Virus genome (UHGV): UHGV-0042152 | Direction: 5' to 3' (one strand) | From: a virus | DNA length: 27,733 bases | Part shown: in pieces, positions 1-27,733 of the stretch | Layout: every line of letters begins with the position of its first letter | Position numbering within the stretch: the stretch's first letter is position 1 | Program-made: the position numbers and the translations under genes | Notes under the pieces: generated by a model | The model's input: only the letters and a program-made list of their open reading frames with translations | Told to the model about the DNA's origin: nothing | Database searches by the model: none

Positions 1-49
1 TTTCAACGAATAAGCCAAAACAGGGGGAACAAATTAACACAAATTATAA

Positions 50-1042
50 CTAATCGATGGACAGTTTATGGACACTTTCAGCCAGCGGATTAAAGTTGAT
101 CGCGTCCAGTAAAAAGTCCGGCGAAAAATGAGCGTACGTCATTGTTTGCTGAATCGTTGCGTGCCCCAGGATTCGTTGCAACGTAACAATATTTCCGCCA
201 TTCATCATAAAGTGTGTGGCAAATGTATGACGCATGACATGCGTAGCCTGCCCCTTCGGCAAATCCGGTTTCACCTCCTGAAGAATCTCCCGGAACTTCA
301 GATAATCAACCTGATACAATAACCCCGTTCGACGGGTTTTAATCAGAGGCACGACCGAATCCGCCACAGGAACCGAACGGGATTTTCCGTTTTTGGTGTT
401 AAAGAACGTCACCCGGTTGCCAACGATATGCTCTCCACGTAGTTCCGATGCTTCACTCCATCGGGCACCAGTAGAAAGACACAGAATGGCAACACGACGC
501 GCATCACCCTCCAGTCGCTCAAGAAGCCGTTCAATCTCATCATCAGAAAGAAAGGCCATCTCTGTGTTCTGAACTTTCAGTTTTCGTATACCGCGTACAG
601 GGTTCGCGTTGTGAAAGACCTCAGCTTCAATCAGCACCGTGAACATGGTAGACAGTACGCATAAGTCACGATTAATACTGGACGGCATTAATCCGGCCTG
701 TAATTTCTCTGACCGATATTCAAGCATAAATTTTCGCGTCATCTGACTGGCGCGAGGATCTCCCATTTCACGAACAACCTTCCCTAGCCTAACCCTGTAG
801 CTATCCCCGTAAGCCTGATTACGCCCATCAAGCATCCACCACGCATCAAGCAGCTCTGATAATCGCCGCTGATCAGCTGGCTTAGCCTGCCATGGCTTGT
901 CATGAAAGTTCTGTAACACATACTTCTCAAACTCCTGAGCCTTTGATTTCAGGGCAAAGATTTTTCGAATCCGCTTTCCTTCCGCCCCCTGCGGTCTGAC
1001 ATCGACCTGATAACGTCCGTCTTTGAGTTGCTTAATCGACAT
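50..1042 (-). CDS. int: P2-type tyrosine integrase
   Basis: Translation MSIKQLKDGRYQVDVRP...ILCLSTGARW...HVMRHTFATHFMMNGGNIVTLQRILGH...YAHF matches P2 Int along its length, including catalytic R, H-x-x-R and Y motifs. Start moved to the ATG at 1042, preceded by a GGAGGGG Shine-Dalgarno. Confidence 0.9.
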   Translation of the reverse strand: MSIKQLKDGRYQVDVRPQGAEGKRIRKIFALKSKAQEFEKYVLQNFHDKPWQAKPADQRRLSELLDAWWMLDGRNQAYGDSYRVRLGKVVREMGDPRASQMTRKFMLEYRSEKLQAGLMPSSINRDLCVLSTMFTVLIEAEVFHNANPVRGIRKLKVQNTEMAFLSDDEIERLLERLEGDARRVAILCLSTGARWSEASELRGEHIVGNRVTFFNTKNGKSRSVPVADSVVPLIKTRRTGLLYQVDYLKFREILQEVKPDLPKGQATHVMRHTFATHFMMNGGNIVTLQRILGHATIQQTMTYAHFSPDFLLDAINFNPLAESVHKLSID

Positions 1043-1111
1043 GATTAGCCCCTCCAACGGATAAATTAACTAAACACTCCTTGCGATATGTAATTCGCTC
1101 AATGTGTAGAG

Positions 1112-1453
1112 TCAGCCAACATTGCGGCCTGATCGGGGTGATTTTTGGGTAATACCGATTGAAACCTGATCGCCCTCCGACTGAATAGATCCATCAAGAG
1201 AGAGAGCCGGAGCAATCTGCCCGGCGACAGGTAGCGTCTTATCTTTTATTAGCCACAGCATGTATTTTTCAAAGCGATCGACTTGCAGAACCGCCTCAAC
1301 GATTTTTGCTCTAGCGTTCTTTTGCCCCGATTCGTAATTCCTTATGGTTGCCAAAGACAACCCAGTAATATCCGCAAACTGCTTTTGTGTTAACCCTTCC
1401 GCCTTACGTATCTGACGTAACTTTTTTGCGTAGTCTATTGACAAGATAACCAT
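1112..1453 (-). CDS. C: P2 C-type immunity repressor (HTH)
   Basis: N-terminal HTH (LTQKQFADITGLSLATIRNYESG) and the conserved GQIAPAL and KY-LW motifs shared with P2 C repressor. Divergent from the early operon. Start chosen at the MVILS methionine (1453) with a GAGAGG RBS. Confidence 0.8.
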   Translation of the reverse strand: MVILSIDYAKKLRQIRKAEGLTQKQFADITGLSLATIRNYESGQKNARAKIVEAVLQVDRFEKYMLWLIKDKTLPVAGQIAPALSLDGSIQSEGDQVSIGITQKSPRSGRNVG

Positions 1454-1557
1454 TTGAGTATTAACCTCTCGCACAAAGATAACCTTTTGGTTATCTTTAC
1501 AAGCCAAAACAAACCATCACAAGGCGCGACAAGCGCACCAACGCAAGAGGATAACAA
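1441..1557. promoter_or_regulatory. Lysis-lysogeny switch region (divergent Pc/Pe) with candidate operator repeats
   Basis: Intergenic region between divergent repressor and early operon. AAGATAACC at 1443-1451, and a perfect 10-bp-arm palindrome AAAGATAACC-TTTT-GGTTATCTTT at 1475-1498. Exact -35/-10 elements not resolved. Confidence 0.5.
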
Positions 1558-2079
1558 ATGCGGGACTTCATTGCCGATAAAGAGTTATCTGACCACCAAC
1601 CACTTCAGGAAAGTGACGCACTCAGCGGATCCATTGATGCCGCCAACGACGACGAGCACGAAGAAAACAAGAAAAAGCGTTCCTACAAAAAAGGAGCGAC
1701 TTTGCGGCTGGATGGTCCGATCGCCGGGCTTTGCTCTCTGGAAAAAGGCGCGGCATATATTGGGCTAACAAAATCTGCACTGCGCGTAGCCATTCATCGC
1801 GGTCAAATGCCGGGACACAAGACGCGCACAAACCCGGAAGATGAAAACTCAGACGGAGTATGGTGGTTTAACGCCAAAGAGTGGGACAAGTTGGCTGATG
1901 AGCTACCAGAGCACGAGCCCCCAGAATGGCACAACTGGAAAAGTTACTGGACGTATGACCGCCAGAAAAGGAAGTTCTCTCCAGCTAATAAAGAAGACTG
2001 CCAGACCATTAACGGTAAGCGAGTTTATACAGGCAGAAGCTCAAAACTGGACCAACTCAGAAACAACAGAGGCAACTAA
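1558..2079 (+). CDS. First early-operon protein, Cox/excisionase-like HTH protein with acidic N-terminal extension (putative)
   Basis: Sits in the position of P2 cox directly after the switch region, with AGAGGA RBS. Possible HTH segment (IGLTKSALRVAIHRGQMPG) and a GVWWF segment loosely resembling Cox. At 173 aa it is much longer than P2 Cox (91 aa). Confidence 0.45.
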   Translation: MRDFIADKELSDHQPLQESDALSGSIDAANDDEHEENKKKRSYKKGATLRLDGPIAGLCSLEKGAAYIGLTKSALRVAIHRGQMPGHKTRTNPEDENSDGVWWFNAKEWDKLADELPEHEPPEWHNWKSYWTYDRQKRKFSPANKEDCQTINGKRVYTGRSSKLDQLRNNRGN

Positions 2080-2083
2080 TCGT

Positions 2084-2506
2084 ATGAAAACAAACACGTC
2101 AGATTTCACAATAACTATTTCAAAAAATGACCAAGCATTAATTGATAACCTGAAATACCTTGCGGAAAAACATAATAACGGACGAATTGCAATTAATTTA
2201 CGACACATCACAGGAGTAACAATTGTAACCAGTTACTGGCATCTATATCTAATCGCTAAATCAGTACTTGAAAACAAAGATTCTGTTGTCAATGGAAGAG
2301 ATATAGATACTCTTCCTGCACAAATCAAACCGATAGCCTATCAATTGCGTAATCGTTTTAAAAATGAAGGTGGGATTATATTTGACTTTCCCGCAGCTGT
2401 AGCCGTGAGCTTCTCTCGGGAGGATATACTTCACTCATTTCGTTTTGCTCTATCAGGTGACGAGACATTATGGCAGCTAGAAGATGCCGGGAGCAGCCCG
2501 GCATAA
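2084..2506 (+). CDS. Hypothetical protein (141 aa) in AT-rich island
   Basis: ORF with ATG at 2084 and an AGAGG RBS about 12 nt upstream. Markedly AT-rich codon usage relative to flanking phage genes. No recognisable motif. Confidence 0.5.
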   Translation: MKTNTSDFTITISKNDQALIDNLKYLAEKHNNGRIAINLRHITGVTIVTSYWHLYLIAKSVLENKDSVVNGRDIDTLPAQIKPIAYQLRNRFKNEGGIIFDFPAAVAVSFSREDILHSFRFALSGDETLWQLEDAGSSPA

Positions 2507-2512
2507 ATCAAA

Positions 2513-2704
2513 TTAAAAATCAACCAGTTGTGTGACAGGTGGGTATTTACGCTGAATTTTGTCAGTTACTAACGCCAGTAATATATGAATCTCTGTGTTT
2601 AATGCGTCTTTATCACCCGTCGTTTTTACCCTGGGAGGGTTAATGTTATCCAGAGCAGCACTAAGTTCACTCAACAAATTAACAACTTTTTTATCTTCTG
2701 ACAT
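2513..2704 (-). CDS. Hypothetical small protein (63 aa), convergent with upstream gene
   Basis: Minus-strand ORF with an AAGAGG RBS 5 nt upstream of the ATG. Lies in the same AT-rich island. No motif recognised. Confidence 0.35.
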   Translation of the reverse strand: MSEDKKVVNLLSELSAALDNINPPRVKTTGDKDALNTEIHILLALVTDKIQRKYPPVTQLVDF

Positions 2705-2841
2705 GAAAACCTCTTAACAATTTAATTAAACATAAGCCAGGACCTGAACCGGCCAGTCCAAGTCCTAGACACACAAAAAAAATACCACAAATCAATACAA
2801 GGTGACACGAGTACACCTTACCGAAGGTACAGAGTTTTAAT

Positions 2842-3192
2842 ATGAAACTACAGCGCAATTCTTCACAGCAGCGCTTCCGCAACGGTGCGGAACGCCATGC
2901 TAACCGTTTCGCTACCAGTGCATCACGTAGCAACTCTCGCTACAGCCTGAGCGAAACACACGCCACACCTGATGGACATCCCGTAAAACAAATCGGCGAG
3001 CACACTTGGTTGATTGAGAAAGCTGGAATCGTGGTCCACAAATGCCCACGCAATCCGTTTACCGGAAACCGCATTTTTGCATTGAACTGCGGCGACAATC
3101 ACTTCGGGCAGGATTTCACATTGTACGAAGCACTTCGCACGGTTGATCGTCTGCTTCGTGGGCAAAGTTTTATTAAACAGGCTGATTTATAA
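2842..3192 (+). CDS. Hypothetical early protein (116 aa)
   Basis: ORF in early operon orientation. No recognisable domain. Confidence 0.45.
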   Translation: MKLQRNSSQQRFRNGAERHANRFATSASRSNSRYSLSETHATPDGHPVKQIGEHTWLIEKAGIVVHKCPRNPFTGNRIFALNCGDNHFGQDFTLYEALRTVDRLLRGQSFIKQADL

Positions 3193-3202
3193 CAGGTGCT
3201 TT

Positions 3203-3481
3203 ATGACCAAAGAGCATGCTCAAGGTGTATTTATTCGTTTTATTGATTTTCGCGGTGAACTGTTATTACGCGCATCAGCTATTGATGGAGTCGTTCCATC
3301 CGAAAAAAATGCAGCTACTTACGTTTATCTGAACGGCACGCGCCTGACCGTAGAACTTCCGTACCAGACTGTACACGAAATCAGTAGCGAAGCGGAAAAA
3401 GCACGTAAGACTAATGGCGATGAACCCTATATCGAAATTATTTGTATGGATTCAGAAGCTGAAATCCAGAAAGCAGATTAA
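3203..3481 (+). CDS. Hypothetical early protein (92 aa)
   Basis: ORF with ATG at 3203, chosen to avoid overlap with the upstream ORF. No recognisable domain. Confidence 0.45.
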   Translation: MTKEHAQGVFIRFIDFRGELLLRASAIDGVVPSEKNAATYVYLNGTRLTVELPYQTVHEISSEAEKARKTNGDEPYIEIICMDSEAEIQKAD

Positions 3482-3492
3482 AGGGTGTTGCA

Positions 3493-3735
3493 ATGGACAA
3501 AGAATATAAAACACTCATCAACAAAGCACTTGAGCGTTTTTATTTTCGCTTAAGCGCATCAGGCGTTCATGCTGAACGTGCAGCCCGTGACTCATTGACC
3601 AGGGCAATCCGGAGTCTGTATGACGTGGCTTTTTACGCTGATGATCTGGATGCACTTAACGAACTTTCCGAGCTGATCTGTGCCGCAGAATGCGGAGAAC
3701 ATATTGAACCGTATAAGCTGGGGAATATCGCATGA
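3493..3735 (+). CDS. Hypothetical early protein (80 aa)
   Basis: ORF with ATG at 3493, close-packed with neighbours. No recognisable domain. Confidence 0.45.
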   Translation: MDKEYKTLINKALERFYFRLSASGVHAERAARDSLTRAIRSLYDVAFYADDLDALNELSELICAAECGEHIEPYKLGNIA

Positions 3736-3845
3736 GTATATTTATGTCATGGATTGTTCTGATTATTTCAGTGGTCTGCGCAATTGGCATTGTGCGAATT
3801 ATTCATTCAGTAAAAAAGATTGAGCGTTTTTTCACTGAAGAATAA
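3732..3845 (+). CDS. Putative small hydrophobic peptide (37 aa, single transmembrane helix)
   Basis: ATG at 3732 overlaps the upstream stop (ATGA). Translation MSIFMSWIVLIISVVCAIGIVRIIHSVKKIERFFTEE is one hydrophobic helix plus a basic tail. Below the ORF-track size cutoff. Confidence 0.3.
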   Translation: MSIFMSWIVLIISVVCAIGIVRIIHSVKKIERFFTEE

Positions 3846-3935
3846 CAGCACAAATAAAACACACGATTAAATAAGAAAACATGAAAACAATCCGCACTCG
3901 CGGAGGGCTTTGTACATTCAAATAAGGCGGCAACG

Positions 3936-4253
3936 ATGAAACAAAATAAAGAAGACAAAATTCAATGCGACGCATTAACTATTCTTGCTCATCTCCAGGA
4001 TTGCAAACTGGAAGAGGCGCTCCCCGTCGCTCTTGAACTAACCAGAACACTTGTTAGTGAAATTGACCCGGAACGCGACATCGGCACGTTTACTGTTGCA
4101 CTGGCGGCAAAGGCCCTGTTAACGGAACTCTCATCAACCCTTGATTCGCTTTTCGCCGAAATAGACGAGTTGCACGACCACATTGAAGAGCTGGAAATCC
4201 AGCTATCCCGCATCCGTCGCCAGAAACAGAACAGTGGGCGCAATGGCAATTAA
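3936..4253 (+). CDS. Hypothetical acidic, coiled-coil-like protein (105 aa)
   Basis: ORF with AAGG-type RBS. C-terminal heptad-like acidic stretch (EIDELHDHIEELEIQLSRIRRQ). Confidence 0.45.
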   Translation: MKQNKEDKIQCDALTILAHLQDCKLEEALPVALELTRTLVSEIDPERDIGTFTVALAAKALLTELSSTLDSLFAEIDELHDHIEELEIQLSRIRRQKQNSGRNGN

Positions 4254-4446
4254 GCACTTTCCTGTCGTTCGTTTTACCTCCAGAGGACGTGAATACGAAG
4301 TCGACGAACGCCTGATTACCACAATCGACAAACACCGTTCAGAAAAGGATGCACACCACATCTACCTCACTGACGGCACTTACTTCTGCGCCACCAACGT
4401 GGTGCGGGTGAACCTTATCCGACAGGTACAGGAGTCATGCAGATGA
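4243..4446 (+). CDS. Hypothetical protein (67 aa)
   Basis: ORF starting at the ATG at 4243 (MAIKHFPVVRF...), overlapping the upstream stop. Confidence 0.4.
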   Translation: MAIKHFPVVRFTSRGREYEVDERLITTIDKHRSEKDAHHIYLTDGTYFCATNVVRVNLIRQVQESCR

Positions 4447-4688
4447 CCATTCTGGACTATATCGCCGCCAATCCGGGGTGTAGCGGTGGAGAAATCGCCG
4501 CAGCACTGAATACCCCAACCACAGCTATTAATGCGGAGTTACGCCGACTCTGGCGTAGCGGTTCAGTCATAAGAAAAGAGCGCAAAACAGGTGGTCGCTT
4601 CTCTTACCAGGTAAACCCGATGCCGTTCGGGTGCGGCAATCCACTTACCAATATGTTTAACCAGTTACTGAAGGAAGCCAGAGCATGA
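4437..4688 (+). CDS. Small winged-helix-like DNA-binding protein (83 aa)
   Basis: CAGGAG RBS. Segment GCSGGEIAAALNTPTTAINAELRRLWRSGSV has the look of a winged HTH recognition helix. Overlaps the upstream stop. Confidence 0.45.
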   Translation: MQMTILDYIAANPGCSGGEIAAALNTPTTAINAELRRLWRSGSVIRKERKTGGRFSYQVNPMPFGCGNPLTNMFNQLLKEARA

Positions 4689-4981
4689 GCATCATCAACC
4701 ACCAGGAACTACGCGAACTGGCGACTGCCGTGCAAAGAATACCCCCCCATGAATCACTACCATCTCGCGTGAGCTTACAACCGTCAGTGGTGTTGGCACT
4801 GCTGGATGAGTTGGAGCACGCCAGAACCACGGCCCCTGCCATTCGCCTGACACTCCATCATGAAATCGCTGATTTCTGCGCGACGTTGGAGGCGCCAGGC
4901 GAACCGGAAACGCCGGAAGCAATACAGCAAGAGCTGCTGCAACGCATTGACAAGGTTTTCGATTTTTTCCTTAACCAGTAA
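4685..4981 (+). CDS. Hypothetical protein (98 aa)
   Basis: ORF translationally coupled to the upstream gene (ATGA overlap). Confidence 0.45.
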   Translation: MSIINHQELRELATAVQRIPPHESLPSRVSLQPSVVLALLDELEHARTTAPAIRLTLHHEIADFCATLEAPGEPETPEAIQQELLQRIDKVFDFFLNQ

Positions 4982-4991
4982 GGGCCGCAAC

Positions 4992-5195
4992 ATGAACAAC
5001 AAGACATGGTTTCGTGCATATGCATGGGCGCTGGTATGCGTCCTCGTCTCTCTCATTCTGTATGTAGGGGTACTCCCCCGAATGATTTCATCAGACAGCT
5101 CCTTCCTGGTATTGCTGGGCATTTTCATTGCCATGCTGTACCCGGCAGGCGTTGTTCGCCTTTTCAGTAAGTACATCAAGGAAATCAAACAATGA
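4992..5195 (+). CDS. Small inner-membrane protein (67 aa, two predicted TM helices), partner of SPFH protein
   Basis: Hydrophobic segments WALVCVLVSLILYVGVL and FLVLLGIFIAMLYPAGVV. Stop overlaps the start of the downstream SPFH gene (ATGA at 5192). Confidence 0.5.
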   Translation: MNNKTWFRAYAWALVCVLVSLILYVGVLPRMISSDSSFLVLLGIFIAMLYPAGVVRLFSKYIKEIKQ

Positions 5196-6022
5196 AGAAA
5201 TTCAGACTCTTTCAGATTCTCCCGCTTTTTGCCGCCATCCTGCTGGTTGGCTGCGATCGCGTTGAGCCAGGTAATGTGGGCATCAAAGTCAACAAGCTGG
5301 GCGACGACAAAGGCGTTGGCGAAGTGGTTGGCGTTGGCCGCTACTGGACTGGCTGGAATACCGAGGTTTACATCTTCCCGACCTTCAAACAAATGAAGAC
5401 CTACGATGACCCGTTCAGCTTCCAGATGAGTGACGGCACAACCATCGGCTATCACATCGGCGTGGCCTACAAGGTCGATCCATCCAAAGTTACCACAGTG
5501 TTTCAGACCTACCGCAAAGGCGTGGACGACATTACCGACACTGACCTGCGCCAGAAGATCGCCGACGCACTCAACCGACTGGCCAGCAAAATGACCACAG
5601 ATAAATTCATCGACGGTGGCAAGTCTGAACTGCTGGATTCAGCACTTAAAGATATTCAGGCAGAAATGACACCCATCGGCATTCAGGTAATGAGCCTCTC
5701 TTATGTCGGTAAACCGGAATACCCACCAACCGTGATCGACAGCATTAATGCCAAAGTCACAGCGAACCAGAAAACCCTGCAACGCGAACAGGAAGTAAAA
5801 CAGCGCGAAGCAGAAGCCAACATGTTGCGCGCAGAAGCTGCCGGACAGGCTGATGCCATTCGTACAAAAGCCCAGGCTGAAGCCGACGCCATTCGTTTAC
5901 GCGGTGAAGCTCTGCGCCAGAATCCCGGCGTTATGGAGCTGGAAGCGATTAACAAATGGAACGGCACGCTACCGCAATACATGACCAGTAACACCGCTGT
6001 TCCGTTTGTTCCGGTGAAGTAA
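5192..6022 (+). CDS. SPFH/band-7 (HflK/C-prohibitin-like) domain lipoprotein
   Basis: N-terminal lipoprotein signal with lipobox LLVGC. Central SPFH-like region followed by an Ala/Glu/Arg/Gln-rich coiled-coil tail (QREQEVKQREAEANMLRAEAAGQADAIRTKAQAEADAIRLRGEALRQ) typical of band-7 proteins. Confidence 0.7.
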   Translation: MKKFRLFQILPLFAAILLVGCDRVEPGNVGIKVNKLGDDKGVGEVVGVGRYWTGWNTEVYIFPTFKQMKTYDDPFSFQMSDGTTIGYHIGVAYKVDPSKVTTVFQTYRKGVDDITDTDLRQKIADALNRLASKMTTDKFIDGGKSELLDSALKDIQAEMTPIGIQVMSLSYVGKPEYPPTVIDSINAKVTANQKTLQREQEVKQREAEANMLRAEAAGQADAIRTKAQAEADAIRLRGEALRQNPGVMELEAINKWNGTLPQYMTSNTAVPFVPVK

Positions 6023-6028
6023 TTAAAC

Positions 6029-6053
6029 CCGGCCAGTGAAAACCGCTGGCCGG
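6029..6053 (+). other. Stem-loop (8-bp stem CCGGCCAG/CTGGCCGG) immediately after the SPFH gene
   Basis: Perfect inverted repeat read in the sequence. No directly adjacent U-run, so possibly a stability element rather than a terminator. Confidence 0.4.
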
Positions 6054-6188
6054 AGCAGTATCAGGATTTTTTAGTATGCCGTTCTCACAAAAAAACCGCT
6101 TGCCATGCCGCAATCAGTCAGGTTACATTTCCGCTGCACCTCATAAAACGGGTGCCGGGATTGGAACCCCGCAGACTAACAGAGCGCA

Positions 6189-6211
6189 CAACCGCGCCAG
6201 CGGTTTTTTTG
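6189..6211 (+). terminator. Candidate rho-independent terminator
   Basis: ACCGC-GCCA-GCGGT hairpin followed by TTTTTTT at 6204-6210. Confidence 0.45.
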
Positions 6212-6389
6212 TGCGTGCCGTATCGCCACGTCTTTTTCGCGTCAGAATTATGGTGGGGCGTACAGGGCCAGCATCAGCTGGGCCGGGTCCTCTGTTAGCC
6301 GGTAGTTCCAACCCTGTACGTCTCACCACCCCGAGCTTGGAACCTCTGGATGGTGAGTTTTCAAAACTAACTAACAGAGAGGCCACATC

Positions 6390-6620
6390 ATGGCAAACCG
6401 CAAACAGCACCGCGCTATCGCGGAGCGTCGTCACATCCAGACTGAAATCAACCGCAGACTTTTCCGCGCATCACGCGTCGCGCAAATCATGCACATCAAT
6501 ATGCTGCATGAGCGCAGCCACGCACTATCAAACATTTATTCCGCCTCTGTTTTCAGCTATCTGGCGGATGATCTGCGCGAGCTTCAGCAGCTCATCCAGC
6601 AGCAAAACAAACTCCATTAA
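6390..6620 (+). CDS. Hypothetical basic protein (76 aa)
   Basis: ORF with AGAGAGG RBS. Arg/His-rich N-terminus. No family recognised. Confidence 0.45.
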   Translation: MANRKQHRAIAERRHIQTEINRRLFRASRVAQIMHINMLHERSHALSNIYSASVFSYLADDLRELQQLIQQQNKLH

Positions 6621-6692
6621 TTCCTGTTCCAGGCCTTTCCTGCACCTTGCGGCGGGAGGCCTTCGCACATCTGTAGCAAGAGGATTGCCGCA

Positions 6693-7058
6693 ATGATTCT
6701 CGCCAACGACTTTCTTGAATACCTGCTCAACACAGAACGTGATCTTGCCGCTCGCGTGCGTGATCGTTATGACATGTACCTGAAATCCCTGCCTGTACCG
6801 CAGCTCGCTGACGGAAAGATTGTTATTGATGGTCGCTACATGATTGACAGCCATGAGGAAAATTACAGGCTTTACCGCATTGAAGGTGGCACCCCGTCCG
6901 TTATTGGCATTTACCAGCGCCCATCCTCTGCAATCGTCGATGTGATTGCCGACAGCATCCGCATCACACATCGCCATGCCGACACAGAAGACACCGTGCT
7001 GGAAATTCAGCGGCTGGCTACAGTCTGCCGCGACACCCTGAATGGCATGACGAAGTAA
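6693..7058 (+). CDS. Hypothetical protein (121 aa) immediately upstream of gpA
   Basis: ORF with AGAGGA RBS, in the position of the small P2 ORFs that precede gene A. Confidence 0.5.
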   Translation: MILANDFLEYLLNTERDLAARVRDRYDMYLKSLPVPQLADGKIVIDGRYMIDSHEENYRLYRIEGGTPSVIGIYQRPSSAIVDVIADSIRITHRHADTEDTVLEIQRLATVCRDTLNGMTK

Positions 7059-7064
7059 ATCACT

Positions 7065-9887
7065 ATGACGGCAGAGTACATCAGGGACTGGCAACAACCG
7101 CGCCACGCAGTGGGTCGTGAAGGAACGGGAATCCCCGCTCCTGAATCCGAGCTTTCCTCCTGGCTGGATGCCTACCGGGCAGAGAACGAGCGCCGCCAGG
7201 AAATGGCTGATGCGGCGTTCTCCGCCACGCCGCTGGGCAACCTGATTAATAAAAGCCTGGACGCACAGGAAAAACAGGACAAAACCATCACACTGGCCAG
7301 AGAAGCCAGAAAACAGGCACGTGGCGCGGTGGATGAAGCCATGGCCTCGCTGCGCCTGCTGCCGTCCTATCTGCGCGATCCGCTTATTCGCCACCTCTCC
7401 TTCCTGCGCAAAAAACAGGAAGCCGATCGCCGGAAAGGCAAAAAGAGCTGGCAGGCGGAACGCTATGCACGCGGAACCCTGCGCAAAATATTCGAACGTC
7501 TGGATCGCACTGACGGACACTGGCTGACACCGGGTTATCGCTCCCTTGCCGGACGCGAACGCCTGGACGATTTGCTTTACCTGCCGCAGCTCAACAAACA
7601 CCAGATACAGACGCTGGCCACCATGACGGCGGCGATGTTCAGCAGCACCTTCGAAAAACTCTGTGATGGCTTTGGTGCCAGAGATGGCGAGCTGACCATG
7701 GATGTAACGCTGAAGGCGTATCAGATGCTGGCCCGCATGGCGTTACACCTGCACATCATGCCTCCACATTATGACGCACTGACAACAGATAAAGACCGGA
7801 GGAACGAACCGGACACGGAGCTGCTGCCGGGCGCAGTCCTTCGCCTGACCTGTGCGGAATGGTGGAAACGCAAACTGTGGCTGTTACGTTGCGAGTGGAG
7901 AGAAGAACAACTCCGCGCCGCCTGTCTGGTTTCCAGAAAAACATCACCCTATCTGAGCCAGGACGCGTTAAGCGAGTTTCGCGCACAGCGCGAGAAAACA
8001 CGCGATTTCCTGAAAAGTTTCATGCTGGAAAACGAAGACGGGTTCACGATTGATCTCGAGACAGTGTATTACGCGGGAGTAAGTAACCCGGTTCACCGTA
8101 AGGCAGAAATGATGGCCACCATGAAGGGGCTGGAACTTCTGGCCGAAGCCCGTGGCGACAAAGCGGTGTTTCTGACTGTCACCTGCCCGTCAAAATACCA
8201 CGCCACAACAGAGAACGGTCATCCGAATCCCAAATGGAACGGGGCCACCATGCGCGACTCCAGCGATTACCTGGTTAACACGTTTTTTGCGGCGGTCCGC
8301 AAAAAACTGAACCGCGACGGTCTTCGCTGGTATGGCATCCGCACGGTGGAGCCTCACCATGACGGCACCGTGCACTGGCATATGATGGTCTTTGCTCATC
8401 CGGAAGAAATCGACAGCATCGTGGCCATCACCCGCGATATTGCCATTCAGGAAGACCGCCACGAGCTGGGCAATGATATTACTCCGCGCTTTAAGGCGGA
8501 GTATGTCGACGGCTCAAAAGGCACACCAACCAGCTATATCGCGACCTACATCGGAAAGAACCTGGACAGCCGCGCCGTGGATGGCATCGACCCGAAAACG
8601 GGCAAGCCACGCGTTGACCACGAAACCGGAAAATCAATGGCCGAGAGTGTGGAGCGCGCCATCGGCTGGGCGCGCCTTCATCGGGTCCGCCAGTTCCAGT
8701 TCTTTGGCATCCCCCCCCGTCAGGTGTGGCGTGAACTGCGCCGCCTTGCCAGCCAGATGGCACGCAACCCGGAAGGCCCGCAACGACTGAAAGATGACGC
8801 AATGGATGCGGTACTCGCTGCCGCCGATGCCGGGTGTTTTGCCACCTACATTGAAAAACAGGGCGGCGTACTTGTTCCACGCAAAGACTACCTGATTCGC
8901 ACCGCCTACGACCTCGCAGATGAGCTGAATGATTACGGCGAACAGAGCGTACAGATTTACGGGATCTGGTCACCACTCATCGGGGAATCCTCCCGTGTGT
9001 GCACGCATCCGGATAACTGGAAACTGGTAAGACGTAAACCGGAAACGGAAGACAGCGCCCGCGAAAATGGTTTTGACCTTCAGGGCGGCCCTGCCGCCCC
9101 TTGGACTCGTGGCAATAACTGTCCCCGTGTACAGGAAACGGACAACAACGGGACAGAACAGCCGGAAGAACGGCCAGCACCGTGGCCGCAGCTTCCTGAC
9201 GGCGTTGACGTGAACGAATGGATGCGCTCACTGAAACGGCACGAACGCCGGGCGCTGATGCGTTCGCTGCGTGACAAACAGGCAAAAAACAGCAGTGATG
9301 AAATGCAGAGCTGGACACAGAGCCGCAAACAGCAGCGGCCTTTGCCTGATAACCACGAATTACTCGCTAAAGAATGGCGGGAATCTGCCGAATCTCTCGG
9401 CCTGCATATCGGTGAACAGCAGATGCAGCACCTGTTACGGGGCGGCAGCCTGTACGTTGACGGCAGCATCATTGCACCGCAGGGATTTGAAATTGTACGC
9501 AAACCGGATACCCGCCCGGACAGCCGAATCACGCAGCTCTGGCAGCGCCTGAGCCGTAATCACGGCGTAAGCAGCACGGAGATCCGCCATAACCCGGTCG
9601 CCAGCTATCTGGAACAGCTGGGGGCATCAGACCCCGAAGCCGCCGCACGTCTGGCATCCACACTTCAGCAGGACCAGAACACCATGACCCCCCCCGTTAC
9701 CGTGCTTTCTGACATGCTGCGCGCCATCCGCGACGCAGAGCACGCACAGAGAATCAGTGAAACCACTGAACGTGCCCGCCGCAAAGCAGACCTGCTGCGG
9801 GGTGGCCTGACCAGTGGAAACAAAAAACAGACAGAAACGGGATTCACAAATCCCGTAAATGAGCAAAAAACGCGCCGCGATATATGA
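7065..9887 (+). CDS. A: Replication initiation protein gpA (rolling-circle HUH endonuclease)
   Basis: Central region matches P2 gpA (VFLTVTCPSKYH..., VEPHHDGTVHWHMMVF HUH motif, YIATYIGKNLD catalytic-Tyr region). 940 aa versus 761 aa in P2, so the ends are diverged or extended. Confidence 0.9.
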   Translation: MTAEYIRDWQQPRHAVGREGTGIPAPESELSSWLDAYRAENERRQEMADAAFSATPLGNLINKSLDAQEKQDKTITLAREARKQARGAVDEAMASLRLLPSYLRDPLIRHLSFLRKKQEADRRKGKKSWQAERYARGTLRKIFERLDRTDGHWLTPGYRSLAGRERLDDLLYLPQLNKHQIQTLATMTAAMFSSTFEKLCDGFGARDGELTMDVTLKAYQMLARMALHLHIMPPHYDALTTDKDRRNEPDTELLPGAVLRLTCAEWWKRKLWLLRCEWREEQLRAACLVSRKTSPYLSQDALSEFRAQREKTRDFLKSFMLENEDGFTIDLETVYYAGVSNPVHRKAEMMATMKGLELLAEARGDKAVFLTVTCPSKYHATTENGHPNPKWNGATMRDSSDYLVNTFFAAVRKKLNRDGLRWYGIRTVEPHHDGTVHWHMMVFAHPEEIDSIVAITRDIAIQEDRHELGNDITPRFKAEYVDGSKGTPTSYIATYIGKNLDSRAVDGIDPKTGKPRVDHETGKSMAESVERAIGWARLHRVRQFQFFGIPPRQVWRELRRLASQMARNPEGPQRLKDDAMDAVLAAADAGCFATYIEKQGGVLVPRKDYLIRTAYDLADELNDYGEQSVQIYGIWSPLIGESSRVCTHPDNWKLVRRKPETEDSARENGFDLQGGPAAPWTRGNNCPRVQETDNNGTEQPEERPAPWPQLPDGVDVNEWMRSLKRHERRALMRSLRDKQAKNSSDEMQSWTQSRKQQRPLPDNHELLAKEWRESAESLGLHIGEQQMQHLLRGGSLYVDGSIIAPQGFEIVRKPDTRPDSRITQLWQRLSRNHGVSSTEIRHNPVASYLEQLGASDPEAAARLASTLQQDQNTMTPPVTVLSDMLRAIRDAEHAQRISETTERARRKADLLRGGLTSGNKKQTETGFTNPVNEQKTRRDI

Positions 9888-9933
9888 AGCGCACACAAAA
9901 CAGGCAAAAACGGGATTTCAGAATCCCGTAAAC
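9821..9933. repeat. Two ~40-bp imperfect direct repeats, each with an ACGGGATT-N4-AATCCCGT palindrome
   Basis: Copy 1 at 9821-9860 lies inside the last codons of gpA; copy 2 at 9893-9933 lies in the gpA-parM intergenic region. Palindrome cores at 9837-9856 and 9910-9929. Confidence 0.55.
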
Positions 9934-9963
9934 GATTAATTAATCAACATAAGGAAAAGCGAC

Positions 9964-10923
9964 ATGAAAATTTGTATCGACGACGGCTCCACCAACATCA
10001 AGCTGGCATGGACTGAGAATGGCGAACGCCGCAACGCCATCAGCCCGAACAGCTTCAAGTCGGAATGGTCTGCGCCGTTCGGTGGCATGCAGCCCGCGAA
10101 CTACATGCTTGATGGCGTGCGCTATGGTTTTGATCCGGTTAGCGATCGCTTTGTCCAGACGACCGACACGCAATACCAGTACAGCGATGTGAATGTAATC
10201 GCCATTCATCACGCGCTGGTCAAATCAGGCATCACGCCACAGGAGGTGGATGTGGTTGTCACCCTGCCACTGAGCGAGTATTTCGACACAAACGCACAGC
10301 CGGACATGGCCAACATCAACCGCAAAAAAGCGAACGTTATGCGCCCGGTGGAGTACCAGAACGGCGAAGCATTCACTATCCGTAACGTGCGGGTTATGCC
10401 TGAATCCATTCCGGCTGGCTTTAAGGCACTGGCTGACATGAGTCCGTTTGAATCCCTGCTGATTGTGGATTTAGGCGGAACCACGCTGGATGTGGCAAAG
10501 GTTCAGGGACAACTGGCAGGTATCAGCCAGGTGCTTTGCGATCCACACGTAGGCGTTTCCCTGATGGCCGATGCCGTACTGTCGGTGATGGCCACTAACG
10601 GTATGCGTACCAGTCACCACATCGCCAATACCATTATCGAACATCGCCATGATGAAGCCTGGCTGCGCCAGCACATCCACAATGACGCGCATTACGCCAG
10701 CCTGATGGCGGTTATTCGTGAAAAGGAAGAAACACTGAAACAACGCGTGATCCGCGCGCTGGCGGGTTTTTCGGGTTACGGGCGGGTGATGGTTGTCGGT
10801 GGCGGGGCAGAGATTGTGGCACCCGCTATCCGCGAAGCCTGCGGAGTTAATGCGACTTTCATCGCGGACGGGGTGCCACAGTTTGCTCTGGTTAATGGGC
10901 TGTACGCAATGGACAAGGAGTAA
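9964..10923 (+). CDS. parM: ParM/StbA-family actin-like segregation ATPase
   Basis: Strong similarity along the whole protein to plasmid R1 ParM as recalled (IDDGSTNIKL, ISPNSFK-EW, QYSDVNV-A-HHAL, VMPESIPAG, DLGGTTLD, GVSL, GGGAE, LVNG-Y). AAGGAAAAG RBS. Confidence 0.85.
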   Translation: MKICIDDGSTNIKLAWTENGERRNAISPNSFKSEWSAPFGGMQPANYMLDGVRYGFDPVSDRFVQTTDTQYQYSDVNVIAIHHALVKSGITPQEVDVVVTLPLSEYFDTNAQPDMANINRKKANVMRPVEYQNGEAFTIRNVRVMPESIPAGFKALADMSPFESLLIVDLGGTTLDVAKVQGQLAGISQVLCDPHVGVSLMADAVLSVMATNGMRTSHHIANTIIEHRHDEAWLRQHIHNDAHYASLMAVIREKEETLKQRVIRALAGFSGYGRVMVVGGGAEIVAPAIREACGVNATFIADGVPQFALVNGLYAMDKE

Positions 10924-10927
10924 ACCA

Positions 10928-11239
10928 ATGACGACACCAACCAGACGGATAAGTTTCTATCTGAAGCCCGCCGCCGTCAAGAACGAAGGCGAAGCATGCG
11001 CCTGGCTGGACAGCCTTACACCAGAAGCCCGCAAAAGTGGTCAACGCGTGGCTTTTCTGGCCGGGCTGGCACTACTGAAAATGAATCCGGCAGAGGCTTA
11101 CCGACTGGCTGCATGGGCTGATGATGAGGCGTTATCAATGACACAAACCAGGACAGAACGCCCCGCGTCACAGCCAGTATCAGCCGCACAGATAACCAGT
11201 CAGATGGCCGGAAATATCCGGGCGTTATTTCCCGAATAA
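10928..11239 (+). CDS. parR: ParR-like adaptor/centromere-binding protein (putative)
   Basis: Directly downstream of parM with an AAGGAG RBS. N-terminal region (RRISFYLKP...RVAFLAGLALLKMNP) resembles the R1 ParR N-terminus as recalled. Size is appropriate. Confidence 0.55.
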   Translation: MTTPTRRISFYLKPAAVKNEGEACAWLDSLTPEARKSGQRVAFLAGLALLKMNPAEAYRLAAWADDEALSMTQTRTERPASQPVSAAQITSQMAGNIRALFPE

Positions 11240-11244
11240 CACAA

Positions 11245-11268
11245 CATCAGGGCGCATCCGCCCTGATG
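11245..11268 (+). other. Perfect 10-bp-arm palindrome (CATCAGGGCG-CATC-CGCCCTGATG) just after the parR stop
   Basis: Read directly in the sequence. No U-tract follows, so more likely a protein-binding or RNA-processing site than an intrinsic terminator. Confidence 0.4.
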
Positions 11269-11302
11269 ACTTTAACCCGGGAGCATAAACAAGGGGGACA
11301 CA

Positions 11303-11635
11303 ATGCAACACATTGACAGAGAAAAAGCGCAGCGACTGATTGAGCGGATGGAAGCGCTGGCGAAAGAAGAAAATGTCAACATCCAAAAAATAGCTGAATG
11401 TGGCCAGATAGTTCTTCGTCGTGAAAAAGACCTCAAACAACTGATGTCTGGCGAAACCAGCAAAACATGGACTTCAGGCGAGAAGACGGTTTATTGCAGC
11501 TTCTGCAATAAATCCCAGTACGAAGTCACAAAGGTGATTGCCGGACCGTCTGTTTACATCTGCAATGAGTGCGTGGATTTGTGCAATGAAATTATCAGGA
11601 AAGAAGTGACAGACAAAAAGGAAAAAAACGCATGA
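11303..11635 (+). CDS. Stand-alone ClpX-type C4 zinc-binding domain protein (110 aa)
   Basis: C-terminal half [38 protein letters not shown] is near-identical in pattern to the N-terminal zinc-binding domain of ClpX (C-x2-C...C-x2-C). No AAA+ module follows. The N-terminal ~55 aa are coiled-coil-like. AGGGGGA RBS. Confidence 0.7.
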
Positions 11636-11946
11636 ACAGAAAACAGAAACAAGAGTTGAAATACTTCTTACGTAAAGAAATTGCCAGGCTTGAAGATGCA
11701 GAGTCACAATCATCAGAAATTCCGTTCGGAATGGATATCAACGACGCCCGTATGCTCCAGGCATACCGCATAGCTCAGGCTGCACTACAGGCAAAACCGT
11801 CAGATGGACTGGTTAGAGCGGTGCGTTTCTATGAACAGGTAAAGCGTGAGAATCCGCCAGTCGAAACCGGAGCATGGAAAGACGCTGTTGACTGGGTGCT
11901 CAAAGAGGCTTACCAGGCTGTAAACATTGGTACCAAAGGAGATTGA
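11632..11946 (+). CDS. Hypothetical protein (104 aa)
   Basis: Translationally coupled to the upstream gene (ATGA overlap at 11632). No motif recognised. Confidence 0.5.
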
Positions 11947-11947
11947 T

Positions 11948-12388
11948 ATGACCACTTTTACCGACAAAGAACTGATTAAAGAAATCAAAGAGCGCATAGG
12001 CAGCCTGGACGTCCGAGACAATATTGAGCGTCGGGCTTATGAAATTGCTCTGGCATCGCTGGAAGCAGAGGCAGTTATGTTCTGTATATCAGGACAAAAT
12101 GTAGATTCAGAAGAACATGTATCAACCAGCAAAGCGGTTGTTGATGCCTGGGTTGAAGAATGGAATCAGGTTGACGGAAGTCCTGGCGAACCACTGTACA
12201 AAACTATGCCACTCTACTATCACGCTGCCTTGCCAGCGCCGGTAGTGCCGGAAGAAGCAACTCCGGAAAACGTAGAAATGCTCTCTGGCTATGTTTCCAC
12301 GTACAAATTAACCGATAGCGAGCGCGATATTGCTGCCGAAATATGGAACGCCTGCCGCGCCGCTATGCTTCATGGGAAAGGAGAGTGA
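11948..12388 (+). CDS. Hypothetical protein (146 aa)
   Basis: ATG at 11948 with an AAAGGAG RBS. Previous stop is 2 nt upstream. No motif recognised. Confidence 0.5.
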   Translation: MTTFTDKELIKEIKERIGSLDVRDNIERRAYEIALASLEAEAVMFCISGQNVDSEEHVSTSKAVVDAWVEEWNQVDGSPGEPLYKTMPLYYHAALPAPVVPEEATPENVEMLSGYVSTYKLTDSERDIAAEIWNACRAAMLHGKGE

Positions 12389-12389
12389 T

Positions 12390-12653
12390 ATGGCAACTTT
12401 GACAAAAAAAGAACAAGCATGGTTGAGCGAATTACAGGACGTTCTTGATCGCTGTCCATCACCGAAAAAAATTGGTTTTTACACCATTGGCGATAAAAGC
12501 ATTTACCTGTATGACCTACGCCGCATGGATGAAATCATGGAGGCTCTTGATAATCGTTCGTCAATGGATTGGTGTGTTGCTGTCCATGATATGAATGCAG
12601 GGTTTGATGAAAAGATTTTGTTCCCCTCATCAGTTGAAAGCACAGCAGGATAA
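12390..12653 (+). CDS. Hypothetical protein (87 aa)
   Basis: ATG at 12390 with an AAAGGAGAG RBS. Tightly packed after the upstream gene. Confidence 0.5.
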   Translation: MATLTKKEQAWLSELQDVLDRCPSPKKIGFYTIGDKSIYLYDLRRMDEIMEALDNRSSMDWCVAVHDMNAGFDEKILFPSSVESTAG

Positions 12654-12686
12654 GGACCCAGCAAATATACACAACCTATAAAACAC

Positions 12687-12714
12687 TAAAGCGCCTCAGG
12701 GGCGCTTTTTGTTT
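12687..12714 (+). terminator. Rho-independent terminator ending the parM-to-small-ORF operon
   Basis: AAGCGCC-TCAG-GGGCGCTT hairpin followed by TTTTTGTTT. Confidence 0.65.
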
Positions 12715-12817
12715 GCACAAAAGTGCACAAATTTGCACAATTTTTTTGAACGACTTTTTACCCTTCCGGCCCGCATGGCGGCTGGATCCGTCAAGGATCC
12801 GTGCGTGCACAAAAAAA
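12711..12817. promoter_or_regulatory. Repeat-rich non-coding region (phased TGCACAA repeats and duplicated GGATCCGT)
   Basis: TGCACAA at 12714, 12724, 12734 (10-bp phasing) and again at 12807. GGATCCGT at 12784 and 12795 (11-bp spacing). Function unknown. Confidence 0.35.
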
Positions 12818-13104
12818 CGCGCTTTTTCTGCGCGCAGGTGACGGGGGAACAGCCCGCGTTTCAGGGGGTAAATAGCATTCCCTGAACGATGTCGCAGAGA
12901 CACAACAGAATGGCCATATTTCTCACGCTGAGCATGAAAAAGGCGTGAGGGCTTTTGATTTGATGGGGTGAAAGGTAAGGCCGTCAAAATCGCACTGAGG
13001 CAGCGAGAACATGCAGTCAACGCGGTGGAATTGCGTAAGAGTCTGACCGTCGATGGTGGCGATAAACTGGAAGGCGTCGTGAAATTATCTGATTGATACA
13101 GGAG

Positions 13105-13236
13105 NNNNNNNNNNNNNNNNNNNNNNNNNNNNNNNNNNNNNNNNNNNNNNNNNNNNNNNNNNNNNNNNNNNNNNNNNNNNNNNNNNNNNNNNNNNNNNNN
13201 NNNNNNNNNNNNNNNNNNNNNNNNNNNNNNNNNNNN
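13105..13236. other. Run of N (masked or unsequenced, 132 nt)
   Basis: Literal n characters in the sequence. Confidence 1.
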
Positions 13237-13343
13237 GGCGGGGCGAAGCAGCAGACAAGCGAAGCGCGTCAGCGATACGGCACCTTGCCGACCATACTTC
13301 ATAAGTGCAAAATACGAGCAAAGAAATCAATGGAGGCTGTCTT

Positions 13344-13880
13344 ATGGTCATTAATTACAAGCAGTTAAGAGAAAAACGGGAGCAGGTAAAGGAGAGCTTT
13401 CGCCGCAATGAAGATCTGACCCCGCTTGTACGCCTTGCCCAGGGCATTGTTGATGCTTATGAAATCTCGCTGGAGCTGCCATCACAGACCTGGACAGATA
13501 GCGACGGTAATCGCCAGCATTACGTTTCATGCGGACTGGAAGCAGCCGAAGGATTTCGCAGAATGCCTTTATCCCAGATCCCTGCCGCTACCCCCAAAGC
13601 ACGGGGCAGCAATGATGAGCGAAAACTGACTTTTAGTATTGAAACGGTGGTTGACGACACACCTGGCGAAGTCGCGTTCGTGCACACTCCTGTTTCGATC
13701 GCAATGTATAACGATGAAATACAGGTTCGCGTTAATAATAATATCGTGCCACTTAAAGAAGGTAATTCACCCTACACCACCGTTTGTGAAGCCATTCAAT
13801 ATTACGTTCTCTCTGAAATTGATAATCTCAAGCCTGACGGCACCCAGAAAGGTCATGCACAACGCGTACCCGTGAAAACC
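13344..13880 (+). CDS. Hypothetical protein, 3' end hidden by N-run (at least 179 aa)
   Basis: ATG at 13344 with a GGAGG RBS 6 nt upstream. Continuous reading frame to the N-run at 13881. Occupies the position adjacent to cos/portal where P2 carries old. Confidence 0.4.
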
Positions 13881-13968
13881 NNNNNNNNNNNNNNNNNNNN
13901 NNNNNNNNNNNNNNNNNNNNNNNNNNNNNNNNNNNNNNNNNNNNNNNNNNNNNNNNNNNNNNNNNNNN
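13881..13968. other. Run of N (88 nt) at the expected position of the cos site
   Basis: Literal n characters. In P2 the cohesive-end site lies immediately beyond the 3' end of portal gene Q, which here ends at 13974. Confidence 1.
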
Positions 13969-13973
13969 CCCCA

Positions 13974-15020
13974 TCACGGGGCTGTTTTTTCATCAAGAAG
14001 AGCATAAGAGTTAAAACGGATCACCTCTTCGCCAAGCCAGTCATTGATGTGCTTCATAGCCTCCATAACGGGCATCAGCTCGTTAATTGCGTAAACCCGC
14101 GCTGCCTTCTCCACATCGCCAAACGCACTTTTTTCGCCCGGCATCGCCCCCATCAGTTGCGGCGGAACGCGGTGCGCAGCCAGCACATCATCACGGGATG
14201 CCGCCTTAACATTCATGAATTCATCTTTTGCGGTGATCTGCTGGAACGGCAAAATTTGCACCCCCTCTTTGCCCCCGTTGGGCGCATGAATGAGCACGTT
14301 TTTAAACGCACCACCACCACGTGCCCCCTGTAGCGTTTCTTTCAGGGAGTCCATGCTTTCGCGGTTTACCTGCGCTGCACCGATGTAGATGATGCACCCG
14401 GCGTGGGATCCGTTGTCGTAGTACAGTTTTCTGAACATGTCCGCCGAATGAGAAAGGCTGGCCGAGAGTAATGCGCCAAGATATTCCGGCATGCCGTAGA
14501 TTTCCTGGTTAATATCCGGATTCATCAGGTGGCACACTTTGCCAGGACGAAACTGAAACGCGTCCTTGCCATCCTGCACATACCACCATGATTCAAGATC
14601 GCTTCCGCGTCGCATGTATTTCGCCAGGGCGTGCCGTAATTTAAGCGGTTCGCCGAGCATATTGCTTCGAAGCTCAAGGAATGCGTTACCGAACACAAAC
14701 CAGTCCAGCGCCAGCGCCGAGAAATCCTGCCGGGAAAGCAGCGGGTGCGGGATGTAGCAACCGAGTAATACATTGCGCTTAAAGTAAAGCGCAGACTGAT
14801 GCCAGGACGTTTGCCGGGCTGCTCTTGCCAGACCGTACCAGTCCACCGGGGTTTCATACCACCGCCCGTTATCAGCACAGTACATATTGTCCAGCAGGTC
14901 ATGCCCGGTCAGGCGATAAGGACCATCAAATGTGAATGCACTGAGCGATGATTCTTTCCTGAGCGCATCAGCGAGATCAATGCGTGAACTCATGCGCACT
15001 TTTTTATTTTTTCTGCTCAT
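13974..15020 (-). CDS. Q: Portal protein gpQ
   Basis: 348 aa (P2 Q is about 344 aa). Minus strand, immediately downstream of and overlapping terminase gene P, as in P2. Confidence 0.85.
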   Translation of the reverse strand: MSRKNKKVRMSSRIDLADALRKESSLSAFTFDGPYRLTGHDLLDNMYCADNGRWYETPVDWYGLARAARQTSWHQSALYFKRNVLLGCYIPHPLLSRQDFSALALDWFVFGNAFLELRSNMLGEPLKLRHALAKYMRRGSDLESWWYVQDGKDAFQFRPGKVCHLMNPDINQEIYGMPEYLGALLSASLSHSADMFRKLYYDNGSHAGCIIYIGAAQVNRESMDSLKETLQGARGGGAFKNVLIHAPNGGKEGVQILPFQQITAKDEFMNVKAASRDDVLAAHRVPPQLMGAMPGEKSAFGDVEKAARVYAINELMPVMEAMKHINDWLGEEVIRFNSYALLDEKTAP

Positions 15021-16771
15021 CAGAACTCCATAACCGTGAAACGCTCGTTTTCTCCTTCGCCGCCAATTGGTTCGTTAATGACAGCAAGCATGGTTGCCCA
15101 CGCAAGGTCGCCGTGGCTGATCCCCCTCGCGCGGTCCGTTTCGTAAGTGATAAAGCCGCCCGGTGTTTTCACCTTACGCACGGCGTTAAAGGCTGCGACC
15201 AGCTCGCGTTCGGCGCGATCGTATTCCCACCGCCCGGCACGCATTATTTGCAGCATTTTCAGTACCAGCGACCGTTTTGATGACAGCGTGAAGGTGTACG
15301 GAATAGCAGCAGGGAAAAACCGTTTCACTATCTGATAAACAGCCTCCCCGTTCCCGCCTGTCACATCAATGCCGATGTGTTCCACGTTGTAGCGACACGT
15401 GAACTCTTCAATGACTCTGGCCTGTTCTTCAAACTCCAGCCCCTGAACGCGTCGCGTCTCCACCGTTCGAAAACGGCCTCCAGGAACAGCCGGAGGAACC
15501 ACCACGGACACAGCGCCGCTGTCGCCGTTTCCACTGCTGCCGTTTGCGTCATACCCAATCCATACCGGACGATTCCCCATCGGGCGGGGAGCAAAAGGTT
15601 TCCAGTCTTTCCAGTCGTCGTATCCGTCAACACCACAGCCAATCAGGATATTCAGGTTAAATGCCGATTCCCCTTCGCGGACAAACTCACACATATAGAG
15701 ATTGAGGAACTCGTCTTCGGTGTTTTCATCACGAATTTCATCAATATCGGTGTGTTTCCAGCCGTGATTAACCACATCTTCCAGCGTGACAATTTGCCGC
15801 CACGTCCGGTCAGGGCAGATAAGCCCGTTATGCAGCGTTTTCCAGTCCACAGAAAAACGCTGGCGTTTATGCGAGGCCTTTTTCTCGTTCCAGCGGTCGC
15901 CGTTCCAGTAGGCGTATGCCTCGTGCGTTTCGGTGGATGGCGTGGAGAAGTAGGTGCGCCGCAGTCCGCTGAGGGTTGCCATAGCGCCAGCCACCTTGCG
16001 CAGTTCAGCAAAGCGACTGACCCAGAAAAATTCATCAAAATAAAAATTGCCCGTGTAGGACTGTGCCGTCGCAGCAGAAGTACCAAGAAAATGCAGCTCT
16101 GCGCCGTTGGAGAGGATGATTTTATCGCCCCCTTTCAGCTCCACATCAACTTCAGATGCAGCCTCCTGAATAATGCTTTTAAACTGGAACGCCTGACGAC
16201 GCGACGCAGACAAAAAAATCTGGTTACGCTGGTAAGGTTGCGCCACATCGTCACGCAGCGCCATCAGCAGTGCTTCCTGAGCAAAATACCAGGTCGCCCC
16301 AATCTGTCGGGATTTCAGGATCATCCTGTTACGTATCCCGGCTTCCCTGCAAAGGGTCAGGGAGTCAAACCAGCCCCGCTGATGCCACTCCAGCCTGCTG
16401 ATGATTTTTTCCCGCAGTGCGGCAATCTGTTCCGGCGTGAAATGATTTTTGAGTTTTTTCGCCCGGCCTTTCTTTCCTGTGGCCGTCGCATCCGGCTGGC
16501 CATCATGCAGTTTTTTAAGCTGCCGGGTCAGCAGGTCTATTTCCTTAAAGTCACCGCCTGTTTTATTCTGTTTTTCAGTAAGCTGGATGAGGCGCGCATC
16601 GATGGACTGCGTGACACGCTGCACGGGTGGCGTTTCATCCCACTGGTCGCGTTTTTTCCACGCATAAATCGTGTTCGGGTTTATTCCCATCAGACGTGAT
16701 ATTTCTGCGGGCGGATAACCCTGCCAGTAAAGTTGCCGCGCACGCTGGCGCACAAAAGCGTCCTGAATCAT
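15020..16771 (-). CDS. P: Terminase large (ATPase) subunit gpP
   Basis: 583 aa (P2 P is about 590 aa). N-terminal HTH-like region then ATPase and nuclease regions. GGGGGAG RBS. Divergent from O, as in P2. Confidence 0.9.
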   Translation of the reverse strand: MIQDAFVRQRARQLYWQGYPPAEISRLMGINPNTIYAWKKRDQWDETPPVQRVTQSIDARLIQLTEKQNKTGGDFKEIDLLTRQLKKLHDGQPDATATGKKGRAKKLKNHFTPEQIAALREKIISRLEWHQRGWFDSLTLCREAGIRNRMILKSRQIGATWYFAQEALLMALRDDVAQPYQRNQIFLSASRRQAFQFKSIIQEAASEVDVELKGGDKIILSNGAELHFLGTSAATAQSYTGNFYFDEFFWVSRFAELRKVAGAMATLSGLRRTYFSTPSTETHEAYAYWNGDRWNEKKASHKRQRFSVDWKTLHNGLICPDRTWRQIVTLEDVVNHGWKHTDIDEIRDENTEDEFLNLYMCEFVREGESAFNLNILIGCGVDGYDDWKDWKPFAPRPMGNRPVWIGYDANGSSGNGDSGAVSVVVPPAVPGGRFRTVETRRVQGLEFEEQARVIEEFTCRYNVEHIGIDVTGGNGEAVYQIVKRFFPAAIPYTFTLSSKRSLVLKMLQIMRAGRWEYDRAERELVAAFNAVRKVKTPGGFITYETDRARGISHGDLAWATMLAVINEPIGGEGENERFTVMEF

Positions 16772-16925
16772 TGCTCCCCCTGAGTAATTACAGGAAGATT
16801 ACCCGCGCGCGAAACCGTTCTCCTTAACCCCCTGCTCTGACTGTTTTCTTACAACAAAAGCCCTTTGTATCTGCCTGTTACGCTTTGCCATCATGACTGA
16901 AGAACCAGTCAGAGGGGCAAAAACT
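16772..16925. promoter_or_regulatory. Divergent late promoter region (P-Q leftward, O-N-M-L rightward)
   Basis: Intergenic region between divergent P and O, where P2 has its Ogr-dependent PP and PO promoters. A canonical TGT-N12-ACA element could not be confirmed by eye. Confidence 0.4.
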
Positions 16926-17762
16926 ATGGCTAATGAAAAAAAGACATCCCGCAAAAAGTTTCGCGTGGCTGTCTCCGGTGTAACGGCAGACGGGCGCGAA
17001 ATCAACGGCGACATGCTGAAAGCTGCCGCCACCAGTTATAACCCGTCCGTTTATGGTGCACGTGTGAATATTGAGCACATCCTGTCACCACTCCCCGGTA
17101 GCGAGTTTTCCGCTATGGGCGATGTTGTGGGGTTGAGCACCGAAGACATAACCGATGGTCCGCTGGCAGGCCGCACGGCACTGTATGCCGAAATTGAGCC
17201 GACCACTCGCATGATGTCCCTGCTTAACGATGGTAAAAAAATTTACTCCAGTATTGAGCTGGAACCACAGTCAACCATCACGGGAGGCCCTTACCTGCGC
17301 GGGCTGGCAATGACCGACACCCCCGCCAGCCTGGGCACGGAACGTCTGGCCTTTGCGGCACAACAACGTATGCAACTGATGACATTCAACTGTCAGCAGG
17401 GAGAGGTGGCGATGTTCACCGCCGCTATGGAGTCGGAACTCATCGAACTCACCGAACATCGTCAGGAAGAAGGCACCCAGTGGTTTAACCGCGTTATGGG
17501 GATTATTGGCCGTGGCCGCAAAGCGGATGACGCCAGTTTCTCCCGTATTCAGGAAGCGGTGGAAGGTGTCGCAACGTCACAGGCCGACATTATCGACCGT
17601 TTTAATGCACTGGAAACCCGCCATCAGCAGGACAGCCAGAAAATCACGTCACTGACCACAGAGCTGACAACACTGAAGGAAAAGCTGTGCACGCAGGACG
17701 GCGATCCGCAGAACCGGTTCACCGCAACGGGCGCAGCCTCCGACCAGCTGGCTGACTTCTGA
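16926..17762 (+). CDS. O: Capsid scaffolding protein gpO
   Basis: Matches P2 gpO as recalled (FR-AV-G-T-DGR-I...YGAR-N-EH...GLA-TD-PASLGTE). Start placed at the ATG at 16926 with a GAGGGG RBS rather than the upstream ATG at 16893. Confidence 0.85.
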   Translation: MANEKKTSRKKFRVAVSGVTADGREINGDMLKAAATSYNPSVYGARVNIEHILSPLPGSEFSAMGDVVGLSTEDITDGPLAGRTALYAEIEPTTRMMSLLNDGKKIYSSIELEPQSTITGGPYLRGLAMTDTPASLGTERLAFAAQQRMQLMTFNCQQGEVAMFTAAMESELIELTEHRQEEGTQWFNRVMGIIGRGRKADDASFSRIQEAVEGVATSQADIIDRFNALETRHQQDSQKITSLTTELTTLKEKLCTQDGDPQNRFTATGAASDQLADF

Positions 17763-17785
17763 TAAGACAAAGGAGCAAATTTTTT

Positions 17786-18838
17786 ATGAATCTGGTGATG
17801 TCAGATAATGCCCGTAACAAGCTGGGCCGCTACATGACGCGACAGGCATCGATTAACAATATCCCGGTTTCTGGACTGGTATCGCGATTTACCGTGGAAC
17901 CCTCGGTGCAGCAGCGTTTTGAAAACGCCTCAAAGGAAAGTACCGAATTTACGAAAAGAATTAACGTGATCGGCGTGACCGACCAGAAAGGCGAAAAAAT
18001 CCTCCTGGACACCACCGGGCCAATTGCGCGCACGAATAGCAGTTATGACGGCATCAAACGCCGTAACCCGAATAACGTGATCGATATGAAGTCTCGTCAG
18101 TACCAGTGCGAACAGGTGAACTACGATACCTTTATTTCGTACCCACAGCTTGATACCTGGGCGGCCCACAGCGATTTTCAGTCCCGTATCAGTACACAGA
18201 TCGCCCGGCAGGTAGCGCTTGATCGCATCATGATTGGCTTTAACGGCACATCCCACGCCTACGAGTCTGATTTTCACACCAACAAGCTGCTTCAGGACGT
18301 TAACGTGGGCTGGCTGGAGCACATCAGAACCGATGCCAGCGAGCGCGTAATGAATGACGTGACGCTGACCTCCCGCAACATGGACAACACTGTGGCGCAC
18401 GTGGGTAAGTATGCGAATGCCGATGCTCTGGTACAGGATGCGCGCTCATCCCTGCTGGATGAATGGCACAAGGAAGCTGACGACCTCGCGGTGATTATGG
18501 GGCGCAACCTGTTTAACTCGCTGCGTCTGCCCGTGCTGAACAGCATCAGCGGCCAGAATCCCAATGCGGAATTACTTGCCGGGCAGCTCATCCTGTCATC
18601 GCGCACCATTGGCGGGCTGGGCGTGTTCCTTGCGCCGTTCTTCCCGGATGCAACGATGCTTATCACCTCGTTCAACAACCTGTCGATTTACTGGCAGAAA
18701 GGTTCAATGCGTCGCCTGATGAAAGACGAGCCGGAATACAACCGCATCGCCACCTACCAGTCCATCAATGACGCTTATGTCGTTGAAGACTATGGCAAGT
18801 GCGCGATGATCACTGGCCTGAAGTTCGCCGACAGCTAA
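17786..18838 (+). CDS. N: Major capsid protein gpN
   Basis: 350 aa (P2 N is 357 aa). Follows O with an AAAGGAG RBS, in the P2 O-N-M-L position. Confidence 0.85.
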   Translation: MNLVMSDNARNKLGRYMTRQASINNIPVSGLVSRFTVEPSVQQRFENASKESTEFTKRINVIGVTDQKGEKILLDTTGPIARTNSSYDGIKRRNPNNVIDMKSRQYQCEQVNYDTFISYPQLDTWAAHSDFQSRISTQIARQVALDRIMIGFNGTSHAYESDFHTNKLLQDVNVGWLEHIRTDASERVMNDVTLTSRNMDNTVAHVGKYANADALVQDARSSLLDEWHKEADDLAVIMGRNLFNSLRLPVLNSISGQNPNAELLAGQLILSSRTIGGLGVFLAPFFPDATMLITSFNNLSIYWQKGSMRRLMKDEPEYNRIATYQSINDAYVVEDYGKCAMITGLKFADS

Positions 18839-18847
18839 TCAACTCAC

Positions 18848-18866
18848 GGCGGGCATCATGCCCGCC
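18848..18866 (+). other. Stem-loop (GGCGGGCA-TCA-TGCCCGCC) between N and M
   Basis: Perfect 8-bp GC-rich inverted repeat immediately after the capsid gene stop. No U-run follows. Confidence 0.4.
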
Positions 18867-18883
18867 TGTAACGGAGAGAAAAA

Positions 18884-19684
18884 ATGATTACTCCTGCACA
18901 ACAACACTGGCAGAACGTGATGGCACAGCGCGCAGGCCGGGCGAATGAAGGTGTGGACCACGCCGCGCGTACCGCGCATGAAGAGGTGCTGTATCGTCTG
19001 CGTCTGGCACAGGCCCGGCTTAAGGGCGTACAGGCCAGAAGCGCGAAAGCCGCCATCAAAAAAGAGTTGTTGCCGGACTTTTCCGGCTGGATTGAGGGAA
19101 CGCTGGAGGCTGACGGCGGGCAGCAGGACGAAGTGATTGCCACGCTGATGGTGTGGGCGATTGACTGCGGCGATCTTCCGCTGGCGCTGCGTATTGGTGC
19201 ATATGTGGTCCGTCACAACCTCATCATGCCGGATAACTTTGGACGTACTGCCGCCACGGTACTGACCGAAGAAATCTGCAACCCGGTACTGACGCAGGCC
19301 GGGACGGATGCCGACGCGGATTTATCCGCCTTTATCGAACCACTGGACACACTTTGGGAAATTGTCGCCAACCAGGATATGCCGGACGAAGTGCGCGCCA
19401 AATTATGCAAGGCGTGCGCCTTTGCCCGCCGTGGCCTGAGCGATGCGGACAGCATGGCCTCATCACTGAAGCTGCTGCGCGAAGCGATGCATCTGAACCC
19501 GAACGCAGGTGTGAAACGCGAGATTGCAACCCTTTCCCGCGCCCTGAAAAAAGCTGATTCCGGAGCCGCACCAGAAGATGCCAGCACACCGCAGGCGCAG
19601 GACGAAAGCAGCAAAAGTAAAAAGACAACGCGGAAGCCTGCAACACGAAAAACCACCGCGACGCAGAAGGCAAAGCGCGGTTAA
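18884..19684 (+). CDS. M: Terminase small (endonuclease) subunit gpM
   Basis: Position after N, with GGAGAG RBS. Size (266 aa, P2 M is 247 aa) and basic C-terminal tail fit gpM. Confidence 0.8.
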   Translation: MITPAQQHWQNVMAQRAGRANEGVDHAARTAHEEVLYRLRLAQARLKGVQARSAKAAIKKELLPDFSGWIEGTLEADGGQQDEVIATLMVWAIDCGDLPLALRIGAYVVRHNLIMPDNFGRTAATVLTEEICNPVLTQAGTDADADLSAFIEPLDTLWEIVANQDMPDEVRAKLCKACAFARRGLSDADSMASSLKLLREAMHLNPNAGVKREIATLSRALKKADSGAAPEDASTPQAQDESSKSKKTTRKPATRKTTATQKAKRG

Positions 19685-19785
19685 CGACTGACCCCGTCAG
19701 CGGGCGGCGTGCGCGGTGTTCCGGTTTGACTCCGTGACCGTTTACACCGCACACCCACCGCCCGATTTTTTCAGGAGTGAACCCC

Positions 19786-20280
19786 ATGAGTATGGTTGCC
19801 AGAACCAACCCCGGCCCCGCAGAGGACGACATCACCGATACCGATGATGGTGATACCCGTATTTCAGCGGGTGCATTCTGGCCGGATATTGTGCTGCGTG
19901 AGCTGCGTCTGGCGGTACGACTGCCGGGCCGCGTGACCACCTCCCGCCTGCTGCATACCGCCACCGGGGCCATAGCACACGTTACCCGCGAGCTGGAAGC
20001 ATGGCAGCAGGAACAACAGGCGGCTGGCTATCAGACGCTGGCCGATGTTCCGGCCCCTGTAATTAACGGAGAAAGCGTCAATCTCTGGCACTGGCGCAAT
20101 GCTGTTTATACCGCCACACGCGCCCTGATTCTGGAGCGTTACCGCGATGCGGACACAACGGACAAGGGCGACCGCCGGGCGGACGCACTGGATATACAGA
20201 CATCGGATTTGTGGCGCGATGTGAGCTGGGCCATCTCTGACATTCTGGGACGACCGCGAATGTTTGCGGAGCTGTGCTGA
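19786..20280 (+). CDS. L: Head completion/stabilisation protein gpL
   Basis: Position after M. About 164 aa (P2 L is 169 aa). ATG at 19786 with an AGGAG RBS 8 nt upstream. Confidence 0.75.
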   Translation: MSMVARTNPGPAEDDITDTDDGDTRISAGAFWPDIVLRELRLAVRLPGRVTTSRLLHTATGAIAHVTRELEAWQQEQQAAGYQTLADVPAPVINGESVNLWHWRNAVYTATRALILERYRDADTTDKGDRRADALDIQTSDLWRDVSWAISDILGRPRMFAELC

Positions 20281-20480
20281 TGAAAGTGAAGGCACTGGAA
20301 GGCGACACCGTGGATTCGCTCTGTTTCCGGTACTACGGCACGACACAGGGCGTCACCGAAAAGGTGCTGGATGCCAACCCCGGACTCTGTCAGCAGGTAT
20401 TTCTGGACGCCGGGCAGGAAGTGGAGATGCCGGAGCCGGAGAAGAAGAAACGAGAAATGATTCAGTTGTGGGGGGAGTAG
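20280..20480 (+). CDS. X: Tail protein gpX (LysM-like)
   Basis: MKVKALEGDTVDSLCFRYYGTTQGVTEKVLDANPGL matches P2 gpX as recalled (M-K-ALQGDTLD-IC-RYYGRT-G-VE-VL-ANPGL). 66 aa. Confidence 0.8.
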   Translation: MKVKALEGDTVDSLCFRYYGTTQGVTEKVLDANPGLCQQVFLDAGQEVEMPEPEKKKREMIQLWGE

Positions 20481-20482
20481 CA

Positions 20483-20806
20483 GTGAGCACCATTCAAACA
20501 GGGATCACAGAGCAGGTTATTGCGTGGCTCTTTGACCACCTGCCAACGGTGTATGCAGTAGGCGCGGCGGTCAGCATTTCCGCGCTGATGAGTCTTTATG
20601 ACGGACGAACACTGGTTCAGACCGTAACGGGATCGCTGGCGTGCGGCGTTCTTGCCATGGCCGTGGCCGGGTCGCTGCGCTTCTTCGGGATCCCTGAGGA
20701 TGCAGTGACGTTTTTTGGTGCCTCAATCGGTTTTATGGGCGCAGAGAAAGCACGCGACAAGGTTATTGCAATATTTGATCGCAGGGTGAAGGAGAGGAAC
20801 GAATGA
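20483..20806 (+). CDS. Holin (putative, GTG start)
   Basis: Position of P2 Y. Hydrophobic segments (VIAWLFDHL, VYAVGAAVSISALM, LACGVLAMAVAG) with a charged C-terminus. GGGGGA RBS before the GTG at 20483. Confidence 0.55.
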   Translation: MSTIQTGITEQVIAWLFDHLPTVYAVGAAVSISALMSLYDGRTLVQTVTGSLACGVLAMAVAGSLRFFGIPEDAVTFFGASIGFMGAEKARDKVIAIFDRRVKERNE

Positions 20807-21195
20807 GCAACACATTTAAATTCAGCAGCCGGAGCGAAAAGAATTTGCAGGGTGTAAATCCTGATCTGGTGAAAGTGACCCGACGGGCGCTGGAAATCTC
20901 GGAAGTGGATTTTGGTATCACCGAAGGATTGCGCAGTCGTTATCGTCAGAAGCAGCTCGTGACCACAGGCAAGAGCCAGACCATGAACAGTCGCCATCTC
21001 ACAGGGCATGCCGTGGATGTTGTGGCTTATGTCGGCAACCAGGTGTCATGGGAATGGCCGCTGTACGAAAAAATCGCAGCAGCATTCAGACAGGCCAGCC
21101 AGGAACTGAATATTCCGGTGGAATGGGGCGGCGACTGGAAGACCCTGAAAGACGGACCGCATTTTCAGTTACCACACGGAGCCTATCCGGCATGA
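20803..21195 (+). CDS. Endolysin, peptidase M15 (VanY/L-alanyl-D-glutamate peptidase-like)
   Basis: SRHLTGHAVDV and downstream D/H residues fit the zinc-binding pattern of M15 peptidases. Follows the holin with an AAGGAGAGG RBS. This is not the P2 K lysozyme type. Confidence 0.7.
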   Translation: MSNTFKFSSRSEKNLQGVNPDLVKVTRRALEISEVDFGITEGLRSRYRQKQLVTTGKSQTMNSRHLTGHAVDVVAYVGNQVSWEWPLYEKIAAAFRQASQELNIPVEWGGDWKTLKDGPHFQLPHGAYPA

Positions 21196-21587
21196 AGCTC
21201 TGGCCCACGCTTGGCGTCGCTTTCCTTCTGATTACATCCATGCGTCTGTCGTGGTCGCTGGGCCGGGAGAACGCCAGAAACGAAGCGCAGGCCAGCACCC
21301 TGAAAAGTACCGTCGACACACTGAATATCATCAGCGCCGGGGTACAGGATATGCAGCAGGTGCTGGCTCAGCTCCGCGCGGAAAATCAGCAACGCAATCA
21401 GGACGGAGAGGTAAGACGTGAACAGCTACGCAACGATATTGCAAAAGATGAATGCGCCCACGCTTTGCCTGACGCTCGTTTTACTGACAGGTTGCGCAGG
21501 CACGCAGAACGCGCCAGGGCCAGCGCCGTCAGTCCGGCTTATACCGCAGACGCTGACCATGCCGGTAACGCCTCCCCCCTTCCCTGA
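21192..21587 (+). CDS. Inner-membrane spanin (Rz/LysB-like)
   Basis: N-terminal TM helix (LWPTLGVAFLLITSM) then coiled-coil periplasmic region. ATGA overlap with the endolysin stop. Confidence 0.6.
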   Translation: MKLWPTLGVAFLLITSMRLSWSLGRENARNEAQASTLKSTVDTLNIISAGVQDMQQVLAQLRAENQQRNQDGEVRREQLRNDIAKDECAHALPDARFTDRLRRHAERARASAVSPAYTADADHAGNASPLP

Positions 21588-21729
21588 CCCACCCACATGG
21601 GGAAACCTCGGAATATGGGGCGACCGCCTTCTGGATGCACTGGAAACCTGTAACGCGGATAAACGGGCCATTGCTGAACTGGATAAGAGAATAGCCGAAC
21701 TGACACACCAGACGGGAGTAACACAATGA
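21448..21729 (+). CDS. Outer-membrane spanin lipoprotein (Rz1/LysC-like), overlapping i-spanin in another frame
   Basis: Lipoprotein signal with lipobox LLTGC (MNAPTLCLTLVLLTGCAG). Pro-rich. Starts inside the i-spanin gene and extends beyond it. Confidence 0.6.
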   Translation: MNAPTLCLTLVLLTGCAGTQNAPGPAPSVRLIPQTLTMPVTPPPFPDPPTWGNLGIWGDRLLDALETCNADKRAIAELDKRIAELTHQTGVTQ

Positions 21730-23603
21730 CCAGTAAGAACTTTGCACTGATTACAGCCATGACACAGGCTGAACTGACTCAAAAGGTGAATGAACATCTT
21801 GCGAAAGGGTGGCATCTTCAGGGGGAGACGCGGGTTGCCTACGAACCCGGCACCCCGTGGTATCTAATGCAGGCAATGGTGGCCGATGGCACTACAGACA
21901 TCTCACCTGATTCCCCCCAGCACGGCAGCGTGCCGGAGTGGTATTACGTGGTGGTACTTGCTGGTCAATCCAATGCCATGTCATATGGTGATGGAATGCC
22001 GCTGCCGGATTCTTACGATGCGCCCCACCCACGCATTAAGCAACTGGCCCGTCGCAACACAGTGACTCCCGGTGGTAAAGCATGCGCATTTAACGACATC
22101 ATTCCGGCAGACCACTGCCTGCATGATGTTCAGGATATGAGCGCACTGAATCATCCGAAGGCAGACCTGAGCAAAGGGCAGTACGGCTGTGTCGGCCAGG
22201 GCTTACATATTGCCAAAAAACTGCTTCCGTATATCCCGAATAACGCGGGGATCCTGCTGGTACCATGCTGTCGTGGTGGTTCGGCATTCACCCAGGGCGC
22301 GGAGGGGACATTCAGTGCGGACACGGGGGCCAGCCAGGATTCGGCACGCTGGGGTGTGGGTAAACCGTTATATCAGGACCTGATCGCACGCACCAAAGCG
22401 GCATTACAGAAGAACCCGAAAAATGTGTTGCTGGCGGTGTGCTGGATGCAGGGCGAATTTGACATGAGCGCTGCCACCTACGCACAGCAACCGGACCTGT
22501 TCACGGCCATGCTGAAGCAGTTCCGTACTGACCTTTCCGGATTTAACGCGCAGTGCCATGGCGGCAGTGCTGCAGTTGTACCGTGGATTTGTGGCGACAC
22601 GACGTATTACTGGAAAAACACATACGGCACACAGTATGACTCCGTCTACGGCGCGTACAAAAACAGGGAGAGCGACAACGTTTTCTTTGTGCCGTTCATG
22701 ACCGACGGTAACGGCAACAACACGCCCACCAACTTACCGGCAGAAGACCCGGATATTGCTGATGCAGGTTATTACGGCGCGCAATCCCGTAGTAATGGCA
22801 ATTGGGTATCATCAAACCGCCCGACACATTTCAGTTCATGGGCGCGCAGGAGCATTATTCCGGATCGTATGGCAACCGCTATTCTGAACGCAGCCGGGCG
22901 CACCTCAGCCTTCATCAGTGGTAAGGCACCGGAAATCAAACCCTCGCCCGGCGGCGACACGCCATCGGGGCCGTCTGAAGATGCATCCGTACGCACAATC
23001 TCCCTGCTGCCGACAGCCGGAGAGGCTGCTGCGCAGGGCTGGACCATCACCGGCGGCAGTGTTGCGCTGGAAGATGGTGTGTTTAAGGTTACCAAGCAGA
23101 GCAATAAAACCTGGTCCCTGATGCATCCGGTGGATGACGCAGTCTCCCTGCTGACACGGGGTGGCAGACTGAGCTGTAAGTTTCGACTGTCAGGCGCACT
23201 GACCAACAACCAGTTCGGTCTGGGAATTTATCTGTATACCGATGTAGCGTTACCTGACGTCGTGGCGATGACCGGGACTGGTAACCCGTTCCTGATGTCG
23301 TTCTTCACCCAGACCACAGGCGGCAAACTGAATCTGATGCATCACAAGAAAGCCGGAAACACAAAGTTGGGCGAGTTCGGGAATTACAGTAACGACTGGC
23401 AGACGCTGGAGCTGGTGTTCACCGCCGGCAGTGCCACGGTTACTCCGAAACTGAATGGAGTGGCTGGCCCGGCATTCCAGGTCATAAAAGACAGTCTGAC
23501 ACTGGGGCTGAATGCGCTGACGTTAACTGATATCACTAAAAATGCCGCGTACGGCGTCGATATCGGCAGCCTGGTGCTGGAAATCAATAATCCCGCAGCA
23601 TAA
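21726..23603 (+). CDS. SASA-type (sialate O-acetylesterase-like, SGNH) carbohydrate esterase with N-terminal DUF1737-like domain, NanS-p-like
   Basis: 625 aa. GQSN catalytic-serine motif (VVVLAGQSNAMSYGDG) characteristic of SASA esterases. N-terminal about 50 aa resemble the DUF1737 found on prophage NanS-p esterases. C-terminal about 200 aa may be a carbohydrate-binding module. Inserted between the spanins and gpR. Confidence 0.7.
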   Translation: MTSKNFALITAMTQAELTQKVNEHLAKGWHLQGETRVAYEPGTPWYLMQAMVADGTTDISPDSPQHGSVPEWYYVVVLAGQSNAMSYGDGMPLPDSYDAPHPRIKQLARRNTVTPGGKACAFNDIIPADHCLHDVQDMSALNHPKADLSKGQYGCVGQGLHIAKKLLPYIPNNAGILLVPCCRGGSAFTQGAEGTFSADTGASQDSARWGVGKPLYQDLIARTKAALQKNPKNVLLAVCWMQGEFDMSAATYAQQPDLFTAMLKQFRTDLSGFNAQCHGGSAAVVPWICGDTTYYWKNTYGTQYDSVYGAYKNRESDNVFFVPFMTDGNGNNTPTNLPAEDPDIADAGYYGAQSRSNGNWVSSNRPTHFSSWARRSIIPDRMATAILNAAGRTSAFISGKAPEIKPSPGGDTPSGPSEDASVRTISLLPTAGEAAAQGWTITGGSVALEDGVFKVTKQSNKTWSLMHPVDDAVSLLTRGGRLSCKFRLSGALTNNQFGLGIYLYTDVALPDVVAMTGTGNPFLMSFFTQTTGGKLNLMHHKKAGNTKLGEFGNYSNDWQTLELVFTAGSATVTPKLNGVAGPAFQVIKDSLTLGLNALTLTDITKNAAYGVDIGSLVLEINNPAA

Positions 23604-23626
23604 GGAAGAGCAGGAGAGCAAAACAG

Positions 23627-24094
23627 ATGCTTAAGACAAACAGTCTGCGAGAGTCCATGCTTCATGGGTGTCGGTGGTGCCAGGCTAATCCCGAGAAATT
23701 CACCATTTTCGTGGAGAGCGGCAACATTGAAACGACCGGGGAAGCGCCCTCGTTTGTTTACCGCTATCAGATGGTGATGTTTGTCATGGATTACGCCGGA
23801 GAGCTGGACGACCTCACGCTGCCGCTGCTGGCGTGGTTATCCGAAAATCAGCCACAGTTGTTGCTCAACCCTGAGCGTAATCAGGACATCAAATTCTCCG
23901 CCGTTATCAATGACGATGACAGCGCCGATCTCCTGTTTACGCTCCCCCTGCGGGAACGCGTTCGCGTCACGCGCAGCAGTCAGGGCACACCGCAGGCAGA
24001 ACACCTGCCGGAGCCAAAACCCCGCCTGCCATCTTCCGAAGGCGACTGGTCGCATATATTCCAGGATGTGACGTGGGGTGAAAGCGATGGATAA
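23627..24094 (+). CDS. R: Tail completion protein gpR
   Basis: 155 aa, same length as P2 R. Motifs MLK-DSLR...NP...IFV-NG...L-PVLAWL-ENQP shared with P2 R as recalled. CAGGAGAG RBS. Confidence 0.8.
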   Translation: MLKTNSLRESMLHGCRWCQANPEKFTIFVESGNIETTGEAPSFVYRYQMVMFVMDYAGELDDLTLPLLAWLSENQPQLLLNPERNQDIKFSAVINDDDSADLLFTLPLRERVRVTRSSQGTPQAEHLPEPKPRLPSSEGDWSHIFQDVTWGESDG

Positions 24095-24722
24095 GGCATT
24101 CACCCGCGTGGATGAAACCTTTGAGGCCATCCGCGACAGCCTGAATCAGCAGGCCATCAATAACATCGCCAGAAAGCTGGCACAGGATTTACGTCGCGCC
24201 CAGCAGGCACGTATCCGGTCACAGAAAGCGCCGGACGGGACCGCATGGACACCACGCAGACGCCGCGTAACCCGGATACAGGAGCGCATTCGCTTTATCT
24301 GGAATAACGAAGCACGCACGCTGAAAAACTGGCATCACGACACGGGGAAATACGGGCGAACCATTACCGGGTGGGATGAGGATAAAAACAGCATCCGCAC
24401 GTTTTACCGGGATGACATCGACCGTTTTCTGGAAATACGCACCCGGCGCATCAACCAGGACAGCACAAAGCGCGTCCCCATGTTCGTAAAACTGCGCACC
24501 GCCCGCTACCTGAAAGCCCGTGCAGATGCCTCCGGTGTGACGGTGGGTTACAGCGGCGTGGCCGCACGTATTGCACGCGTTCATCAGTTCGGTGAGCGCG
24601 ATCAGGTTGCGCCGGGCATTTTCACCGATTACCCGGTACGTGAGCTGCTGGGTATCAGCCAGGCAGATGAGCGCCTGATTTATAACACGGTGCTGGGCCG
24701 GATTGCGGAGGCTGTACGGTGA
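24087..24722 (+). CDS. S: Tail completion/virion morphogenesis protein gpS (putative)
   Basis: Position between R and V. ATG at 24087 overlaps the R stop. Longer than P2 S. Confidence 0.65.
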   Translation: MDKAFTRVDETFEAIRDSLNQQAINNIARKLAQDLRRAQQARIRSQKAPDGTAWTPRRRRVTRIQERIRFIWNNEARTLKNWHHDTGKYGRTITGWDEDKNSIRTFYRDDIDRFLEIRTRRINQDSTKRVPMFVKLRTARYLKARADASGVTVGYSGVAARIARVHQFGERDQVAPGIFTDYPVRELLGISQADERLIYNTVLGRIAEAVR

Positions 24723-25300
24723 GCGCAGAACTCATGCGACTGCTGAGCAACATCATCCGCACCGGGATCATCTCTGAAGTTGATGAGAAGTCCTGGCGCG
24801 TGCGCGTTCGCAGCGGCGAACTGGAAACAGGCTGGTTGCGCTGGAACACCACGCGCGCGGGAGCCTTCAATGTGTGGCTGCCGCCATCACCAGGCGAACA
24901 GGTGGTAATTGCCTGCATTGGCGGCAACCCGGAAACCGCCATGATAATTGGCAGCCTGTGGAGTGATGCCAGTCCGGCCCCCGGCAAAAGCCTGAAAGAA
25001 ATCGTGGTCAGCGCGCCGGATGGCGCGGTGTTCCGCTACGACGCAGACGCTGGCGCACTGAGCGCCAGCGGCATGAAAACAGCCACCCTGCAGGCATCCG
25101 TCAGCGTGACACTGGATACGCCCGTCGTGGAATGCACAAACCTTCTGAGAACAGCGACGCTTGACGTCACAAAAGGGGGAAAGATGAGCGGCAATATCAC
25201 GCACAGCGGCGGCAATTTCACCTCAAACGGTATCACAGTGCATACGCATAAACACGGTGGCGTTAAAGGTGGCAGCGATTCGACAGGAGACCCGCAGTGA
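24719..25300 (+). CDS. V: Baseplate spike protein gpV
   Basis: Matches P2 gpV as recalled (IRTGII, LRW, SPGEQV, FPDGAV, VTLDTPVVECTN, KGGKMSGNI-H-GG, HTHKH). GTG start at 24719; an alternative ATG lies at 24734. Confidence 0.85.
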   Translation: MSAELMRLLSNIIRTGIISEVDEKSWRVRVRSGELETGWLRWNTTRAGAFNVWLPPSPGEQVVIACIGGNPETAMIIGSLWSDASPAPGKSLKEIVVSAPDGAVFRYDADAGALSASGMKTATLQASVSVTLDTPVVECTNLLRTATLDVTKGGKMSGNITHSGGNFTSNGITVHTHKHGGVKGGSDSTGDPQ

Positions 25301-25647
25301 CAACCCGCTACACAGGAATGAATCCGGACGGGACGGGAAACCTGAACGATACGGAGCACCTGAAACAGTCAGTCAGGGACATCCTGACCACCCCGCTGGC
25401 CAGCCGGGTTATGCGACGGGAATATGGCAGCCTTGTACCTGATTTGATTGACGAACCCATGAATAACACCACGCGTCTGCAATGCATGAGTGCTGCCGTG
25501 ATTGCGCTGACACGATGGGAACCCCGCATTGCCCTGGACGCCATCGACGTTGTCTGGAAGGCAGGAGGCCGCGCCGGGGTGACGCTGTCGGGCACTGTCA
25601 TGCAGACCATGCAGAATGTTGAGTTAACCATCACGCTGAGGGAGTAA
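25297..25647 (+). CDS. W: Baseplate wedge protein gpW
   Basis: MTTRYTGMN...DILTTPLASRVMRREYGSL matches P2 gpW (MTARYLGMN...DILRTPVGSRVMRRDYGSL). GTG start overlapping the V stop. Confidence 0.85.
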   Translation: MTTRYTGMNPDGTGNLNDTEHLKQSVRDILTTPLASRVMRREYGSLVPDLIDEPMNNTTRLQCMSAAVIALTRWEPRIALDAIDVVWKAGGRAGVTLSGTVMQTMQNVELTITLRE

Positions 25648-25650
25648 ATC

Positions 25651-26547
25651 ATGCCTGCTGTTGACCTTTCCCAGTTACCGGAACCCGCCATCATCGCGGA
25701 GCCTGATTTTGAGGCAATTCTGGCTGACACAAAGGCCATGATGATTGCGTCCTATCCTGCCGAACAGCGTGAAGCCGTCTCCGCCGCGCTGGAGCTGGAA
25801 TCGGAACCCCTGAACGTTATCGCTCAAACCATGTCTTTTCGTGAAATGCTGTTACGCCAGCGGGTTAACGAGGGCGCACGCGCCTGCATGTTAAGCCACG
25901 GTTCAGGGACAAATCTGGACAACCTCGCGGGCAATATGAACACAAAGCGCCTGGTTATCACTCCGGCAACGGATACCACCGACGCGGTGATGGAGAGCGA
26001 CACCTCGCTGAGATTGCGGGCGCAGCGGGCGTACGACGGCCTGAGTGTTGCTGGCCCGTCAGGTGCATACGAGTATTTTGCCCGCAGCGCCAGCGGTCTG
26101 GTGCGCGATGCGCGGGCTATCAGTCCGTCTCCGGCCTGTGTGACGGTTTCCATCCTGTCCACTGAAGGCGACGGCACAGCAACGGAGGCGTTGCTTAATA
26201 CCGTTCGCGCCGTTCTGAATGCAGAGGATACCCGCCCGGTGGCCGACCGCCTGACGGTACAGAGCGCCAGAATCGTGACATGGCGGCTGAATGCAAAACT
26301 GTACTTTTACCCCGGCCCGGAATCCGAACCTATTCTGGCCGCGGCGGAATCGTCATTCAGGAAGTGGCTGGCTGAACAGGGGCTTATCGGTCAGGACGTG
26401 GCGTTGTCCGCCATTGCTGCCGCACTTCATGTGCACGGCGTGCAACGCGTGGAGATAATCGAACCCACACAGAATATGGCCATCAGCGACATACAGGCGG
26501 CGCGCTGTGAGTCATTTACCATCAGCGAAGGTGGGCGCAATGAGTAA
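25651..26547 (+). CDS. J: Baseplate assembly protein gpJ
   Basis: 298 aa (P2 J is 302 aa). Position between W and I. GGGAG RBS. Confidence 0.8.
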   Translation: MPAVDLSQLPEPAIIAEPDFEAILADTKAMMIASYPAEQREAVSAALELESEPLNVIAQTMSFREMLLRQRVNEGARACMLSHGSGTNLDNLAGNMNTKRLVITPATDTTDAVMESDTSLRLRAQRAYDGLSVAGPSGAYEYFARSASGLVRDARAISPSPACVTVSILSTEGDGTATEALLNTVRAVLNAEDTRPVADRLTVQSARIVTWRLNAKLYFYPGPESEPILAAAESSFRKWLAEQGLIGQDVALSAIAAALHVHGVQRVEIIEPTQNMAISDIQAARCESFTISEGGRNE

Positions 26548-27148
26548 TTCACTGTTACCGCCATCAGCCAGCAGTTTCATGCGTTGTGCCGAAGCCGTCG
26601 GAACACGCATTACAGACATTCCGGTAGACCTCAATACGCTGTGGTCGCCGGATACCTGCCCGGTGCATCTGCTGCCTTATCTCGCCTGGGCGTTTTCCGT
26701 TGACCGCTGGGATCGCAACTGGCCGGAAGAGACAAAGCGACAGGTAATTCGTGATGCATGGCTGATACACCGACACAAAGGGACCATCAGCGCACTGCGA
26801 AGAGCCGTGGAGCCTCTCGGCTACCTGATTGAAGTAAAGGAGTGGTGGCAACTCAACGAGGAGCCAGGAACATTTCGCATTGTTGTCGGAGTACTTGATC
26901 AGGGCATCACCGATGAAATGTATCAGGAACTTGAGCGCCTTGTTGCGGATGCAAAACCAGTAAGTCGCCATCTGACGGGGCTGGCGATCAGCCTGAGTGT
27001 GAACGGAAAGATTTTCGTTGGTACGGGATGCTATCACGGCGATGCCCTGACGGTTTATCCCTACACCCCGGAGTCCATTATTGTCGAAGGGGATTATTTC
27101 CCTGCCCCGGCCATTCATTTAATTGATAATCTGAGAGTAAACGCATGA
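26540..27148 (+). CDS. I: Baseplate/tail fibre-associated protein gpI
   Basis: MSNSLLPP...LWSPDTCPVHLLPYLAWAFSVDRWD matches the P2 gpI N-terminus as recalled (MSARLLPP...LWNPDTCPAALLPYLAWALSVDRWD). Start at the ATG at 26540. Confidence 0.8.
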   Translation: MSNSLLPPSASSFMRCAEAVGTRITDIPVDLNTLWSPDTCPVHLLPYLAWAFSVDRWDRNWPEETKRQVIRDAWLIHRHKGTISALRRAVEPLGYLIEVKEWWQLNEEPGTFRIVVGVLDQGITDEMYQELERLVADAKPVSRHLTGLAISLSVNGKIFVGTGCYHGDALTVYPYTPESIIVEGDYFPAPAIHLIDNLRVNA

Positions 27149-27733
27149 CAGTGAAATACTACGCCATTCTGACTAATCAGGGCGCAGCACGACTGGCTAA
27201 CGCGACGATGCTCGGCAGTAAGCTGAATCTGACGCAAATGGCCGTTGGTGATGCAAATGGTGTGTTACCAACACCAGACCCTGCACAAACAAAACTGATT
27301 AACCAGAAACGCATTGCACCGCTGAATCTTCTGAGTGTTGACCCTAACAATCAGAGCCAGATTATTGCGGAGCAAATCATCCCTGAAAGCGAGGGAGGAT
27401 TCTGGATCCGTGAGATTGGTCTTTATGATGATAAAGGTGTACTCATTGCGGTAGCAAACTGCCCGGAAACGTACAAACCGCAGTTGCAGGAAGGCAGTGG
27501 TCGTACCCAGACTATCCGCATGATTCTGGTTGTCACGAACACCGAAGCCATCACGCTGAAAATCGACCCGTCTGTGGTTCTGGCAACCCGCAAATATGTG
27601 GATGATAAAATATCAGAGCACGAGCAGTCACGACGTCACCCGGACGCCTCGCCGACCGCAAAAGGCTTTGTTCAACTTAGCAGCGCCACCAACAGCACCT
27701 CTGAAACGCTGGCCGCAACACCGAAAGCGGTTA
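27145..27733 (+). CDS. H: Tail fibre protein gpH, N-terminal part (runs off the window)
   Basis: ATG at 27145 overlaps the I stop. Open frame to the window end (196 codons). Conserved P2-type tail-fibre N-terminus expected in this position. Confidence 0.7.
   Translation, partial: MTVKYYAILTNQGAARLANATMLGSKLNLTQMAVGDANGVLPTPDPAQTKLINQKRIAPLNLLSVDPNNQSQIIAEQIIPESEGGFWIREIGLYDDKGVLIAVANCPETYKPQLQEGSGRTQTIRMILVVTNTEAITLKIDPSVVLATRKYVDDKISEHEQSRRHPDASPTAKGFVQLSSATNSTSETLAATPKAV

Follow-up and report, generated by a model that had tools for sequence, protein, structure and literature searches.

The window, the whole stretch of 27,733 nucleotides that was analyzed, is a P88-like prophage of E. coli (Xuanwuvirus, P2-like). 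The same integrase gene is adjoined by dmsA in every related chromosomal locus examined (L001-L004 and L035; the numbers denote the loci used for comparison). Between cox, the first gene of the early rightward operon, and the next backbone early gene, which encodes a DUF4761 protein, an AT-rich island carrying two convergent genes was identified. These genes are referred to as ORF140 and ORF63. The features of the region are as follows, with the basis of each assignment in brackets.

50-1057, minus strand: integrase gene (prophage gene order)
1112-1507, minus strand: gene of the C-type HTH repressor (prophage gene order)
1558-2079, plus strand: cox, 173 aa, opening the early rightward operon and forming the left border of the island (Pfam Phage_Cox, 31 bits)
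2068-2072, plus strand: Shine-Dalgarno-like AGAGG of ORF140, 11 nt before the ATG and within the 3′ end of cox (sequence)
About 2078-2768, no strand: AT-rich island with 38% G+C (composition; junctions from the alignment to L002)
2084-2506, plus strand: ORF140, early-operon gene for a predicted alpha/beta protein of 140 aa from a small unannotated family (distant homologues)
2484-2504, minus strand: GC-rich hairpin ATGCCGGG-CTGCT-CCCGGCAT, candidate one-way terminator of ORF63 (folding)
2513-2704, minus strand: ORF63, 63 aa with two predicted helices at residues 3-21 and 31-53 (homologues convergent to those of ORF140)
2710-2715, minus strand: Shine-Dalgarno sequence AAGAGG of ORF63, 5 nt ahead of the ATG (sequence)
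2737-2768, minus strand: stem-loop of 14 pairs which closes the island on the right and is predicted to lie in the 5′ leader of the ORF63 mRNA (detected in the terminator scan)
2775-2782, no strand: A-run, a T-run on the ORF63 strand, which shares positions with the -10-like hexamer (2784-2779) and continues in the direction of the hairpin (indels)
2779-2789, minus strand: TGTGGTATTTT, candidate extended -10-like promoter motif of ORF63 (TGTGnTAYnTT invariant in seven loci)
2842-3192, plus strand: DUF4761 gene, the next backbone early gene and right border of the island (Pfam DUF4761, 231 bits)
7065-9887: replication gene A, located after further early genes (gene order)

The cox gene of the window is annotated as encoding a Cox family DNA-binding protein. 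The ATG of ORF140 is located 4 nt past its stop codon, and the stop codons of ORF140 and ORF63 are 6 nt apart. An earlier note, made from the sequence of the window, had described a convergent gene pair in which each member has its own ribosome binding site (RBS). This description holds with one correction, as ORF140 encodes 140 and not 141 amino acids because codon 141 is the stop codon.

The sharp drop to an AT-rich composition which had been described for the island was borne out by a windowed calculation of the G+C content. In windows of 300 bp the values range from 0.34 to 0.42 at positions ~1950-2850, whereas the flanks show 0.45 to 0.53. The 689-bp island (2078-2766) has a G+C content of 0.380, compared to a window mean of 0.527 (sd 0.053). 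An equally low value is reached in just 0.28% of all 689-bp stretches of the window, with a minimum of 0.373 for the stretch starting at position 2041. An Rfam scan of positions 1400-3400 (E up to 1) gave no match.

Both genes are annotated as hypothetical in RefSeq and GenBank in every copy, and no literature match was found for the RefSeq protein accessions of the pair. A word-indexed search of 5.8 billion proteins returned near-identical E. coli copies alone for ORF140 and ORF63, and homologues could be recovered solely by exhaustive HMMER and profile searches. With the single ORF140 sequence as query, HMMER detected Salmonella proteins of 30-34% identity (E 1e-7) among 1.84 billion cluster representatives. 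The ORF140 profile search yielded 19 clusters, all of them from E. coli or Salmonella where the source names the organism. A scan of species-representative genomes revealed no relatives of the pair. The tblastn matches among 50,697 phage records were limited to three records carrying the same island, namely vB_EcoM-569R5, vB_EcoM-705R2 and an ST131 prophage record, which are 98% identical over the same 1.8 kb. The carriers of the pair include at least one record from an O25b:H4-ST131 host.

No significant match to Pfam, PHROGs, NCBIfam or PADLOC was obtained for ORF140, ORF63 or their homologues. The defence models of PADLOC-DB 2.0 contained no family for either protein at E up to 1, and profile searches of the PDB with both families gave nothing below E 0.7. 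A match to DUF1408, which was found for one of 13 family members with 15 bits (cut-off 27), was rejected as noise. The family profiles were also compared with all 271 ORFs from the early regions of P2, 186, P88 and UMNK88, including cII, fil and dhr of 186. The best score was 10 bits, which corresponds to noise, so that no homology to these genes or to the backbone early genes orf78, B and orf80-83 was detected. The observation that neither protein resembles an early gene of P2 is thus confirmed by these scores and by the family libraries, which gave no significant hit.

For ORF63, the single-sequence AF2 model (pLDDT 68) consists of two helices which are linked by a conserved NINPPR loop. The family shares a conserved N-terminal M(N/S)EDxKxxxLL motif and a C-terminal KYP. 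The AF2 model of ORF140 is of low confidence (pLDDT 60), and neither an HTH nor any other DNA-binding signature was detected in this protein by Pfam and further family scans. Fold searches gave no match for either protein, the ORF140 query being the low-confidence model, and the best hit of the ORF63 model among the viral structures of BFVD had an E of 3. The profile HMM searches and structure predictions which had been proposed for the pair therefore led to no known family or fold.

The convergent pair was found in seven contexts, i.e., in the window and in L005, L009, L021, L027, L029/L030 and L032. The homologue loci include two IMG/VR contigs, and the sample of paired loci is small (n = 7). 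The seven contexts differ in integrase, repressor, cox/apl type and attachment site. In each of them the ORF63-type partner has a length of 60-63 aa and is convergent to the ORF140 homologue. In five contexts the two genes have 4 nt in common at their 3′ ends, and in the other two a gap of 4-6 nt separates them. Homologues in other contexts show 20-40% amino acid identity with saturated synonymous sites, and the frames are open in every locus. ORF140 homologues follow the cox/apl gene of a P2-like prophage in L005, L007, L008, L009, L021, L027, L029, L031 and L032, with one small ORF in between in L021, L031 and L008.

Among the loci examined, every ORF63 homologue was accompanied by an ORF140 homologue. 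The reverse does not apply, as ORF140 homologues were also found without ORF63, either alone (L007 and L031) or with another partner (L008). Between L009 and L029 the ORF63 homologues are 97% identical, but the ORF140 homologues share only 51% identity. Recombination thus separates the two genes, and any interaction between them is not highly allele-specific.

Both ORFs were shown to be real genes which are under purifying selection and belong to no described family. The dN/dS values are 0.19-0.37 for moderately diverged pairs of ORF140 homologues and 0.14-0.21 for ORF63 homologues. The RBS is conserved too, with AAAAGGA at the equivalent place before the ORF63 homologues in the homologous loci. 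Among 20 near-identical E. coli copies neither a frameshift nor a stop was found in either gene. The opposite reading, in which the ORFs are spurious frames in a non-coding AT-rich spacer, could point to the missing database family and to the polymorphism among these 20 copies. This amounts to 5 non-synonymous versus 3 synonymous changes in ORF140 and 3 versus 2 in ORF63, which is too sparse to show selection. Open frames at 20-40% identity in every locus, dN/dS values well below 1 and conserved RBSs stand against this reading, which is refuted by the conservation of the pair across loci together with dN/dS and retains a probability close to nil. The earlier note had described the ORFs as a gene pair, and this view stands, since the G+C content differs from that of the flanks and both ORFs are conserved in related prophages.

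A recent acquisition of the island, which had been proposed because of its composition, is not supported. The pair has a G+C content of 0.40-0.42 in L005, L009 and L021, compared to 0.45-0.51 for these host loci, and the module is AT-rich (38-42% G+C) in all prophages where it was found. Its copies occupy the same cox-proximal slot at 20-40% amino acid identity and with saturated synonymous sites. Low G+C in all copies combined with deep divergence indicates that the module has long been AT-rich, and its composition does not point to a recent arrival.

Of 5426 complete E. coli genomes, 270 (~5%) contain the pair, in each case as a single chromosomal copy. In P88, cox is followed by the DUF4761 gene after 37 nt and the slot is empty. 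Homology of P88 to the window resumes at about position 2835, and P88 and its relatives match from position 1326-1391 of the query 1500-3300. Other Xuanwuviruses match the window from about 2835 rightwards only. UMNK88-type sister prophages, which were found in at least 16 E. coli genomes, share the integrase of the window, have a related repressor and a cox of 173 aa, and carry in this slot a plus-strand gene for a 68-aa peptide with two transmembrane segments. In Salmonella, the gene following the pair seemed to resemble DUF4761, but this likeness was rejected (E 1.3).

One genome, NZ_CM136152.1, lacks exactly 2078-2766. The part of its prophage that was examined, the early region up to gpA, shows no other loss. 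According to the alignment to L002, the deletion junctions are GGCAAC/TAATCG ... CCAAGTC/CTAGACAC, with the slash marking the junction. An ancestral empty site was considered as an explanation and rejected. The arrangement is unique among the 5426 genomes, and both sides of the deletion correspond to the type of the window, also in the segment 2767-2835, which contains the candidate promoter motif of ORF63 and is not shared by P88 or UMNK88. Furthermore, cox gains 12 codons in this genome (185 aa), whereas the native end at ~173 aa is backed by the profile phrog_23196 (positions 1-173 of 174 matched by the cox of the window, E 1e-116), by UMNK88, where cox also has 522 bp, and by the homologue in L021. 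NZ_CM136152.1 is therefore a secondary deletion. A copy which lost just one gene of the pair was not found among the genomes. Taken together, these results show that the island is a module of two genes which is conserved in P2-like prophages of E. coli and Salmonella but not essential to them, and which occupies a variable slot directly after the cox/apl switch gene. With the pair, two new families of small proteins are defined, which are restricted to this switch-proximal slot of P2-like prophages.

The two genes differ in their predicted transcription signals. Since only 4 nt separate ORF140 from cox and leave no space for a promoter in the window, ORF140 appears to belong to the early operon rather than to form an autonomous moron. 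The ORF140 homologue of the Salmonella loci is preceded by a gap of 260-330 nt and might therefore have its own promoter there. No T-run follows a hairpin on the early-operon strand in any of the seven loci, and no plus-strand terminator was called before position 3149 of the window. Early transcription would thus be able to reach the DUF4761 gene and gene A.

For ORF63, a complete set of leftward signals can be proposed. The candidate promoter motif TGTGnTAYnTT has the same distance to the hairpin and to the ATG in all seven loci. It occurs a single time in the 27.7-kb window on both strands, with 0.31 occurrences expected anywhere, and the sequence around it in the window is otherwise unrelated to the Salmonella loci. 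A standard -35/-10 scan detected nothing at this motif. The A-run which overlaps it varies in length from 6 to 8 across the 20 near-identical copies, with 6 A in L002. The leader stem-loop begins 8-10 nt past the -10-like motif in every locus and is followed by the RBS and the ATG. In the window it has a folding energy of -21.7 kcal/mol (z -3.0). The corresponding hairpin is strong in L005 and L021 (z -3.4 and -4.5) and weak in the L009 group, and it is not significantly stable in four of the seven loci.

Downstream of ORF63, all seven loci have a GC-rich hairpin on the ORF63 strand, which starts 8-36 nt past the stop codon. The hairpin of the window (2504-2484) begins 8 nt past the stop codon, lies within the last codons of ORF140 and has a weak T-tract, CTTCTAGCTG. 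This tract is also weak in L005 and L021. At the equivalent place a terminator was called by the scanner in L027 (tail TTTTTCTTTC) and in L009 (tail TTCCTTTTGA).

The suggestion that the island is moron cargo can be upheld in part. The module is accessory, deviates in G+C content and is absent from P88, and the anatomy of ORF63 is moron-like, whereas ORF140 is not autonomous. The module behaves like a moron in its deviant composition and its absence from relatives, and a promoter and a terminator of its own are plausible.

Based on this anatomy, ORF63 is tentatively proposed to be a moron expressed in the lysogen and ORF140 its early-lytic partner, with expression in opposite states and coupling by antisense; we give this model somewhat less than an even chance. 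ORF140 would be read together with cox from the early lytic promoter and thus be made solely on infection or induction. ORF63 would form an autonomous leftward unit with an extended -10-type promoter (2789-2779), a leader stem-loop, a strong RBS and a one-way terminator-like hairpin. With signals of its own, it could be made in the lysogen while the C repressor shuts the early promoter. Once the phage turns lytic, head-on early transcription would overrun the transcription of ORF63. Because the 3′ ends abut, the terminator of ORF63 would lie inside the coding end of ORF140, and the ORF63 mRNA would be complementary, as an antisense RNA, to the ORF140 message over its final 20-50 nt.

The function in this opposite-state model is speculative. 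The activity of ORF63 may be tied to ORF140, in that ORF63 either restrains leaky ORF140 or is counteracted by it during the development of its own phage. Such a scheme would be expected for a factor of exclusion or host modulation that has a cognate partner among the early genes. The conserved linkage, in which ORF63 was never seen without ORF140, suggests such a functional tie, whereas the identity mismatch between L009 and L029 argues against a tight partner-specific co-evolution. An exclusion or anti-defence role of the pair is possible, though the searches pointed to no defence, anti-defence, toxin or regulator family. In a more specific form, ORF63, made constitutively in the lysogen, would block an early step of incoming phages, and ORF140, made first from the early operon, would neutralise ORF63, like a key to the exclusion device, so that the resident phage, or any phage with an ORF140 homologue, could still develop. 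Such a device would account for the finding that ORF63 homologues always come with ORF140 while ORF140 homologues occur alone, and likewise for the opposite-state wiring with a 3′ antisense overlap. In this specific form the proposal is distinctly improbable.

The two genes may also be functionally unrelated, with ORF63 as a stand-alone moron and ORF140 as an unrelated early gene. Their adjacency would then be kept by the ORF63 terminator in the 3′ end of ORF140 and by recombination of the cox-proximal block as a unit. Such an explanation fits the mosaicism within the pair between L009 and L029 and the ORF140 homologues without ORF63 in L007/L031 and L008. However, the tail-to-tail layout is kept in seven contexts despite 20-40% identity and although all neighbours have changed, and ORF63 homologues were never found alone. 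Independent genes are therefore considered possible but on the whole unlikely.

The layout of the module is unusually tidy, in that a leftward gene which seems to carry all its own signals lies within the early operon and has its putative terminator in the coding end of the partner. If opposite-state expression and coupling are true, it would be a compact and easy model for how prophages wire accessory functions specific for the lysogen and for the lytic state, and the coupling would make the pair a candidate exclusion or counter-exclusion pair. If the coupling is false, these are merely two more small accessory genes.

Judged by its sequence, the pair is neither a CII homologue nor a PADLOC defence system nor a backbone gene of P2 or 186. 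Its arrangement resembles that of cII/OOP in lambda and of apl-cII/pE in 186, in which a rightward gene directly follows the cro/cox/apl-type gene and a leftward transcript, here a predicted one, faces the early promoter. OOP of lambda is a short leftward transcript which overlaps the 3′ end of cII, and its role has been described (PMC7067206). By analogy, ORF140 could bias the decision between lysis and lysogeny after infection, and the leftward ORF63 transcript could damp ORF140 by antisense pairing and opposing transcription. As the first gene after cox/apl, ORF140 holds the place of cII in 186, the predicted leftward unit extends over the 3′ end of ORF140, and the 186 record annotates the leftward promoter pE at the apl/cII junction. 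In contrast to the CII proteins of lambda and 186, ORF140 has no HTH, and its profile scores ~0 bits against 186 CII. The leftward RNA encodes a conserved protein of 60-63 aa under purifying selection, unlike OOP. The module is dispensable in the phage family, and P88 and most P2-like phages switch without the pair. A modulator of this kind is thus fairly improbable.

A toxin-antitoxin system had been among the functions proposed for the convergent genes. Like type I and type II cassettes, the pair is a compact and tightly linked two-gene cassette on a mobile element, and a convergent layout with 3′ overlap is known from some type I systems. It could in principle stabilise the prophage as a toxin-antitoxin or abortive-infection pair. 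However, the genes are convergent in all seven contexts instead of forming a co-directional operon, and searches of Pfam, NCBIfam and PADLOC revealed neither a toxin nor an antitoxin domain, nor was a toxin fold or a DNA-binding domain typical of antitoxins detected, so that a type II operon does not apply. Both partners are proteins and hydrophilic, and the antisense overlap is implied by the anatomy alone; lacking a hydrophobic peptide such as a type I toxin, the pair does not form a type I system either. Judged by its anatomy, the pair would not be co-expressed in the lysogen. The clean loss of both genes in one genome is neutral in this respect. The toxin-antitoxin proposal is not supported and is considered very unlikely.

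The closest counterpart in position is the gene for the 68-aa peptide of the UMNK88-type prophages, which is also small and occupies the same slot between cox and DUF4761 in the same backbone of int, C and 173-aa cox. It differs from the pair in being a single co-directional gene for a membrane peptide with an unrelated sequence. The slot falls between integrase and primase, a region that holds 8% of the recognised defence systems in a survey of P2-like prophages, of which it is a minor defence hotspot (PMC13586616).

Finally, the module can be compared to phage morons in the sense of Hendrix and Juhala, for example to tin, old and Z/fun, which are AT-rich genes of P2 for lysogenic conversion. 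It is likewise accessory and low in G+C, and ORF63 points against the operon and has promoter-like and terminator-like signals of its own on either side. Unlike tin, old and fun, to which it has no similarity in sequence or fold, nor to any PADLOC model, the pair adjoins cox and is not located in the gpA-portal or tail hotspots. In contrast to classical morons, ORF63 is paired with a gene of the early operon, and its putative terminator is embedded in the coding end of ORF140.

The exact island (window 2078-2766) that carries ORF140 and the convergent ORF63 is missing from one E. coli genome, NZ_CM136152.1 (locus L002, 3500-3540), as seen in the comparison with the window. The deletion ends show nearly no microhomology, and the deletion adds a 12-codon tail to cox, which thereby encodes 185 amino acids. 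The junction was found in a single one of 5426 genomes, NZ_CM136152.1 itself.

The space between cox and the DUF4761 gene also holds other cargo. UMNK88-type sister prophages, which have the same integrase as the window and a cox of 173 amino acids, carry a gene for a 68-aa peptide at this place (2636-2842 in L035, the locus of E. coli UMNK88). The peptide apparently has two transmembrane segments, and what seems to be a decayed vestige of the 5′ end of its gene is present at window 2783-2808. In the Salmonella loci L006 and L007, a hydrophobic ORF of 58 amino acids lies between cox and the ORF140 homologue.

The two genes of the pair do not always share one history. Between L009 (3754-4343) and L029 (5001-5599), two further prophage loci, the ORF63 homologues are 97% identical, whereas the neighboring ORF140 homologues are only 51% identical, which places a recombination breakpoint where the 3′ ends overlap, at the terminator hairpin. 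Two Salmonella proteins, P0019 (L008 6001-6705) and P0016 (L032 5001-5678), consist of an ORF140-like N-terminal part fused to a C-terminal extension. The extension of P0019 is 45% identical over 95 amino acids to the C-terminal domain of the phrog_10410 product encoded at L009 4461-5339, the gene that follows the convergent pair of ORF140 and ORF63 homologues there. Two paralogues of ORF140 are present in L032, one of which has an ORF63 homologue as its partner, and in the Salmonella prophage L008 a different convergent partner of 168 amino acids (6731-7237, minus strand, phrog_9021) lies opposite the ORF140-like gene.

Upstream of ORF63, a variable element was observed:

2775-2782, homopolymeric run of A (read as T on the ORF63 strand), overlapping the putative -10 element and reaching towards the leader hairpin

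Its length ranges from 6 to 8 bases across otherwise near-identical copies, a variation that could tune ORF63 expression. At window 1915, a G-to-T change in one of the 20 near-identical copies turns a Glu codon of cox into a stop codon, and the prophage concerned may be unable to leave lysogeny.

Other products of the early and replication region include:

5192-6022, SPFH/Band-7 protein, annotated in P88 as lipoprotein
9964-10923, ParM-type actin-like segregation protein
11303-11635, small ClpX-type C4 zinc-finger protein

The second lowest G+C stretch of the window (12500-13800) holds the following ORF:

12676-13302, minus strand, 208-aa ORF in the interval from gene A/ParM to the portal gene

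It has no match in Pfam or PADLOC. That interval is the known defence hotspot of P2.

Follow-up and report, generated by a model that had tools for sequence, protein, structure and literature searches.

What does a phage gain from carrying, in its early operon, an SPFH protein coupled to a small membrane protein? [quoted passage not shown] Here we address this question for a gene pair located in UHGV virus genome UHGV-0042152 (27,733 nucleotides, referred to as the window), a P88-like (P2-family) prophage of E. coli.

Layout and expression of the gene pair

The pair and the cassette in which it resides comprise the following features:

4992..5195, + strand: small membrane-protein gene, 67 aa (ATG at 4992, stop at 5193-5195)
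5192..6022, + strand: SPFH/Band-7 lipoprotein gene, 276 aa (ATG at 5192, stop at 6020-6022)
5003..6085, + strand: the cassette as a whole, inserted cleanly (1,083 bp) with respect to the related Xuanwuvirus P884B11, between an Ea22-like gene and the isrK promoter
6029..6053, + strand: GC-rich 10-bp hairpin closing the cassette (RNA fold -21.8 kcal/mol, z=-3.1)

Both open reading frames were recovered at the positions reported by the first-pass annotation, and the translational coupling it had proposed is borne out by an ATGA tetranucleotide (5192-5195) common to both genes, in which the stop codon of the small gene overlaps the start codon of the SPFH gene. Upstream of the latter, AAGGAAA (5178-5184) could act as the ribosome-binding site. 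The + strand is used throughout from cox (1558) to the replication gene A (7065-9887), while the integrase and repressor genes are encoded on the - strand; the assignment of the pair to the early operon (same strand and operon as cox and gene A) thus holds, as does the claimed absence of a counterpart from P2, in whose complete genome a tblastn search with both proteins gave a best E of 2.3. The insertion was delineated by blastn, in which window positions 4237-5002 matched positions 2838-3608 of L004 and positions 6086-8000 matched 3604-5518; the hairpin at 6029-6053 is missing at the same junction in P884B11. Other Xuanwuviruses covered 52% of a 2.3-kb query, split into two pieces, and the base composition of the cassette showed no contrast to that of its flanks.

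A consensus scan of the window found no sigma-70-like site upstream of the module, and the hairpin is probably not a strong intrinsic terminator, since no U-run directly follows it; of a moron layout (own promoter and terminator), the window copy shows neither an upstream promoter-like site nor a U-run at the hairpin. Since the window copy lacks its own promoter and belongs, together with cox and gene A, to a single operon on one strand, it would probably be read from the P2-type early promoter once the phage has infected or been induced, and would stay silent in the resting lysogen. Consensus scans of the SSU5-like copy (L003) revealed a hairpin (3653-3672), a promoter-like site (3683-3711, 10 of 12 matches) and a hairpin with a T-run (4792-4811). 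Since it possesses its own promoter-like site and flanking terminators, this copy may be expressed in the carrier state, in which case transcription restricted to early lytic growth would not be a general property of the module.

An SPFH lipoprotein and its two-helix partner

The longer protein is divided as follows:

5192..5254, + strand: signal peptide, residues 1-21, with lipobox L18-V19-G20-C21 (5243-5254), by sequence reading
5258..5818, + strand: SPFH domain, residues 23-209 (Pfam envelope; beta-sheet plus helices in the model, pLDDT mostly >90)
5726..5965, + strand: long helix (179-243), short helix (245-255) and C-terminal K-W-N-G motif (W256, G258), from the secondary structure of the model

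Its description as a lipoprotein with an SPFH core withstood closer analysis: MKKFRLFQILPLFAAILLVG-C21-D22 matches the lipobox pattern [LVI][ASTVI][GAS]C followed by Asp at +2, and the Pfam Band_7 profile (PF01145) is matched with E=1e-30 and 107.5 bits (cut-off 23.6) over profile positions 2-176 of 176. Cys21 is invariant in the family alignments (41 and 52 sequences), as are W256 and G258, and the nucleotide homology to the phiP27/Stx copies starts with the first lipobox base (5243). Aspartate at +2 is the inner-membrane retention rule for E. coli, and Asp22, read as this classical signal, suggests that the protein remains in the inner membrane; such a location need not hold family-wide, since Ser, Thr or Glu takes the +2 position in many members. 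The AlphaFold model (single chain, pLDDT 86) comprises an alpha/beta SPFH core that leads into a long coiled-coil helix, the arrangement seen in cage-forming members, with HflC/HflK, prohibitin and erlin as its closest structural matches; the continuous helix 179-243, followed by 245-255, accounts for the long coiled-coil tail noted in the first-pass annotation. Judging from the model, the helices and the K-W-N-G region would be the counterparts of the wall and cap in SPFH cages, and the low monomer confidence of the C-terminal 30 residues (pLDDT 50-63) is consistent with a segment that becomes ordered only within an oligomer. The protein falls into PHROG 200 ('lipoprotein', E=5.4e-112). Its gene displays dN/dS values of 0.011-0.06 against three phage homologues (58 synonymous and 3 non-synonymous changes versus phiP27) and is therefore a real gene under constraint.

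The 67-aa protein contains two hydrophobic segments (transmembrane helices at approximately residues 9-28 and 38-55), in keeping with the two-helix membrane partner anticipated from its reading frame. An N-in/C-in hairpin fits this protein because charges are present at both ends (K4, R8; R56, K60, K63, K66), and the family motif P29-R-M-I-S33-S-D-S-S would then lie in a short loop predicted to face the periplasm. The protein matches PHROG 1130 ('membrane protein', E=1.6e-20); homologues could be aligned across 14 phage lineages, with P29, S33 and G43 nearly invariant and a P-x-L-(I/V)-S motif common to the partners of different lineages. By these sequence features it belongs to a conserved two-helix family that precedes the SPFH lipoprotein in phages, an assignment that is new here. 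An NfeD-like identity, which had been raised for the partner, was rejected: the Pfam search gave no match to NfeD (PF01957) at E<=1, and a protein of 67 aa that consists almost entirely of two membrane helices is too short for the C-terminal OB-fold. The partner diverges fast: its counterparts in other phage lineages retain 18-46% identity to it, and dN/dS versus P88 is 0.41. Among the defence components of PADLOC-DB v2, no match was obtained for the SPFH protein, and the sole match of the partner was weak and short (PDC-M18B, E=0.008, 20 residues).

A two-helix reading frame lies directly upstream of the SPFH gene, its stop overlapping the SPFH start, in 77 of the 84 fetched loci. Besides P2-family prophages, this arrangement is present in lambdoid phiP27/Stx phages, SSU5-like phage-plasmids, N4-like, T4-like and Vequintavirinae (rV5-like) phages, and also in 150-kb lytic, Burkholderia and crAss-like phages; in lytic phages the module is located in early or nucleotide-metabolism regions. 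Furthermore, some 20 of the 150 family representatives (50% identity) are longer proteins (322-392 aa) with two or three N-terminal hydrophobic segments, and the full-length reading of two such fused forms (P0001 and P0382) places the two-helix partner, the lipobox and the SPFH domain in a single chain; the P0001 model shows three helices and then the SPFH domain, its N-terminal part resting on two sequences. The in-frame fusion and the conserved pairing indicate that the small protein most likely serves, as a stoichiometric transmembrane subunit, to anchor an SPFH cage that faces the periplasm. It is not strictly required, since Ounavirinae phiEa21-4, Bruynoghevirus Ab22 and one 330-kb jumbo phage have either no partner or a different one. 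The module was found in 379 of 50,697 phage records (~0.7%), the ten commonest organism-name groups of which are all phages of Gram-negative bacteria, and in 542 of 5,426 complete E. coli genomes (~10%); within the P88-like prophages its carriers form a minority (123 versus 1,582 genomes). A scan for related loci with a 12-sequence alignment returned close relatives only. Taken together, the two genes constitute one mobile accessory module, an insertion-type cassette widespread in phages of Gram-negative bacteria.

Relation to known SPFH systems and to existing annotation

The FtsH-associated SPFH cage of E. coli, HflK/HflC (PDB 7VHP, 7VHQ, 7WI3, 9CZ2), has in common with the phage protein an inner-membrane-anchored SPFH domain facing the periplasm (predicted on the phage side) and the order of its parts (SPFH core, long helix, short helix, C-terminal segment). 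By sequence, the phage protein finds its best PDB match in HflK (E=7e-4), both HflC and HflK rank among the top structural matches, and identity to the distant cage homologues amounts to 12-18%. The kinship does not extend to family membership: HflC (TIGR01932) and HflK (TIGR01933) are the best NCBIfam matches, though with scores far below their cut-offs (24.8 versus 134.4 and 22.8 versus 159.4 bits, respectively), and membership was rejected. Moreover, HflK/C is a paralogous pair with N-terminal transmembrane anchors and lacks a two-helix partner, whereas the phage module has a single SPFH gene, a lipid anchor (lipobox) and such a partner. Arg191 of HflK has been reported as an FtsH contact (PMC12048511). 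The alignment of the phage protein with HflK (E=7e-4) is too weak to place this residue reliably. QmcA, another E. coli SPFH protein, faces the cytoplasm; the phage SPFH protein, by contrast, is predicted to be exported. The module also differs from SPFH-NfeD operons (E. coli QmcA-YbbJ, PDB 8Z5G, and YqiK-YqiJ; B. subtilis FloA/FloT with NfeD proteins) in that its partner has no NfeD domain and in that the small gene comes first, with overlapping stop and start. The prohibitin and erlin cages (PDB 8RRH, 9O9Z, 9O9U, 9VVJ; ~16% identity) are, for their part, eukaryotic, organellar, hetero-oligomeric and transmembrane-anchored.

Members of the same family as the window pair (PHROG 200 plus PHROG 1130) are already deposited as P88 gp11/gp12, phiP27 L05, the SSU5 genes and gp044/gp045 of Erwinia phage S6, with P88 gp12 occupying the same position and sharing 98.9% protein identity with the window SPFH protein. 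Database names for the SPFH members ('lipoprotein', 'serine protease', 'prohibitin' and 'transposase') give no function, and two of them, 'serine protease' and 'transposase', look wrong. The small partner gene is often left unannotated (e.g. phiP27, crAss cr128_1), as is the small ORF beside the unrelated SPFH gene of PhiSH19. The latter SPFH protein represents a different subfamily, without BLAST similarity to the window SPFH protein, and the 'superinfection exclusion protein' encoded near it was considered as a lead and discarded, being a soluble acidic protein. Our literature search on the phage SPFH pair found annotations and speculation on HflKC and lysogeny, no functional study, and no paper describing the partner pairing or the gene fusions; a 2026 paper regards the role of an SPFH gene in a phage genome as unclear (PMC13239085). 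Consequently, while fold and annotation were already known, the partner type and the topology are new.

Possible roles in the infected cell

The reading that we favour, and to which we would grant a little less than an even chance, is that this mobile module builds a periplasm-facing SPFH cage at the inner membrane together with its transmembrane partner, to the benefit of the phage in general and not of lysogeny in particular. The 276-aa protein would be exported, lipid-modified at Cys21 and retained at the inner membrane on its periplasmic side, where, by analogy with HflK/C, prohibitin and erlin, it probably oligomerizes into a dome or cage. The 67-aa protein would act as the transmembrane subunit, supplied in equal amounts through translational coupling, and would probably fasten the lipid-anchored cage to a bilayer patch by means of the short conserved loop on its periplasmic side. 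Such a cage would most likely fence off an inner-membrane patch or a membrane client in the infected cell; our leading guess for its output is the control of membrane-protein turnover or the protection of membrane integrity. Among bacterial SPFH cages that face the periplasm, the only precedent for a client, to our knowledge, is of the FtsH type. A more specific version, which we consider doubtful, is that of a minimal phage-specific nanocage on the periplasmic face of the inner membrane with a task in host takeover or conflict (i.e. caging FtsH or another client, excluding competitor DNA, or neutralizing abortive-infection effectors that attack the membrane). Should it prove true, it would provide the first function for a viral SPFH protein and a two-gene model of client selection by SPFH cages. 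Phages have repeatedly acquired a two-gene SPFH version and retained it under strong purifying selection, and the conserved (sometimes fused) partner that travels with the SPFH protein makes the unit easy to clone and test; a phenotype would inform phage-host membrane biology and could reveal the mode of anchoring and the contents of an SPFH cage.

Superinfection exclusion or inter-phage defence, in which the pair would keep other phages from penetrating the envelope or delivering their DNA (during replication of the carrier phage or, for copies with their own promoter, in the carrier state), appears unlikely, in spite of several observations that it would explain. The module has a patchy, cassette-like spread over unrelated phage lineages, is cleanly inserted and occurs in a minority of P88-like prophages; the partner evolves fast while the SPFH core is nearly frozen; and the SSU5-like copy follows the classic moron order of terminator, promoter, genes and terminator. 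Exclusion agents are, moreover, usually small membrane proteins or periplasmic lipoproteins (T4 Imm/Sp, T5 Llp, phi80 Cor, TP-J34 Ltp). On the other hand, neither protein resembles catalogued exclusion or defence proteins (in PADLOC, the SPFH protein has no match and the partner a weak one at E=0.008), the window copy would be silent in the lysogen because it has no promoter of its own, and we know of no SPFH protein that excludes phages. An abortive-infection role, which the first-pass annotation had raised alongside exclusion, likewise drew no convincing PADLOC match for either protein.

The first-pass annotation had pointed to FtsH as the route by which the pair might influence the lysis-lysogeny decision, and a mimic of HflK/C that modulates FtsH would agree with the periplasmic orientation shared with HflK/C and with the prominence of HflK and HflC among the PDB, NCBIfam and structural matches. 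The FtsH inhibitor cIII of lambda is, likewise, located in an early operon. This proposal was nevertheless weakened to the point that we regard it as quite improbable: the same module is present in obligately lytic phages (T4-like, N4-like, Vequintavirinae and 150-kb phages), which make no lysis-lysogeny decision, an objection to the HflKC/lysogeny idea that has already been voiced (PMC8540360). HflK/HflC profile scores far under the cut-offs, a single SPFH gene and a lipid anchor in place of a transmembrane helix also speak against such a mimic. Furthermore, the carrier prophage uses a P2-type C/Cox switch, which is not known to depend on a CII-like FtsH substrate.

Of similarly low probability, in our opinion, is a counter-defence function, by which the cage would protect the inner membrane of the infected cell from host abortive-infection effectors that depolarize or perforate it. 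We know of no anti-defence protein with an SPFH fold. The suggestion stems from gene neighbourhoods (the lytic contig L089 carries NADAR, Gad2 and a PRPP-synthetase plus NAPRTase pair near the module, and L091 encodes an Acb2/Tad1-hairpin protein on the same contig, ~4.6 kb away), which were seen in 2 of about 12 contexts examined and constitute a weak association, since counter-defence genes generally abound in the early part of lytic phage genomes. It also draws on the titles of two reports, which tie SPFH proteins to membrane-stress tolerance (HflKC in aminoglycoside and oxidative stress; a B. subtilis SPFH protein linking PspA to the membrane; PMC10434171, PMC8581546).

That the module is a neutral passenger without benefit to the phage would accord with its dispensability (close relatives of the prophage lack it), and is nonetheless extremely improbable in view of the strong purifying selection on the SPFH gene (58 synonymous versus 3 non-synonymous changes, phiP27), the pairing conserved across very distant phages, the independent gene fusions and the presence of the module in 542 of 5,426 complete E. 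coli genomes.

Anatomy of the SPFH module in a P88-type prophage

The window comes from a P88-type prophage of E. coli (Xuanwuvirus, Peduoviridae, P2 family); over the 2.3 kb at 4400-6700 it matches the E. coli MS 198-1 chromosome with 100% identity and phage P88 with 93%.

Gene layout around the module
left end of the window, -: integrase and repressor genes
1558-9887, +: early operon (cox, several small genes, a winged-helix gene, the Ea22-like gene and replication gene A)
4685-4981, +: Ea22-like gene
4992-5195, +: partner ORF (67 aa), between the Ea22-like gene and gene A
5192-6022, +: SPFH ORF (276 aa), between the Ea22-like gene and gene A
7065-9887, +: replication gene A

The first-pass annotation had described a pair of coupled genes for a small membrane protein and an SPFH lipoprotein, with no equivalent in P2. 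The two-gene observation is correct, its anatomy is now better defined (67-aa and 276-aa ORFs, with stop and start sharing an ATGA at 5192-5195, and a plausible candidate ribosome-binding site for the SPFH gene at 5178-5184), and a homologue looked for in P2 was not found. The 276-aa protein carries a Band_7/SPFH domain (Pfam, E=1e-30, 107.5 bits against a cut-off of 23.6 bits) and matches PHROG 200 ‘lipoprotein’ (5e-112); its scores as HflK or HflC (22.8 and 24.8 bits, cut-offs 159.4 and 134.4) reject both identities. The protein begins with a lipoprotein signal peptide whose lipobox, LVGC, has Asp directly after the cysteine. As Asp in this position confers inner-membrane retention under the Lol-avoidance rule of E. 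coli, we infer that the lipoprotein is retained at the inner membrane. In the AlphaFold model (input of 52 sequences, mean pLDDT 86.3), an SPFH core is followed by a single helix (179-243), a shorter one (245-255) and a tail of poor definition. Public databases already annotate this gene family, giving homologues the labels ‘serine protease’, ‘putative transposase’, ‘outer membrane lipoprotein’, ‘prohibitin’ or ‘high frequency of lysogenization C protein’; the first two labels are unsupported by the domain searches run on the window proteins.

A conserved two-helix partner and its natural fusions

The 67-aa partner has two hydrophobic helices, is positively charged at both ends and matches PHROG 1130 ‘membrane protein’. 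An NfeD-like character was not borne out, as a Pfam search returned no match, NfeD included. Its near relatives are confined to E. coli, but the partner family is far wider: in other carriers a two-helix ORF of 49-78 aa lies directly 5' of the SPFH gene.

Carriers with a two-helix partner upstream of the SPFH gene
phiP27 (locus L002, 3759-3947; unannotated)
Stx-converting phages
SSU5-like phage-plasmid Cyrano
N4-like Erwinia phage S6
Vequintavirinae phage GEC_vB_MG (one short gene intervenes)
a Burkholderia phage
crAss-like phage cr128_1 (locus L100, 2317-2520; unannotated)
a T4-like 168-kb contig
a 40-kb phage contig
two 150-kb lytic-phage contigs

Fourteen of the partners could be aligned; they hardly vary at Pro29, Ser33 and Gly43 (window numbering), and each carries P-x-L-(I/V)-S-x-x-(D/S) where helix 1 ends on the periplasmic side. 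An automatic picker was run on 84 fetched loci and in 77 recovered a two-helix ORF whose stop overlaps the SPFH start. Of the seven misses, four concern P88-type loci in which an overlapping wrong-frame ORF was taken instead; among these four is L005, the window's own genome, so this miss is certainly an artefact. Another miss is a locus cut by a contig end. phiEa21-4, Bruynoghevirus Ab22 and a 330-kb jumbo contig lack the partner or have a different one. In PhiSH19 an unannotated two-helix ORF (L102, between 74,931 and 75,137) lies directly 5' of an SPFH lipoprotein gene, even though BLAST finds no similarity between that lipoprotein and the window SPFH family.

A search of 1.84 billion cluster representatives yielded 2,896 relatives at E<=0.001 (221 of them at E<=1e-30). 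Most of the best 150 have a lipobox and a single N-terminal hydrophobic segment, and about 20 are longer (322-392 aa), with two or three such segments. Two relatives, P0001 (347 aa, listed only at NCBI, SPFH part 97% identical, partner half of the Stx-phage type) and P0382 (355 aa, L091 58-1125), are natural in-frame fusions in the order two-helix partner, lipobox, SPFH; both partner halves contain P-x-x-(I/V)-S, and the P0001 model places helices at 5-38, 43-64 and 74-88 before the SPFH domain. The fusion agrees with the predicted topology, in which the partner ends, and the signal peptide begins, in the cytoplasm. The now internal lipobox cysteine is retained in both chains, and cleavage by signal peptidase II into two pieces is a possibility. 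We consider these fusions the strongest evidence that partner and SPFH protein act jointly and in equal amounts.

Mobility, expression signals and the adjoining RNA genes

Alignment with Xuanwuvirus P884B11 shows the module as a clean insertion of 1,083 bp (window 5003-6085), likewise absent from further Xuanwuviruses. The P88-type context with cassette occurs in ~123 of the 1,582 E. coli genomes matching a 2.3-kb query that spans cassette and flanks; the module itself is present in 542 of 5,426 complete E. coli genomes (391 sites in chromosomes and 210 on plasmids). Over the mature SPFH coding region the nucleotide identity to the phiP27 and Stx-phage copies is 91%, and this homology starts at a sharp mosaic boundary at 5243 (lipobox base 1); the signal peptide and partner gene (in phiP27, L002 3759-3992) show no nucleotide-level alignment to these copies, and the partners share only 22% protein identity. 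Partner and signal peptide seem to diverge jointly, as a single unit. A second small indel of the early operon is a ~307-bp segment (3930-4236) with a 105-aa ORF (3936-4253), missing at the same site in P88 and P884B11. Just past the replication gene (9964-11235) lie genes for a ParM-type plasmid segregation protein and for a protein of plasmid partitioning/stability. In a P2-like prophage this hints that the genome may pass through a plasmid-like phase or that its replicating copies are actively segregated.

Signals and RNA genes, promoter and terminator calls being from consensus scans only
window 6029-6053: GC-rich hairpin (10 bp) at the cassette end, -21.8 kcal/mol, z=-3.1, without adjacent U-run
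window 6100-6129: promoter-like site
window 6136-6210: isrK Hfq-binding sRNA (Rfam, 72.4 bits)
window 6190-6205: terminator-like site
window 6246-6333: C4 antisense RNA (Rfam, 78.5 bits)
window 6390-6620: ‘derepression protein’ ORF
Cyrano (L003) 3653-3672: hairpin upstream of the module
Cyrano 3683-3711: promoter-like TTGAAA-17-TATCAT (10/12 match), after the first hairpin
Cyrano 4792-4811: hairpin and T-run downstream of both genes

The consensus scan found no sigma-70-like site upstream of the module in the window, so the module is probably transcribed from the early promoter once the phage has infected or been induced. Unlike this copy, the module of Escherichia phage Cyrano (L003 3653-4811), whose bracketing hairpins have an identical stem (AGGCGTCC...GGACGCCT), looks like textbook moron architecture, so carriers may differ in how the module is expressed. 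The isrK and C4 region (window 6076-6700), directly 3' of the cassette, is similar to an antirepressor control region of the P1 immI or Gifsy-1 isrK type, here within a P2-like phage; an ‘ash family’ pseudogene (RefSeq) and a 205-aa ‘transcriptional regulator’ (P884B11), annotated across these RNA genes, are probably mis-annotations.

Phage distribution and candidate functions

A tblastn search matched the SPFH protein in 379 of 50,697 phage records. Grouped by the first word of the organism name, the ten most frequent sets (Pseudomonas, Klebsiella, Erwinia, Escherichia, Burkholderia, Caulobacter, Salmonella, Prevotella, Stx2a-converting and Stenotrophomonas) all consist of phages of Gram-negative bacteria. 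Carriers include P2-like, lambdoid, phage-plasmid, N4-like, rV5-like, Felix-O1-like, T4-like, jumbo, phiCbK-like and crAss-like phages and Lak megaphages, and in lytic phages the module is placed in early or nucleotide-metabolism regions. We argue from this breadth that the module serves phage infection generally, in cells that possess a periplasm.

SPFH ORFs of the T4-like phages RB43, 44RR and Aeh1 were noted as early as 2006 (PMC1524935); later papers annotate the gene and speculate on HflK/C and lysogeny (PMC8540360, PMC4936722), and one suggests a role in adsorption or DNA entry and says that what the gene does in a phage genome ‘remains unclear’ (PMC13239085, 2026). We found no functional study of the phage module in the literature, and the partner, the fusions and the breadth of the family are undescribed in the papers that could be searched.

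The best-supported reading is structural: the module would assemble an SPFH oligomer that faces the periplasm and is anchored in the inner membrane, with the two-helix protein as its transmembrane subunit. Joined to a general control of the membrane or of client proteins, for which FtsH is to our knowledge the only precedent, this account is our leading, though tentative, explanation as a whole. Superinfection exclusion, also raised in the first-pass annotation, appears unlikely. Still less probable is its proposal of lysis-lysogeny control through FtsH, which is weakened by the broad spread of carriers across phage types, an argument against a role in the lysogeny decision. One lytic-phage contig with the module also encodes NADAR, Gad2 and an NAD-salvage pair, and another has an Acb2/Tad1-like gene ~4.6 kb away; counter-defence by the module itself is, to a similar degree, improbable. 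Strong purifying selection acts on the SPFH gene (58 synonymous versus 3 non-synonymous changes in the comparison with phiP27, dN/dS 0.011; dN/dS 0.026 against P88 and 0.06 against an SSU5-like copy), and that the module is a neutral passenger seems very improbable indeed.

Follow-up and report, generated by a model that had tools for sequence, protein, structure and literature searches.

The 116-bp segment at positions 9820–9935 is probably parC, the centromere and probably also the operator of a type II (ParMRC) partition system carried by a prophage. It lies in a 27,733-nucleotide stretch of viral DNA (the window), an E. coli prophage of the P2 family that is P88-like (Xuanwuvirus) and has parM followed by an RHH-type parR. 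A sequence-only reading of this DNA had suggested ParR centromere or operator sites as one possibility for two repeats found here. This is the reading that we favor, because the element travels with parMR, covaries with the type of ParR, keeps a spacing of 72–73 bp, and has phased A-tracts. We regard the repeats as the probable parC of an R1-type ParM/ParR system, with gpA simply reading into the first of them, and thus as an uncharacterized example of a well-known system. A literature search for the P88 par locus or for parC assays on P88-like phages found no study.

Position and structure of the repeats

Two imperfect direct repeats of about 40 bp with palindromes had been described, 73 bp apart, one of them forming the last codons of gpA and the other just upstream of parM. 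This description was borne out by a repeat finder and by the ORF coordinates (Table 1). The repeat finder returned one family only, a pair of 43-nt repeats that are 81% identical and 73 bp apart from start to start, each copy with one inverted repeat. Repeat 1 covers codons ~919–933 of the 940 in gpA. Both inverted repeats are perfect 8+4+8 palindromes: ACGGGATT-CACA-AATCCCGT at 9837–9856 in repeat 1, and ACGGGATT-TCAG-AATCCCGT at 9910–9929 in repeat 2. When up to three mismatches were allowed, these two were the only matches to the palindrome in the 27.7-kb window (0.10 expected), and none of 100 shuffles reached two or more matches. The core that is conserved by comparison is GGG-N10-CCC (9839–9854 and 9912–9927), which is narrower than the full 8-bp arms.

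Dispersed REP/BIME-like palindromes were considered and rejected, with two copies only in the window and one prophage context in the loci listed. The E. coli genomes that have the junction carry a median of one copy of it, and the context was a P2-like prophage at all the loci listed.

Table 1. Coordinates of the element and of the genes around it in the window
Feature	Position	Strand	Evidence or remark
gpA, rolling-circle replication initiator, 940 aa	7065–9887	+	Phage_GPA, E = 2.5e-131
Last 21 codons of gpA and stop (KQTETGFTNPVNEQKTRRDI)	9822–9887	+	the upstream ORF reads through into the par module
Repeat 1, putative parC arm 1	9820–9862	.	repeat and palindrome; within the last gpA codons
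30-bp spacer between the repeats	9863–9892	+	holds the gpA stop TGA (9885–9887); any function putative
Repeat 2, putative parC arm 2	9893–9935	.	intergenic; ends 29 nt before the parM ATG (9964)
GATTAATTAATC	9934–9945	+	candidate −10 region
parM, actin-like segregation ATPase, 319 aa	9964–10923	+	StbA_N, E = 2.7e-82; ParM C-terminal domain, E = 2.8e-68
parR, predicted RHH centromere-binding adaptor, 103 aa	10928–11239	+	PF10784, E = 6e-24

The gene names gpA, parM, and parR in the sequence-only reading were correct, as judged by the Pfam matches (Phage_GPA, StbA_N, and PF10784). ParR has the N-terminal strand TRRISFYLKP and the C-terminal tail NIRALFPE. Both are conserved, and they were kept in all 21 of the aligned ParR variants, which are 43–90% identical to the ParR of the window. 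A PDB search with the single ParR sequence found nothing and a profile was required for a match; the ParR profile matched pB171 ParR (2JD3) with an E-value of 2.8e-16.

The A-tracts of the element are strongly phased. The AA periodicity at 10.5 bp had a power of 2.03, higher than in any of the other 2,735 windows of the sequence (maximum 1.16), and the same measure gave 3.49 for the R1-type parC. Phasing of this kind, as in R1 parC, suggests that the DNA is curved. Scans for consensus sigma-70 promoters called none in any of the four lineages scanned, and therefore the operator role stays putative. A weak promoter-like pair can be read by eye at the spacer, with ATGAGC at 9859–9864 and TATATG at 9881–9886 (TATAAG in Hafnia), and it was not called by the scan. 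The spacer sequence is replaced by another one in L021, L054, L060, and L080. An alignment of four diverged lineages shows ATTAAT at 9939–9944 to be invariant. This hexamer is a candidate for the −10 of a par promoter, the −35 of which would overlap site 2. Expression of parMR could come from read-through of the early operon.

Linkage to parMR and conservation across lineages

The loci of relatives were gathered by a genome scan with ParM alignment, and in these loci the element goes with parMR and not with gpA. In L055 the nucleotide homology to the window starts at the left boundary of repeat 1. L137 has parMR swapped out just past the gpA stop. In L055, L099, and L103, gpA is not adjacent to the element, and further ORFs lie between the two. 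Depending on the lineage, the gpA stop is located before palindrome 1 (L097), inside it (in the loop in Hafnia), or after it, and the DNA itself is kept. Moreover, an unrelated 155-aa ORF of L055 ends with the same 21-codon tail as gpA. This ORF has no relation to a 167-aa ORF of L099, and neither of the two had a Pfam match. The overlap of gpA with the element is incidental: any upstream ORF reads in until the next stop codon. Up to residue ~919, gpA is ordinary gpA sequence, which is conserved at 62% in Hafnia and at 88% in L097. The repeat had been proposed to explain the long and divergent C-terminus of gpA; this proposal was wrong, since only the last 21 codons are par-module read-through. 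In terms of annotation, these codons are regulatory DNA that the 940-aa gpA ORF reads into, and they form no protein domain.

The element is selectively conserved. Between the window and Hafnia L013, repeat 1 is 81% and repeat 2 is 84% identical, against 53–57% for the adjacent gpA DNA and 47–69% for third-codon positions, and the identity to this relative rises from ~55% to 81–84% at the left edge of repeat 1. Across three diverged lineages (ParM 62% identical, gpA 33–60%), only the two GGG-N10-CCC sites are kept, 72–73 bp apart. In Hafnia L099 and Plesiomonas L101 (ParM 62% identical; gpA 33% and 55%, respectively), the two sites are spaced by 73 and 72 bp, and they lie at about the same distance from the parM ATG as in the window. 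The inner bases of the sites differ.

The element also covaries with the type of ParR. The GGG-N10-CCC pair was present in 7 of 7 loci with the ParR strand TRR[IV]SFYL[KN]P. Loci whose ParR has another strand lacked the pair (about 30 loci, some of them P2-like prophages with RKISFYLKP). The seven loci amount to about three independent lineages, as the three GGG-N10-CCC lineages share ancestry. The L003 and L004 prophages (ParR 52% identical) were rejected as a test of covariation, because their ParR diverges only past residue ~24, which leaves the DNA-reading strand as it is in the window.

Variation among close relatives argues against the centromere reading. In 56 close E. coli variants, the palindrome arms are as polymorphic as their neighbors and only the loops are clearly freer. 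Some prophages have degraded second sites (for example, Cronobacter L017).

Alternative explanations of the repeats

Two alternatives would place the function in RNA. The repeats might be tandem intrinsic terminators on the minus strand that keep late or antisense transcripts out of gene A, which we consider very unlikely. The scan flagged both minus-strand 8-bp hairpins (about −10 to −12 kcal/mol) with a T-rich run, in L013 as well as in the window, and the substitutions in palindrome 1 are mostly G.U-compatible on the minus strand (7 types vs. 1). However, no minus-strand gene ends nearby; the nearest one is at 12676–13302, and a stronger hairpin (11245–11268) lies in between. The T-run past palindrome 1 is broken after two T's, the minus-strand pairing is disrupted by palindrome-2 variants that are common (GCGGGATT..AATCCTGT, in at least 16 of the 89 loci), and compensatory changes are absent. 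Furthermore, L099 and L101 keep the sites and their spacing without a terminator-like structure on either strand. It is highly improbable that the function lies instead in plus-strand hairpins of the gpA–parM transcript, acting on mRNA stability, processing, or parM translation. Changes on both sides were found in 0 of 16 pairs, the covariation score was no better than that of shuffles, and a frequent variant of palindrome 1 (ACGGGACT) disrupts the plus-strand pairing, although the hairpins have a folding energy of about −11 kcal/mol (z = −3.3 to −3.9) and several variants of palindrome 2 are G.U-compatible on this strand. L101 preserves the GGG/CCC triplets and their spacing even though its inner bases are not complementary. 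The two strands give contradictory wobble patterns, and some lineages retain the sites but have lost the hairpins. A search of the element against Rfam gave no match.

At the DNA level, a protein other than ParR might bind the sites and regulate either parMR or the early operon at its end; candidates include phage regulators such as C, Cox, and Ogr, as well as host factors. Inverted repeats on DNA that is phased and bent occur generally in regulation, and the link to ParR is a predicted one. Nevertheless, this explanation is quite unlikely: the element covaries with the type of ParR though other genes differ (gpA 33–60%, differing intervening ORFs), it moves with parMR in L055, and no further copy of the palindrome is present in the window, the C/Cox switch region included. 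To the idea that the repeats are a functionless recombination scar or module junction, or a part of the gpA replication origin, we give almost no weight. A scar had been proposed earlier, along with an alignment of the junctions in related prophages. Mosaic joints do lie at the edges of the element, at the left in L055 and at the right in L137, but the scar itself is not supported, because the sequence is under selection and is no relic. The repeats are conserved above neutral sites, and the spacing is kept across lineages that are 38% diverged in ParM. As for an origin, those of the P2 type sit near the 3' part of gene A. However, the best match in the window to the P2 nick site (GCGCCTC/GGAGTCCTGTCAA; 18 of 25 bases) is at 9091–9115, ~720 bp upstream of the element, at the codon position of residue 620 of P2 A, and this is where the P2-type origin maps. 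The ORFs that lie between gpA and the element in those three relatives (L055, L099, and L103) also speak against this explanation.

Known partition systems and the proposed centromere

R1 parC consists of two iteron sets on either side of the promoter and is strongly curved (PMC2241845). Similar to R1 parC, the element is directly upstream of parM and parR, and the proteins are homologous (ParM of the window is 46–52% identical to plasmid ParMs including the R1 type; ParR belongs to PF10784). Both have two repeat arms with a short stretch between them (two arms of 43 bp and a spacer of 30 bp here, two of 55 bp and one of 39 bp in R1), and the arms are an integral number of helical turns apart. 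Both also have strongly phased A-tracts with an A-rich coding strand. Unlike in R1, where each arm has five direct 11-bp iterons, each arm here has one inverted GGG-N10-CCC site. The recognition sequence also differs, the upstream ORF runs into the first arm, the promoter is present only as weak candidates, ParR is shorter (103 aa), and the replicon is an integrating P2-like phage instead of a low-copy plasmid. Since only the 43-nt pair was found, with one inverted repeat each, the element is not an R1-type array of ten direct 11-bp iterons. Two strong sites, inverted instead of direct, count against a centromere when R1 has ten iterons, and so does an integrated prophage without an obvious need for one. 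The parC sequences differ among all the plasmid lineages compared.

The match of the ParR profile to pB171 ParR suggests an RHH dimer with an N-terminal beta strand that reads DNA, and probably also cooperative assembly on repeated sites, as in the pSK41 ParR–centromere segrosome. Similarity to these systems is undetectable with a single sequence, and the number, orientation, and sequence of the repeats differ. Among P2-like prophages, those of Serratia (L102 and L108) and Enterobacter (L103) have parMR at the same place, between gpA and ogr/portal. Together with the P1-like phage-plasmid D6, they also have lineage-specific cis repeats upstream of parM. However, their ParR strand is RKISFYLKP or another one, and in place of a GGG-N10-CCC pair 73 bp apart there is either a single long inverted repeat (GGGAAC...N~50...GTTCCC) or a set of short direct iterons. 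A 44-kb plasmid of Apirhabdus (L132) was rejected as a P88-type system; it has another type of ParR and short TTCTCAAAT-type iterons.

For the proposed centromere, the comparisons show that the element exists, that it is linked to parMR, that it is selectively conserved, that it covaries with the type of ParR, and that it is phased. We infer that ParR binds it, in what stoichiometry, and that it acts in repression and segregation, as follows. RHH dimers of ParR would read the inverted GGG/CCC half-sites in each repeat. The sites are 73 bp apart on bent, A-tract-phased DNA, which is about seven helical turns, and thus both would face one side of the DNA. ParR would spread cooperatively across each 43-bp arm to form the partition complex. 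The conserved C-terminal tail of ParR may let this complex capture the ends of ParM filaments, and the filaments would push sister phage circles apart. ParR on the same sites might also repress the par promoter, located between or just after them.

A bolder proposal, which we consider doubtful, is that P88-like and related P2-family phages carry a functional and unusually compact two-site ParMRC centromere that actively segregates the non-integrated circular genome. If true, it would mean that these P2-like phages can exist facultatively as a plasmid or in a carrier state, or that they have a means of distributing replicating circles, and recognition of the centromere would rely on inverted GGG/CCC half-sites and not on an iteron array. 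To our knowledge, this phage family is thought to depend on integration alone. Confirmation would define the ParMRC centromere of an integrating P2-like phage. It would also provide a minimal design, two GGG-N10-CCC sites at a distance of seven helical turns, for comparison with the ten-iteron paradigm of R1. The proposal raises the question of what use an actin-like segregation machine is to an integrating phage, and the exact DNA and protein residues for testing are now defined. The prophage junction was found in 1,304 of 5,426 complete E. coli genomes, about a quarter of them.

Repeats, genes and prophage setting

The repeat finder gave one 43-nt direct-repeat family in the window, with two copies that start 73 nt apart and share 81% identity, and each copy contains a perfect 8+4+8 palindrome. 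The sequence-only reading had described such a pair of palindrome-bearing repeats, one at the end of gpA and the other just upstream of parM, and both the pair and its placement were borne out, the latter by the ORF coordinates. When ACGGGATT-N4-AATCCCGT was searched with up to three mismatches, the two repeats were the only matches in 27.7 kb (0.10 expected; no shuffle reached two).

Features of the window, with nucleotide identity to the related Hafnia locus L013
Feature	Coordinates	Strand	Description	Identity to L013
SPFH/Band-7 family protein	5192-6022	+	early region; E=1e-30	
gpA ORF	7065-9887	+	940 aa; Phage_GPA domain, E=2.5e-131	47% (third-codon positions); 53-57% (DNA adjoining repeats)
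P2 nick-region homologue	9091-9115	+	CTGCCGCCCCTTGGACTCGTGGCAA	
Repeat 1	9820-9862		within last gpA codons	81%
Palindrome 1	9837-9856		8+4+8, in repeat 1	
Repeat 2	9893-9935		intergenic; ends 29 nt 5' of parM ATG	84%
Palindrome 2	9910-9929		8+4+8, in repeat 2	
parM	ATG at 9964	+	next gene after gpA; full-length; StbA_N, E=2.7e-82	69% (third-codon positions)
parR	10928-11239	+	next after parM; 103-aa PF10784 "plasmid stability" protein	60% (third-codon positions)
Hairpin	11245-11268		directly 3' of parR	
Small ORF	11303-11635	+	3' of parR; ClpX-type C4 zinc finger, E=7e-18	

Other genes in the window specify an integrase, a C-like repressor, Cox, a portal protein and a terminase. Its identity to phage P88 and further Xuanwuvirus members (Peduoviridae) is 95-99%. 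The gpA-parM junction was found in 1,304 of 5,426 complete E. coli genomes, at 1,441 places on chromosomes and two on plasmids. A literature search found no published analysis of the P88-type par locus. One circular record deposited as an E. coli 'plasmid' (NZ_CP148288.1, 34,461 bp) comprises an entire P88-like phage genome that includes gpA-parM-parR; the circle may be a true episome or induced phage DNA that was assembled. Large plasmids such as the IncC plasmid pC-Ec2-KPC (L004) also house P88-like prophages. A P88-like prophage on a contig labelled Vagococcus sp. (Firmicutes; NZ_JBQPOM010000071.1) encodes a ParM 97% identical to that of E. coli, and this assembly is probably contaminated or mislabelled.

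Junctions between gpA and parMR

Among 59 distinct junctions aligned from 89 sequences (the window and related loci), four cases were decisive. L055 has a gpA of 871 aa and then a distinct ORF of 155 aa whose similarity to the window's gpA is limited to the last 21 codons (EKQTKTGFTNPVNEQKTRSDI*), and nucleotide homology with the window starts at the left end of repeat 1. In L097 the gpA stop (TAA) is immediately 5' of palindrome 1, in Hafnia L013 (gpA 62% identical) a TGA lies in the palindrome 1 loop, and in the P88 type the stop is 29 nt 3' of palindrome 1. Across these four cases, therefore, the DNA is kept while the overlying frame is not. As judged from these alignments, the repeat element is part of parMR and not of gpA; the last 21 codons of gpA are read-through, and the remainder of its long C-terminus is genuine gpA sequence. 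Thus, the earlier suggestion that the junction explains the long and divergent C-terminus fails.

In a rare variant (L137, NZ_CP115358.1, 3501-3660), a frameshifted ead/Ea22-like gene replaces parMR and repeat 2. The replacement starts directly after the gpA stop and repeat 1 is orphaned with gpA, so mosaic joints occur to either side of the element. The junction was not fully covered in at most six of the 1,304 E. coli genomes. In an IMG/VR contig (L051, 3501-4880), the ParM match is 1,380 nt rather than 957, indicating a ~420 bp insertion within parM.

Conservation and covariation with ParR

Relative to Hafnia L013, both repeats (81% and 84%) are better conserved than the adjoining gpA DNA (53-57%) and than third-codon positions in gpA, parR and parM (47-69%), in line with selection on the repeats. 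Close E. coli variants showed no special conservation of the palindrome arms, and the loops were most variable; the invariant positions were the inner G's and C's. Searches with ParM located intermediate systems in further P2-like prophages. Hafnia L099 (ParM 62% and gpA 33% identical to the window's; ParR of 129 aa) carries GGGATTGAGGAAACCC and GGGTTCATTAAATCCC at a spacing of exactly 73 bp, while Plesiomonas L101 (ParM 62%, gpA 55%) carries GGGACAACAAAAACCC and GGGACAACACTAACCC at 72 bp, and in both the distance from site to ATG is nearly equal to that in the window. These sites indicate that the conserved feature is GGG-N10-CCC, present twice and seven helical turns apart, with the inner bases free. 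In a comparison of 37 loci, drawn from species-representative genomes and elsewhere, the pair was present in all seven whose ParR starts TRR[IV]SFYL[KN]P (about three independent lineages) and absent at ~30 with other ParR strands, including three RKISFYLKP P2-like prophages. The three RKISFYLKP prophages (L102, L103 and L108, from Serratia/Enterobacter) have a different layout 5' of parM, one long inverted repeat GGGAAC.A.ATAGAAAAAT ... ATTTTTCT.TTTCGTTCCC spanning ~66 bp. AACAGGCAAAAACGGGA is common to L102 and the window's repeat 2.

All 21 aligned ParR variants, which share 43-90% identity with that of the window, retain the N-terminal strand and end in the NIRALFPE tail; the linker alone varies. 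A profile built from these variants matches the solved RHH protein pB171 ParR (2JD3, E=2.8e-16). ParR is mosaic: about 24 N-terminal residues and the last eight are near-invariant, the middle and linker are hypervariable, and overall identity falls to 43%. L003 and L004 (4001-4315) have a recombination joint inside parR, yet their ParM is 98% identical.

Centromere reading and its alternatives

Linkage to parMR and covariation with the ParR strand favour the proposal of a ParR centromere or operator, and the repeats most likely serve as centromere (parC) and operator in a ParMRC system carried by the phage, where ParR would bind, repress and act in segregation. ParMRC is already known as a kind; the present system is a new example of it, not characterised before, with a compact layout of two sites. 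Binding of the repeats by another protein is a less likely alternative, which would leave the covariation with ParR unexplained. On the minus strand both palindromes resemble terminators, and most palindrome 1 substitutions would allow wobble pairing in that orientation. However, no minus-strand gene ends nearby in the window, common palindrome 2 variants break the pairing, compensatory change was seen in 0 of 16 pairs, and the sites persist in L099 and L101, which have neither a hairpin nor a terminator there. Plus-strand RNA hairpins fail the same tests, and an Rfam search gave no match. Among 89 relatives, nearly all palindrome 1 substitutions, read on the plus strand, are T->C or G->A (seven types versus one of the opposite kind), compatible with wobble on the minus strand only. 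This skew, which palindrome 2 did not show, may come from biased mutation or from a secondary role of the minus strand. As for an origin of the P2 type, the nick site is located within gene A in the P2 record, and the window's best homologue lies inside gpA. It agrees with the nick region of the P2 ori (TCGCCGCGCCTC|GGAGTCCTGTCAA) in 18/25 bases, and its codon position corresponds to residue 620 of P2 A. This homologue is probably the origin and nick site of the phage.

R1 parC has two sets of five 11-bp iterons, with 39 bp between them holding the promoter, and is strongly curved (PMC2241845). In the R1-type locus compared here the iterons are phased and rich in A/C, while each of the other plasmid lineages has its own short repeats flanking the promoter region on both sides. 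The window segment is similarly arranged as two 43-bp arms with a 30-bp spacer, but each arm has one inverted-repeat site instead of five direct iterons. A accounts for 45% of the segment's coding strand, and AA periodicity in the segment is strongest at 10.5 bp, where its power is 2.03, above all 2,735 other windows (maximum 1.16) and below R1-type parC (3.49). Unlike R1, it has no recognisable promoter, as scans of the window and related lineages found no consensus. Weak candidates are ATGAGC-N16-TATATG in the spacer and ATTAAT at 9939-9944, which is invariant in four lineages and whose -35 would overlap site 2. The 10-bp GC-rich hairpin CATCAGGGCG..CGCCCTGATG after parR is strong and terminator-like, and probably ends the par operon. 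The P88 record annotates the zinc-finger ORF inconsistently as 'carboxylate-amine ligase', and labels the SPFH/Band-7 protein a lipoprotein or serine protease.

Follow-up and report, generated by a model that had tools for sequence, protein, structure and literature searches.

The window, that is, the whole 27,733-nt stretch of viral DNA analysed here (UHGV-0042152), carries a parM-parR cassette that is real, intact and strongly conserved, and its sequence features indicate that it is probably a functional partition module. With somewhat better than even confidence, we favour the explanation that it constitutes a type II (ParMRC) segregation module, kept as a lineage-specific component of P88-like phages and their P2-like relatives, that would act on the transient circular genome. 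The ParMR pair itself is not new: it is already annotated in RefSeq and PHROGs, and both Pfeifer 2021 (PMC7969092) and Rousset 2022 (PMC9122126) noted it and suggested an episomal state. The present analysis adds genome counts, the synteny and clade of the relatives, the selection acting on parM and parR, a promoter and terminator scan, and the chromosomal location of the module.

The prophage and its ParMR pair

Based on its P2-type gene order and its nucleotide identity to P88, the window is a P88-like (Xuanwuvirus, Peduoviridae) integrative P2-like prophage of E. coli. The stretch that contains parMR (9800-11300) is 100% identical to E. coli MS 198-1 and 98% identical to phage P88. A tyrosine integrase (50-1057, minus strand; Pfam Int_N and Phage_integrase), an HTH repressor and Cox are encoded in the window. 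The 940-aa replication initiator gpA (gene A, 7065-9887, plus strand; Pfam Phage_GPA, E 2.5e-131; PHROG 91 'nicking at origin of replication') is located directly upstream of parMR, and P2-type portal and terminase genes were observed downstream. This gene content bears out the original prediction of an integrase-carrying P2-like prophage. Just past the parR stop, a perfect hairpin with a 10-bp stem (11245-11268) was identified, which is terminator-like for minus-strand transcription only.

The parM gene (9964-10923, plus strand) encodes an actin-fold ATPase of 319 aa with Pfam matches to StbA_N (E 2.7e-82) and to the ParM C-terminal domain (E 2.8e-68), and it falls into PHROG 691 'partition protein'. 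Residues 2-316 aligned with R1 ParM (PDB 1mwk) at 47% identity (E 3.4e-92), confirming that the protein is a close ParM homologue, as had been proposed. In the alignment to 1mwk, the motifs DDGSTNIK, MPESIPAG, DLGGTTLD and GGGAE are kept, and the phosphate-1, phosphate-2, catalytic Glu and adenosine motifs are all intact, as in the StbA/ParM family; the actin-fold ATP-binding residues, whose loss would speak against the prediction, are therefore in place. Key residues of the ATP-binding motifs are also invariant in 14 members of the P2-associated ParM clade. Among 86 sampled loci, which were picked by high tblastn identity and are thus biased to intact copies, the parM ORF was intact in all 86, with a median dN/dS of 0.049 that points to strong purifying selection.

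The predicted centromere-binding adaptor ParR, the ParR-sized protein expected after ParM, is encoded by parR (10928-11239, plus strand) and comprises 103 aa (Pfam PF10784 Plasmid_stab_B, E 2.5e-24; PHROG 2515). A TTG at 10793 was considered as its start and rejected; the ATG at 10928, with an AAGGAG ribosome-binding site and located 4 nt past the parM stop, is likelier, and RefSeq gives the identical start. The best PDB match of the ParR family profile was pB171 ParR (2jd3, E 0.008). The family exhibits a conserved N-terminal domain, putatively DNA-binding and of the RHH type, in which R6-R7-I8 and F10-P14 are invariant, a linker that is hypervariable, and a C-terminal tail (NI(R/Q)xLFPE) that is conserved among the ParR classes, with pN/pS values of 0.135, 0.50 and 0.06, respectively. 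Judged from these substitution patterns, constrained ends combined with a relaxed linker represent the architecture expected of a ParR. The AF2 model of the ParR monomer was of low confidence (pLDDT 59), with residues 1-17 unstructured. A tblastn search with P88-type ParR against 72,556 plasmids returned no homologue except P88-like copies, and by this measure P88-type ParR is a private lineage without a BLAST-level plasmid homologue.

Candidate parC sites upstream of parM

The repeats that had been noticed at 9821-9933 were recovered as two 43-nt direct repeats, each holding a 20-bp palindrome (ACGGGATT-N4-AATCCCGT), with the palindromes 73 bp apart. Candidate site 1 (9820-9862; palindrome ACGGGATTCACAAATCCCGT at 9837-9856) lies within the 3' end of gene A, the last codons of which overlap it. 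Candidate site 2 (9893-9935; palindrome ACGGGATTTCAGAATCCCGT at 9910-9929) is located in the A-parM intergenic region, 34 nt ahead of the parM ATG. Only these two palindrome matches were found in the window, against a chance expectation of 0.10, and two matches occurred in none of 100 shuffles. Across 84 P88-like loci the palindrome site is conserved, most of the differences falling in the 4-nt centre, and P2-like phages of Plesiomonas and Hafnia exhibit a homologous two-site layout with a spacing of 72-73 bp; in the Serratia and Enterobacter loci, the upstream repeat layout differs. Taken as sequence elements, the two upstream palindromes are likely the parC centromere.

Both palindromes are scored as intrinsic terminators on the minus strand as well, so the sites could instead be RNA or terminator elements; an Rfam scan of 9000-14200 returned no family at its gathering score. 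The ParR classes (A and B) did not co-vary with palindrome variants, the same sites being present in both. A relative without parMR retains candidate site 1, and the left boundary of the cassette, judged against this relative (~9895), coincides with the start of the site 2 repeat. The parC of R1 consists of 10 direct iterons, and the two candidate sites observed here are far fewer, which counts against the parC reading, as do the retention of site 1 in the parMR-less relative and the differing repeat layout in Serratia and Enterobacter.

Distribution and relatives of the module

The parMR module was identified in 1308 of 5426 complete E. coli genomes, and 1454 of the 1456 places where it occurs in these genomes are chromosomal. 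Within the P88-type A-gene lineage, parMR was missing only in the last of 40 evenly spaced rows. A search of genome contigs with a single ParM returned only 3 near-identical loci, and the distant P2-type loci were found via ParM protein homologues and then the contigs encoding them. These relatives (54-62% ParM identity) are present in P2-like prophages of Plesiomonas, Hafnia, Serratia and Enterobacter, where parM always comes closely after gpA (no more than two small ORFs intervene), followed by a PF10784 protein and preceding the portal gene. In a neighbour-joining tree, the P2-associated ParMs form one clade, sister to plasmid ParMs.

The view that such a pair is unexpected on an integrative P2-like prophage was overstated. 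Among E. coli P2-like prophages, roughly one in four has the module (Rousset 2022, PMC9122126), in addition to the genomes counted above; it is annotated in RefSeq and PHROGs and the episomal idea has been published; and experimental precedents on integrative elements exist in SrpMRC (PMC4489591) and AlpAC (PMC4446434). The two roles originally put forward, stabilisation of an extrachromosomal phase and the positioning of phage DNA, are still the most plausible.

Predicted expression of parMR

A consensus scan detected no sigma-70 promoter between 8386 and 11681, where a weak or ParR-regulated promoter is possible. By the same type of scan, sigma-70 matches of at least 9/12 upstream of parM were absent from five P2-type loci (the window and four others) and present in a plasmid locus and an ICE locus. 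The autoregulated promoter embedded in parC that is characteristic of ParMRC systems was likewise not found by the consensus scan. No plus-strand terminator was detected between gene A and parM, and the first strong plus-strand intrinsic terminator downstream of A is located at 12688-12708, the likely end of the parMR transcription unit. Because neither a promoter nor a terminator was found between A and parM, expression of parMR probably follows the early replication operon; that is, the two genes are probably co-transcribed with the early (cox...A) unit.

Proposed mode of action

In the explanation that we favour, ParR dimers would bind both CGGGATT-N4-AATCCCG palindromes, which flank the end of replication gene A, and the conserved C-terminal tail of ParR would capture ParM-ATP filaments, whose growth may push circular phage genomes apart or position them. 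The absence of a promoter of its own and the place of parMR inside the early unit suggest that both proteins would be made while the phage genome is extrachromosomal and replicating, either after infection or once the prophage has been induced and excised, but not while it is integrated and quiescent. The benefit could be that, ahead of integration or commitment, the few early circles are shared out among daughter cells, in the way that SrpMRC serves ICEs, or that replicating circles are organised for efficient replication and packaging, as with AlpAC in CGP3. Long-term maintenance of a plasmid prophage would not be the role of the module.

Comparison with known segregation systems

The R1/NR1 ParMRC system (ParM = StbA, ParR = StbB) shares with the module its Pfam domains, nearly half of the ParM residues (47% identity), identical nucleotide-binding motifs, and the gene order parC, parM, parR, with parC being a candidate here. 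The ParR of the prophage belongs to the same PF10784 family as those of R1/NR1 and pB171, and the family profile matches pB171 ParR (2jd3). The differences are as follows: the replicon is an integrating P2-like prophage instead of a low-copy plasmid; the candidate parC comprises two palindromes 73 bp apart without a consensus promoter inside; and the ParR belongs to a private lineage lacking a BLAST-level homologue on plasmids.

SrpMRC of SXT/R391 ICEs is switched on only when the ICE becomes activated, and it stabilises the element in its excised state (Carraro et al. 2015, PMC4489591). The module resembles SrpMRC as an actin-type partition system on a normally integrated element, with few short repeats as the (here candidate) centromere. 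As in SrpMRC, its expression would not be constitutive but tied to an activation or replication programme, and it would act on a transient, rolling-circle-replicating circular form. In contrast, SrpM is distant from R1 ParM and SrpR has no recognisable domain, whereas both proteins of the prophage are clearly of the R1 family; moreover, SrpMRC resides on an ICE and its function has been shown, while the module described here is carried by a virus and is known from its sequence.

AlpAC of the C. glutamicum prophage CGP3 is induced early, and CGP3 requires it to replicate efficiently (Donovan et al. 2015, PMC4446434). In AlpAC/alpS (PMC4446434; PMC5539076), and by prediction in the module, a prophage-encoded protein that forms actin-like filaments is co-transcribed with a DNA-binding adaptor that has its sites upstream; early induction and the linking of circular phage DNA to filaments for efficient replication are proposed here by analogy. 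The host phylum and phage type differ, and the adaptor gene comes first in the alpAC operon. A further counterpart is StbA/StbB of phage D6, another case of partition genes in the genome of a tailed temperate phage, with StbA 47.5% identical to ParM; P88-like phages differ in carrying an integrase and being found integrated. D6 itself is a P1-like phage, and phages of this group are maintained as plasmid prophages.

Alternative explanations

According to the hypothesis of Pfeifer 2021 and Rousset 2022 (PMC7969092, PMC9122126), P88-like phages would have a dual lifestyle in which ParMRC and gpA replication allow non-integrated copies to persist for many generations as low-copy plasmids. We consider this unlikely. 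The plasmid-like layout of a replication gene followed by parC and parMR agrees with it, as do a 32-kb Plesiomonas contig that is the phage alone and the only phage-sized circular record in PLSDB, the 'plasmid' NZ_CP148288.1 (34,461 bp), a complete P88-like genome in which P2-family portal, terminase and capsid neighbours were seen. The phage of this record was, however, found integrated at 100% identity in a sister-study strain, so the circular record is consistent with an excised or induced form. The remaining PLSDB matches were rejected as episomes: several mislabelled records of 0.4-1.4 Mb lack credibility as plasmids, a 26.7-kb 'plasmid' from Shigella is an unplaced contig that is linear and riddled with IS elements, and the rest are large plasmids carrying an integrated copy. 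The almost exclusively chromosomal location of the module (1454 of 1456 places) argues against a stable plasmid lifestyle, and an integrase is present in every examined element with a visible left end. Given these chromosomal copies, the single circular record and the integrase, extrachromosomal maintenance like that of P1-, N15- or SSU5-like phage-plasmids was not observed. General P2 biology also argues against it: in the lysogen, the early operon that includes A is kept repressed, and Cox excision commits the phage to lytic growth. It is distinctly unlikely that P88-like P2-type phages are facultative integrative phage-plasmids, in which, after failed integration or for want of attB, gpA rolling-circle replication and ParMRC would maintain the genome in a carrier state, as a heritable low-copy episome. 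If true, this would explain the private ParR/parC specificity kept by a P2 sub-lineage across Enterobacterales, and the boundary between prophage and phage-plasmid would blur further.

We strongly doubt that the cassette is lysogen-benefit cargo of the P2 variable hotspot with a role other than partition, acting in anti-phage or anti-plasmid interference (e.g., centromere-based incompatibility) or on the host cytoskeleton or chromosome segregation. Its place in the hotspot between A and the portal gene, a region that gathers defence systems (Rousset 2022, PMC9122126), the variable cargo 3' of parR, the recombination breakpoints inside parR and the 'fitness' gene label in the phiSM paper would fit such cargo. 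Nevertheless, PADLOC models gave no defence-system match for ParM, ParR and six neighbouring proteins, and a promoter of its own, as in typical lysogen-expressed morons, was not detectable. The lack of any ParR homologue on the 72,556 plasmids except P88-like copies also makes centromere cross-talk with resident plasmids unlikely. The gpA-adjacent position, kept over 54-99% ParM identity, fits a role linked to phage replication better than swappable cargo. Finally, a non-functional relic, captured once from a plasmid and hitch-hiking with a successful phage lineage, is hardly credible, and the selection analysis already speaks against it. In its favour, the protein database contains many truncated ParM variants (clusters of 188-261 aa with hundreds of members each), parM is fragmented in one phage record (503458), and a parMR-less derivative exists. 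Against decay, purifying selection on parM is strong (dN/dS 0.049), selection on parR tracks its domain structure, the ATP-binding motifs are invariant over a clade that has diverged to 54% identity and spans four further genera, and the upstream two-site architecture is conserved.

Implications

Roughly one in four sequenced E. coli genomes contains the module. Should it act on the transient circle, as we favour, AlpAC and SrpMRC would have a Gram-negative counterpart that is tractable by genetics, and actin-type segregation would be a regular part of the replication programme of some integrating phages.

Prophage context of the parMR module

The window, a P2-like prophage, encodes a tyrosine integrase (50-1057, minus strand), an HTH repressor (1112-1507, minus strand), a Cox-like protein and a 940-aa replication initiator of the GPA family (gene A, 7065-9887, plus strand), with P2-type portal, terminase, scaffold and capsid genes from 13974 on, as annotated in a near-identical record. 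The stretch 9800-11300, which contains the actin-like ATPase gene parM and the adaptor gene parR (together parMR), matches the chromosome of E. coli MS 198-1 at 100% identity and phage P88, of the genus Xuanwuvirus, at 98%.

The early operon also encodes an SPFH/Band 7 family protein (PF01145, E 1e-30) at 5192-6022 (plus strand). Immediately 3' of parR, a 110-aa protein (11303-11635, plus strand; PHROG 6797, unknown function) carries a ClpX-type C4 zinc finger that stands alone (PF06689, E 6.8e-18); such a phage-borne ClpX N-terminal domain could titrate adaptors or substrates of ClpX. Three small ORFs follow at 11632-12653 (plus strand; PHROGs 660, 5117 and 1714, of unknown function and ead/Ea22-like in other annotations), and in a parMR-less relative an ead/Ea22-like gene lies immediately 3' of gene A (L002, 6110-6699). 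Masked N runs at 13105-13236 (132 nt) and 13881-13968 (88 nt), between the early-operon terminator and the portal gene, fall where a cos site and hotspot cargo would be expected.

Sequence features of ParM and ParR

The original prediction of a ParM homologue followed by a ParR-sized protein was borne out. ParM (9964-10923, plus strand, 319 aa) matches Pfam StbA_N (2.7e-82) and the ParM C-terminal domain (2.8e-68), and its alignment with plasmid R1 ParM (PDB 1mwk) covers residues 2-316 (E 3.4e-92, 47% identity). The ATPase motifs, phosphate-1 (DDGSTNIK), catalytic (MPESIPAG), phosphate-2 (DLGGTTLD) and adenosine (GGGAE), are identical or conservative relative to R1 ParM, and their key residues are invariant in 14 clade members with identity down to 53%; the loss of ATP-binding residues that would have spoken against a partition ATPase is thus not observed. 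Across 86 P88-like loci (80 from IMG/VR, the remainder genome, phage and plasmid records), the 319-codon ORF is intact in every case, in a sample biased toward intact copies by its selection for high tblastn identity. These loci comprise 67 parM nucleotide alleles with a median pairwise dN/dS of 0.049. The protein database also has ParM clusters truncated to 188-261 aa, with members in the hundreds, so parM decay occurs in some lineages.

The start of parR is most likely ATG 10928 (plus strand), rather than the TTG 10793 of the ORF listing: it lies 4 nt past the parM stop and is preceded by an AAGGAG ribosome-binding site. The corrected 103-aa product belongs to PF10784 ("Plasmid_stab_B", 2.5e-24), and both ParM and ParR match PHROGs "partition protein" families end to end. 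The N-terminal 62 residues of ParR are conserved (pN/pS 0.135), with R6-R7-I8 and F10-P14 invariant across 45 alleles, followed by a hypervariable linker of about 30 residues (pN/pS 0.50) and a strongly conserved C-terminal tail, NI(R/Q)xLFPE (pN/pS 0.06). Type II ParR proteins, such as those of R1 and pB171, combine a domain for DNA binding and dimerisation with a flexible linker and a C-terminal peptide that binds ParM, as described in structural work cited in PMC4489591; the constraint pattern matches this architecture. The best PDB match of the P88-type ParR family profile is pB171 ParR (2jd3, E 0.008); the AlphaFold monomer model is poor (pLDDT 59) and did not confirm a ribbon-helix-helix fold.

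Two major ParR classes, about 56% identical, diverge past residue 18. The gene is a recombination mosaic (window 10982 onward; L003, 5129-5443) in which both classes have the first 18 codons and the C-terminal tail NIxxLFPE in common, and the cargo 3' of parR varies with the class.

A conserved two-site parC candidate

The repeats predicted upstream of parM are present as two 43-nt direct repeats (9820-9862 and 9893-9935), each holding a 20-bp palindrome, ACGGGATT-N4-AATCCCGT. This pattern occurs at only these two places in 27.7 kb, with 0.10 expected by chance. The half-sites GGGAT(T/C) and AATCCC are conserved in the 84 loci compared, where variation falls mostly in the 4-nt centre. No difference in these sites was observed between the two major ParR classes, which fits their identical N-terminal segment. 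The two palindromes are a candidate ParR-binding centromere (parC), with two sites only.

Related arrangements were found in more distant phages. The Plesiomonas phage (ParM 62% identical) has a homologous CGGGA...CCCG pair spaced by 72 bp, with element 1, as in the window, within the 3' end of gene A and element 2 before a homologous TTAATCAA...AAGG leader. The Hafnia phage carries GGGATT-N4-AAACCC and GGGTTC-N4-AAATCCC, spaced by 73 bp, while Serratia and Enterobacter phages keep the motif CAGGCAAAAA(C/T)GGGAAC but lay it out as a long inverted repeat. A caveat to the parC reading is that a relative that lost parMR still has site 1, and the cassette boundary against the parMR-less relative falls at about 9895, the start of repeat 2.

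A further caveat is that both palindromes score as minus-strand intrinsic terminators as well. Around parMR, the hairpins at 9837-9856, 9910-9929 and 11245-11268 have such scores on the minus strand only, and together they might keep antisense read-through of the leftward portal/terminase operon out of the early region.

Probable expression from the early operon

A sigma-70 consensus scan at a threshold of 9/12 or better detected no promoter in 8386-11681, nor upstream of parM in five P2-type loci; in the same scan, plasmid and ICE parM genes have upstream matches of 9-10/12. No plus-strand terminator was detected between gene A and parM, the first strong one past gene A being at 12688-12708. 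These consensus scans suggest that parMR is a read-through product of the gpA-expressing early operon. It would then be made while the phage genome is extrachromosomal and replicating, and not in the repressed prophage.

Distribution and evolutionary depth

Of 5426 complete E. coli genomes, 1308 carry the module, as do 14 cultured-phage records, among them P88, P884B11, Citrobacter phiSM and phage 520873. The next ParM relatives (54-62% identity) occur in Plesiomonas shigelloides, Hafnia, Serratia and Enterobacter ludwigii. All five parM contexts examined, the window included, are P2-like prophages in which gpA is followed, directly or past 1-2 small ORFs, by parM and then a PF10784 protein, with the portal gene downstream. 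In a neighbour-joining tree of 106 ParM homologues, the P2-associated ParMs form one clade apart from plasmid ParMs, including R1; a member of its sister group lies on a plasmid-like contig. Within the P88-type A-gene lineage, parMR is missing from only one of 40 evenly spaced matches (the last). P88-like copies aside, P88-type ParR has no tblastn homologue (E ≤ 1e-3) among 72,556 PLSDB plasmids. Taken together, these comparisons indicate that the module is not sporadic hotspot cargo: it is old and has been retained vertically within a P2 sub-lineage, with a private ParR/parC specificity.

Two further occurrences were recorded. The Dickeya poaceiphila chromosome (L012, 8001-9373) carries a ParM (49% identical) and PF10784 ParR pair inside an ICE, adjoining TraG_N/TraU genes with an integrase nearby, and is another integrative element with R1-type ParMR. 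A P88-type parM (97% identical) on a 226-kb contig labelled as the Gram-positive Vagococcus sp. WN89Y (NZ_JBQPOM010000071.1) most likely reflects contamination or a mislabelled assembly.

Chromosomal and episomal states

In complete E. coli genomes, 1454 of 1456 places are chromosomal. PLSDB contains one circular 34,461-bp record, NZ_CP148288.1 (pZ1323PEC0009-2), that represents a whole P88-like genome with integrase; it was submitted as a plasmid of a cat isolate. Human isolate Z1323HEC0067 of the same project carries, integrated in its chromosome, a phage with 100% identity to this record. Other PLSDB matches are Mb-scale mislabelled records, large plasmids with an integrated copy and a linear IS-ridden contig. 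These data therefore do not support a stable plasmid lifestyle; any active prophage is expected to have a transient circular form.

Comparison with known systems and proposed role

The P88-type module shares the R1-type ParM family and the PF10784 ParR family with plasmid R1 ParMRC. Unlike canonical plasmid ParMRC, it resides on an integrating prophage, has a minimal two-palindrome centromere candidate, lacks a recognisable promoter of its own and encodes a ParR of a private lineage. Both the observation and the hypothesis of an episomal state were already published by Pfeifer et al. (PMC7969092) and Rousset et al. (PMC9122126). The module goes unmentioned in the paper on P88 and is named only as a fitness gene in that on phiSM, and our literature search found no experimental study of P88-type parMR. 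The ParMRC module, already known and annotated, is real and probably functional. New here are its deep monophyletic tie to P2-like phages, the way selection acts on its genes, conservation of the two-site parC candidate, and its likely expression from the early operon. A strong bias toward chromosomal locations is also new and argues against stable maintenance as a plasmid.

Two systems offer precedents. SrpMRC of SXT/R391 ICEs, with a centromere of four short repeats, is expressed on activation only and stabilises the excised, rolling-circle-replicating form (PMC4489591). AlpAC of prophage CGP3 is induced early, has an adaptor that binds sites upstream, and is needed for efficient phage DNA replication (PMC4446434). 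Both were characterised experimentally on integrative elements, and P88-type parMR may act by analogy with them. In P2, gpA starts rolling-circle replication at an origin within gene A and the products are circular monomers, so parC would adjoin the origin on a plasmid-like substrate. ParR would bind both palindromes beside the replication gene and, through its tail, recruit ParM filaments, which may separate or position circular phage genomes in the period after infection or induction.

Follow-up and report, generated by a model that had tools for sequence, protein, structure and literature searches.

ClpXP controls RpoS, SOS mutagenesis proteins, cell-division proteins, several antitoxins, lambda O and MuA, and many of these targets gain access via the small N-terminal domain of ClpX. 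This N-domain is a dimeric docking platform for adaptors and for a subset of substrates (PMC7804408, PMC8808172). It binds lambda O, MuA, UmuD', FtsZ and MqsA as well as SspB, RssB and trigger factor, and it is needed for the degradation of lambda O but dispensable for ssrA substrates (PMC7804408, PMC8808172, PMC5415555, PMC12383707). The beta-hairpins and the C-terminal helix are the dimer-forming elements of this zinc-binding domain (ZBD), and CsfB (Gin) of B. subtilis is the single other dimeric treble-clef zinc finger known to resemble it (PMC5890618). Phages also encode inhibitors that block the degradation of antitoxins by host proteases, namely PinA and gp4.5, which act on Lon, and RexB, which acts on ClpP (PMC10286901). 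In P2-like phages, the interval between gpA and the portal gene gpQ is a documented anti-phage hotspot (PMC9122126). Table S5A of Rousset et al. 2022 lists the combination 'StbA + Plasmid_stab_B + zf-C4_ClpX + hypothetical x3', which is the exact arrangement of the locus described here; in the passages of that paper that were searched, the zf-C4_ClpX gene is neither tested nor discussed (PMC9122126). Full-text literature searches found no paper on the protein itself.

The window that we analysed is a stretch of 27,733 nucleotides of the virus genome UHGV-0042152. It carries the gene for a stand-alone ClpX-ZBD protein at 11303..11635 on the plus strand, as annotated from the open reading frame list, the family phrog_6797 and the RefSeq name. 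The reading frame is intact from ATG to TGA at exactly these positions and encodes 110 amino acids plus the stop codon. Its ribosome-binding site is strong, with the Shine-Dalgarno sequence AAGGGGGA read at 11291..11298 (plus strand), 4 nt before the ATG. The product is a two-module protein, in which a family-specific hairpin and a faithful copy of the ClpX ZBD are joined by a flexible linker. The N-module spans residues 1-48 (11303..11446), with a helical hairpin of residues 6-22 and 27-48 predicted by AF2. The linker comprises residues 49-61 (11447..11485) and is flexible, with a pLDDT below 50 at residues 53-59. The core of the ClpX-type C4 ZBD was assigned by Pfam, sequence identity and Foldseek to residues 62-101 (11486..11605), and the alignment with ClpX gives the predicted zinc ligands C65 (11495-11497), C68 (11504-11506), C87 (11561-11563) and C90 (11570-11572), all of these features lying on the plus strand.

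The original prediction, made from the DNA alone, held that the C-terminus copies the ClpX ZBD nearly residue for residue, and it proposed a profile alignment and a structure model as checks. The copy is confirmed. The zf-C4_ClpX model (Pfam: PF06689) matches residues 64-99 with 64.7 bits (E 6.8e-18; gathering cutoff 27 bits) over profile positions 2-38 of 39, a phmmer search against the PDB matched the E. coli ClpX ZBD (1OVX) at E 6.9e-20, and 31 of the 39 residues in the core (residues 63-101) are identical to E. coli ClpX 13-51. In the alignment all four zinc-ligand cysteines, C65, C68, C87 and C90, fall on ClpX C15, C18, C37 and C40 with the CxxC-18-CxxC spacing, and they are invariant across all 19 distinct cores of the family. 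The AF2 model superposes on the ClpX ZBD structures 2DS5, 2DS6 and 2DS8 with a RMSD of 0.6-1.0 Å and a TM-score (target) of 0.87-0.92, and in Foldseek this model matched 2DS5 at 0.7 Å and 78% identity. On sequence and predicted structure, the domain is thus unambiguously a ClpX-type ZBD.

The absence of an AAA+ ATPase, also claimed in the original prediction, holds. The NCBIfam clpX equivalog (TIGR00382 / NF003745) reaches only 51 bits where its cutoff lies at 370.75, with the match limited to profile positions 6-54 of 414, and no AAA+ module was found in the protein or in the flanking open reading frames, those downstream being without any Pfam match. With its ZBD at the C-terminus (residues 62-101 of 110), the protein does not belong to the ClpX unfoldases. 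Compared with ClpX, the phage protein carries the substitutions L12 to T, L13 to V and H23 to Y, and G19, R26, D38, D46 and E50 are substituted too. Caulobacter ClpX also has a T at the L12 position. Since mutations of ClpX at the L12, L13 and H23 positions impair binding at the MqsA/SspB site (PMC8808172), part of the pocket may be retuned in the phage protein.

The N-terminus had been described as an unrelated coiled coil, of which unrelated and helical stand, while the coiled coil is replaced in the AF2 model by a two-helix hairpin (pLDDT 84-94) followed by a disordered linker. Cys33 of the N-module is near-invariant. A profile search against 1.84e9 representatives returned 18 matches, all of them members of the same family or coiled-coil noise, and a word-indexed search likewise returned the same family or noise only. 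No similarity of the N-module was found in the PDB by profile search or in Pfam at E <= 1, and the N-module of the family member P0134 found nothing in species-representative genomes. The linker varies in length and sequence within the family, one example being the Salmonella member P0019 with an insertion of 11 residues. By inference, the N-module is an oligomerisation or target-binding element.

The protein is not an orphan in the sense of being unique, as had been suggested. It matches PHROG 6797 over its full length (E 2.1e-58, residues 1-106 against profile positions 5-107 of 107), and RefSeq names it 'ClpX C4-type zinc finger protein'. About 2% of the complete genomes of E. coli carry the gene, and a variant at 50% identity is found on P1/D6-like phage-plasmids. 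The two-module architecture is the same in every member that we found, whether it came from Escherichia, Salmonella or an uncultured source, and intact copies are spread over several backbones of phages and no fewer than two genera of hosts. The unrelated Caulobacter phage Cr30 has a stand-alone ZBD open reading frame of up to 79 amino acids. The ZBD-only matches in IMG/VR (L085-L097) were discarded as mini-proteins, as they are mostly full-length clpX genes.

The constraint lies on the ClpX-like module. Among members with an N-module only 24-40% identical to that of the window protein, most have a ZBD that is 75-88% identical to E. coli ClpX, and these ZBDs are often nearer to ClpX than to one another. 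The family conserves the helix, F17, I47/I48 and the zinc ligands, and position 23 is either H or Y. The set of ClpX-type N-domains used for a per-position comparison was picked by similarity to the query, which biases it, so that we take from it the conservation of Y14, H23 and core residues only. Some members depart further. The ZBD of P0128 is 55% identical to ClpX with a diverged surface, and D6-type and P0128-type members alter the helix and loop (L43 to A or D; IAGPSVY to ITGEGVC).

At 20 of the 32 positions where the protein agrees with ClpX, the codons differ. Synonymous sites (dS) between the gene and clpX are saturated, which points to an old capture, and blastn with word size 11 against 5,426 E. 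coli genomes found no DNA-level link between the two. A truncated clpX pseudogene or a recent capture can be dismissed, because the ZBD lies at the C-terminus, dS is saturated, there is no DNA match and intact homologues are widespread. Allelic dN/dS values are mostly 0.1-0.7, with noisy estimates for close alleles, a few pairs near 1 and too few substitutions to tell the two modules apart. It is a genuine accessory gene of phages, kept by selection.

The DNA around the gene shares 98-99% identity with P88-like Xuanwuvirus phages and contains genes for an integrase, a CI-like repressor, Cox, gpA, portal and terminase. The prophage origin proposed from the sequence is therefore correct, and the prophage is P2-like. 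The ZBD gene sits between gpA and gpQ in the P2 hotspot (PMC9122126). Upstream of it lie parM (9964-10923, plus strand; Pfam StbA_N/ParM_N) and, immediately adjacent, a parR/StbB-like gene (10928-11239, plus strand; Pfam Plasmid_stab_B). In a context survey parMR were frequent but non-obligatory neighbours: three diverged ZBD variants (100%, 51% and 37% identical to the window protein) each lie directly 3' of parR, and ParMR is absent in 7 of about 11 P2-type lineages with the gene and in P1/D6-type contexts. The suggested protection of partition proteins finds no support in this distribution. On the downstream side, an open reading frame of 104 amino acids (11632..11946, plus strand) of the Ea22-region type phrog_26213/660 overlaps the ZBD stop codon (ATGA), and it is swapped for other genes at the loci L004-L007, L010, L015 and L016. 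We rejected an obligatory partner gene, as both this reading frame and the upstream ParMR are replaced in many lineages.

Between parR and the ZBD gene there is a perfect 10-bp GC-rich hairpin without a U-tract (11245..11268, plus strand; delta G -27 kcal/mol, z = -4.6), which is possibly an attenuator or an RNA-stability element. A bidirectional intrinsic-terminator-like hairpin at 12688..12708, not assigned to a strand, closes the co-directional string Cox ... gpA-parM-parR-ZBD-orf104-orf146-orf87. No strong sigma-70 promoter was predicted ahead of the gene, the scan being at chance level, and no conserved promoter was found upstream of it when lineages were compared. Its shared orientation with Cox-gpA and the lack of a strong predicted promoter make it probable that the gene is expressed together with early lytic or plasmid-maintenance genes. 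In P1/D6-like elements the ZBD gene is found among Ea22-type early genes.

Besides parMR, the ZBD gene is found next to a Phd/Doc toxin-antitoxin pair in two diverged lineages with differing gene orders. This adjacency occurs in 18 of 112 E. coli genomes and is missing at most ZBD loci. P2-like prophages of Citrobacter and Klebsiella have this toxin-antitoxin family but no ZBD gene, and a Doc query of species-representative genomes found only two loci, both without it. P1 Phd is a classical substrate of ClpXP, as cited in PMC10286901. The adjacency is facultative and may reflect shared tenancy of the hotspot, so that a functional tie is a lead only.

Our best reading, which we hold tentatively and with somewhat less than even confidence, is that the protein imitates the ClpX N-domain in trans, as a decoy or anti-adaptor. 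Since the AAA+ motor is absent, mimicry in trans of the docking platform is the most likely mode of action. As we infer its partners, the protein would bind clients that dock on the N-domain, or their delivering adaptors, and would withhold them from ClpXP. N-domain-dependent substrates would then be selectively stabilised, and ssrA-type degradation, for which the N-domain is bypassed, would change little save for its enhancement by SspB. Early expression would fit a role in host takeover or against abortive infection, comparable to T4 PinA and T7 gp4.5 on Lon. The decoy idea fits a ZBD kept 75-88% ClpX-like with its hydrophobic patch retained, next to an N-module that falls to about 25% identity. 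Wojtyra reportedly found in 2003 that the isolated ZBD in trans inhibits the degradation of lambda O and MuA. Against the decoy stand the substitutions at the L12, L13 and H23 positions, which may have retuned part of the pocket. Single contacts between the ZBD and peptides have only micromolar strength, and a simple decoy would have to make up for this by avidity or by being highly expressed. The conservation of the N-module is not accounted for by a plain decoy, and the helix and loop changes of the D6-type and P0128-type members imply that the partners cannot be identical for all members.

The conserved second module on a flexible linker is what an adaptor requires, and this leads to an unlikely though possible alternative, a hetero-dimerising hijacker or poison subunit, and the poisoning of hexamers suggested from the sequence is thereby a mechanism separate from the decoy. 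Here the phage ZBD would pair with the ZBD of a ClpX protomer, in place of or in addition to pairing with itself, break the trimer-of-dimers and tether the hairpin and its cargo to the ClpX ring, so that N-domain function would be blocked or new substrates delivered by a virus-supplied adaptor. In the P88-type protein the dimer-forming elements are near-unchanged compared with VYICDECVDLCNDII in ClpX, and the nearness of each lineage to its host ClpX is expected if ClpX is the partner. However, descriptions of the ClpX ZBD call it a constitutive dimer of great stability (Wojtyra 2003, in the passages of PMC7804408 and PMC12383707 that cite it), which may slow the exchange with ClpX already present, and helix positions such as L43 are changed in D6-type members. 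The N-module, conserved and family-specific, would also suit a role independent of ClpX, in which the ZBD is a zinc-stabilised dimerisation scaffold and specificity lies in the N-module. The protein could then be an anti-sigma factor or anti-repressor like CsfB, or an accessory factor of ParR or the early operon. CsfB, a dimeric ClpX-like treble clef, indeed works as an anti-sigma factor (PMC5890618), the three variants directly after parR agree with an accessory role, and the ZBD surface has diverged in some members such as P0128. Nevertheless, CsfB is only about 20% identical to ClpX with poorly conserved surface residues (PMC5890618), and ParMR is missing from most lineages and from P1/D6 contexts. 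In most members not only the core but also the surface has stayed ClpX-like despite saturated synonymous sites, which a scaffold constraint alone hardly explains, and we consider such a role doubtful.

The location in the hotspot, and the appearance of the 'StbA + Plasmid_stab_B + zf-C4_ClpX + ...' combination in the corresponding table (PMC9122126), would agree with a prophage exclusion factor, in which the decoy chemistry benefits the lysogen and blocks superinfecting phages that need the ClpX N-domain. Mu-like phages, which need ClpX to remodel the MuA transpososome, would be one example of such targets. The N-domain is needed for the recognition of MuA (PMC5415555, PMC8808172). On the other side, cargo unrelated to defence, for example partition systems and toxins, also sits in the hotspot. 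The gene runs in the same direction as the early lytic operon, has no predicted promoter of its own and lies among early genes in P1/D6-like elements, and PADLOC-DB v2 gave no match for the ZBD protein or its five neighbours, by which we also rejected a known defence system. An exclusion factor is thus quite improbable. Truncated or frameshifted copies in databases (P0010, P0017, P0018, P0024 and P0121) and the noisy dN/dS of close alleles, with a few pairs near 1, might indicate a passenger gene that is neutral or in decay and at present does nothing. This is highly improbable given the intact two-module copies across lineages with 24-40% N-module identity, several backbones and at least two genera, the strong Shine-Dalgarno sequence and a ZBD core kept despite saturated synonymous divergence from clpX.

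A broader reading, which we regard as speculative and rather unlikely in its full extent, is that temperate phages have captured the docking domain of the host ClpX and keep it host-like, and that in this family the copy plugs into ClpXP and reprogrammes degradation during induction. The captures would extend over P2-like and P1/D6-like backbones and, independently, a Caulobacter T4-like phage. The means would be sequestration of adaptors and clients, or ClpX heterodimers that bring a virus-specified hairpin onto the ring. In some prophages it may gate an adjoining Phd/Doc module, abortive or for addiction, with an antitoxin that ClpXP degrades. If true, it would be the first case of a virus regulating a bacterial AAA+ protease by a 'domain-mimic'. 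A natural and free-standing copy of the domain, maintained in evolution, would give phages a ready-made means to inhibit or re-route selectively the proteolysis that depends on the N-domain. Mimicry of a protease docking domain would join the short list of phage counter-measures to host proteases and could explain the silence of protease-triggered toxin-antitoxin modules in some prophages. If there is no tie to ClpX, the gene simply joins the other small annotated genes of the hotspot that have no known function.

Returning to the preferred reading of a trans-acting mimic, we propose, from its domain identity and conservation pattern, to place the ZBD protein in the class of phage protease inhibitors. 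Like T4 PinA and T7 gp4.5, which act on Lon, and lambda RexB, which acts on ClpP, it is a small phage accessory protein, and these inhibitors are shown or proposed to shield labile proteins, for example antitoxins (PMC10286901). Unlike the ZBD protein, none of the three copies a domain of its own protease, and there is no sequence relationship: homology to PinA, gp4.5, RexB or IraD/M/P was not found in Pfam and NCBIfam at E <= 1, as far as these libraries hold them. The enterobacterial anti-adaptors IraD, IraM and IraP block the delivery of RpoS via RssB to ClpXP and leave the motor untouched. They are small too and the proposed decoy would act at the same step, but the Ira proteins bind RssB by unrelated folds and the ZBD protein has no Ira-family Pfam match. 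B. subtilis CsfB is also a small stand-alone protein; it differs in its low identity to ClpX (about 78% for the phage protein), its interface chemistry and in having no link to ClpX function. With the cargo of the P2 gpA-gpQ interval, such as old, tin, retrons, PARIS-type systems and ParMR, the gene shares the genomic slot (PMC9122126). In comparison with the ClpX ZBD itself, the C4 treble-clef, the cysteine spacing, 31 of the 39 core residues and the predicted fold (within 0.7 Å) are alike, and the hydrophobic patch of F17, I47 and I48 and the dimer-forming helix are kept in the phage protein. What sets the phage ZBD apart from ClpX is that it is C-terminal, motor-free, placed after an unrelated helical hairpin and encoded by a phage-borne gene.

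The coding sequence at 11303-11635 on the + strand runs from an ATG at 11303 to a TGA ending at 11635, encodes 110 amino acids and is preceded by a ribosome-binding site, AAGGGGGA, 4 nt 5' of the ATG. Both this ORF and the presence of a ClpX-like C4 zinc-binding domain (ZBD) are as the original prediction had them. The Pfam family zf-C4_ClpX matches residues 64-99 with 64.7 bits (E 6.8e-18; gathering score 27), and a phmmer search of all PDB chains returned only ClpX entries, with the E. coli ZBD structure 1OVX on top (E 6.9e-20). Residues 63-101 align without gaps to E. coli ClpX residues 13-51 with 31 of 39 positions identical. The profile alignment and structure model that had been proposed as checks agree with the domain assignment, with all four cysteines C65, C68, C87 and C90 aligning with the ClpX zinc ligands. 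In an AlphaFold2 model from 12 family sequences (mean pLDDT 81.6), residues 6-22 and 27-48 each form a helix; a disordered linker follows, whose residues 53-59 stay below pLDDT 50, and after it comes a treble-clef domain that has a helix at its C-terminal end. In Foldseek, the treble-clef part of this predicted model superposes on crystal structures of the ClpX ZBD (2DS5, 2DS6 and 2DS8) with an RMSD of 0.6-1.0 Å, a target-normalised TM score of 0.87-0.92 and 76-79% identity. All available sequence and fold tests agree that one domain of the protein belongs to the ClpX ZBD family.

The protein is not ClpX itself: it has no motor, falls short of the equivalog cutoff and carries its domains in reverse order. 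The NCBIfam clpX equivalog, whose cutoff is 370 bits, gives a score of 51, and of its 414 profile positions only 6-54 are matched; a domain search found no AAA+ module in the neighbouring ORFs either, so that the predicted lack of an AAA+ ATPase holds. The N-terminus, described beforehand as a coiled coil unrelated to ClpX, is indeed unrelated, but the model makes helical hairpin the better description. We found no similarity of this hairpin module (residues 1-48) to any PDB sequence or Pfam family. A profile search with the module alone against 1.84 billion representative proteins gave 18 matches and no new family; the matches were members of the same family, truncated copies or coiled-coil noise in very long proteins. 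Cys33 (11399-11401) in the second helix is invariant in a 9-sequence alignment of diverged members, is replaced by tyrosine only in the database protein P0006, and has a possible structural, redox or metal role.

The gene had been called an orphan, which is not borne out: PHROG 6797, to which PHROG assigns no function, matches the whole protein (E 2e-58), RefSeq currently names the family 'ClpX C4-type zinc finger protein', and many E. coli genomes carry copies. A near-full-length copy is present in 112 of 5,426 complete E. coli genomes, and about 110 further ones carry a ~50%-identical version on P1/D6-like plasmids of roughly 90-110 kb. Gene and domain are therefore already annotated and catalogued, and the observation itself is not new. 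Older GenBank and RefSeq entries, such as P88 NC_026014 gp19, D6 NC_050154 gp034 and many nr entries, use the name 'carboxylate--amine ligase', which no domain search supports and which appears to be a propagated annotation error. The protein matches no PADLOC defence family and belongs to no described inhibitor or anti-adaptor family. A full-text search found no literature study of a phage stand-alone ClpX ZBD protein.

The window is a P88-like prophage of the P2 family (Xuanwuvirus). Its gene order begins with an integrase (50-1057, - strand) and a CI-like HTH repressor (1112-1507, - strand), followed by a Cox-like protein, DUF4761, a 276-residue SPFH/Band_7 family protein (5192-6022; Pfam 107 bits), an Ash-like protein, the replication protein gpA (7065-9887), ParM (9964-10923) and a ParR/StbB-like protein (10928-11239) directly before the ZBD gene. 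Three small Ea22-region-type ORFs and a bidirectional terminator (12688-12708) come after it, and past the terminator lie the portal and terminase genes on the opposite strand. Cox begins a co-directional string, and from this order the ZBD gene is among its last members. In front of it no convincing sigma-70 promoter was found, and the upstream region is not conserved across lineages; between parR and the ZBD gene there is a very stable hairpin without U-tract (ΔG -27 kcal/mol, z = -4.6). The SPFH/Band_7 gene lies inside the early operon, and the related locus L007 has the same gene. Just 5' of parM, two near-identical hairpins with 8-bp stems, ACGGGATT...AATCCCGT, at 9837-9856 and 9910-9929 are plausibly parC-like centromere or operator repeats for ParMR. 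A run of 131 N (13106-13236), masked or unsequenced, separates the end of the accessory genes from the portal gene, roughly where the P2-type cos region is expected; ORFs spanning it, e.g. 12676-13302(-), are artefacts.

We surveyed the gene context in the window, P88, D6, nine assembly loci, three E. coli chromosomes and 80 IMG/VR loci. In P2-like prophages the ZBD gene always lies between gpA and ogr/portal, co-directional with gpA, and in P1/D6-like elements it lies within a run of lambdoid Ea22/DUF4752-type early genes. The gpA-to-portal (gpQ) interval is the P2 hotspot of Rousset et al. 2022, who list a zf-C4_ClpX gene together with StbA and Plasmid_stab_B in a table of its contents; the main text mentions partition systems and leaves the zinc-finger gene out, and the passages searched contain no test of it (PMC9122126). 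ParM-ParR comes before the ZBD gene in the P88 type, as it does in two diverged forms, L080 (51% identity) and L084 (37% identity); at least seven further lineages lack it (L004/L005 of Salmonella, L007, L010, L053, L082 and L093). Since ParMR occupies this slot in about a quarter of P2-like phages in any case, according to passages of the same paper (PMC9122126), the association is unremarkable. The suggested protection of partition proteins is thus without support, as these lineages have the ZBD gene and lack ParMR. The gene 3' of the ZBD gene is likewise not conserved. Compared with the window, L080 and L084 have ParM proteins 97-99% identical, ParRs 82% and 56% and ZBD proteins 51% and 37% identical, a mosaic gradient which indicates a recombination breakpoint within parR or immediately ahead of it and a joint replacement of ParR and the ZBD gene.

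A helical hairpin, a variable linker and a ZBD form the plan common to all family members. The two modules differ strongly in how they evolve: members with N-modules only 24-40% identical to that of the window protein mostly have ZBD cores 75-88% identical to E. coli ClpX, often nearer to ClpX than to one another. One example is P0019, with 26% identity to the window protein in the N-module, 80% in the ZBD, and 88% between its ZBD and that of ClpX; exceptions are P0132 (65% to ClpX) and P0128 (55%). A recent capture from clpX is rejected, because codons differ at 20 of 32 ClpX-identical residues, including two serine family switches, dS against clpX is saturated (Nei-Gojobori), and blastn with 11-nt words linked the gene to chromosomal clpX in none of the E. 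coli genomes. Such conservation would be expected if the ZBD must go on doing something ClpX-like, which is supportive and not decisive, since the same pattern would arise from a star phylogeny centred on an ancestor that evolves slowly.

Among the residues with a known role (E. coli ClpX numbering), the family conserves the zinc ligands, F17, I47/I48 and the helix; position 13 varies between L, I and V and position 23 between H and Y, and position 12 is mostly T. In ClpX, L12S, L13A/D and H23A weaken binding at the MqsA/SspB site (PMC8808172), and the trigger-factor effect needs F16/I46 (Houry-lab numbering), which overlap the site for lambda O (PMC7804408). The docking surface, judged from these residues, is largely, though not entirely, preserved.

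What goes beyond domain identity and conservation in the function is inferred. The reading that we tentatively favour is that the protein may act in trans as a decoy or anti-adaptor, because a free ZBD copy should compete with ClpX for N-domain ligands. Expressed together with the early genes, it would selectively stabilise N-domain-dependent clients, and the hairpin would either multimerise the protein, raising avidity, or bind a specific target. Wojtyra et al. in 2003 are reported to have shown that the isolated ZBD contains the primary site at which lambda O and SspB bind. In ClpX, the N-domain forms an autonomous dimer, attached through a flexible tether, that binds lambda O, MuA, UmuD', FtsZ and unfolded MqsA, as well as the adaptors SspB and RssB and trigger factor; degradation of lambda O requires it, and it is dispensable for ssrA-tagged substrates (PMC7804408, PMC8808172, PMC5415555, PMC12383707).

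A bare decoy leaves the conserved hairpin unexplained. As the main rival, the phage ZBD could heterodimerise with a ClpX protomer and carry the hairpin onto the ring as a poison or viral adaptor; the dimer-forming helix of the P88 type is near-identical to that of ClpX and would permit such pairing, although we regard this as doubtful. It is likewise rather unlikely that the protein is a ClpX-independent regulator with the ZBD as a mere dimeric zinc scaffold, a use for which CsfB is a precedent (PMC5890618) and which fits poorly with the kept ClpX-like surface. The same decoy chemistry could serve a different beneficiary in an exclusion role protecting the lysogen, which seems quite improbable. 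Close-allele dN/dS is mostly 0.1-0.7, from few substitutions. That the gene is a dead passenger is very improbable.

Toxin-antitoxin neighbours offer a lead. After the ZBD gene of E. coli BCE049 come, in convergent orientation, a Doc toxin and a long Phd/YefM-type antitoxin, and a very divergent member, P0134 (contig L009; L083, a distant P2-like phage), has Doc-Phd directly 5', beside a ParR remnant. Between these loci the Docs are 57%, the antitoxins 28% and the ZBD proteins ~37% identical, and as the gene order differs they represent two separate juxtapositions of co-diverged genes. The triple arrangement occurs in 18 of the ~112 E. coli genomes with a chromosomal ZBD gene. A ClpX N-domain mimic beside Phd/Doc is suggestive, because the Phd of P1 is the textbook example of an antitoxin that ClpXP degrades (Lehnherr and Yarmolinsky 1995, presented in PMC10286901). 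Most ZBD loci are without Doc/Phd, and the same Doc/Phd family is found without the ZBD gene in Citrobacter youngae and a Klebsiella species, in both cases in the P2 hotspot, as well as in at least E. coli strain H94. Resting on two independent events, the link counts as a lead rather than a finding. The Doc toxin with its long antitoxin (113-132 residues, with a conserved C-terminal extension) is recurrent gpA-portal cargo in Escherichia, Citrobacter and Klebsiella, e.g. at 3503-4254 of L015, 3825-4630 of L083 and 5654-6402 of L098 and L099. The same hotspot also holds CmdTAC/PD-T4-9, a ClpXP-dependent defence module whose defence is lost in a clpX deletion strain (bioRxiv 10.1101/2024.02.24.581848); its antitoxin need not depend on the N-domain, since it is recognised via a C-terminal Ala-Ala motif.

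Other ZBDs also occur without the motor. Caulobacter phage Cr30 (L012), though unrelated to the window phage, has a small stand-alone ZBD ORF at 1480-1719, of at most 79 residues from a TTG start with an internal Met as a possible true start; it is not annotated as such, and the match spans gp169 and gp170 of the deposited record. Its ZBD presumably resembles that of Caulobacter ClpX. This second, unrelated case hints that ZBD capture by phages is recurrent. A 303-residue protein of an IMG/VR viral contig (L094, 2400-3311) has a C-terminal ClpX-type ZBD and a different N-terminal region, ParB-like by eye. A separate family (P0098, P0094, P0108 and P0117; ~136-190 residues), probably actinobacterial judged by composition, combines an N-terminal ClpX-type ZBD with a non-AAA+ C-terminal region, so motor-less ZBD proteins exist in cellular genomes too.

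If true, the mechanism would be new, in that a virus would encode an imitation of the docking domain of the protease itself; the hypothesis is a specific and biologically meaningful one that could be tested cheaply. The protein would then join the phage modulators of host proteolysis, with the Lon-directed T4 PinA and T7 gp4.5 and the ClpP-directed lambda RexB as proposed functional analogues; these three are thought to spare antitoxins from degradation during infection (PMC10286901).

What the first reader, a model, noticed from the sequence alone, without database searches (positions are those of the whole stretch)
13105..13968. Masked sequence flanks an unknown ORF at the old/cos position
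Two N-runs hide 132 and 88 nt. The second abuts the 3' end of portal gene Q, exactly where P2-type cos lies, so the cohesive-end site cannot be inspected. Between the gaps is an ORF of at least 179 aa with a strong RBS and no recognisable motif, in the slot where P2 carries the Old nuclease. Its 3' end and any terminator are hidden.
Basis: partly seen in the sequence, partly recalled or inferred. Interest (0 to 1): 0.45.

Follow-up and report, generated by a model that had tools for sequence, protein, structure and literature searches.

The report
Assembly gaps around a phage accessory gene
The two N-runs are most likely assembly gaps at DNA hairpins in an ordinary P2-like (P88-type) E. coli prophage; they hide no packaging (cos) site, and the gene between them is a common 174-residue phage accessory protein of unknown function whose visible tail is a stray piece of the host gapC gene.

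Summary
N-runs lie at 13105-13236 and 13881-13968, and an ORF with a GGAGG ribosome-binding site starts at 13344. The interpretation mostly fails.

Outside the gap region the window differs at only 2 bases from a prophage in E. coli MS 198-1. There the two "hidden" stretches are only 33 and 27 nt, and each sits on a strong hairpin. All ten other genomic contexts I sampled show the same short spacing.

The last 30 visible bases of the ORF (13851-13880) are an exact copy of host gapC, joined at a non-random microhomology. I did not find this junction in any collection searched. The real protein is 174 aa (WP_000236495.1, phrog_5091). It has no Pfam or PADLOC match and no convincing structural relative. 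It occurs in 690 of 5,426 complete E. coli genomes and is already listed as "hypothetical" in the published gpA-gpQ hotspot tables.

No P2-type cos exists in the window or in the unmasked relative. The only noncoding block conserved across genera in the A-Q interval is at about 12714-12855, upstream of both gaps. If cos is there, the ORF sits between cos and Q, a slot that is empty in P2, whereas old lies on the other side of cos.

Verdict: ordinary and already catalogued.

The parts
12714..12855 (+). Conserved noncoding block and probable cos region of this phage lineage. It holds three TGCACA repeats (12714-12739), ACCCTTCCGGCCC, GTGCACAAAAAA and an invariant GCGCAGGTGACGGGGGAACAGCCC. The exact cut site is not determined.
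   Evidence: The block is conserved at 92-100% in all P88-like phages whatever their flanking cargo. It is the only part of the A-Q interval shared with Enterobacter phage phiT5282H, whose A-Q intergenic space is about 446 nt with no cargo. The linear record LR595891.1 is broken at window 12758/12759, and three sibling records of the same series start exactly at P2 cosL. The 19-mer at 12837-12855 matches P2 cosN at 13 of 19 positions. That is not significant on its own, because about 6.6 such hits are expected in the window by chance.
12968..13096 (+). Small conserved ORF (42 aa, GTG start) that ends 8 nt before N-run 1.
   Evidence: It is annotated in P884B11, P88 and PhiR44_2. The exact protein is listed in 152 blocks of the collection index. 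All ten contexts read place it 143 nt upstream of the 174-aa ORF.
13105..13236 (.). N-run 1 (132 nt). In the matching MS 198-1 prophage this N-run plus the 5-nt edge corresponds to 33 nt, CTGGAGAGCCGGGGCATAAATTTTTTATGCCCC. These bases lie on a hairpin with a perfect 13-bp stem whose right arm runs on into the sequence that matches again.
   Evidence: The hairpin folds at -31.6 kcal/mol with z = -7.2. The same hairpin is present in P884B11, which lacks the ORF.
13237..13241 (.). Five bases (GGCGG) at the inner edge of gap 1 that do not match any relative (GCCCC there).
   Evidence: The BLAST alignment to L001 resumes only at 13242. All complete E. coli genomes with the ORF align from query base 6 onward.
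13344..13850 (+). Authentic codons 1-169 of the 174-aa accessory (moron) protein WP_000236495.1, a member of phrog_5091. Its RBS, GGAGG, is at 13332-13336.
   Evidence: This stretch is 100% identical to L001 14941-15447. The full protein reads ...KPDGTQKMVQLW*. It matches phrog_5091 at E = 1.4e-67. The N-terminus MxI(N/T)Y is conserved across the wider family.
13851..13880 (+). A 30-nt foreign segment, GGTCATGCACAACGCGTACCCGTGAAAACC, that exactly matches E. coli gapC (codons GHAQRVPVKT). It is joined in frame to the phage ORF at a GAAA microhomology.
   Evidence: The 18 nt upstream of the junction match at 14 of 18 positions with at most one gap (p about 5e-5); the exact 4-nt overlap has p about 0.0065. 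The junction is absent from complete E. coli genomes, viral contigs (30-mer), genome contigs and metagenome contigs.
13881..13968 (.). N-run 2 (88 nt). In relatives, the 30-nt gapC piece plus this N-run correspond to only 27 nt, ATGGTTCAACTCTGGTAAAAAGGACAG. That is the last 5 codons, the stop and the left arm of the terminator.
   Evidence: Ten independent contexts all show the ORF stop 14 nt from the portal stop.
13969..13990 (.). Visible right part of the bidirectional terminator hairpin (ACAGCCCC-ATCAC-GGGGCTGT plus a T-run) shared by the ORF and the Q-P operon. The portal stop codon (13974-13976) lies in its loop.
   Evidence: The terminator scan finds it on the minus strand, at L001 15491-15471. 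The plus strand folds at -19.9 kcal/mol with z = -5.6.
13974..15020 (-). Portal gene (gpQ homologue, 348 aa).
   Evidence: WP_000087814.1, phage portal protein.

Best explanation
The window is a P88-type (Xuanwuvirus) P2-like prophage of E. coli. The explanation has four parts.

1. The N-runs. They are most likely gaps left by assembly or scaffolding at two strong hairpins. Their lengths are estimates that are each about 100 nt too long, not counts of hidden bases. The 644-nt piece between them has unreliable ends. On the left, 5 bases are wrong. On the right, 30 bases come from the host gapC gene, joined through an 18-nt stretch of partial similarity. This looks like a mis-recruited read, a gap-filler extension or a template-switch chimera. 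These steps are inferred.

2. The true local sequence. This part is shown, using a relative that differs from the window at only 2 bases outside the gap region. The order is: conserved small ORF, a 13-bp palindromic hairpin, a 102-nt leader, a 174-aa ORF, a terminator shared with the portal gene, then gpQ.

3. The ORF. It is a moron, an optional self-contained gene. P88 and P884B11 lack it, while 690 of 5,426 complete E. coli genomes carry it. It encodes a protein with no predicted signal peptide, transmembrane segment or catalytic motif, so probably cytoplasmic, built as a two-layer alpha/beta sandwich. My best guess, at roughly 35%, is that it acts by stoichiometric binding to another protein in conflicts between phages (exclusion, defence or counter-defence), as other cargo of this hotspot does. 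This is inferred.

4. cos. It is not under either gap. It most likely lies in the conserved block at about 12714-12855. This is inferred from conservation and from where one linear phage record is broken.
For: - Match to a complete genome: window 1-13104, 13242-13850 and 13969-27733 align without gaps to NZ_CP146687.1. The first two segments are 100% identical and the third has 2 mismatches.
- Spacing: the intervals under the gaps are 33 and 27 nt in that record. Ten other contexts show the same spacing, and so do the best-matching complete genomes.
- Hairpins: both gaps sit on them, at -31.6 and -19.9 kcal/mol with z = -7.2 and -5.6.
- The 30-mer is identical to gapC. The junction homology has p about 5e-5. 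The junction was found in none of the collections searched.
- The ORF is WP_000236495.1 and matches phrog_5091 at E = 1.4e-67.
- Presence or absence varies among collinear phages.
- The ORF is catalogued 167 times as 'hypothetical', listed last, next to gpQ, in the ordered gpA-gpQ arrangements of Table S5 of PMC9122126.
- Family and contexts: the profile search found 89 proteins at E <= 0.001, each a representative of a 50%-identity cluster, most of them about 155-175 aa. In the four informative contexts I looked up, the gene stands alone in an accessory slot of a phage.
- cos: no P2 cos within 3 mismatches in the window or in L001. A conserved block exists upstream of both gaps.
Against: - I could not identify the source assembly, so the claim that these are assembly gaps cannot be verified from reads or an AGP file.
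- A microhomology-guided junction could equally come from a real illegitimate recombination event in that strain.
- Both gaps overshoot by about 100 nt (104 and 91). This would also fit two real insertions of about 100 nt.
- The scan found no sigma-70 promoter upstream of the ORF.
- The first hairpin has no T-run, so it is not a canonical terminator.
- The cos position rests on conservation and on one record's linearisation point. Two sibling records of that series start about 20 nt away from P2 cosL, so that convention is not exact.
- No experiment or homology supports any particular function for the protein.
Confidence: 0.78

Rival explanations
1. The N-runs were laid over real sequence of exactly those lengths. 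On this view the source strain truly carries two insertions of about 100 nt flanking the ORF. One would begin with a captured gapC fragment that alters and extends the C-terminus of the protein.
For: The junction is homology-guided (14 of 18, p about 5e-5) and in frame, as microhomology-mediated recombination or template switching in vivo would produce. The tool text says some stretches of the collections are deliberately masked. Both excess lengths are similar, at 104 and 91 nt.
Against: None of the 690 complete E. coli genomes that carry the ORF extends past query base 614. The junction is missing from the viral, genome and metagenome collections. No homologous protein carries the GHAQ tail. 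Both sites coincide with hairpins, which are typical break points for assembly. Outside the gap region the window and L001 differ at only 2 bases, which leaves little room for two independent rearrangements.
Confidence: 0.12
2. A P2-type cos site lies under the second N-run, next to the end of gpQ, and the ORF is the positional counterpart of P2 old.
For: In P2 itself, cos lies 187 nt beyond the Q stop, and old lies in the same A-Q interval.
Against: The unmasked relative has only 27 nt there, and all of it is accounted for by coding sequence and terminator. No P2 cos within 3 mismatches occurs anywhere in the window or in L001, and the P2 cos region shows no BLAST similarity to this interval. 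Phages that lack the ORF still keep the upstream conserved block. The protein has 174 aa and no ATPase or TOPRIM match, whereas Old has about 586 aa.
Confidence: 0.03
3. This rival concerns the function of the ORF only. It would be a neutral or decaying passenger gene, or a structural or regulatory helper of the phage itself, rather than an inter-phage conflict protein.
For: No defence model matches it. It was not among the systems tested in PMC9122126, since its accession occurs only in the locus table. Some relatives sit inside baseplate modules.
Against: The family is conserved over 89 clusters, with invariant or near-invariant residues and a confident fold, so it is under selection. Its position differs from phage to phage and it is dispensable in P88 and P884B11. 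That argues against a core virion or replication role.
Confidence: 0.3

Closest known systems
P88-type P2-like prophages (Peduoviridae, Xuanwuvirus), for example the prophage in E. coli MS 198-1 (NZ_CP146687.1) and phages PhiR44_2, vB_EcoM-569R5 and vB_EcoM-705R2
   Same: The aligned segments differ from the MS 198-1 prophage at only 2 bases. The gene order is the same: int, C, cox, A, ParM/StbA, cos block, 174-aa ORF, Q, P, O, N, M. The three phage records match at 98.9-100% and carry the ORF at the same place.
   Different: Only the window has the two N-runs, the 5 odd bases at 13237-13241 and the 30-nt gapC piece.
The gpA-gpQ (cos-proximal) hotspot of P2-like phages (Rousset et al. 2022, PMC9122126)
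   Same: The ORF lies in this interval. Its exact accession, WP_000236495, is listed there within the same arrangement as the window: StbA + Plasmid_stab_B + zf-C4_ClpX + hypotheticals.
   Different: That study treats the interval as a single locus. In this lineage the ORF appears to sit on the Q side of the probable cos block, separate from the main variable cargo on the A side. The gene was not among the systems tested there.
P2 old (OLD-family ATPase-TOPRIM nuclease) and tin
   Same: All are non-essential cargo of the A-Q interval in a P2-like phage.
   Different: The ORF has no sequence, domain or size similarity to them. It is on the opposite strand and, if cos is in the conserved block, on the opposite side of cos.
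The P2/186/P4 cos site (19-nt cohesive end GGCGAGGCGGGGAAAGCAC)
   Same: The probable cos block lies between A and Q. Like the P2 right end, it has repeated TGCA(C/T) motifs upstream of a GC-rich core. This resemblance is my reading of the sequences, not a tested homology.
   Different: The best match to the 19-mer inside the block is 13 of 19, which is at chance level. In this window the block lies about 1.1-1.2 kb from the Q stop, because the moron is inserted between them.
[not shown]
   Same: They share the general two-layer helix-on-antiparallel-sheet architecture, with Z between 4.8 and 7.0.

Membership tests
P2-type cos site | A 19-nt GGCGAGGCGGGGAAAGCAC-like cohesive-end sequence | tested here: not met
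   There are no matches within 3 mismatches in the window or in the unmasked relative L001. The best match in the conserved block is 13 of 19, which is at chance level.
P2-type cos site | Location immediately beyond the 3' end of gpQ, under N-run 2 | tested here: not met
   The relative has 27 nt there, consisting of five codons, a stop and a terminator arm. Ten other contexts are the same.
P2-type cos site | Physical ends of virion DNA map to the site | not testable with these tools
   The only indirect evidence is that linear record LR595891.1 is broken at window 12758/12759, and that three sibling records start exactly at P2 cosL.
OLD-family nuclease (P2 Old) | An N-terminal ABC-type ATPase plus a C-terminal TOPRIM domain, about 586 aa | tested here: not met
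   The protein has 174 aa. It has no Pfam, NCBIfam or PADLOC match.
phrog_5091 (phage protein family of unknown function) | A full-length match to the family HMM | tested here: met
   E = 1.4e-67, with residues 1-168 matching profile positions 1-164 of 164.
Cargo of the P2-like gpA-gpQ hotspot (Rousset et al. 2022) | Encoded between the replication endonuclease gpA and the portal gpQ of a P2-like prophage | tested here: met
   gpA is at 7065-9887, the ORF starts at 13344, and gpQ is at 13974-15020. The accession is listed in Table S5 of PMC9122126.
Cargo of the P2-like gpA-gpQ hotspot (Rousset et al. 2022) | Anti-phage activity | not tested
   No defence model matches. The gene is not in the table of tested systems in that paper, since its accession is found only in the locus table.
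Moron (optional self-contained phage gene) | Present or absent among otherwise collinear phages | tested here: met
   P88 and P884B11 go directly from the hairpin to gpQ. PhiR44_2, 569R5 and 705R2 carry the ORF.
Moron (optional self-contained phage gene) | Its own promoter and terminator | tested here: inconclusive
   A terminator is present downstream. The scan found no promoter at its threshold upstream. By eye there is only a weak TTGCCG-N17-CAAAAT.
Assembly or scaffold gap artefact | N lengths disagree with every sequenced relative, the bases next to the gaps are erroneous, and the breaks lie at hairpins | tested here: met
   The N-run regions span 137 and 118 nt against 33 and 27 nt in relatives. 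A 5-nt edge and a 30-nt edge are foreign. The hairpins have z = -7.2 and -5.6.
Assembly or scaffold gap artefact | The source record or its reads show a gap | not testable with these tools
   The source was not found in genome contigs, metagenome contigs, viral contigs or the complete E. coli genomes.

The most novel reading that the evidence does not exclude
The 174-aa protein belongs to an uncharacterised phage family. The family comprises phrog_5091 plus about 89 clusters of proteins of 155-175 aa, with conserved motifs YxxSLxLPxxxWxDxxGxxxxYV and TVxDDxPxGG. Its fold has no convincing counterpart in the PDB. It always occurs alone in accessory slots of temperate phages. It could be a new single-protein phage-exclusion or counter-defence factor that acts by binding, and it is carried by about 13% of complete E. 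coli genomes. A separate and less likely reading is that the gapC junction records a real microhomology-mediated capture of host coding sequence into a phage gene.
Probability: 0.3. Interest if true: 0.5.

Novelty: already known. Interest (0 to 1): 0.15.

Why it matters
The finding matters little in itself. It shows that N-runs in a window should not be read as hidden biology of the stated length, and that sequence next to a gap can be foreign.

Two modest points may help others:
- In P88-type P2-like phages the probable cos block is unlike the P2 cos. The published "A-Q hotspot" appears to be split by it into an A-side slot and a Q-side slot.
- The gene in the Q-side slot is a widespread, well-folded protein family that nobody has tested. 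It is a cheap candidate for the kind of phage-challenge screen already used on this hotspot.

Tried and rejected
- P2 cos pattern with up to 3 mismatches, in the window and in the unmasked relative: no match.
- BLAST of the 460-nt P2 cos region against the A-Q interval: only chance-level words.
- P2 cosN at 13 of 19 at 12837-12855. It is attractive because it lies inside an invariant 24-mer, but about 6.6 such hits are expected by chance in the window, so I keep it only as a lead.
- Search for the source of the window through the phage-gapC junction: nothing in viral contigs (30-mer), genome contigs or metagenome contigs (39-mer), or complete E. coli genomes.
- Reading the gapC match as real homology between the ORF and GAPDH: rejected. 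Only the 30 nt past the junction are identical. The ORF's own last codons match gapC only as a short microhomology, and the protein has no Pfam match.
- Function by sequence: Pfam, NCBIfam, PADLOC and PDB sequence searches all gave nothing, both for the protein and for 49 family members.
- Conserved gene partner: none in the five family contexts looked up, one of which was a contig too short to tell.
- Literature: no published cos for P88 or Xuanwuvirus, and no paper names WP_000236495 in its main text.
- Minus-strand ORFs inside 13237-13880 (55-88 aa): no support, and I did not pursue them.

Full report
**What is in the sequence.** The window contains exactly two N-runs, at 13105-13236 (132 nt) and 13881-13968 (88 nt). 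Between them lie 644 readable bases. An ORF starts at ATG 13344, seven bases after GGAGG (13332-13336), and stays open for 179 codons up to the second N-run. The second N-run ends 5 nt from the stop codon of the portal gene (13974-15020, minus strand).

**The surroundings.** The window is a P2-like prophage. Its genes run in this order: integrase, C-like repressor, Cox, replication endonuclease gpA (7065-9887), a ParM/StbA partition pair, several small genes, the region in question, and then gpQ, gpP, gpO, gpN, gpM and the lysis and tail genes. It belongs to the P88 type (Xuanwuvirus, Peduoviridae).

**Recovering the hidden sequence.** Window 1-13104 is 100% identical to a prophage in E. coli MS 198-1 (NZ_CP146687.1, fetched as locus L001), and so is 13242-13850. 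Window 13969-27733 differs from it at two bases, both in a tail-fibre gene.
- In that record the stretch replaced by N-run 1 plus the next 5 bases is only 33 nt.
- The stretch replaced by the 30 bases before N-run 2 plus N-run 2 itself is only 27 nt.
- Ten other genomic contexts have the same short geometry. I retrieved them through the exact 42-aa protein encoded just upstream. Each shows 143 nt from that ORF to the start of a 174-aa ORF, and 14 nt from that ORF's stop to the portal stop.
- No complete E. coli genome among 5,426 aligns past the inner edges of the gaps. The best hits all cover query bases 6-614 of 644.

So the N lengths are each about 100 nt too long (104 and 91), and the bases next to the gaps on the inner side are not phage sequence.

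**What lies at the two sites.**
- *Site 1.* The 33 nt, CTGGAGAGCCGGGGCATAAATTTTTTATGCCCC, lie on a hairpin with a perfect 13-bp stem (-31.6 kcal/mol, z = -7.2). It has no T-run, so it is not a canonical terminator. P884B11, which lacks the ORF, also has it.
- *Site 2.* The 27 nt, ATGGTTCAACTCTGGTAAAAAGGACAG, carry the last five codons of the ORF, its stop and the left arm of a bidirectional terminator (ACAGCCCC/GGGGCTGT; -19.9 kcal/mol, z = -5.6). The portal stop codon lies in the loop of this terminator.

**The foreign 30 bases.** Window 13851-13880, GGTCATGCACAACGCGTACCCGTGAAAACC, is an exact match to E. coli gapC, the type I glyceraldehyde-3-phosphate dehydrogenase gene between cybB and aldA. 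It matches in the gapC reading frame, as codons GHAQRVPVKT.
- The join to the phage ORF falls at a shared GAAA.
- The 18 nt upstream match gapC at 14 of 18 positions with one gap. I estimate this happens by chance about 5 times in 100,000, and an exact 4-nt overlap about 0.65% of the time.
- The junction sequence is absent from the complete E. coli genomes, the viral contigs (30-mer), the species-representative genomes and the metagenome contigs (39-mer).
- No protein in the 5.8-billion-cluster database carries this tail.

**How I read the gaps.** A homology-guided, one-off join sitting at the end of a 644-nt piece flanked by N-runs at hairpins is what a mis-extended contig end looks like. A gap-filler or a chimeric read could produce it. 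A real microhomology-mediated insertion in that strain cannot be excluded without the reads, and I give it about 12%.

**The ORF.** The true product has 174 aa and ends ...KPDGTQKMVQLW (WP_000236495.1, annotated "hypothetical protein").
- *Known families.* It is a full-length member of phrog_5091, whose function is unknown (E = 1.4e-67). It has no significant Pfam, NCBIfam or PADLOC match.
- *Distribution.* Close homologues are confined to E. coli, Salmonella and Trabulsiella. The gene occurs in 690 of 5,426 complete E. coli genomes.
- *Wider family.* A profile search of 1.84 billion representatives finds 89 proteins at E <= 0.001, each representing a 50%-identity cluster, most of them about 155-175 aa. 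They share the motifs MxITYxDI, YxxSLxLPxxxWxDxxGxxxxYV, FxIxTVxDDxPxGG and EVCxxIKxxV. None of 49 members matches a Pfam family convincingly, and the profile matches no PDB sequence.

**Genomic behaviour of the family.** P88 and P884B11 lack the gene. In them the palindromic hairpin is followed directly by gpQ. Distant members sit alone in other accessory slots:
- inside baseplate modules of other myoviruses;
- between the lysis cassette and the terminase of a lambdoid prophage;
- after ogr, next to hicAB, in another P2-like prophage;
- upstream of a lysis cassette.

There is no conserved partner gene. This is the behaviour of a moron.

**Likely function.** The A-Q interval is the published cos-proximal hotspot of P2-like phages, which is rich in anti-phage systems (PMC9122126; PMC13586616). 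Table S5 of the first paper lists WP_000236495 167 times as "hypothetical", within the same arrangement as here. The accession does not appear in that paper's table of tested systems. The protein has no predicted signal peptide, transmembrane segment or catalytic motif. My best guess is that it works by binding another protein in inter-phage conflict. I put this at about 35%, and it is inference only.

**Where cos is.** Neither the window nor the unmasked relative has a P2-type 19-mer within 3 mismatches. The P2 cos region shows no meaningful similarity to this interval.
- All P88-type phages share a noncoding block from about 12690 to 13104, whatever cargo lies to its left.
- Its core (12714-12855) is the only part of the A-Q interval shared with Enterobacter phage phiT5282H (Novemvirus). 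In that phage gpA and the portal are only about 446 nt apart, with nothing else between them.
- The core contains three TGCACA repeats, a fourth GTGCACA, and an invariant GCGCAGGTGACGGGGGAACAGCCC. This loosely resembles the TGCAT repeats and GC-rich core at the right end of P2. That resemblance is my own reading, not a tested homology.
- The linear record of P88_4B11 is broken at window 12758/12759. Three P2-like records of the same series begin exactly at P2 cosL, though two others start about 20 nt away from it.
- A 13-of-19 match to P2 cosN at 12837-12855 is at chance level for the window.

I conclude that cos lies in this block, 250-390 nt upstream of N-run 1. The exact cut site is unknown.

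**Consequence for the "old slot".** In P2, old and tin lie between gpA and cos, and the 187 nt from cos to the Q stop hold only a terminator. If cos is in the conserved block, the 174-aa ORF lies between cos and gpQ, on the other side of cos from the main variable cargo. It shares neither size nor domains with Old.

**Verdict.** The idea that masked sequence hides cos, or an unusual gene end, is not supported. What remains is a common, already catalogued, uncharacterised phage accessory gene in a known hotspot, plus an assembly blemish. I score interest at 0.15. The residual value is that the protein family is widespread, folds confidently and has never been tested.

Noticed in passing
window 11303-11635: A 110-aa prophage protein whose C-terminal half (residues 60-108) matches only the N-terminal zinc-binding domain of ClpX (E = 1e-13), with no ATPase part. 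A free-standing ClpX zinc-finger domain could act as a decoy or competitor for ClpX adaptors or substrates.
   Followed up: partly
window 9964-11239: A ParM/StbA plus Plasmid_stab_B partition pair lies directly after gpA. Rousset et al. 2022 note that about a quarter of P2-like phages carry such a system and suggest plasmid-like maintenance. There are no PADLOC hits.
   Followed up: partly
window 12300-12656: This stretch is 95-97% identical to DNA next to ea22-like genes of lambdoid and other unrelated coliphages (for example vB_EcoS-689R5 and Salmonella VSe13). This points to recent exchange of cargo between phage families on the A side of the hotspot.
   Followed up: no
window 21726-23603: A 625-aa protein, annotated DUF6645 in RefSeq, lies between the lysis genes (lysC) and the tail-completion genes, a position that holds no such gene in P2. 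It has no NCBIfam or PADLOC match and may be another accessory insertion.
   Followed up: partly
L001 14812-14842 (under window N-run 1); also L003 345-375 in P884B11: A perfect palindrome of about 29 nt (GCCGGGGCATAAA/TTTATGCCCCGGC) with no T-run lies just upstream of where the moron is inserted, and is kept in phages that lack the moron. It could be a protein-binding site or a recombination boundary rather than a terminator.
   Followed up: partly
window 13974-13976: The portal (gpQ) stop codon lies in the loop of the terminator hairpin shared with the convergent 174-aa ORF. The last portal codons are therefore encoded by the hairpin arm.
   Followed up: yes
window 27501 and 27504: These are the only two substitutions relative to the MS 198-1 prophage across the aligned segments. 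They lie 3 nt apart in the tail-fibre gene, and a divergent repeat copy follows at 27660-27733.
   Followed up: no
window 5192-6022: An SPFH-domain protein (276 aa) is encoded within the early region of the prophage. It has no PADLOC match.
   Followed up: partly
window 13305: Some gene callers start the ORF at an upstream in-frame GTG, giving 187 aa (seen in 4 of 10 contexts). The family alignment and the GGAGG site support ATG 13344 and a 174-aa product.
   Followed up: yes

Follow-up and report, generated by a model that had tools for sequence, protein, structure and literature searches.

A mosaic NanS-p-type sialate O-acetylesterase gene in the late operon of P88-like, P2-type prophages of Escherichia coli

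The esterase gene and its place in the late operon

The window analysed here is the whole 27,733-nucleotide stretch of UHGV virus genome UHGV-0042152, and the element that carries the esterase gene is a P88-like prophage of E. coli (Xuanwuvirus, Peduoviridae, P2-type). The genes run in the order gpL, X, holin, M15 endolysin, LysB, LysC, esterase, gpR, gpS, V, W and J. An apparent dip in GC content at 13-14 kb of the window arises from runs of masked N and is not real. The features of the locus are the following:

17786..18838, + strand: P2-family major capsid protein gene, gpN homologue (PGAP 'phage major capsid protein, P2 family')
20483-20806, + strand: holin (Pfam, PHROG, PGAP)
20803-21195, + strand: M15 endolysin (Pfam, PHROG, PGAP)
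21192-21587, + strand: LysB/Rz-like (Pfam, PHROG, PGAP)
21541..21729, + strand: lysC, Rz1-like o-spanin (Pfam LysC, PGAP coordinates)
21674..23668, + strand: segment that stands where P88 has 93 bp of lysC/R overlap (P88 junction compared with the window by blastn; residue-level comparison)
21726..23603, + strand: NanS-p-type sialate O-acetylesterase gene (ORF; Pfam, PHROG and PDB matches)
23627-24094, + strand: tail completion gene R (Pfam P2_Phage_GpR, 133 bits)
24087-24722, + strand: tail completion gene S (Pfam Phage_tail_S, 98 bits)

In the reference P88-like phages, lysC overlaps R and the esterase gene is absent, and their flanks match the window at 96% identity in two pieces. By blastn, the P88 homology stops at 21673 inside lysC and restarts at 23669 inside R. 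Between these points lie an altered 3' end of lysC, the esterase gene itself, 23 nt of spacer that include a Shine-Dalgarno sequence, and an altered 5' end of R; relative to P88, lysC differs in its final ~18 codons and R in its initial ~14. The earlier note had placed the gene in a P2-type late operon, where lysC meets R, and both the gene order and the comparison with P88 agree with this. It had also described an insertion there, which is right as to the slot; however, this is not a clean insert, as the flanking codons are altered.

No transcription signal of its own stands above chance at the esterase gene: 3 promoter-like sites were found against 5.2+/-2.2 in shuffled sequences, and 10 terminator-like sites against 9.9+/-3.4. 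Thus, production together with the late and lysis genes is the natural reading. The esterase ATG overlaps the lysC stop codon (ATGA), and the GC content of the gene, 55-57%, is like that of its neighbours. Signals at or below the shuffle expectation, the ATGA overlap and the neighbour-like GC led us to reject a moron, a cargo gene made independent by a sigma-70 promoter and an intrinsic terminator at its flanks and often of deviant base composition. Gene position is the one argument for late regulation, since the strict P2 Ogr-box (TGT-N12-ACA) was not found at the O-operon promoter. The esterase is an integral gene of the late operon in P88-like (P2-type) prophages.

Domain architecture and catalytic residues

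The gene is a single ORF with an ATG start and encodes 625 aa, with the same coordinates as in the earlier note, whose description as a NanS-p-like, 625-aa SASA esterase with a GQSN motif and a DUF1737-like N-terminus holds in each part. Three Pfam domains, all above the gathering score, follow the NanS-p order of DUF1737, SASA and DUF6645 jelly roll: DUF1737 at aa 4-53 (30.5 bits in the profile alignment, cutoff 24), SASA at aa 75-271 (49.2 bits), with GQSN at aa 80-83, and DUF6645 at aa 476-586 (70.3 bits). The whole length is covered by phrog_143 (1080 bits), the NanS/YjhS structure 3PT5 matches aa 69-388 (E=1e-121), and the NanS-p C-terminal domain 6YP6 matches aa 430-622 (E=2.7e-30). These family matches and the matches of the context are far beyond chance. 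NCBIfam has no model for the protein, and the current annotation, by PGAP, names it only 'DUF6645 domain-containing protein' (WP_000202136.1). Its parts map as follows:

21735..21884, + strand: N-terminal DUF1737 domain, 'type A' variant, aa 4-53 (Pfam; tblastn; phmmer; AF2)
21885..21941, + strand: Pro/Ser-rich linker 1, aa 54-72, which holds the recombination boundary (megablast, sliding identity)
21930..22889, + strand: SASA/SGNH esterase core, NanS homologue, aa 69-388 (3PT5 match, motifs)
23013..23591, + strand: C-terminal lectin-like jelly-roll domain, DUF6645, aa 430-622 (6YP6, Pfam, AF2 beta-sandwich)

The interdomain linkers are Pro/Ser-rich (DISPDSP and KPSPGGDTPSGPS). The C-terminal domain is a beta-sandwich in the AF2 model, with a pLDDT of 85-92. 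The mean pLDDT of the whole-protein model is 62, and the catalytic core was modelled poorly because the alignment is shallow.

Using the block definitions for 3PT5 (PMC10792757), block I is GQSNA at aa 80-84, where Ser82 (codon 21969-21971) is the nucleophile and the adjacent Gln81 the oxyanion residue. Block II, RGGSAF at aa 183-188, and block III, MQGEFD at aa 241-246 with QGE at 242-244, which carries the SASA-specific (H/M)QGE motif, line up with 3PT5 120-125 and 178-183, and block V contributes His368 (codon 22827-22829), whose surroundings R-P-T-H368-F-S align with R-S-S-H301-F-S of NanS. The catalytic-block residues, including G80, Q81, S82, N83 and H368, are invariant in a 25-sequence family alignment. 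As judged by these alignments, all four catalytic blocks are intact and the key residues Ser82, Gln81, QGE 242-244 and His368 are present.

The earlier note had proposed to locate a Ser-His-Asp triad and to count its absence as refutation. The motif alignment finds the serine and the histidine, Ser82 and His368, but the block V Asp is missing from the esterase, as it is from NanS. This makes the triad the wrong test: even NanS is active with no Asp in block V, by means of Ser/His and a Gln/QGE oxyanion hole (PMC9487903, PMC10792757), and we therefore reject the triad as a criterion for NanS-type enzymes in favour of the Ser-His dyad described there. NanS is specific for 9-O-acetyl Neu5Ac (3PT5; PMC9487903), and esterase activity on Neu5,9Ac2 and on mucin has been demonstrated for the lambdoid NanS-p homologues (review PMC8065619). 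A GWAS paper (PMC10088187) was set aside as a source, as its nan cluster is a different one.

Mosaic history, N-terminal variants and distribution

The picture of a simple insert in the earlier note gives way to that of a recombinant mosaic with lambdoid alleles. DNA homology to lambdoid nanS-p alleles starts at ~21932, and the megablast matches to Stx phages begin at query nt 207; from there on, the rest of the gene is ~88% identical in DNA to the alleles of Stx1a phages. In a sliding comparison, identity to a lambdoid allele in IMG/VR reaches 97-100% over long stretches of the esterase from ~aa 70 on. Recombination with the alleles of lambdoid prophages has exchanged the catalytic and lectin-like parts.

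The N-terminus has a different history. With type A DUF1737, tblastn matches only three P88-like phages among 50,697 phage records, and phmmer with aa 1-66 yields 11 matches in 1.84e9 representatives. The N-terminal 72 aa returned only fragments of the same esterase from a word-indexed protein database, and the nearest standalone DUF1737 proteins (P0136-P0138) were not located in IMG/VR. Type A is 22-29% identical to the lambdoid and phi24B variants and 50-55% to that of a second P2 lineage, which has a different endolysin but conserves both the gene slot and the motif at the 5' junction. All P2 variants have the loop EPG(T/V)PWYLMQ, and the N-terminal dN/dS across the two P2 lineages is 0.07-0.19. 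The P2-type DUF1737 variant is under purifying selection. Gene-conversion tracts cannot run through the N-terminus, as homology is lacking upstream of it.

We compared N-terminal type with virion module in 218 unique arrangements. Type A/A' stands in P2 context in 35/35 arrangements, with a P2-family capsid gene alongside at every locus where this gene is in range. The phi24B-type N-terminus goes with phi24B virion genes in 7/7 confidently typed arrangements with the genes in range, and type C with a ClpP-MCP capsid gene in 5/5. Type B pairs with two capsid families, the lambda gpE type (6 arrangements) and ClpP-MCP (8), so the mapping from N-terminal type to capsid is not one-to-one. Mu-like prophages carry an unrelated, non-DUF1737 N-terminus on the same kind of esterase, and the catalytic module is common to phages with unrelated receptors. 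Linkage and ancestry alone could account for the association of N-terminal type with phage type.

The P2-type esterase locus is common rather than rare. The type-A N-terminus is present in 376 of 5,426 complete E. coli genomes (about 7%) and always abuts lysC among the sampled rows of the genome scan, and the esterase occupies about one third of 1,173 P88-like lysis cassettes. Its carriers include ExPEC lineages such as ST131 (strain EC958) as well as STEC. A scan of species-representative genomes gave only three Escherichia loci. The records vB_EcoM-705R2 and vB_EcoM-569R5 were considered as induced virions and rejected: 705R2, the one inspected, is an incomplete genome flanked by bacterial DNA and stops inside the esterase gene, with no sign of virion production.

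Probable capsid display or soluble release

We propose the following explanation, for and against which we see about equal chances, and which is drawn from sequence: the gene would encode a functional NanS-p-family esterase that is made late, released by lysis and probably tethered to the P2-type capsid. The gene would be transcribed only after induction, along with the head-completion, lysis and tail genes. The enzyme would stay in the cytoplasm until holin, endolysin and spanin lysis frees it; this retention is expected since no signal-peptide-like N-terminus was seen by eye in the esterase. DUF1737 would then tether part of the enzyme to the hexons of the P2-type capsid, on the model of phi24B gp84, and the virion would thus bear a mucin-binding, de-O-acetylating enzyme. 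The remaining or capsid-clipped enzyme would act in soluble form, converting the O-acetylated sialic acids found in gut or urinary mucus to Neu5Ac, which surviving lysogens could use.

The model for the tether comes from a 2026 bioRxiv preprint (10.64898/2026.04.10.717836), in which the DUF1737 of gp84 forms hexamers on capsid hexons. Its anchor loop inserts an aromatic 'tooth', Tyr42, in the hexon pore, binding is confined to the flat hexons that lie in the middle of the T=9 facets, and SSP-type autoprocessing motifs are proposed in both interdomain linkers (10.64898/2026.04.10.717836). The direct precedent that this gives for virion association is capsid decoration via DUF1737, not receptor modification at the tail. 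The esterase here is of the same protein family and likewise has Pro/Ser-rich linkers between its domains, although, unlike gp84, its sequence holds no SSP motif. The AF2 model of aa 5-53 has strands at 5-11, 29-38 and 46-53 and a helix at 14-26 (pLDDT ~81 for aa 11-30 and 64-68 for aa 31-50), which predicts, with moderate confidence, the same fold of one helix and three strands as in gp84. In the predicted beta2-beta3 loop, EPGTPWY (aa 39-45) with Trp44 and Tyr45 stands in place of AGY42GAEF, and Tyr42 is not conserved. The capsids differ as well, a T=9 podovirus in the case of gp84 and a P2-family major capsid protein here, and binding to the P2 type is a prediction in which the gpN homologue (17786..18838) would be the docking partner of DUF1737; the exclusive pairing of type A/A' with P2-family capsid genes supports it indirectly. 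The P2-type capsid is T=7 and is not known to have such flat facet-centre hexons. This counts against docking in the manner of gp84. The loss of Tyr42, the missing SSP motifs, the two capsid families of type B and the lack of a motility phenotype for the ST131 counterpart on overexpression (PMC5425062) also speak against the proposed explanation.

The earlier note had offered a released scavenging enzyme and a virion-associated enzyme, and these are the two live options. It is possible, though we would not bet on it, that the enzyme is a soluble public good only, which never enters the virion, is freed by lysing lysogens and feeds their kin via O-acetylated sialic acids, with DUF1737 serving another role here such as oligomerisation or solubility. 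This is the established role of lambdoid NanS-p, which supports growth on Neu5,9Ac2 and de-O-acetylates mucin (PMC8065619), and the late-operon position, the lack of a signal-peptide-like N-terminus by eye, the pairing of type B with two capsid families, which goes against a strict capsid fit, and the loss of Tyr42 are all in line with it. Against a purely soluble enzyme, the N-terminus is under strong purifying selection and exclusive to P2-type phages while the rest is freely exchanged, and Mu-like prophages swap in an unrelated domain at this place; this is the pattern expected of a virion-type-specific adaptor. Indeed, the phi24B homologue is structurally proven on the capsid (preprint 10.64898/2026.04.10.717836).

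An improbable alternative is a deacetylase of the bacterial surface, stripping O-acetyl groups from K1 polysialic acid, O-antigen or other capsules, which would aid adsorption of the progeny or stop their trapping on lysed-cell debris in the style of a receptor-modifying or receptor-destroying enzyme. Such an option has been raised for NanS-p and O-acetylated LPS (review PMC8065619), and the gene adjoins tail genes and is common in ExPEC such as ST131 as well as in STEC; yet the esterase has no tail-associated domain, the sole characterised homologue of its anchor domain binds capsid and not tail, the core is very close to the 9-O-acetyl Neu5Ac-specific NanS (PMC9487903), and the same catalytic module occurs in phages with unrelated receptors. 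We consider it highly improbable that the gene is a passive passenger, a recombination scar upheld by gene conversion from lambdoid paralogs and useless to the P2-type phage. Homogenisation with lambdoid alleles is clear in the catalytic part, L017, L068 and L074 show hybrid prophage junctions, and two thirds of P88-like prophages are without the gene; however, the ORF is intact in ~370 genomes, with an N-terminus at least 99% identical in 367 of them, the low N-terminal dN/dS in two P2 lineages concerns a region beyond repair from lambdoid copies, and the second lineage has kept junction motif and slot despite its different endolysin.

Within the explanation we prefer, a more specific reading is put forward tentatively, as one that may well turn out wrong: DUF1737 may be a swappable, virion-type-specific adaptor by which P88-like phages display an active mucin-modifying enzyme on the P2-type capsid. 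Unrelated temperate coliphages would then share one recombining esterase-plus-lectin cassette, each lineage with its own anchor matched to its capsid. These lineages would be the P2-type, the lambda-type, the 933W/phi24B-type and, with a different N-terminal domain, the Mu-type.

To our knowledge, discussion of NanS-p esterases has been all but confined to their role as cargo of lambdoid prophages, those with Shiga toxin among them. Here, a known enzyme family turns up in a phage setting that is new for it, with its gene fixed in the late operon of a P2-type prophage that is very common, also in pandemic ST131. Beyond the earlier note, the analysis adds the mosaic gene, the P2-only DUF1737 variant under purifying selection and the phi24B precedent for a capsid anchor. 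The pattern is that of a promiscuous catalytic cassette with a lineage-locked N-terminal domain. If display on the P2-type capsid is true, we know of no decoration protein described earlier for that phage family, and the presence of the esterase on P88-like virions would bear on whether temperate phages of the gut display enzymes on their capsids as a general strategy. The paralogous copies are recombination bridges between unrelated prophages, which matters for prophage mosaicism, and they probably break short-read assemblies too.

The locus compares with known systems as follows. The lambdoid and Stx NanS-p proteins (933W L0105/z1466; phi24B vb_24B_21, i.e. gp84) have the same DUF1737-SASA-DUF6645 architecture, and their genes, like the P2-type gene, are late-operon genes next to the lysis cassette. 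However, they lie between Q/stx and holin S with a DUF1378 gene downstream, whereas the gene here is downstream of the spanins and upstream of R/S and has no DUF1378 gene after it. The lambdoid position is customary in the family and not needed for the biochemistry of the enzyme. The chromosomal NanS (YjhS, 3PT5) aligns end to end with the catalytic core, with GQSNA, RGGSAF, MQGEFD and the block V His kept; NanS is a single domain under the nan regulon, while the phage esterase adds DUF1737, a lectin-like domain and, by inference, late control. The closest counterpart is EC958_1029 of ST131, which shares the prophage, the serS-side integration site, the lysC-R slot and the 625-aa length, and is almost certainly the orthologue of the esterase in the window. 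According to excerpts of PMC5425062, it was cloned as a NanS-like paralog of EC958_1546 and its overexpression had no effect on motility, and those excerpts mention neither its P2-type context nor its distinct N-terminus.

The esterase gene and its place in the late operon

The window is E. coli chromosome, with a 5.6-kb stretch 100% identical to strain MS 198-1; overall identity to this strain is 99.99-100%, and the sole differences are two masked N runs (13105-13236 and 13881-13968), to which the seeming drop in GC at 13-14 kb of the composition profile is due. Between dmsA and serS sits a P88-like prophage (Xuanwuvirus, Peduoviridae), in the order gpO, gpN (P2-family capsid), gpM, gpL, X, holin, M15 endolysin, LysB, LysC, esterase, gpR, gpS, V, W and J.

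Features of the prophage and of the esterase protein
5192-6022, SPFH/band-7 domain protein gene, early region, among small hypothetical genes
9964-10923, ParM-type segregation ATPase gene, early region
10928-11239, small partition/stability gene, early region
21726-23603, + strand, esterase ORF, ATG start, 625 aa
aa 4-53, DUF1737, Pfam 30.5 bits, above gathering score
aa 75-271, SASA, Pfam 49.2 bits, above gathering score
aa 476-586, DUF6645, Pfam 70.3 bits, above gathering score
catalytic blocks by motif position: GQSNA 80-84 (Ser82), RGGSAF 183-188, MQGEFD 241-246, R-P-T-His368-F-S

The flanks match 10 named P88-like phages in two pieces at ~96% identity, and these phages thus lack the esterase gene; P88 homology ends at 21673 and restarts at 23669. 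In P88, lysC and R overlap by 17 nt, whereas in the window the esterase gene lies between them: its start codon overlaps the lysC stop (ATGA), R follows after a 23-nt spacer that contains a Shine-Dalgarno sequence, and neither the 18-residue LysC tail nor the opening 14 codons of R are those of P88. The earlier note, which had placed a NanS-p-like SASA esterase at the lysC-R junction of a P2-type late operon, was right on both identity and location.

Besides the Pfam domains, the core (aa 69-388) matches the solved E. coli NanS/YjhS 3PT5 (E=1e-121), and the last 190 residues match 6YP6, the C-terminal domain of NanS-p (E=2.7e-30). The 3PT5 blocks are GQSNA 17-21, RGGSAF 120-125, MQGEFD 178-183 and His301 (PMC10792757); the esterase's block positions are invariant across a 25-member family alignment. 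The Ser-His-Asp triad, whose absence the earlier note took as refuting, is the wrong criterion because in NanS the block V Asp is missing and the oxyanion hole is an "inverted" one built from Gln/QGE (PMC9487903); the relevant residues are present. Judged from these alignments, the protein belongs to the NanS-p enzyme family, and its active site is intact by the NanS-type criterion. phrog_143, without assigned function, matches the full protein (1080 bits, PHROGs); NCBIfam has no model for it, hence a RefSeq name, "DUF6645 domain-containing protein", that says little. Taken as a whole the AF2 model is weak (mean pLDDT 62, shallow alignment), but it lays out aa 5-53 as strand-helix-strand-strand and folds aa 423-620 into a confident beta-sandwich.

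Around the gene, sites resembling promoters or terminators are no more frequent than shuffles predict, and its GC content is that of its neighbours; on these grounds we take it as integrated into the late operon and not as an autonomous moron. The strict P2 Ogr box TGT-N12-ACA is absent from the divergent terminase-gpO promoter region (16772-16925), and its three matches in the whole window, fewer than expected by chance, include none at the operon promoter; we infer late expression from position alone.

A mosaic gene with a lineage-restricted N-terminus

The esterase gene is a mosaic. Megablast matches to Stx-phage nanS-p genes begin at gene nt 207 (~88% identity), and tblastn with aa 1-72 finds only 3 P88-like records among 50,697 phage records. 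Sliding identity to a lambdoid allele from IMG/VR (L024) reveals no homology at 21726-21935, 97-100% identity at 21996-22795 and 99-100% at 22996-23495. Other alleles with the window's N-terminus (type A) have identical N-termini and lysC, and further along form varied patchworks of 72-100% identity. In the hybrid locus L017, P2 gpN (6061-7110), gpL, LysC (9693-10001) and a type-A esterase (from 10001) are followed 3' by lambdoid holin (12035), terminase (16148) and portal (18262) genes; in hybrid L068 a type-B esterase (10001-11848) runs directly into P2 gpR (11875-12339), as does the type-B (lambdoid) esterase of L074. L017 and the L068/L074 pair resemble the two reciprocal outcomes of recombination between esterase paralogs of two different prophages. 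The mosaic alleles and hybrid loci show that unrelated prophages actively recombine through their paralogous esterase genes. Separately, P0016 (752 aa, on a 6.6-Mb NCBI contig) joins a type-A esterase near its C-terminus to a tail-collar (PF07484) fibre segment, and may reflect a deletion fusing esterase and tail-fibre genes in a degraded prophage.

Five or more N-terminal types can be told apart in the family.

N-terminal types and their phage contexts
type A, window gene, P88-like P2-type prophage
type A', 50-55% identical to A, second P2 lineage (lysozyme endolysin, 364-aa gpN, same lysC-R slot)
types B and C, 26-29% identical to A, lambdoid prophages
phi24B type, 22% identical to A, phi24B-type virion genes
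type D, non-DUF1737, ~110 aa, no Pfam match, Mu-like prophages, between gin and com/mom

Among 218 unique arrangements pooled from IMG/VR and assemblies, types A and A', which share the pre-ATG motif GGAGTAACAC(A/G)ATGA, lie in P2 context in 35/35; the phi24B type accompanies phi24B portal or capsid genes in 7/7 (confidently typed, genes in range), type C a ClpP-capsid fusion gene in 5/5, and in 13 type D adjoins tail genes of Mu-like kind. Type B occurs with a lambda gpE-type capsid in 6 and the ClpP-capsid fusion in 8; the association of N-terminal type with phage type is strong, not one-to-one. The types diverge most in the loop holding the phi24B anchor residue Tyr42, a position at which all P2-type variants keep EPG(T/V)PWYLMQ. 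N-terminal dN/dS between P2-type variants is 0.07-0.19, approximate values with synonymous sites near saturation. The N-terminal domain is lineage-restricted and under purifying selection, and the P2-type form appears to be a distinct, P2-restricted anchor-domain variant of DUF1737. The enzyme itself holds no surprise; the domain-swap pattern is what stands out.

In Mu-like loci L012 and L013, the esterase gene (10001-12049) lies after a gin-type invertase and before com/mom and contains the same esterase and lectin-like cassette; its N-terminus of ~110 aa bears no relation to DUF1737 and matches nothing in Pfam. A DUF1378 gene (54-60 aa) lies directly downstream of the esterase in lambdoid locus L010 (12084-12266) and, unnamed there, at this position in phi24B (L014, 5387-5566). 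It accompanies its esterase neighbour into both the second P2 lineage and Mu-like prophages (elsewhere L004 12036-12200, L008 12046-12213, L012 12184-12366), and is missing from the window, where the 23-nt spacer runs straight to R.

Occurrence in E. coli

Of 5,426 complete E. coli genomes, 376 carry type-A N-terminal DNA, with 383 places in all (≥99% identical in 367); it abuts lysC in the sampled rows with annotated lysC. For the P88-like lysis cassette the count is 1,173 places in ~1,050 genomes; about one third of P88-like prophages thus carry the esterase. ST131 strain EC958 has a 625-aa esterase gene in the identical slot, almost certainly EC958_1029, by position relative to lrp (EC958_1001). 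PMC5425062 describes EC958_1029 as a paralog 82.7% identical to the motility-enhancing EC958_1546, its overexpression leaving motility unaffected. In the literature searched, no paper joined NanS-p, DUF1737 or acetylesterases to P2-like phages or Peduoviridae; there, NanS-p is known and its P2-type context undescribed, the gene being common and partly noticed as EC958_1029.

Esterase-bearing P88-like prophages also occur on records labelled plasmid (e.g. NZ_MK439959.1, 227,878 bp); with the ParM-type and partition genes, these hint at a plasmid-like lifestyle or plasmid-borne copies. Many database copies of the gene (proteins P0001-P0010) are cut short at contig ends, and the "phage" record ON470623.1 (L098) is a partial genome stopping inside it; several esterase paralogs per genome likely break short-read assemblies.

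Proposed function and comparison with phi24B

We propose that the esterase would be produced only after induction and freed by lysis, release by lysis being expected because inspection by eye showed no signal-peptide-like N-terminus. By analogy with phi24B, the P2-specific DUF1737 probably tethers it to hexons of gpN; the virion would thereby bear an enzyme that binds mucin and removes O-acetyl groups, and free enzyme would provide kin that survive with Neu5Ac.

The chief alternative is that the enzyme is soluble only and that its N-terminal type reflects mere ancestry and linkage. The upstream flank has no homology to lambdoid phages, so gene conversion could not overwrite the N-terminus, which would be spared with or without function. 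Also in favour of this alternative, type B pairs with capsids of two families, conservation does not extend to Tyr42, and a T=7 capsid has no flat 3-fold hexons. Action on bacterial O-acetylated surface glycans is less likely, and so is a pure passenger, against which the N-terminal dN/dS speaks. Docking on the capsid is the reading we favour.

Lambdoid NanS-p proteins are active Neu5,9Ac2 and mucin esterases, induced with late genes and enabling lysogen growth on O-acetylated sialic acid (review PMC8065619). In phi24B, cryo-EM and proteomics identify the NanS-p homologue gp84 as an abundant virion protein, whose DUF1737 hexamers plug the hexon at the centre of every T=9 facet via a Tyr42 "tooth", and from which the catalytic and lectin-like domains seem to be cut away, following release, at linkers that contain SSP (2026 preprint, 10.64898/2026.04.10.717836). 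The linkers of the window esterase are likewise interdomain and are Pro/Ser-rich, whereas the SSP motif is absent from the protein. Given the domain-swap pattern, the finding of capsid decoration in phi24B becomes a prediction that can be tested in P2-type phages.
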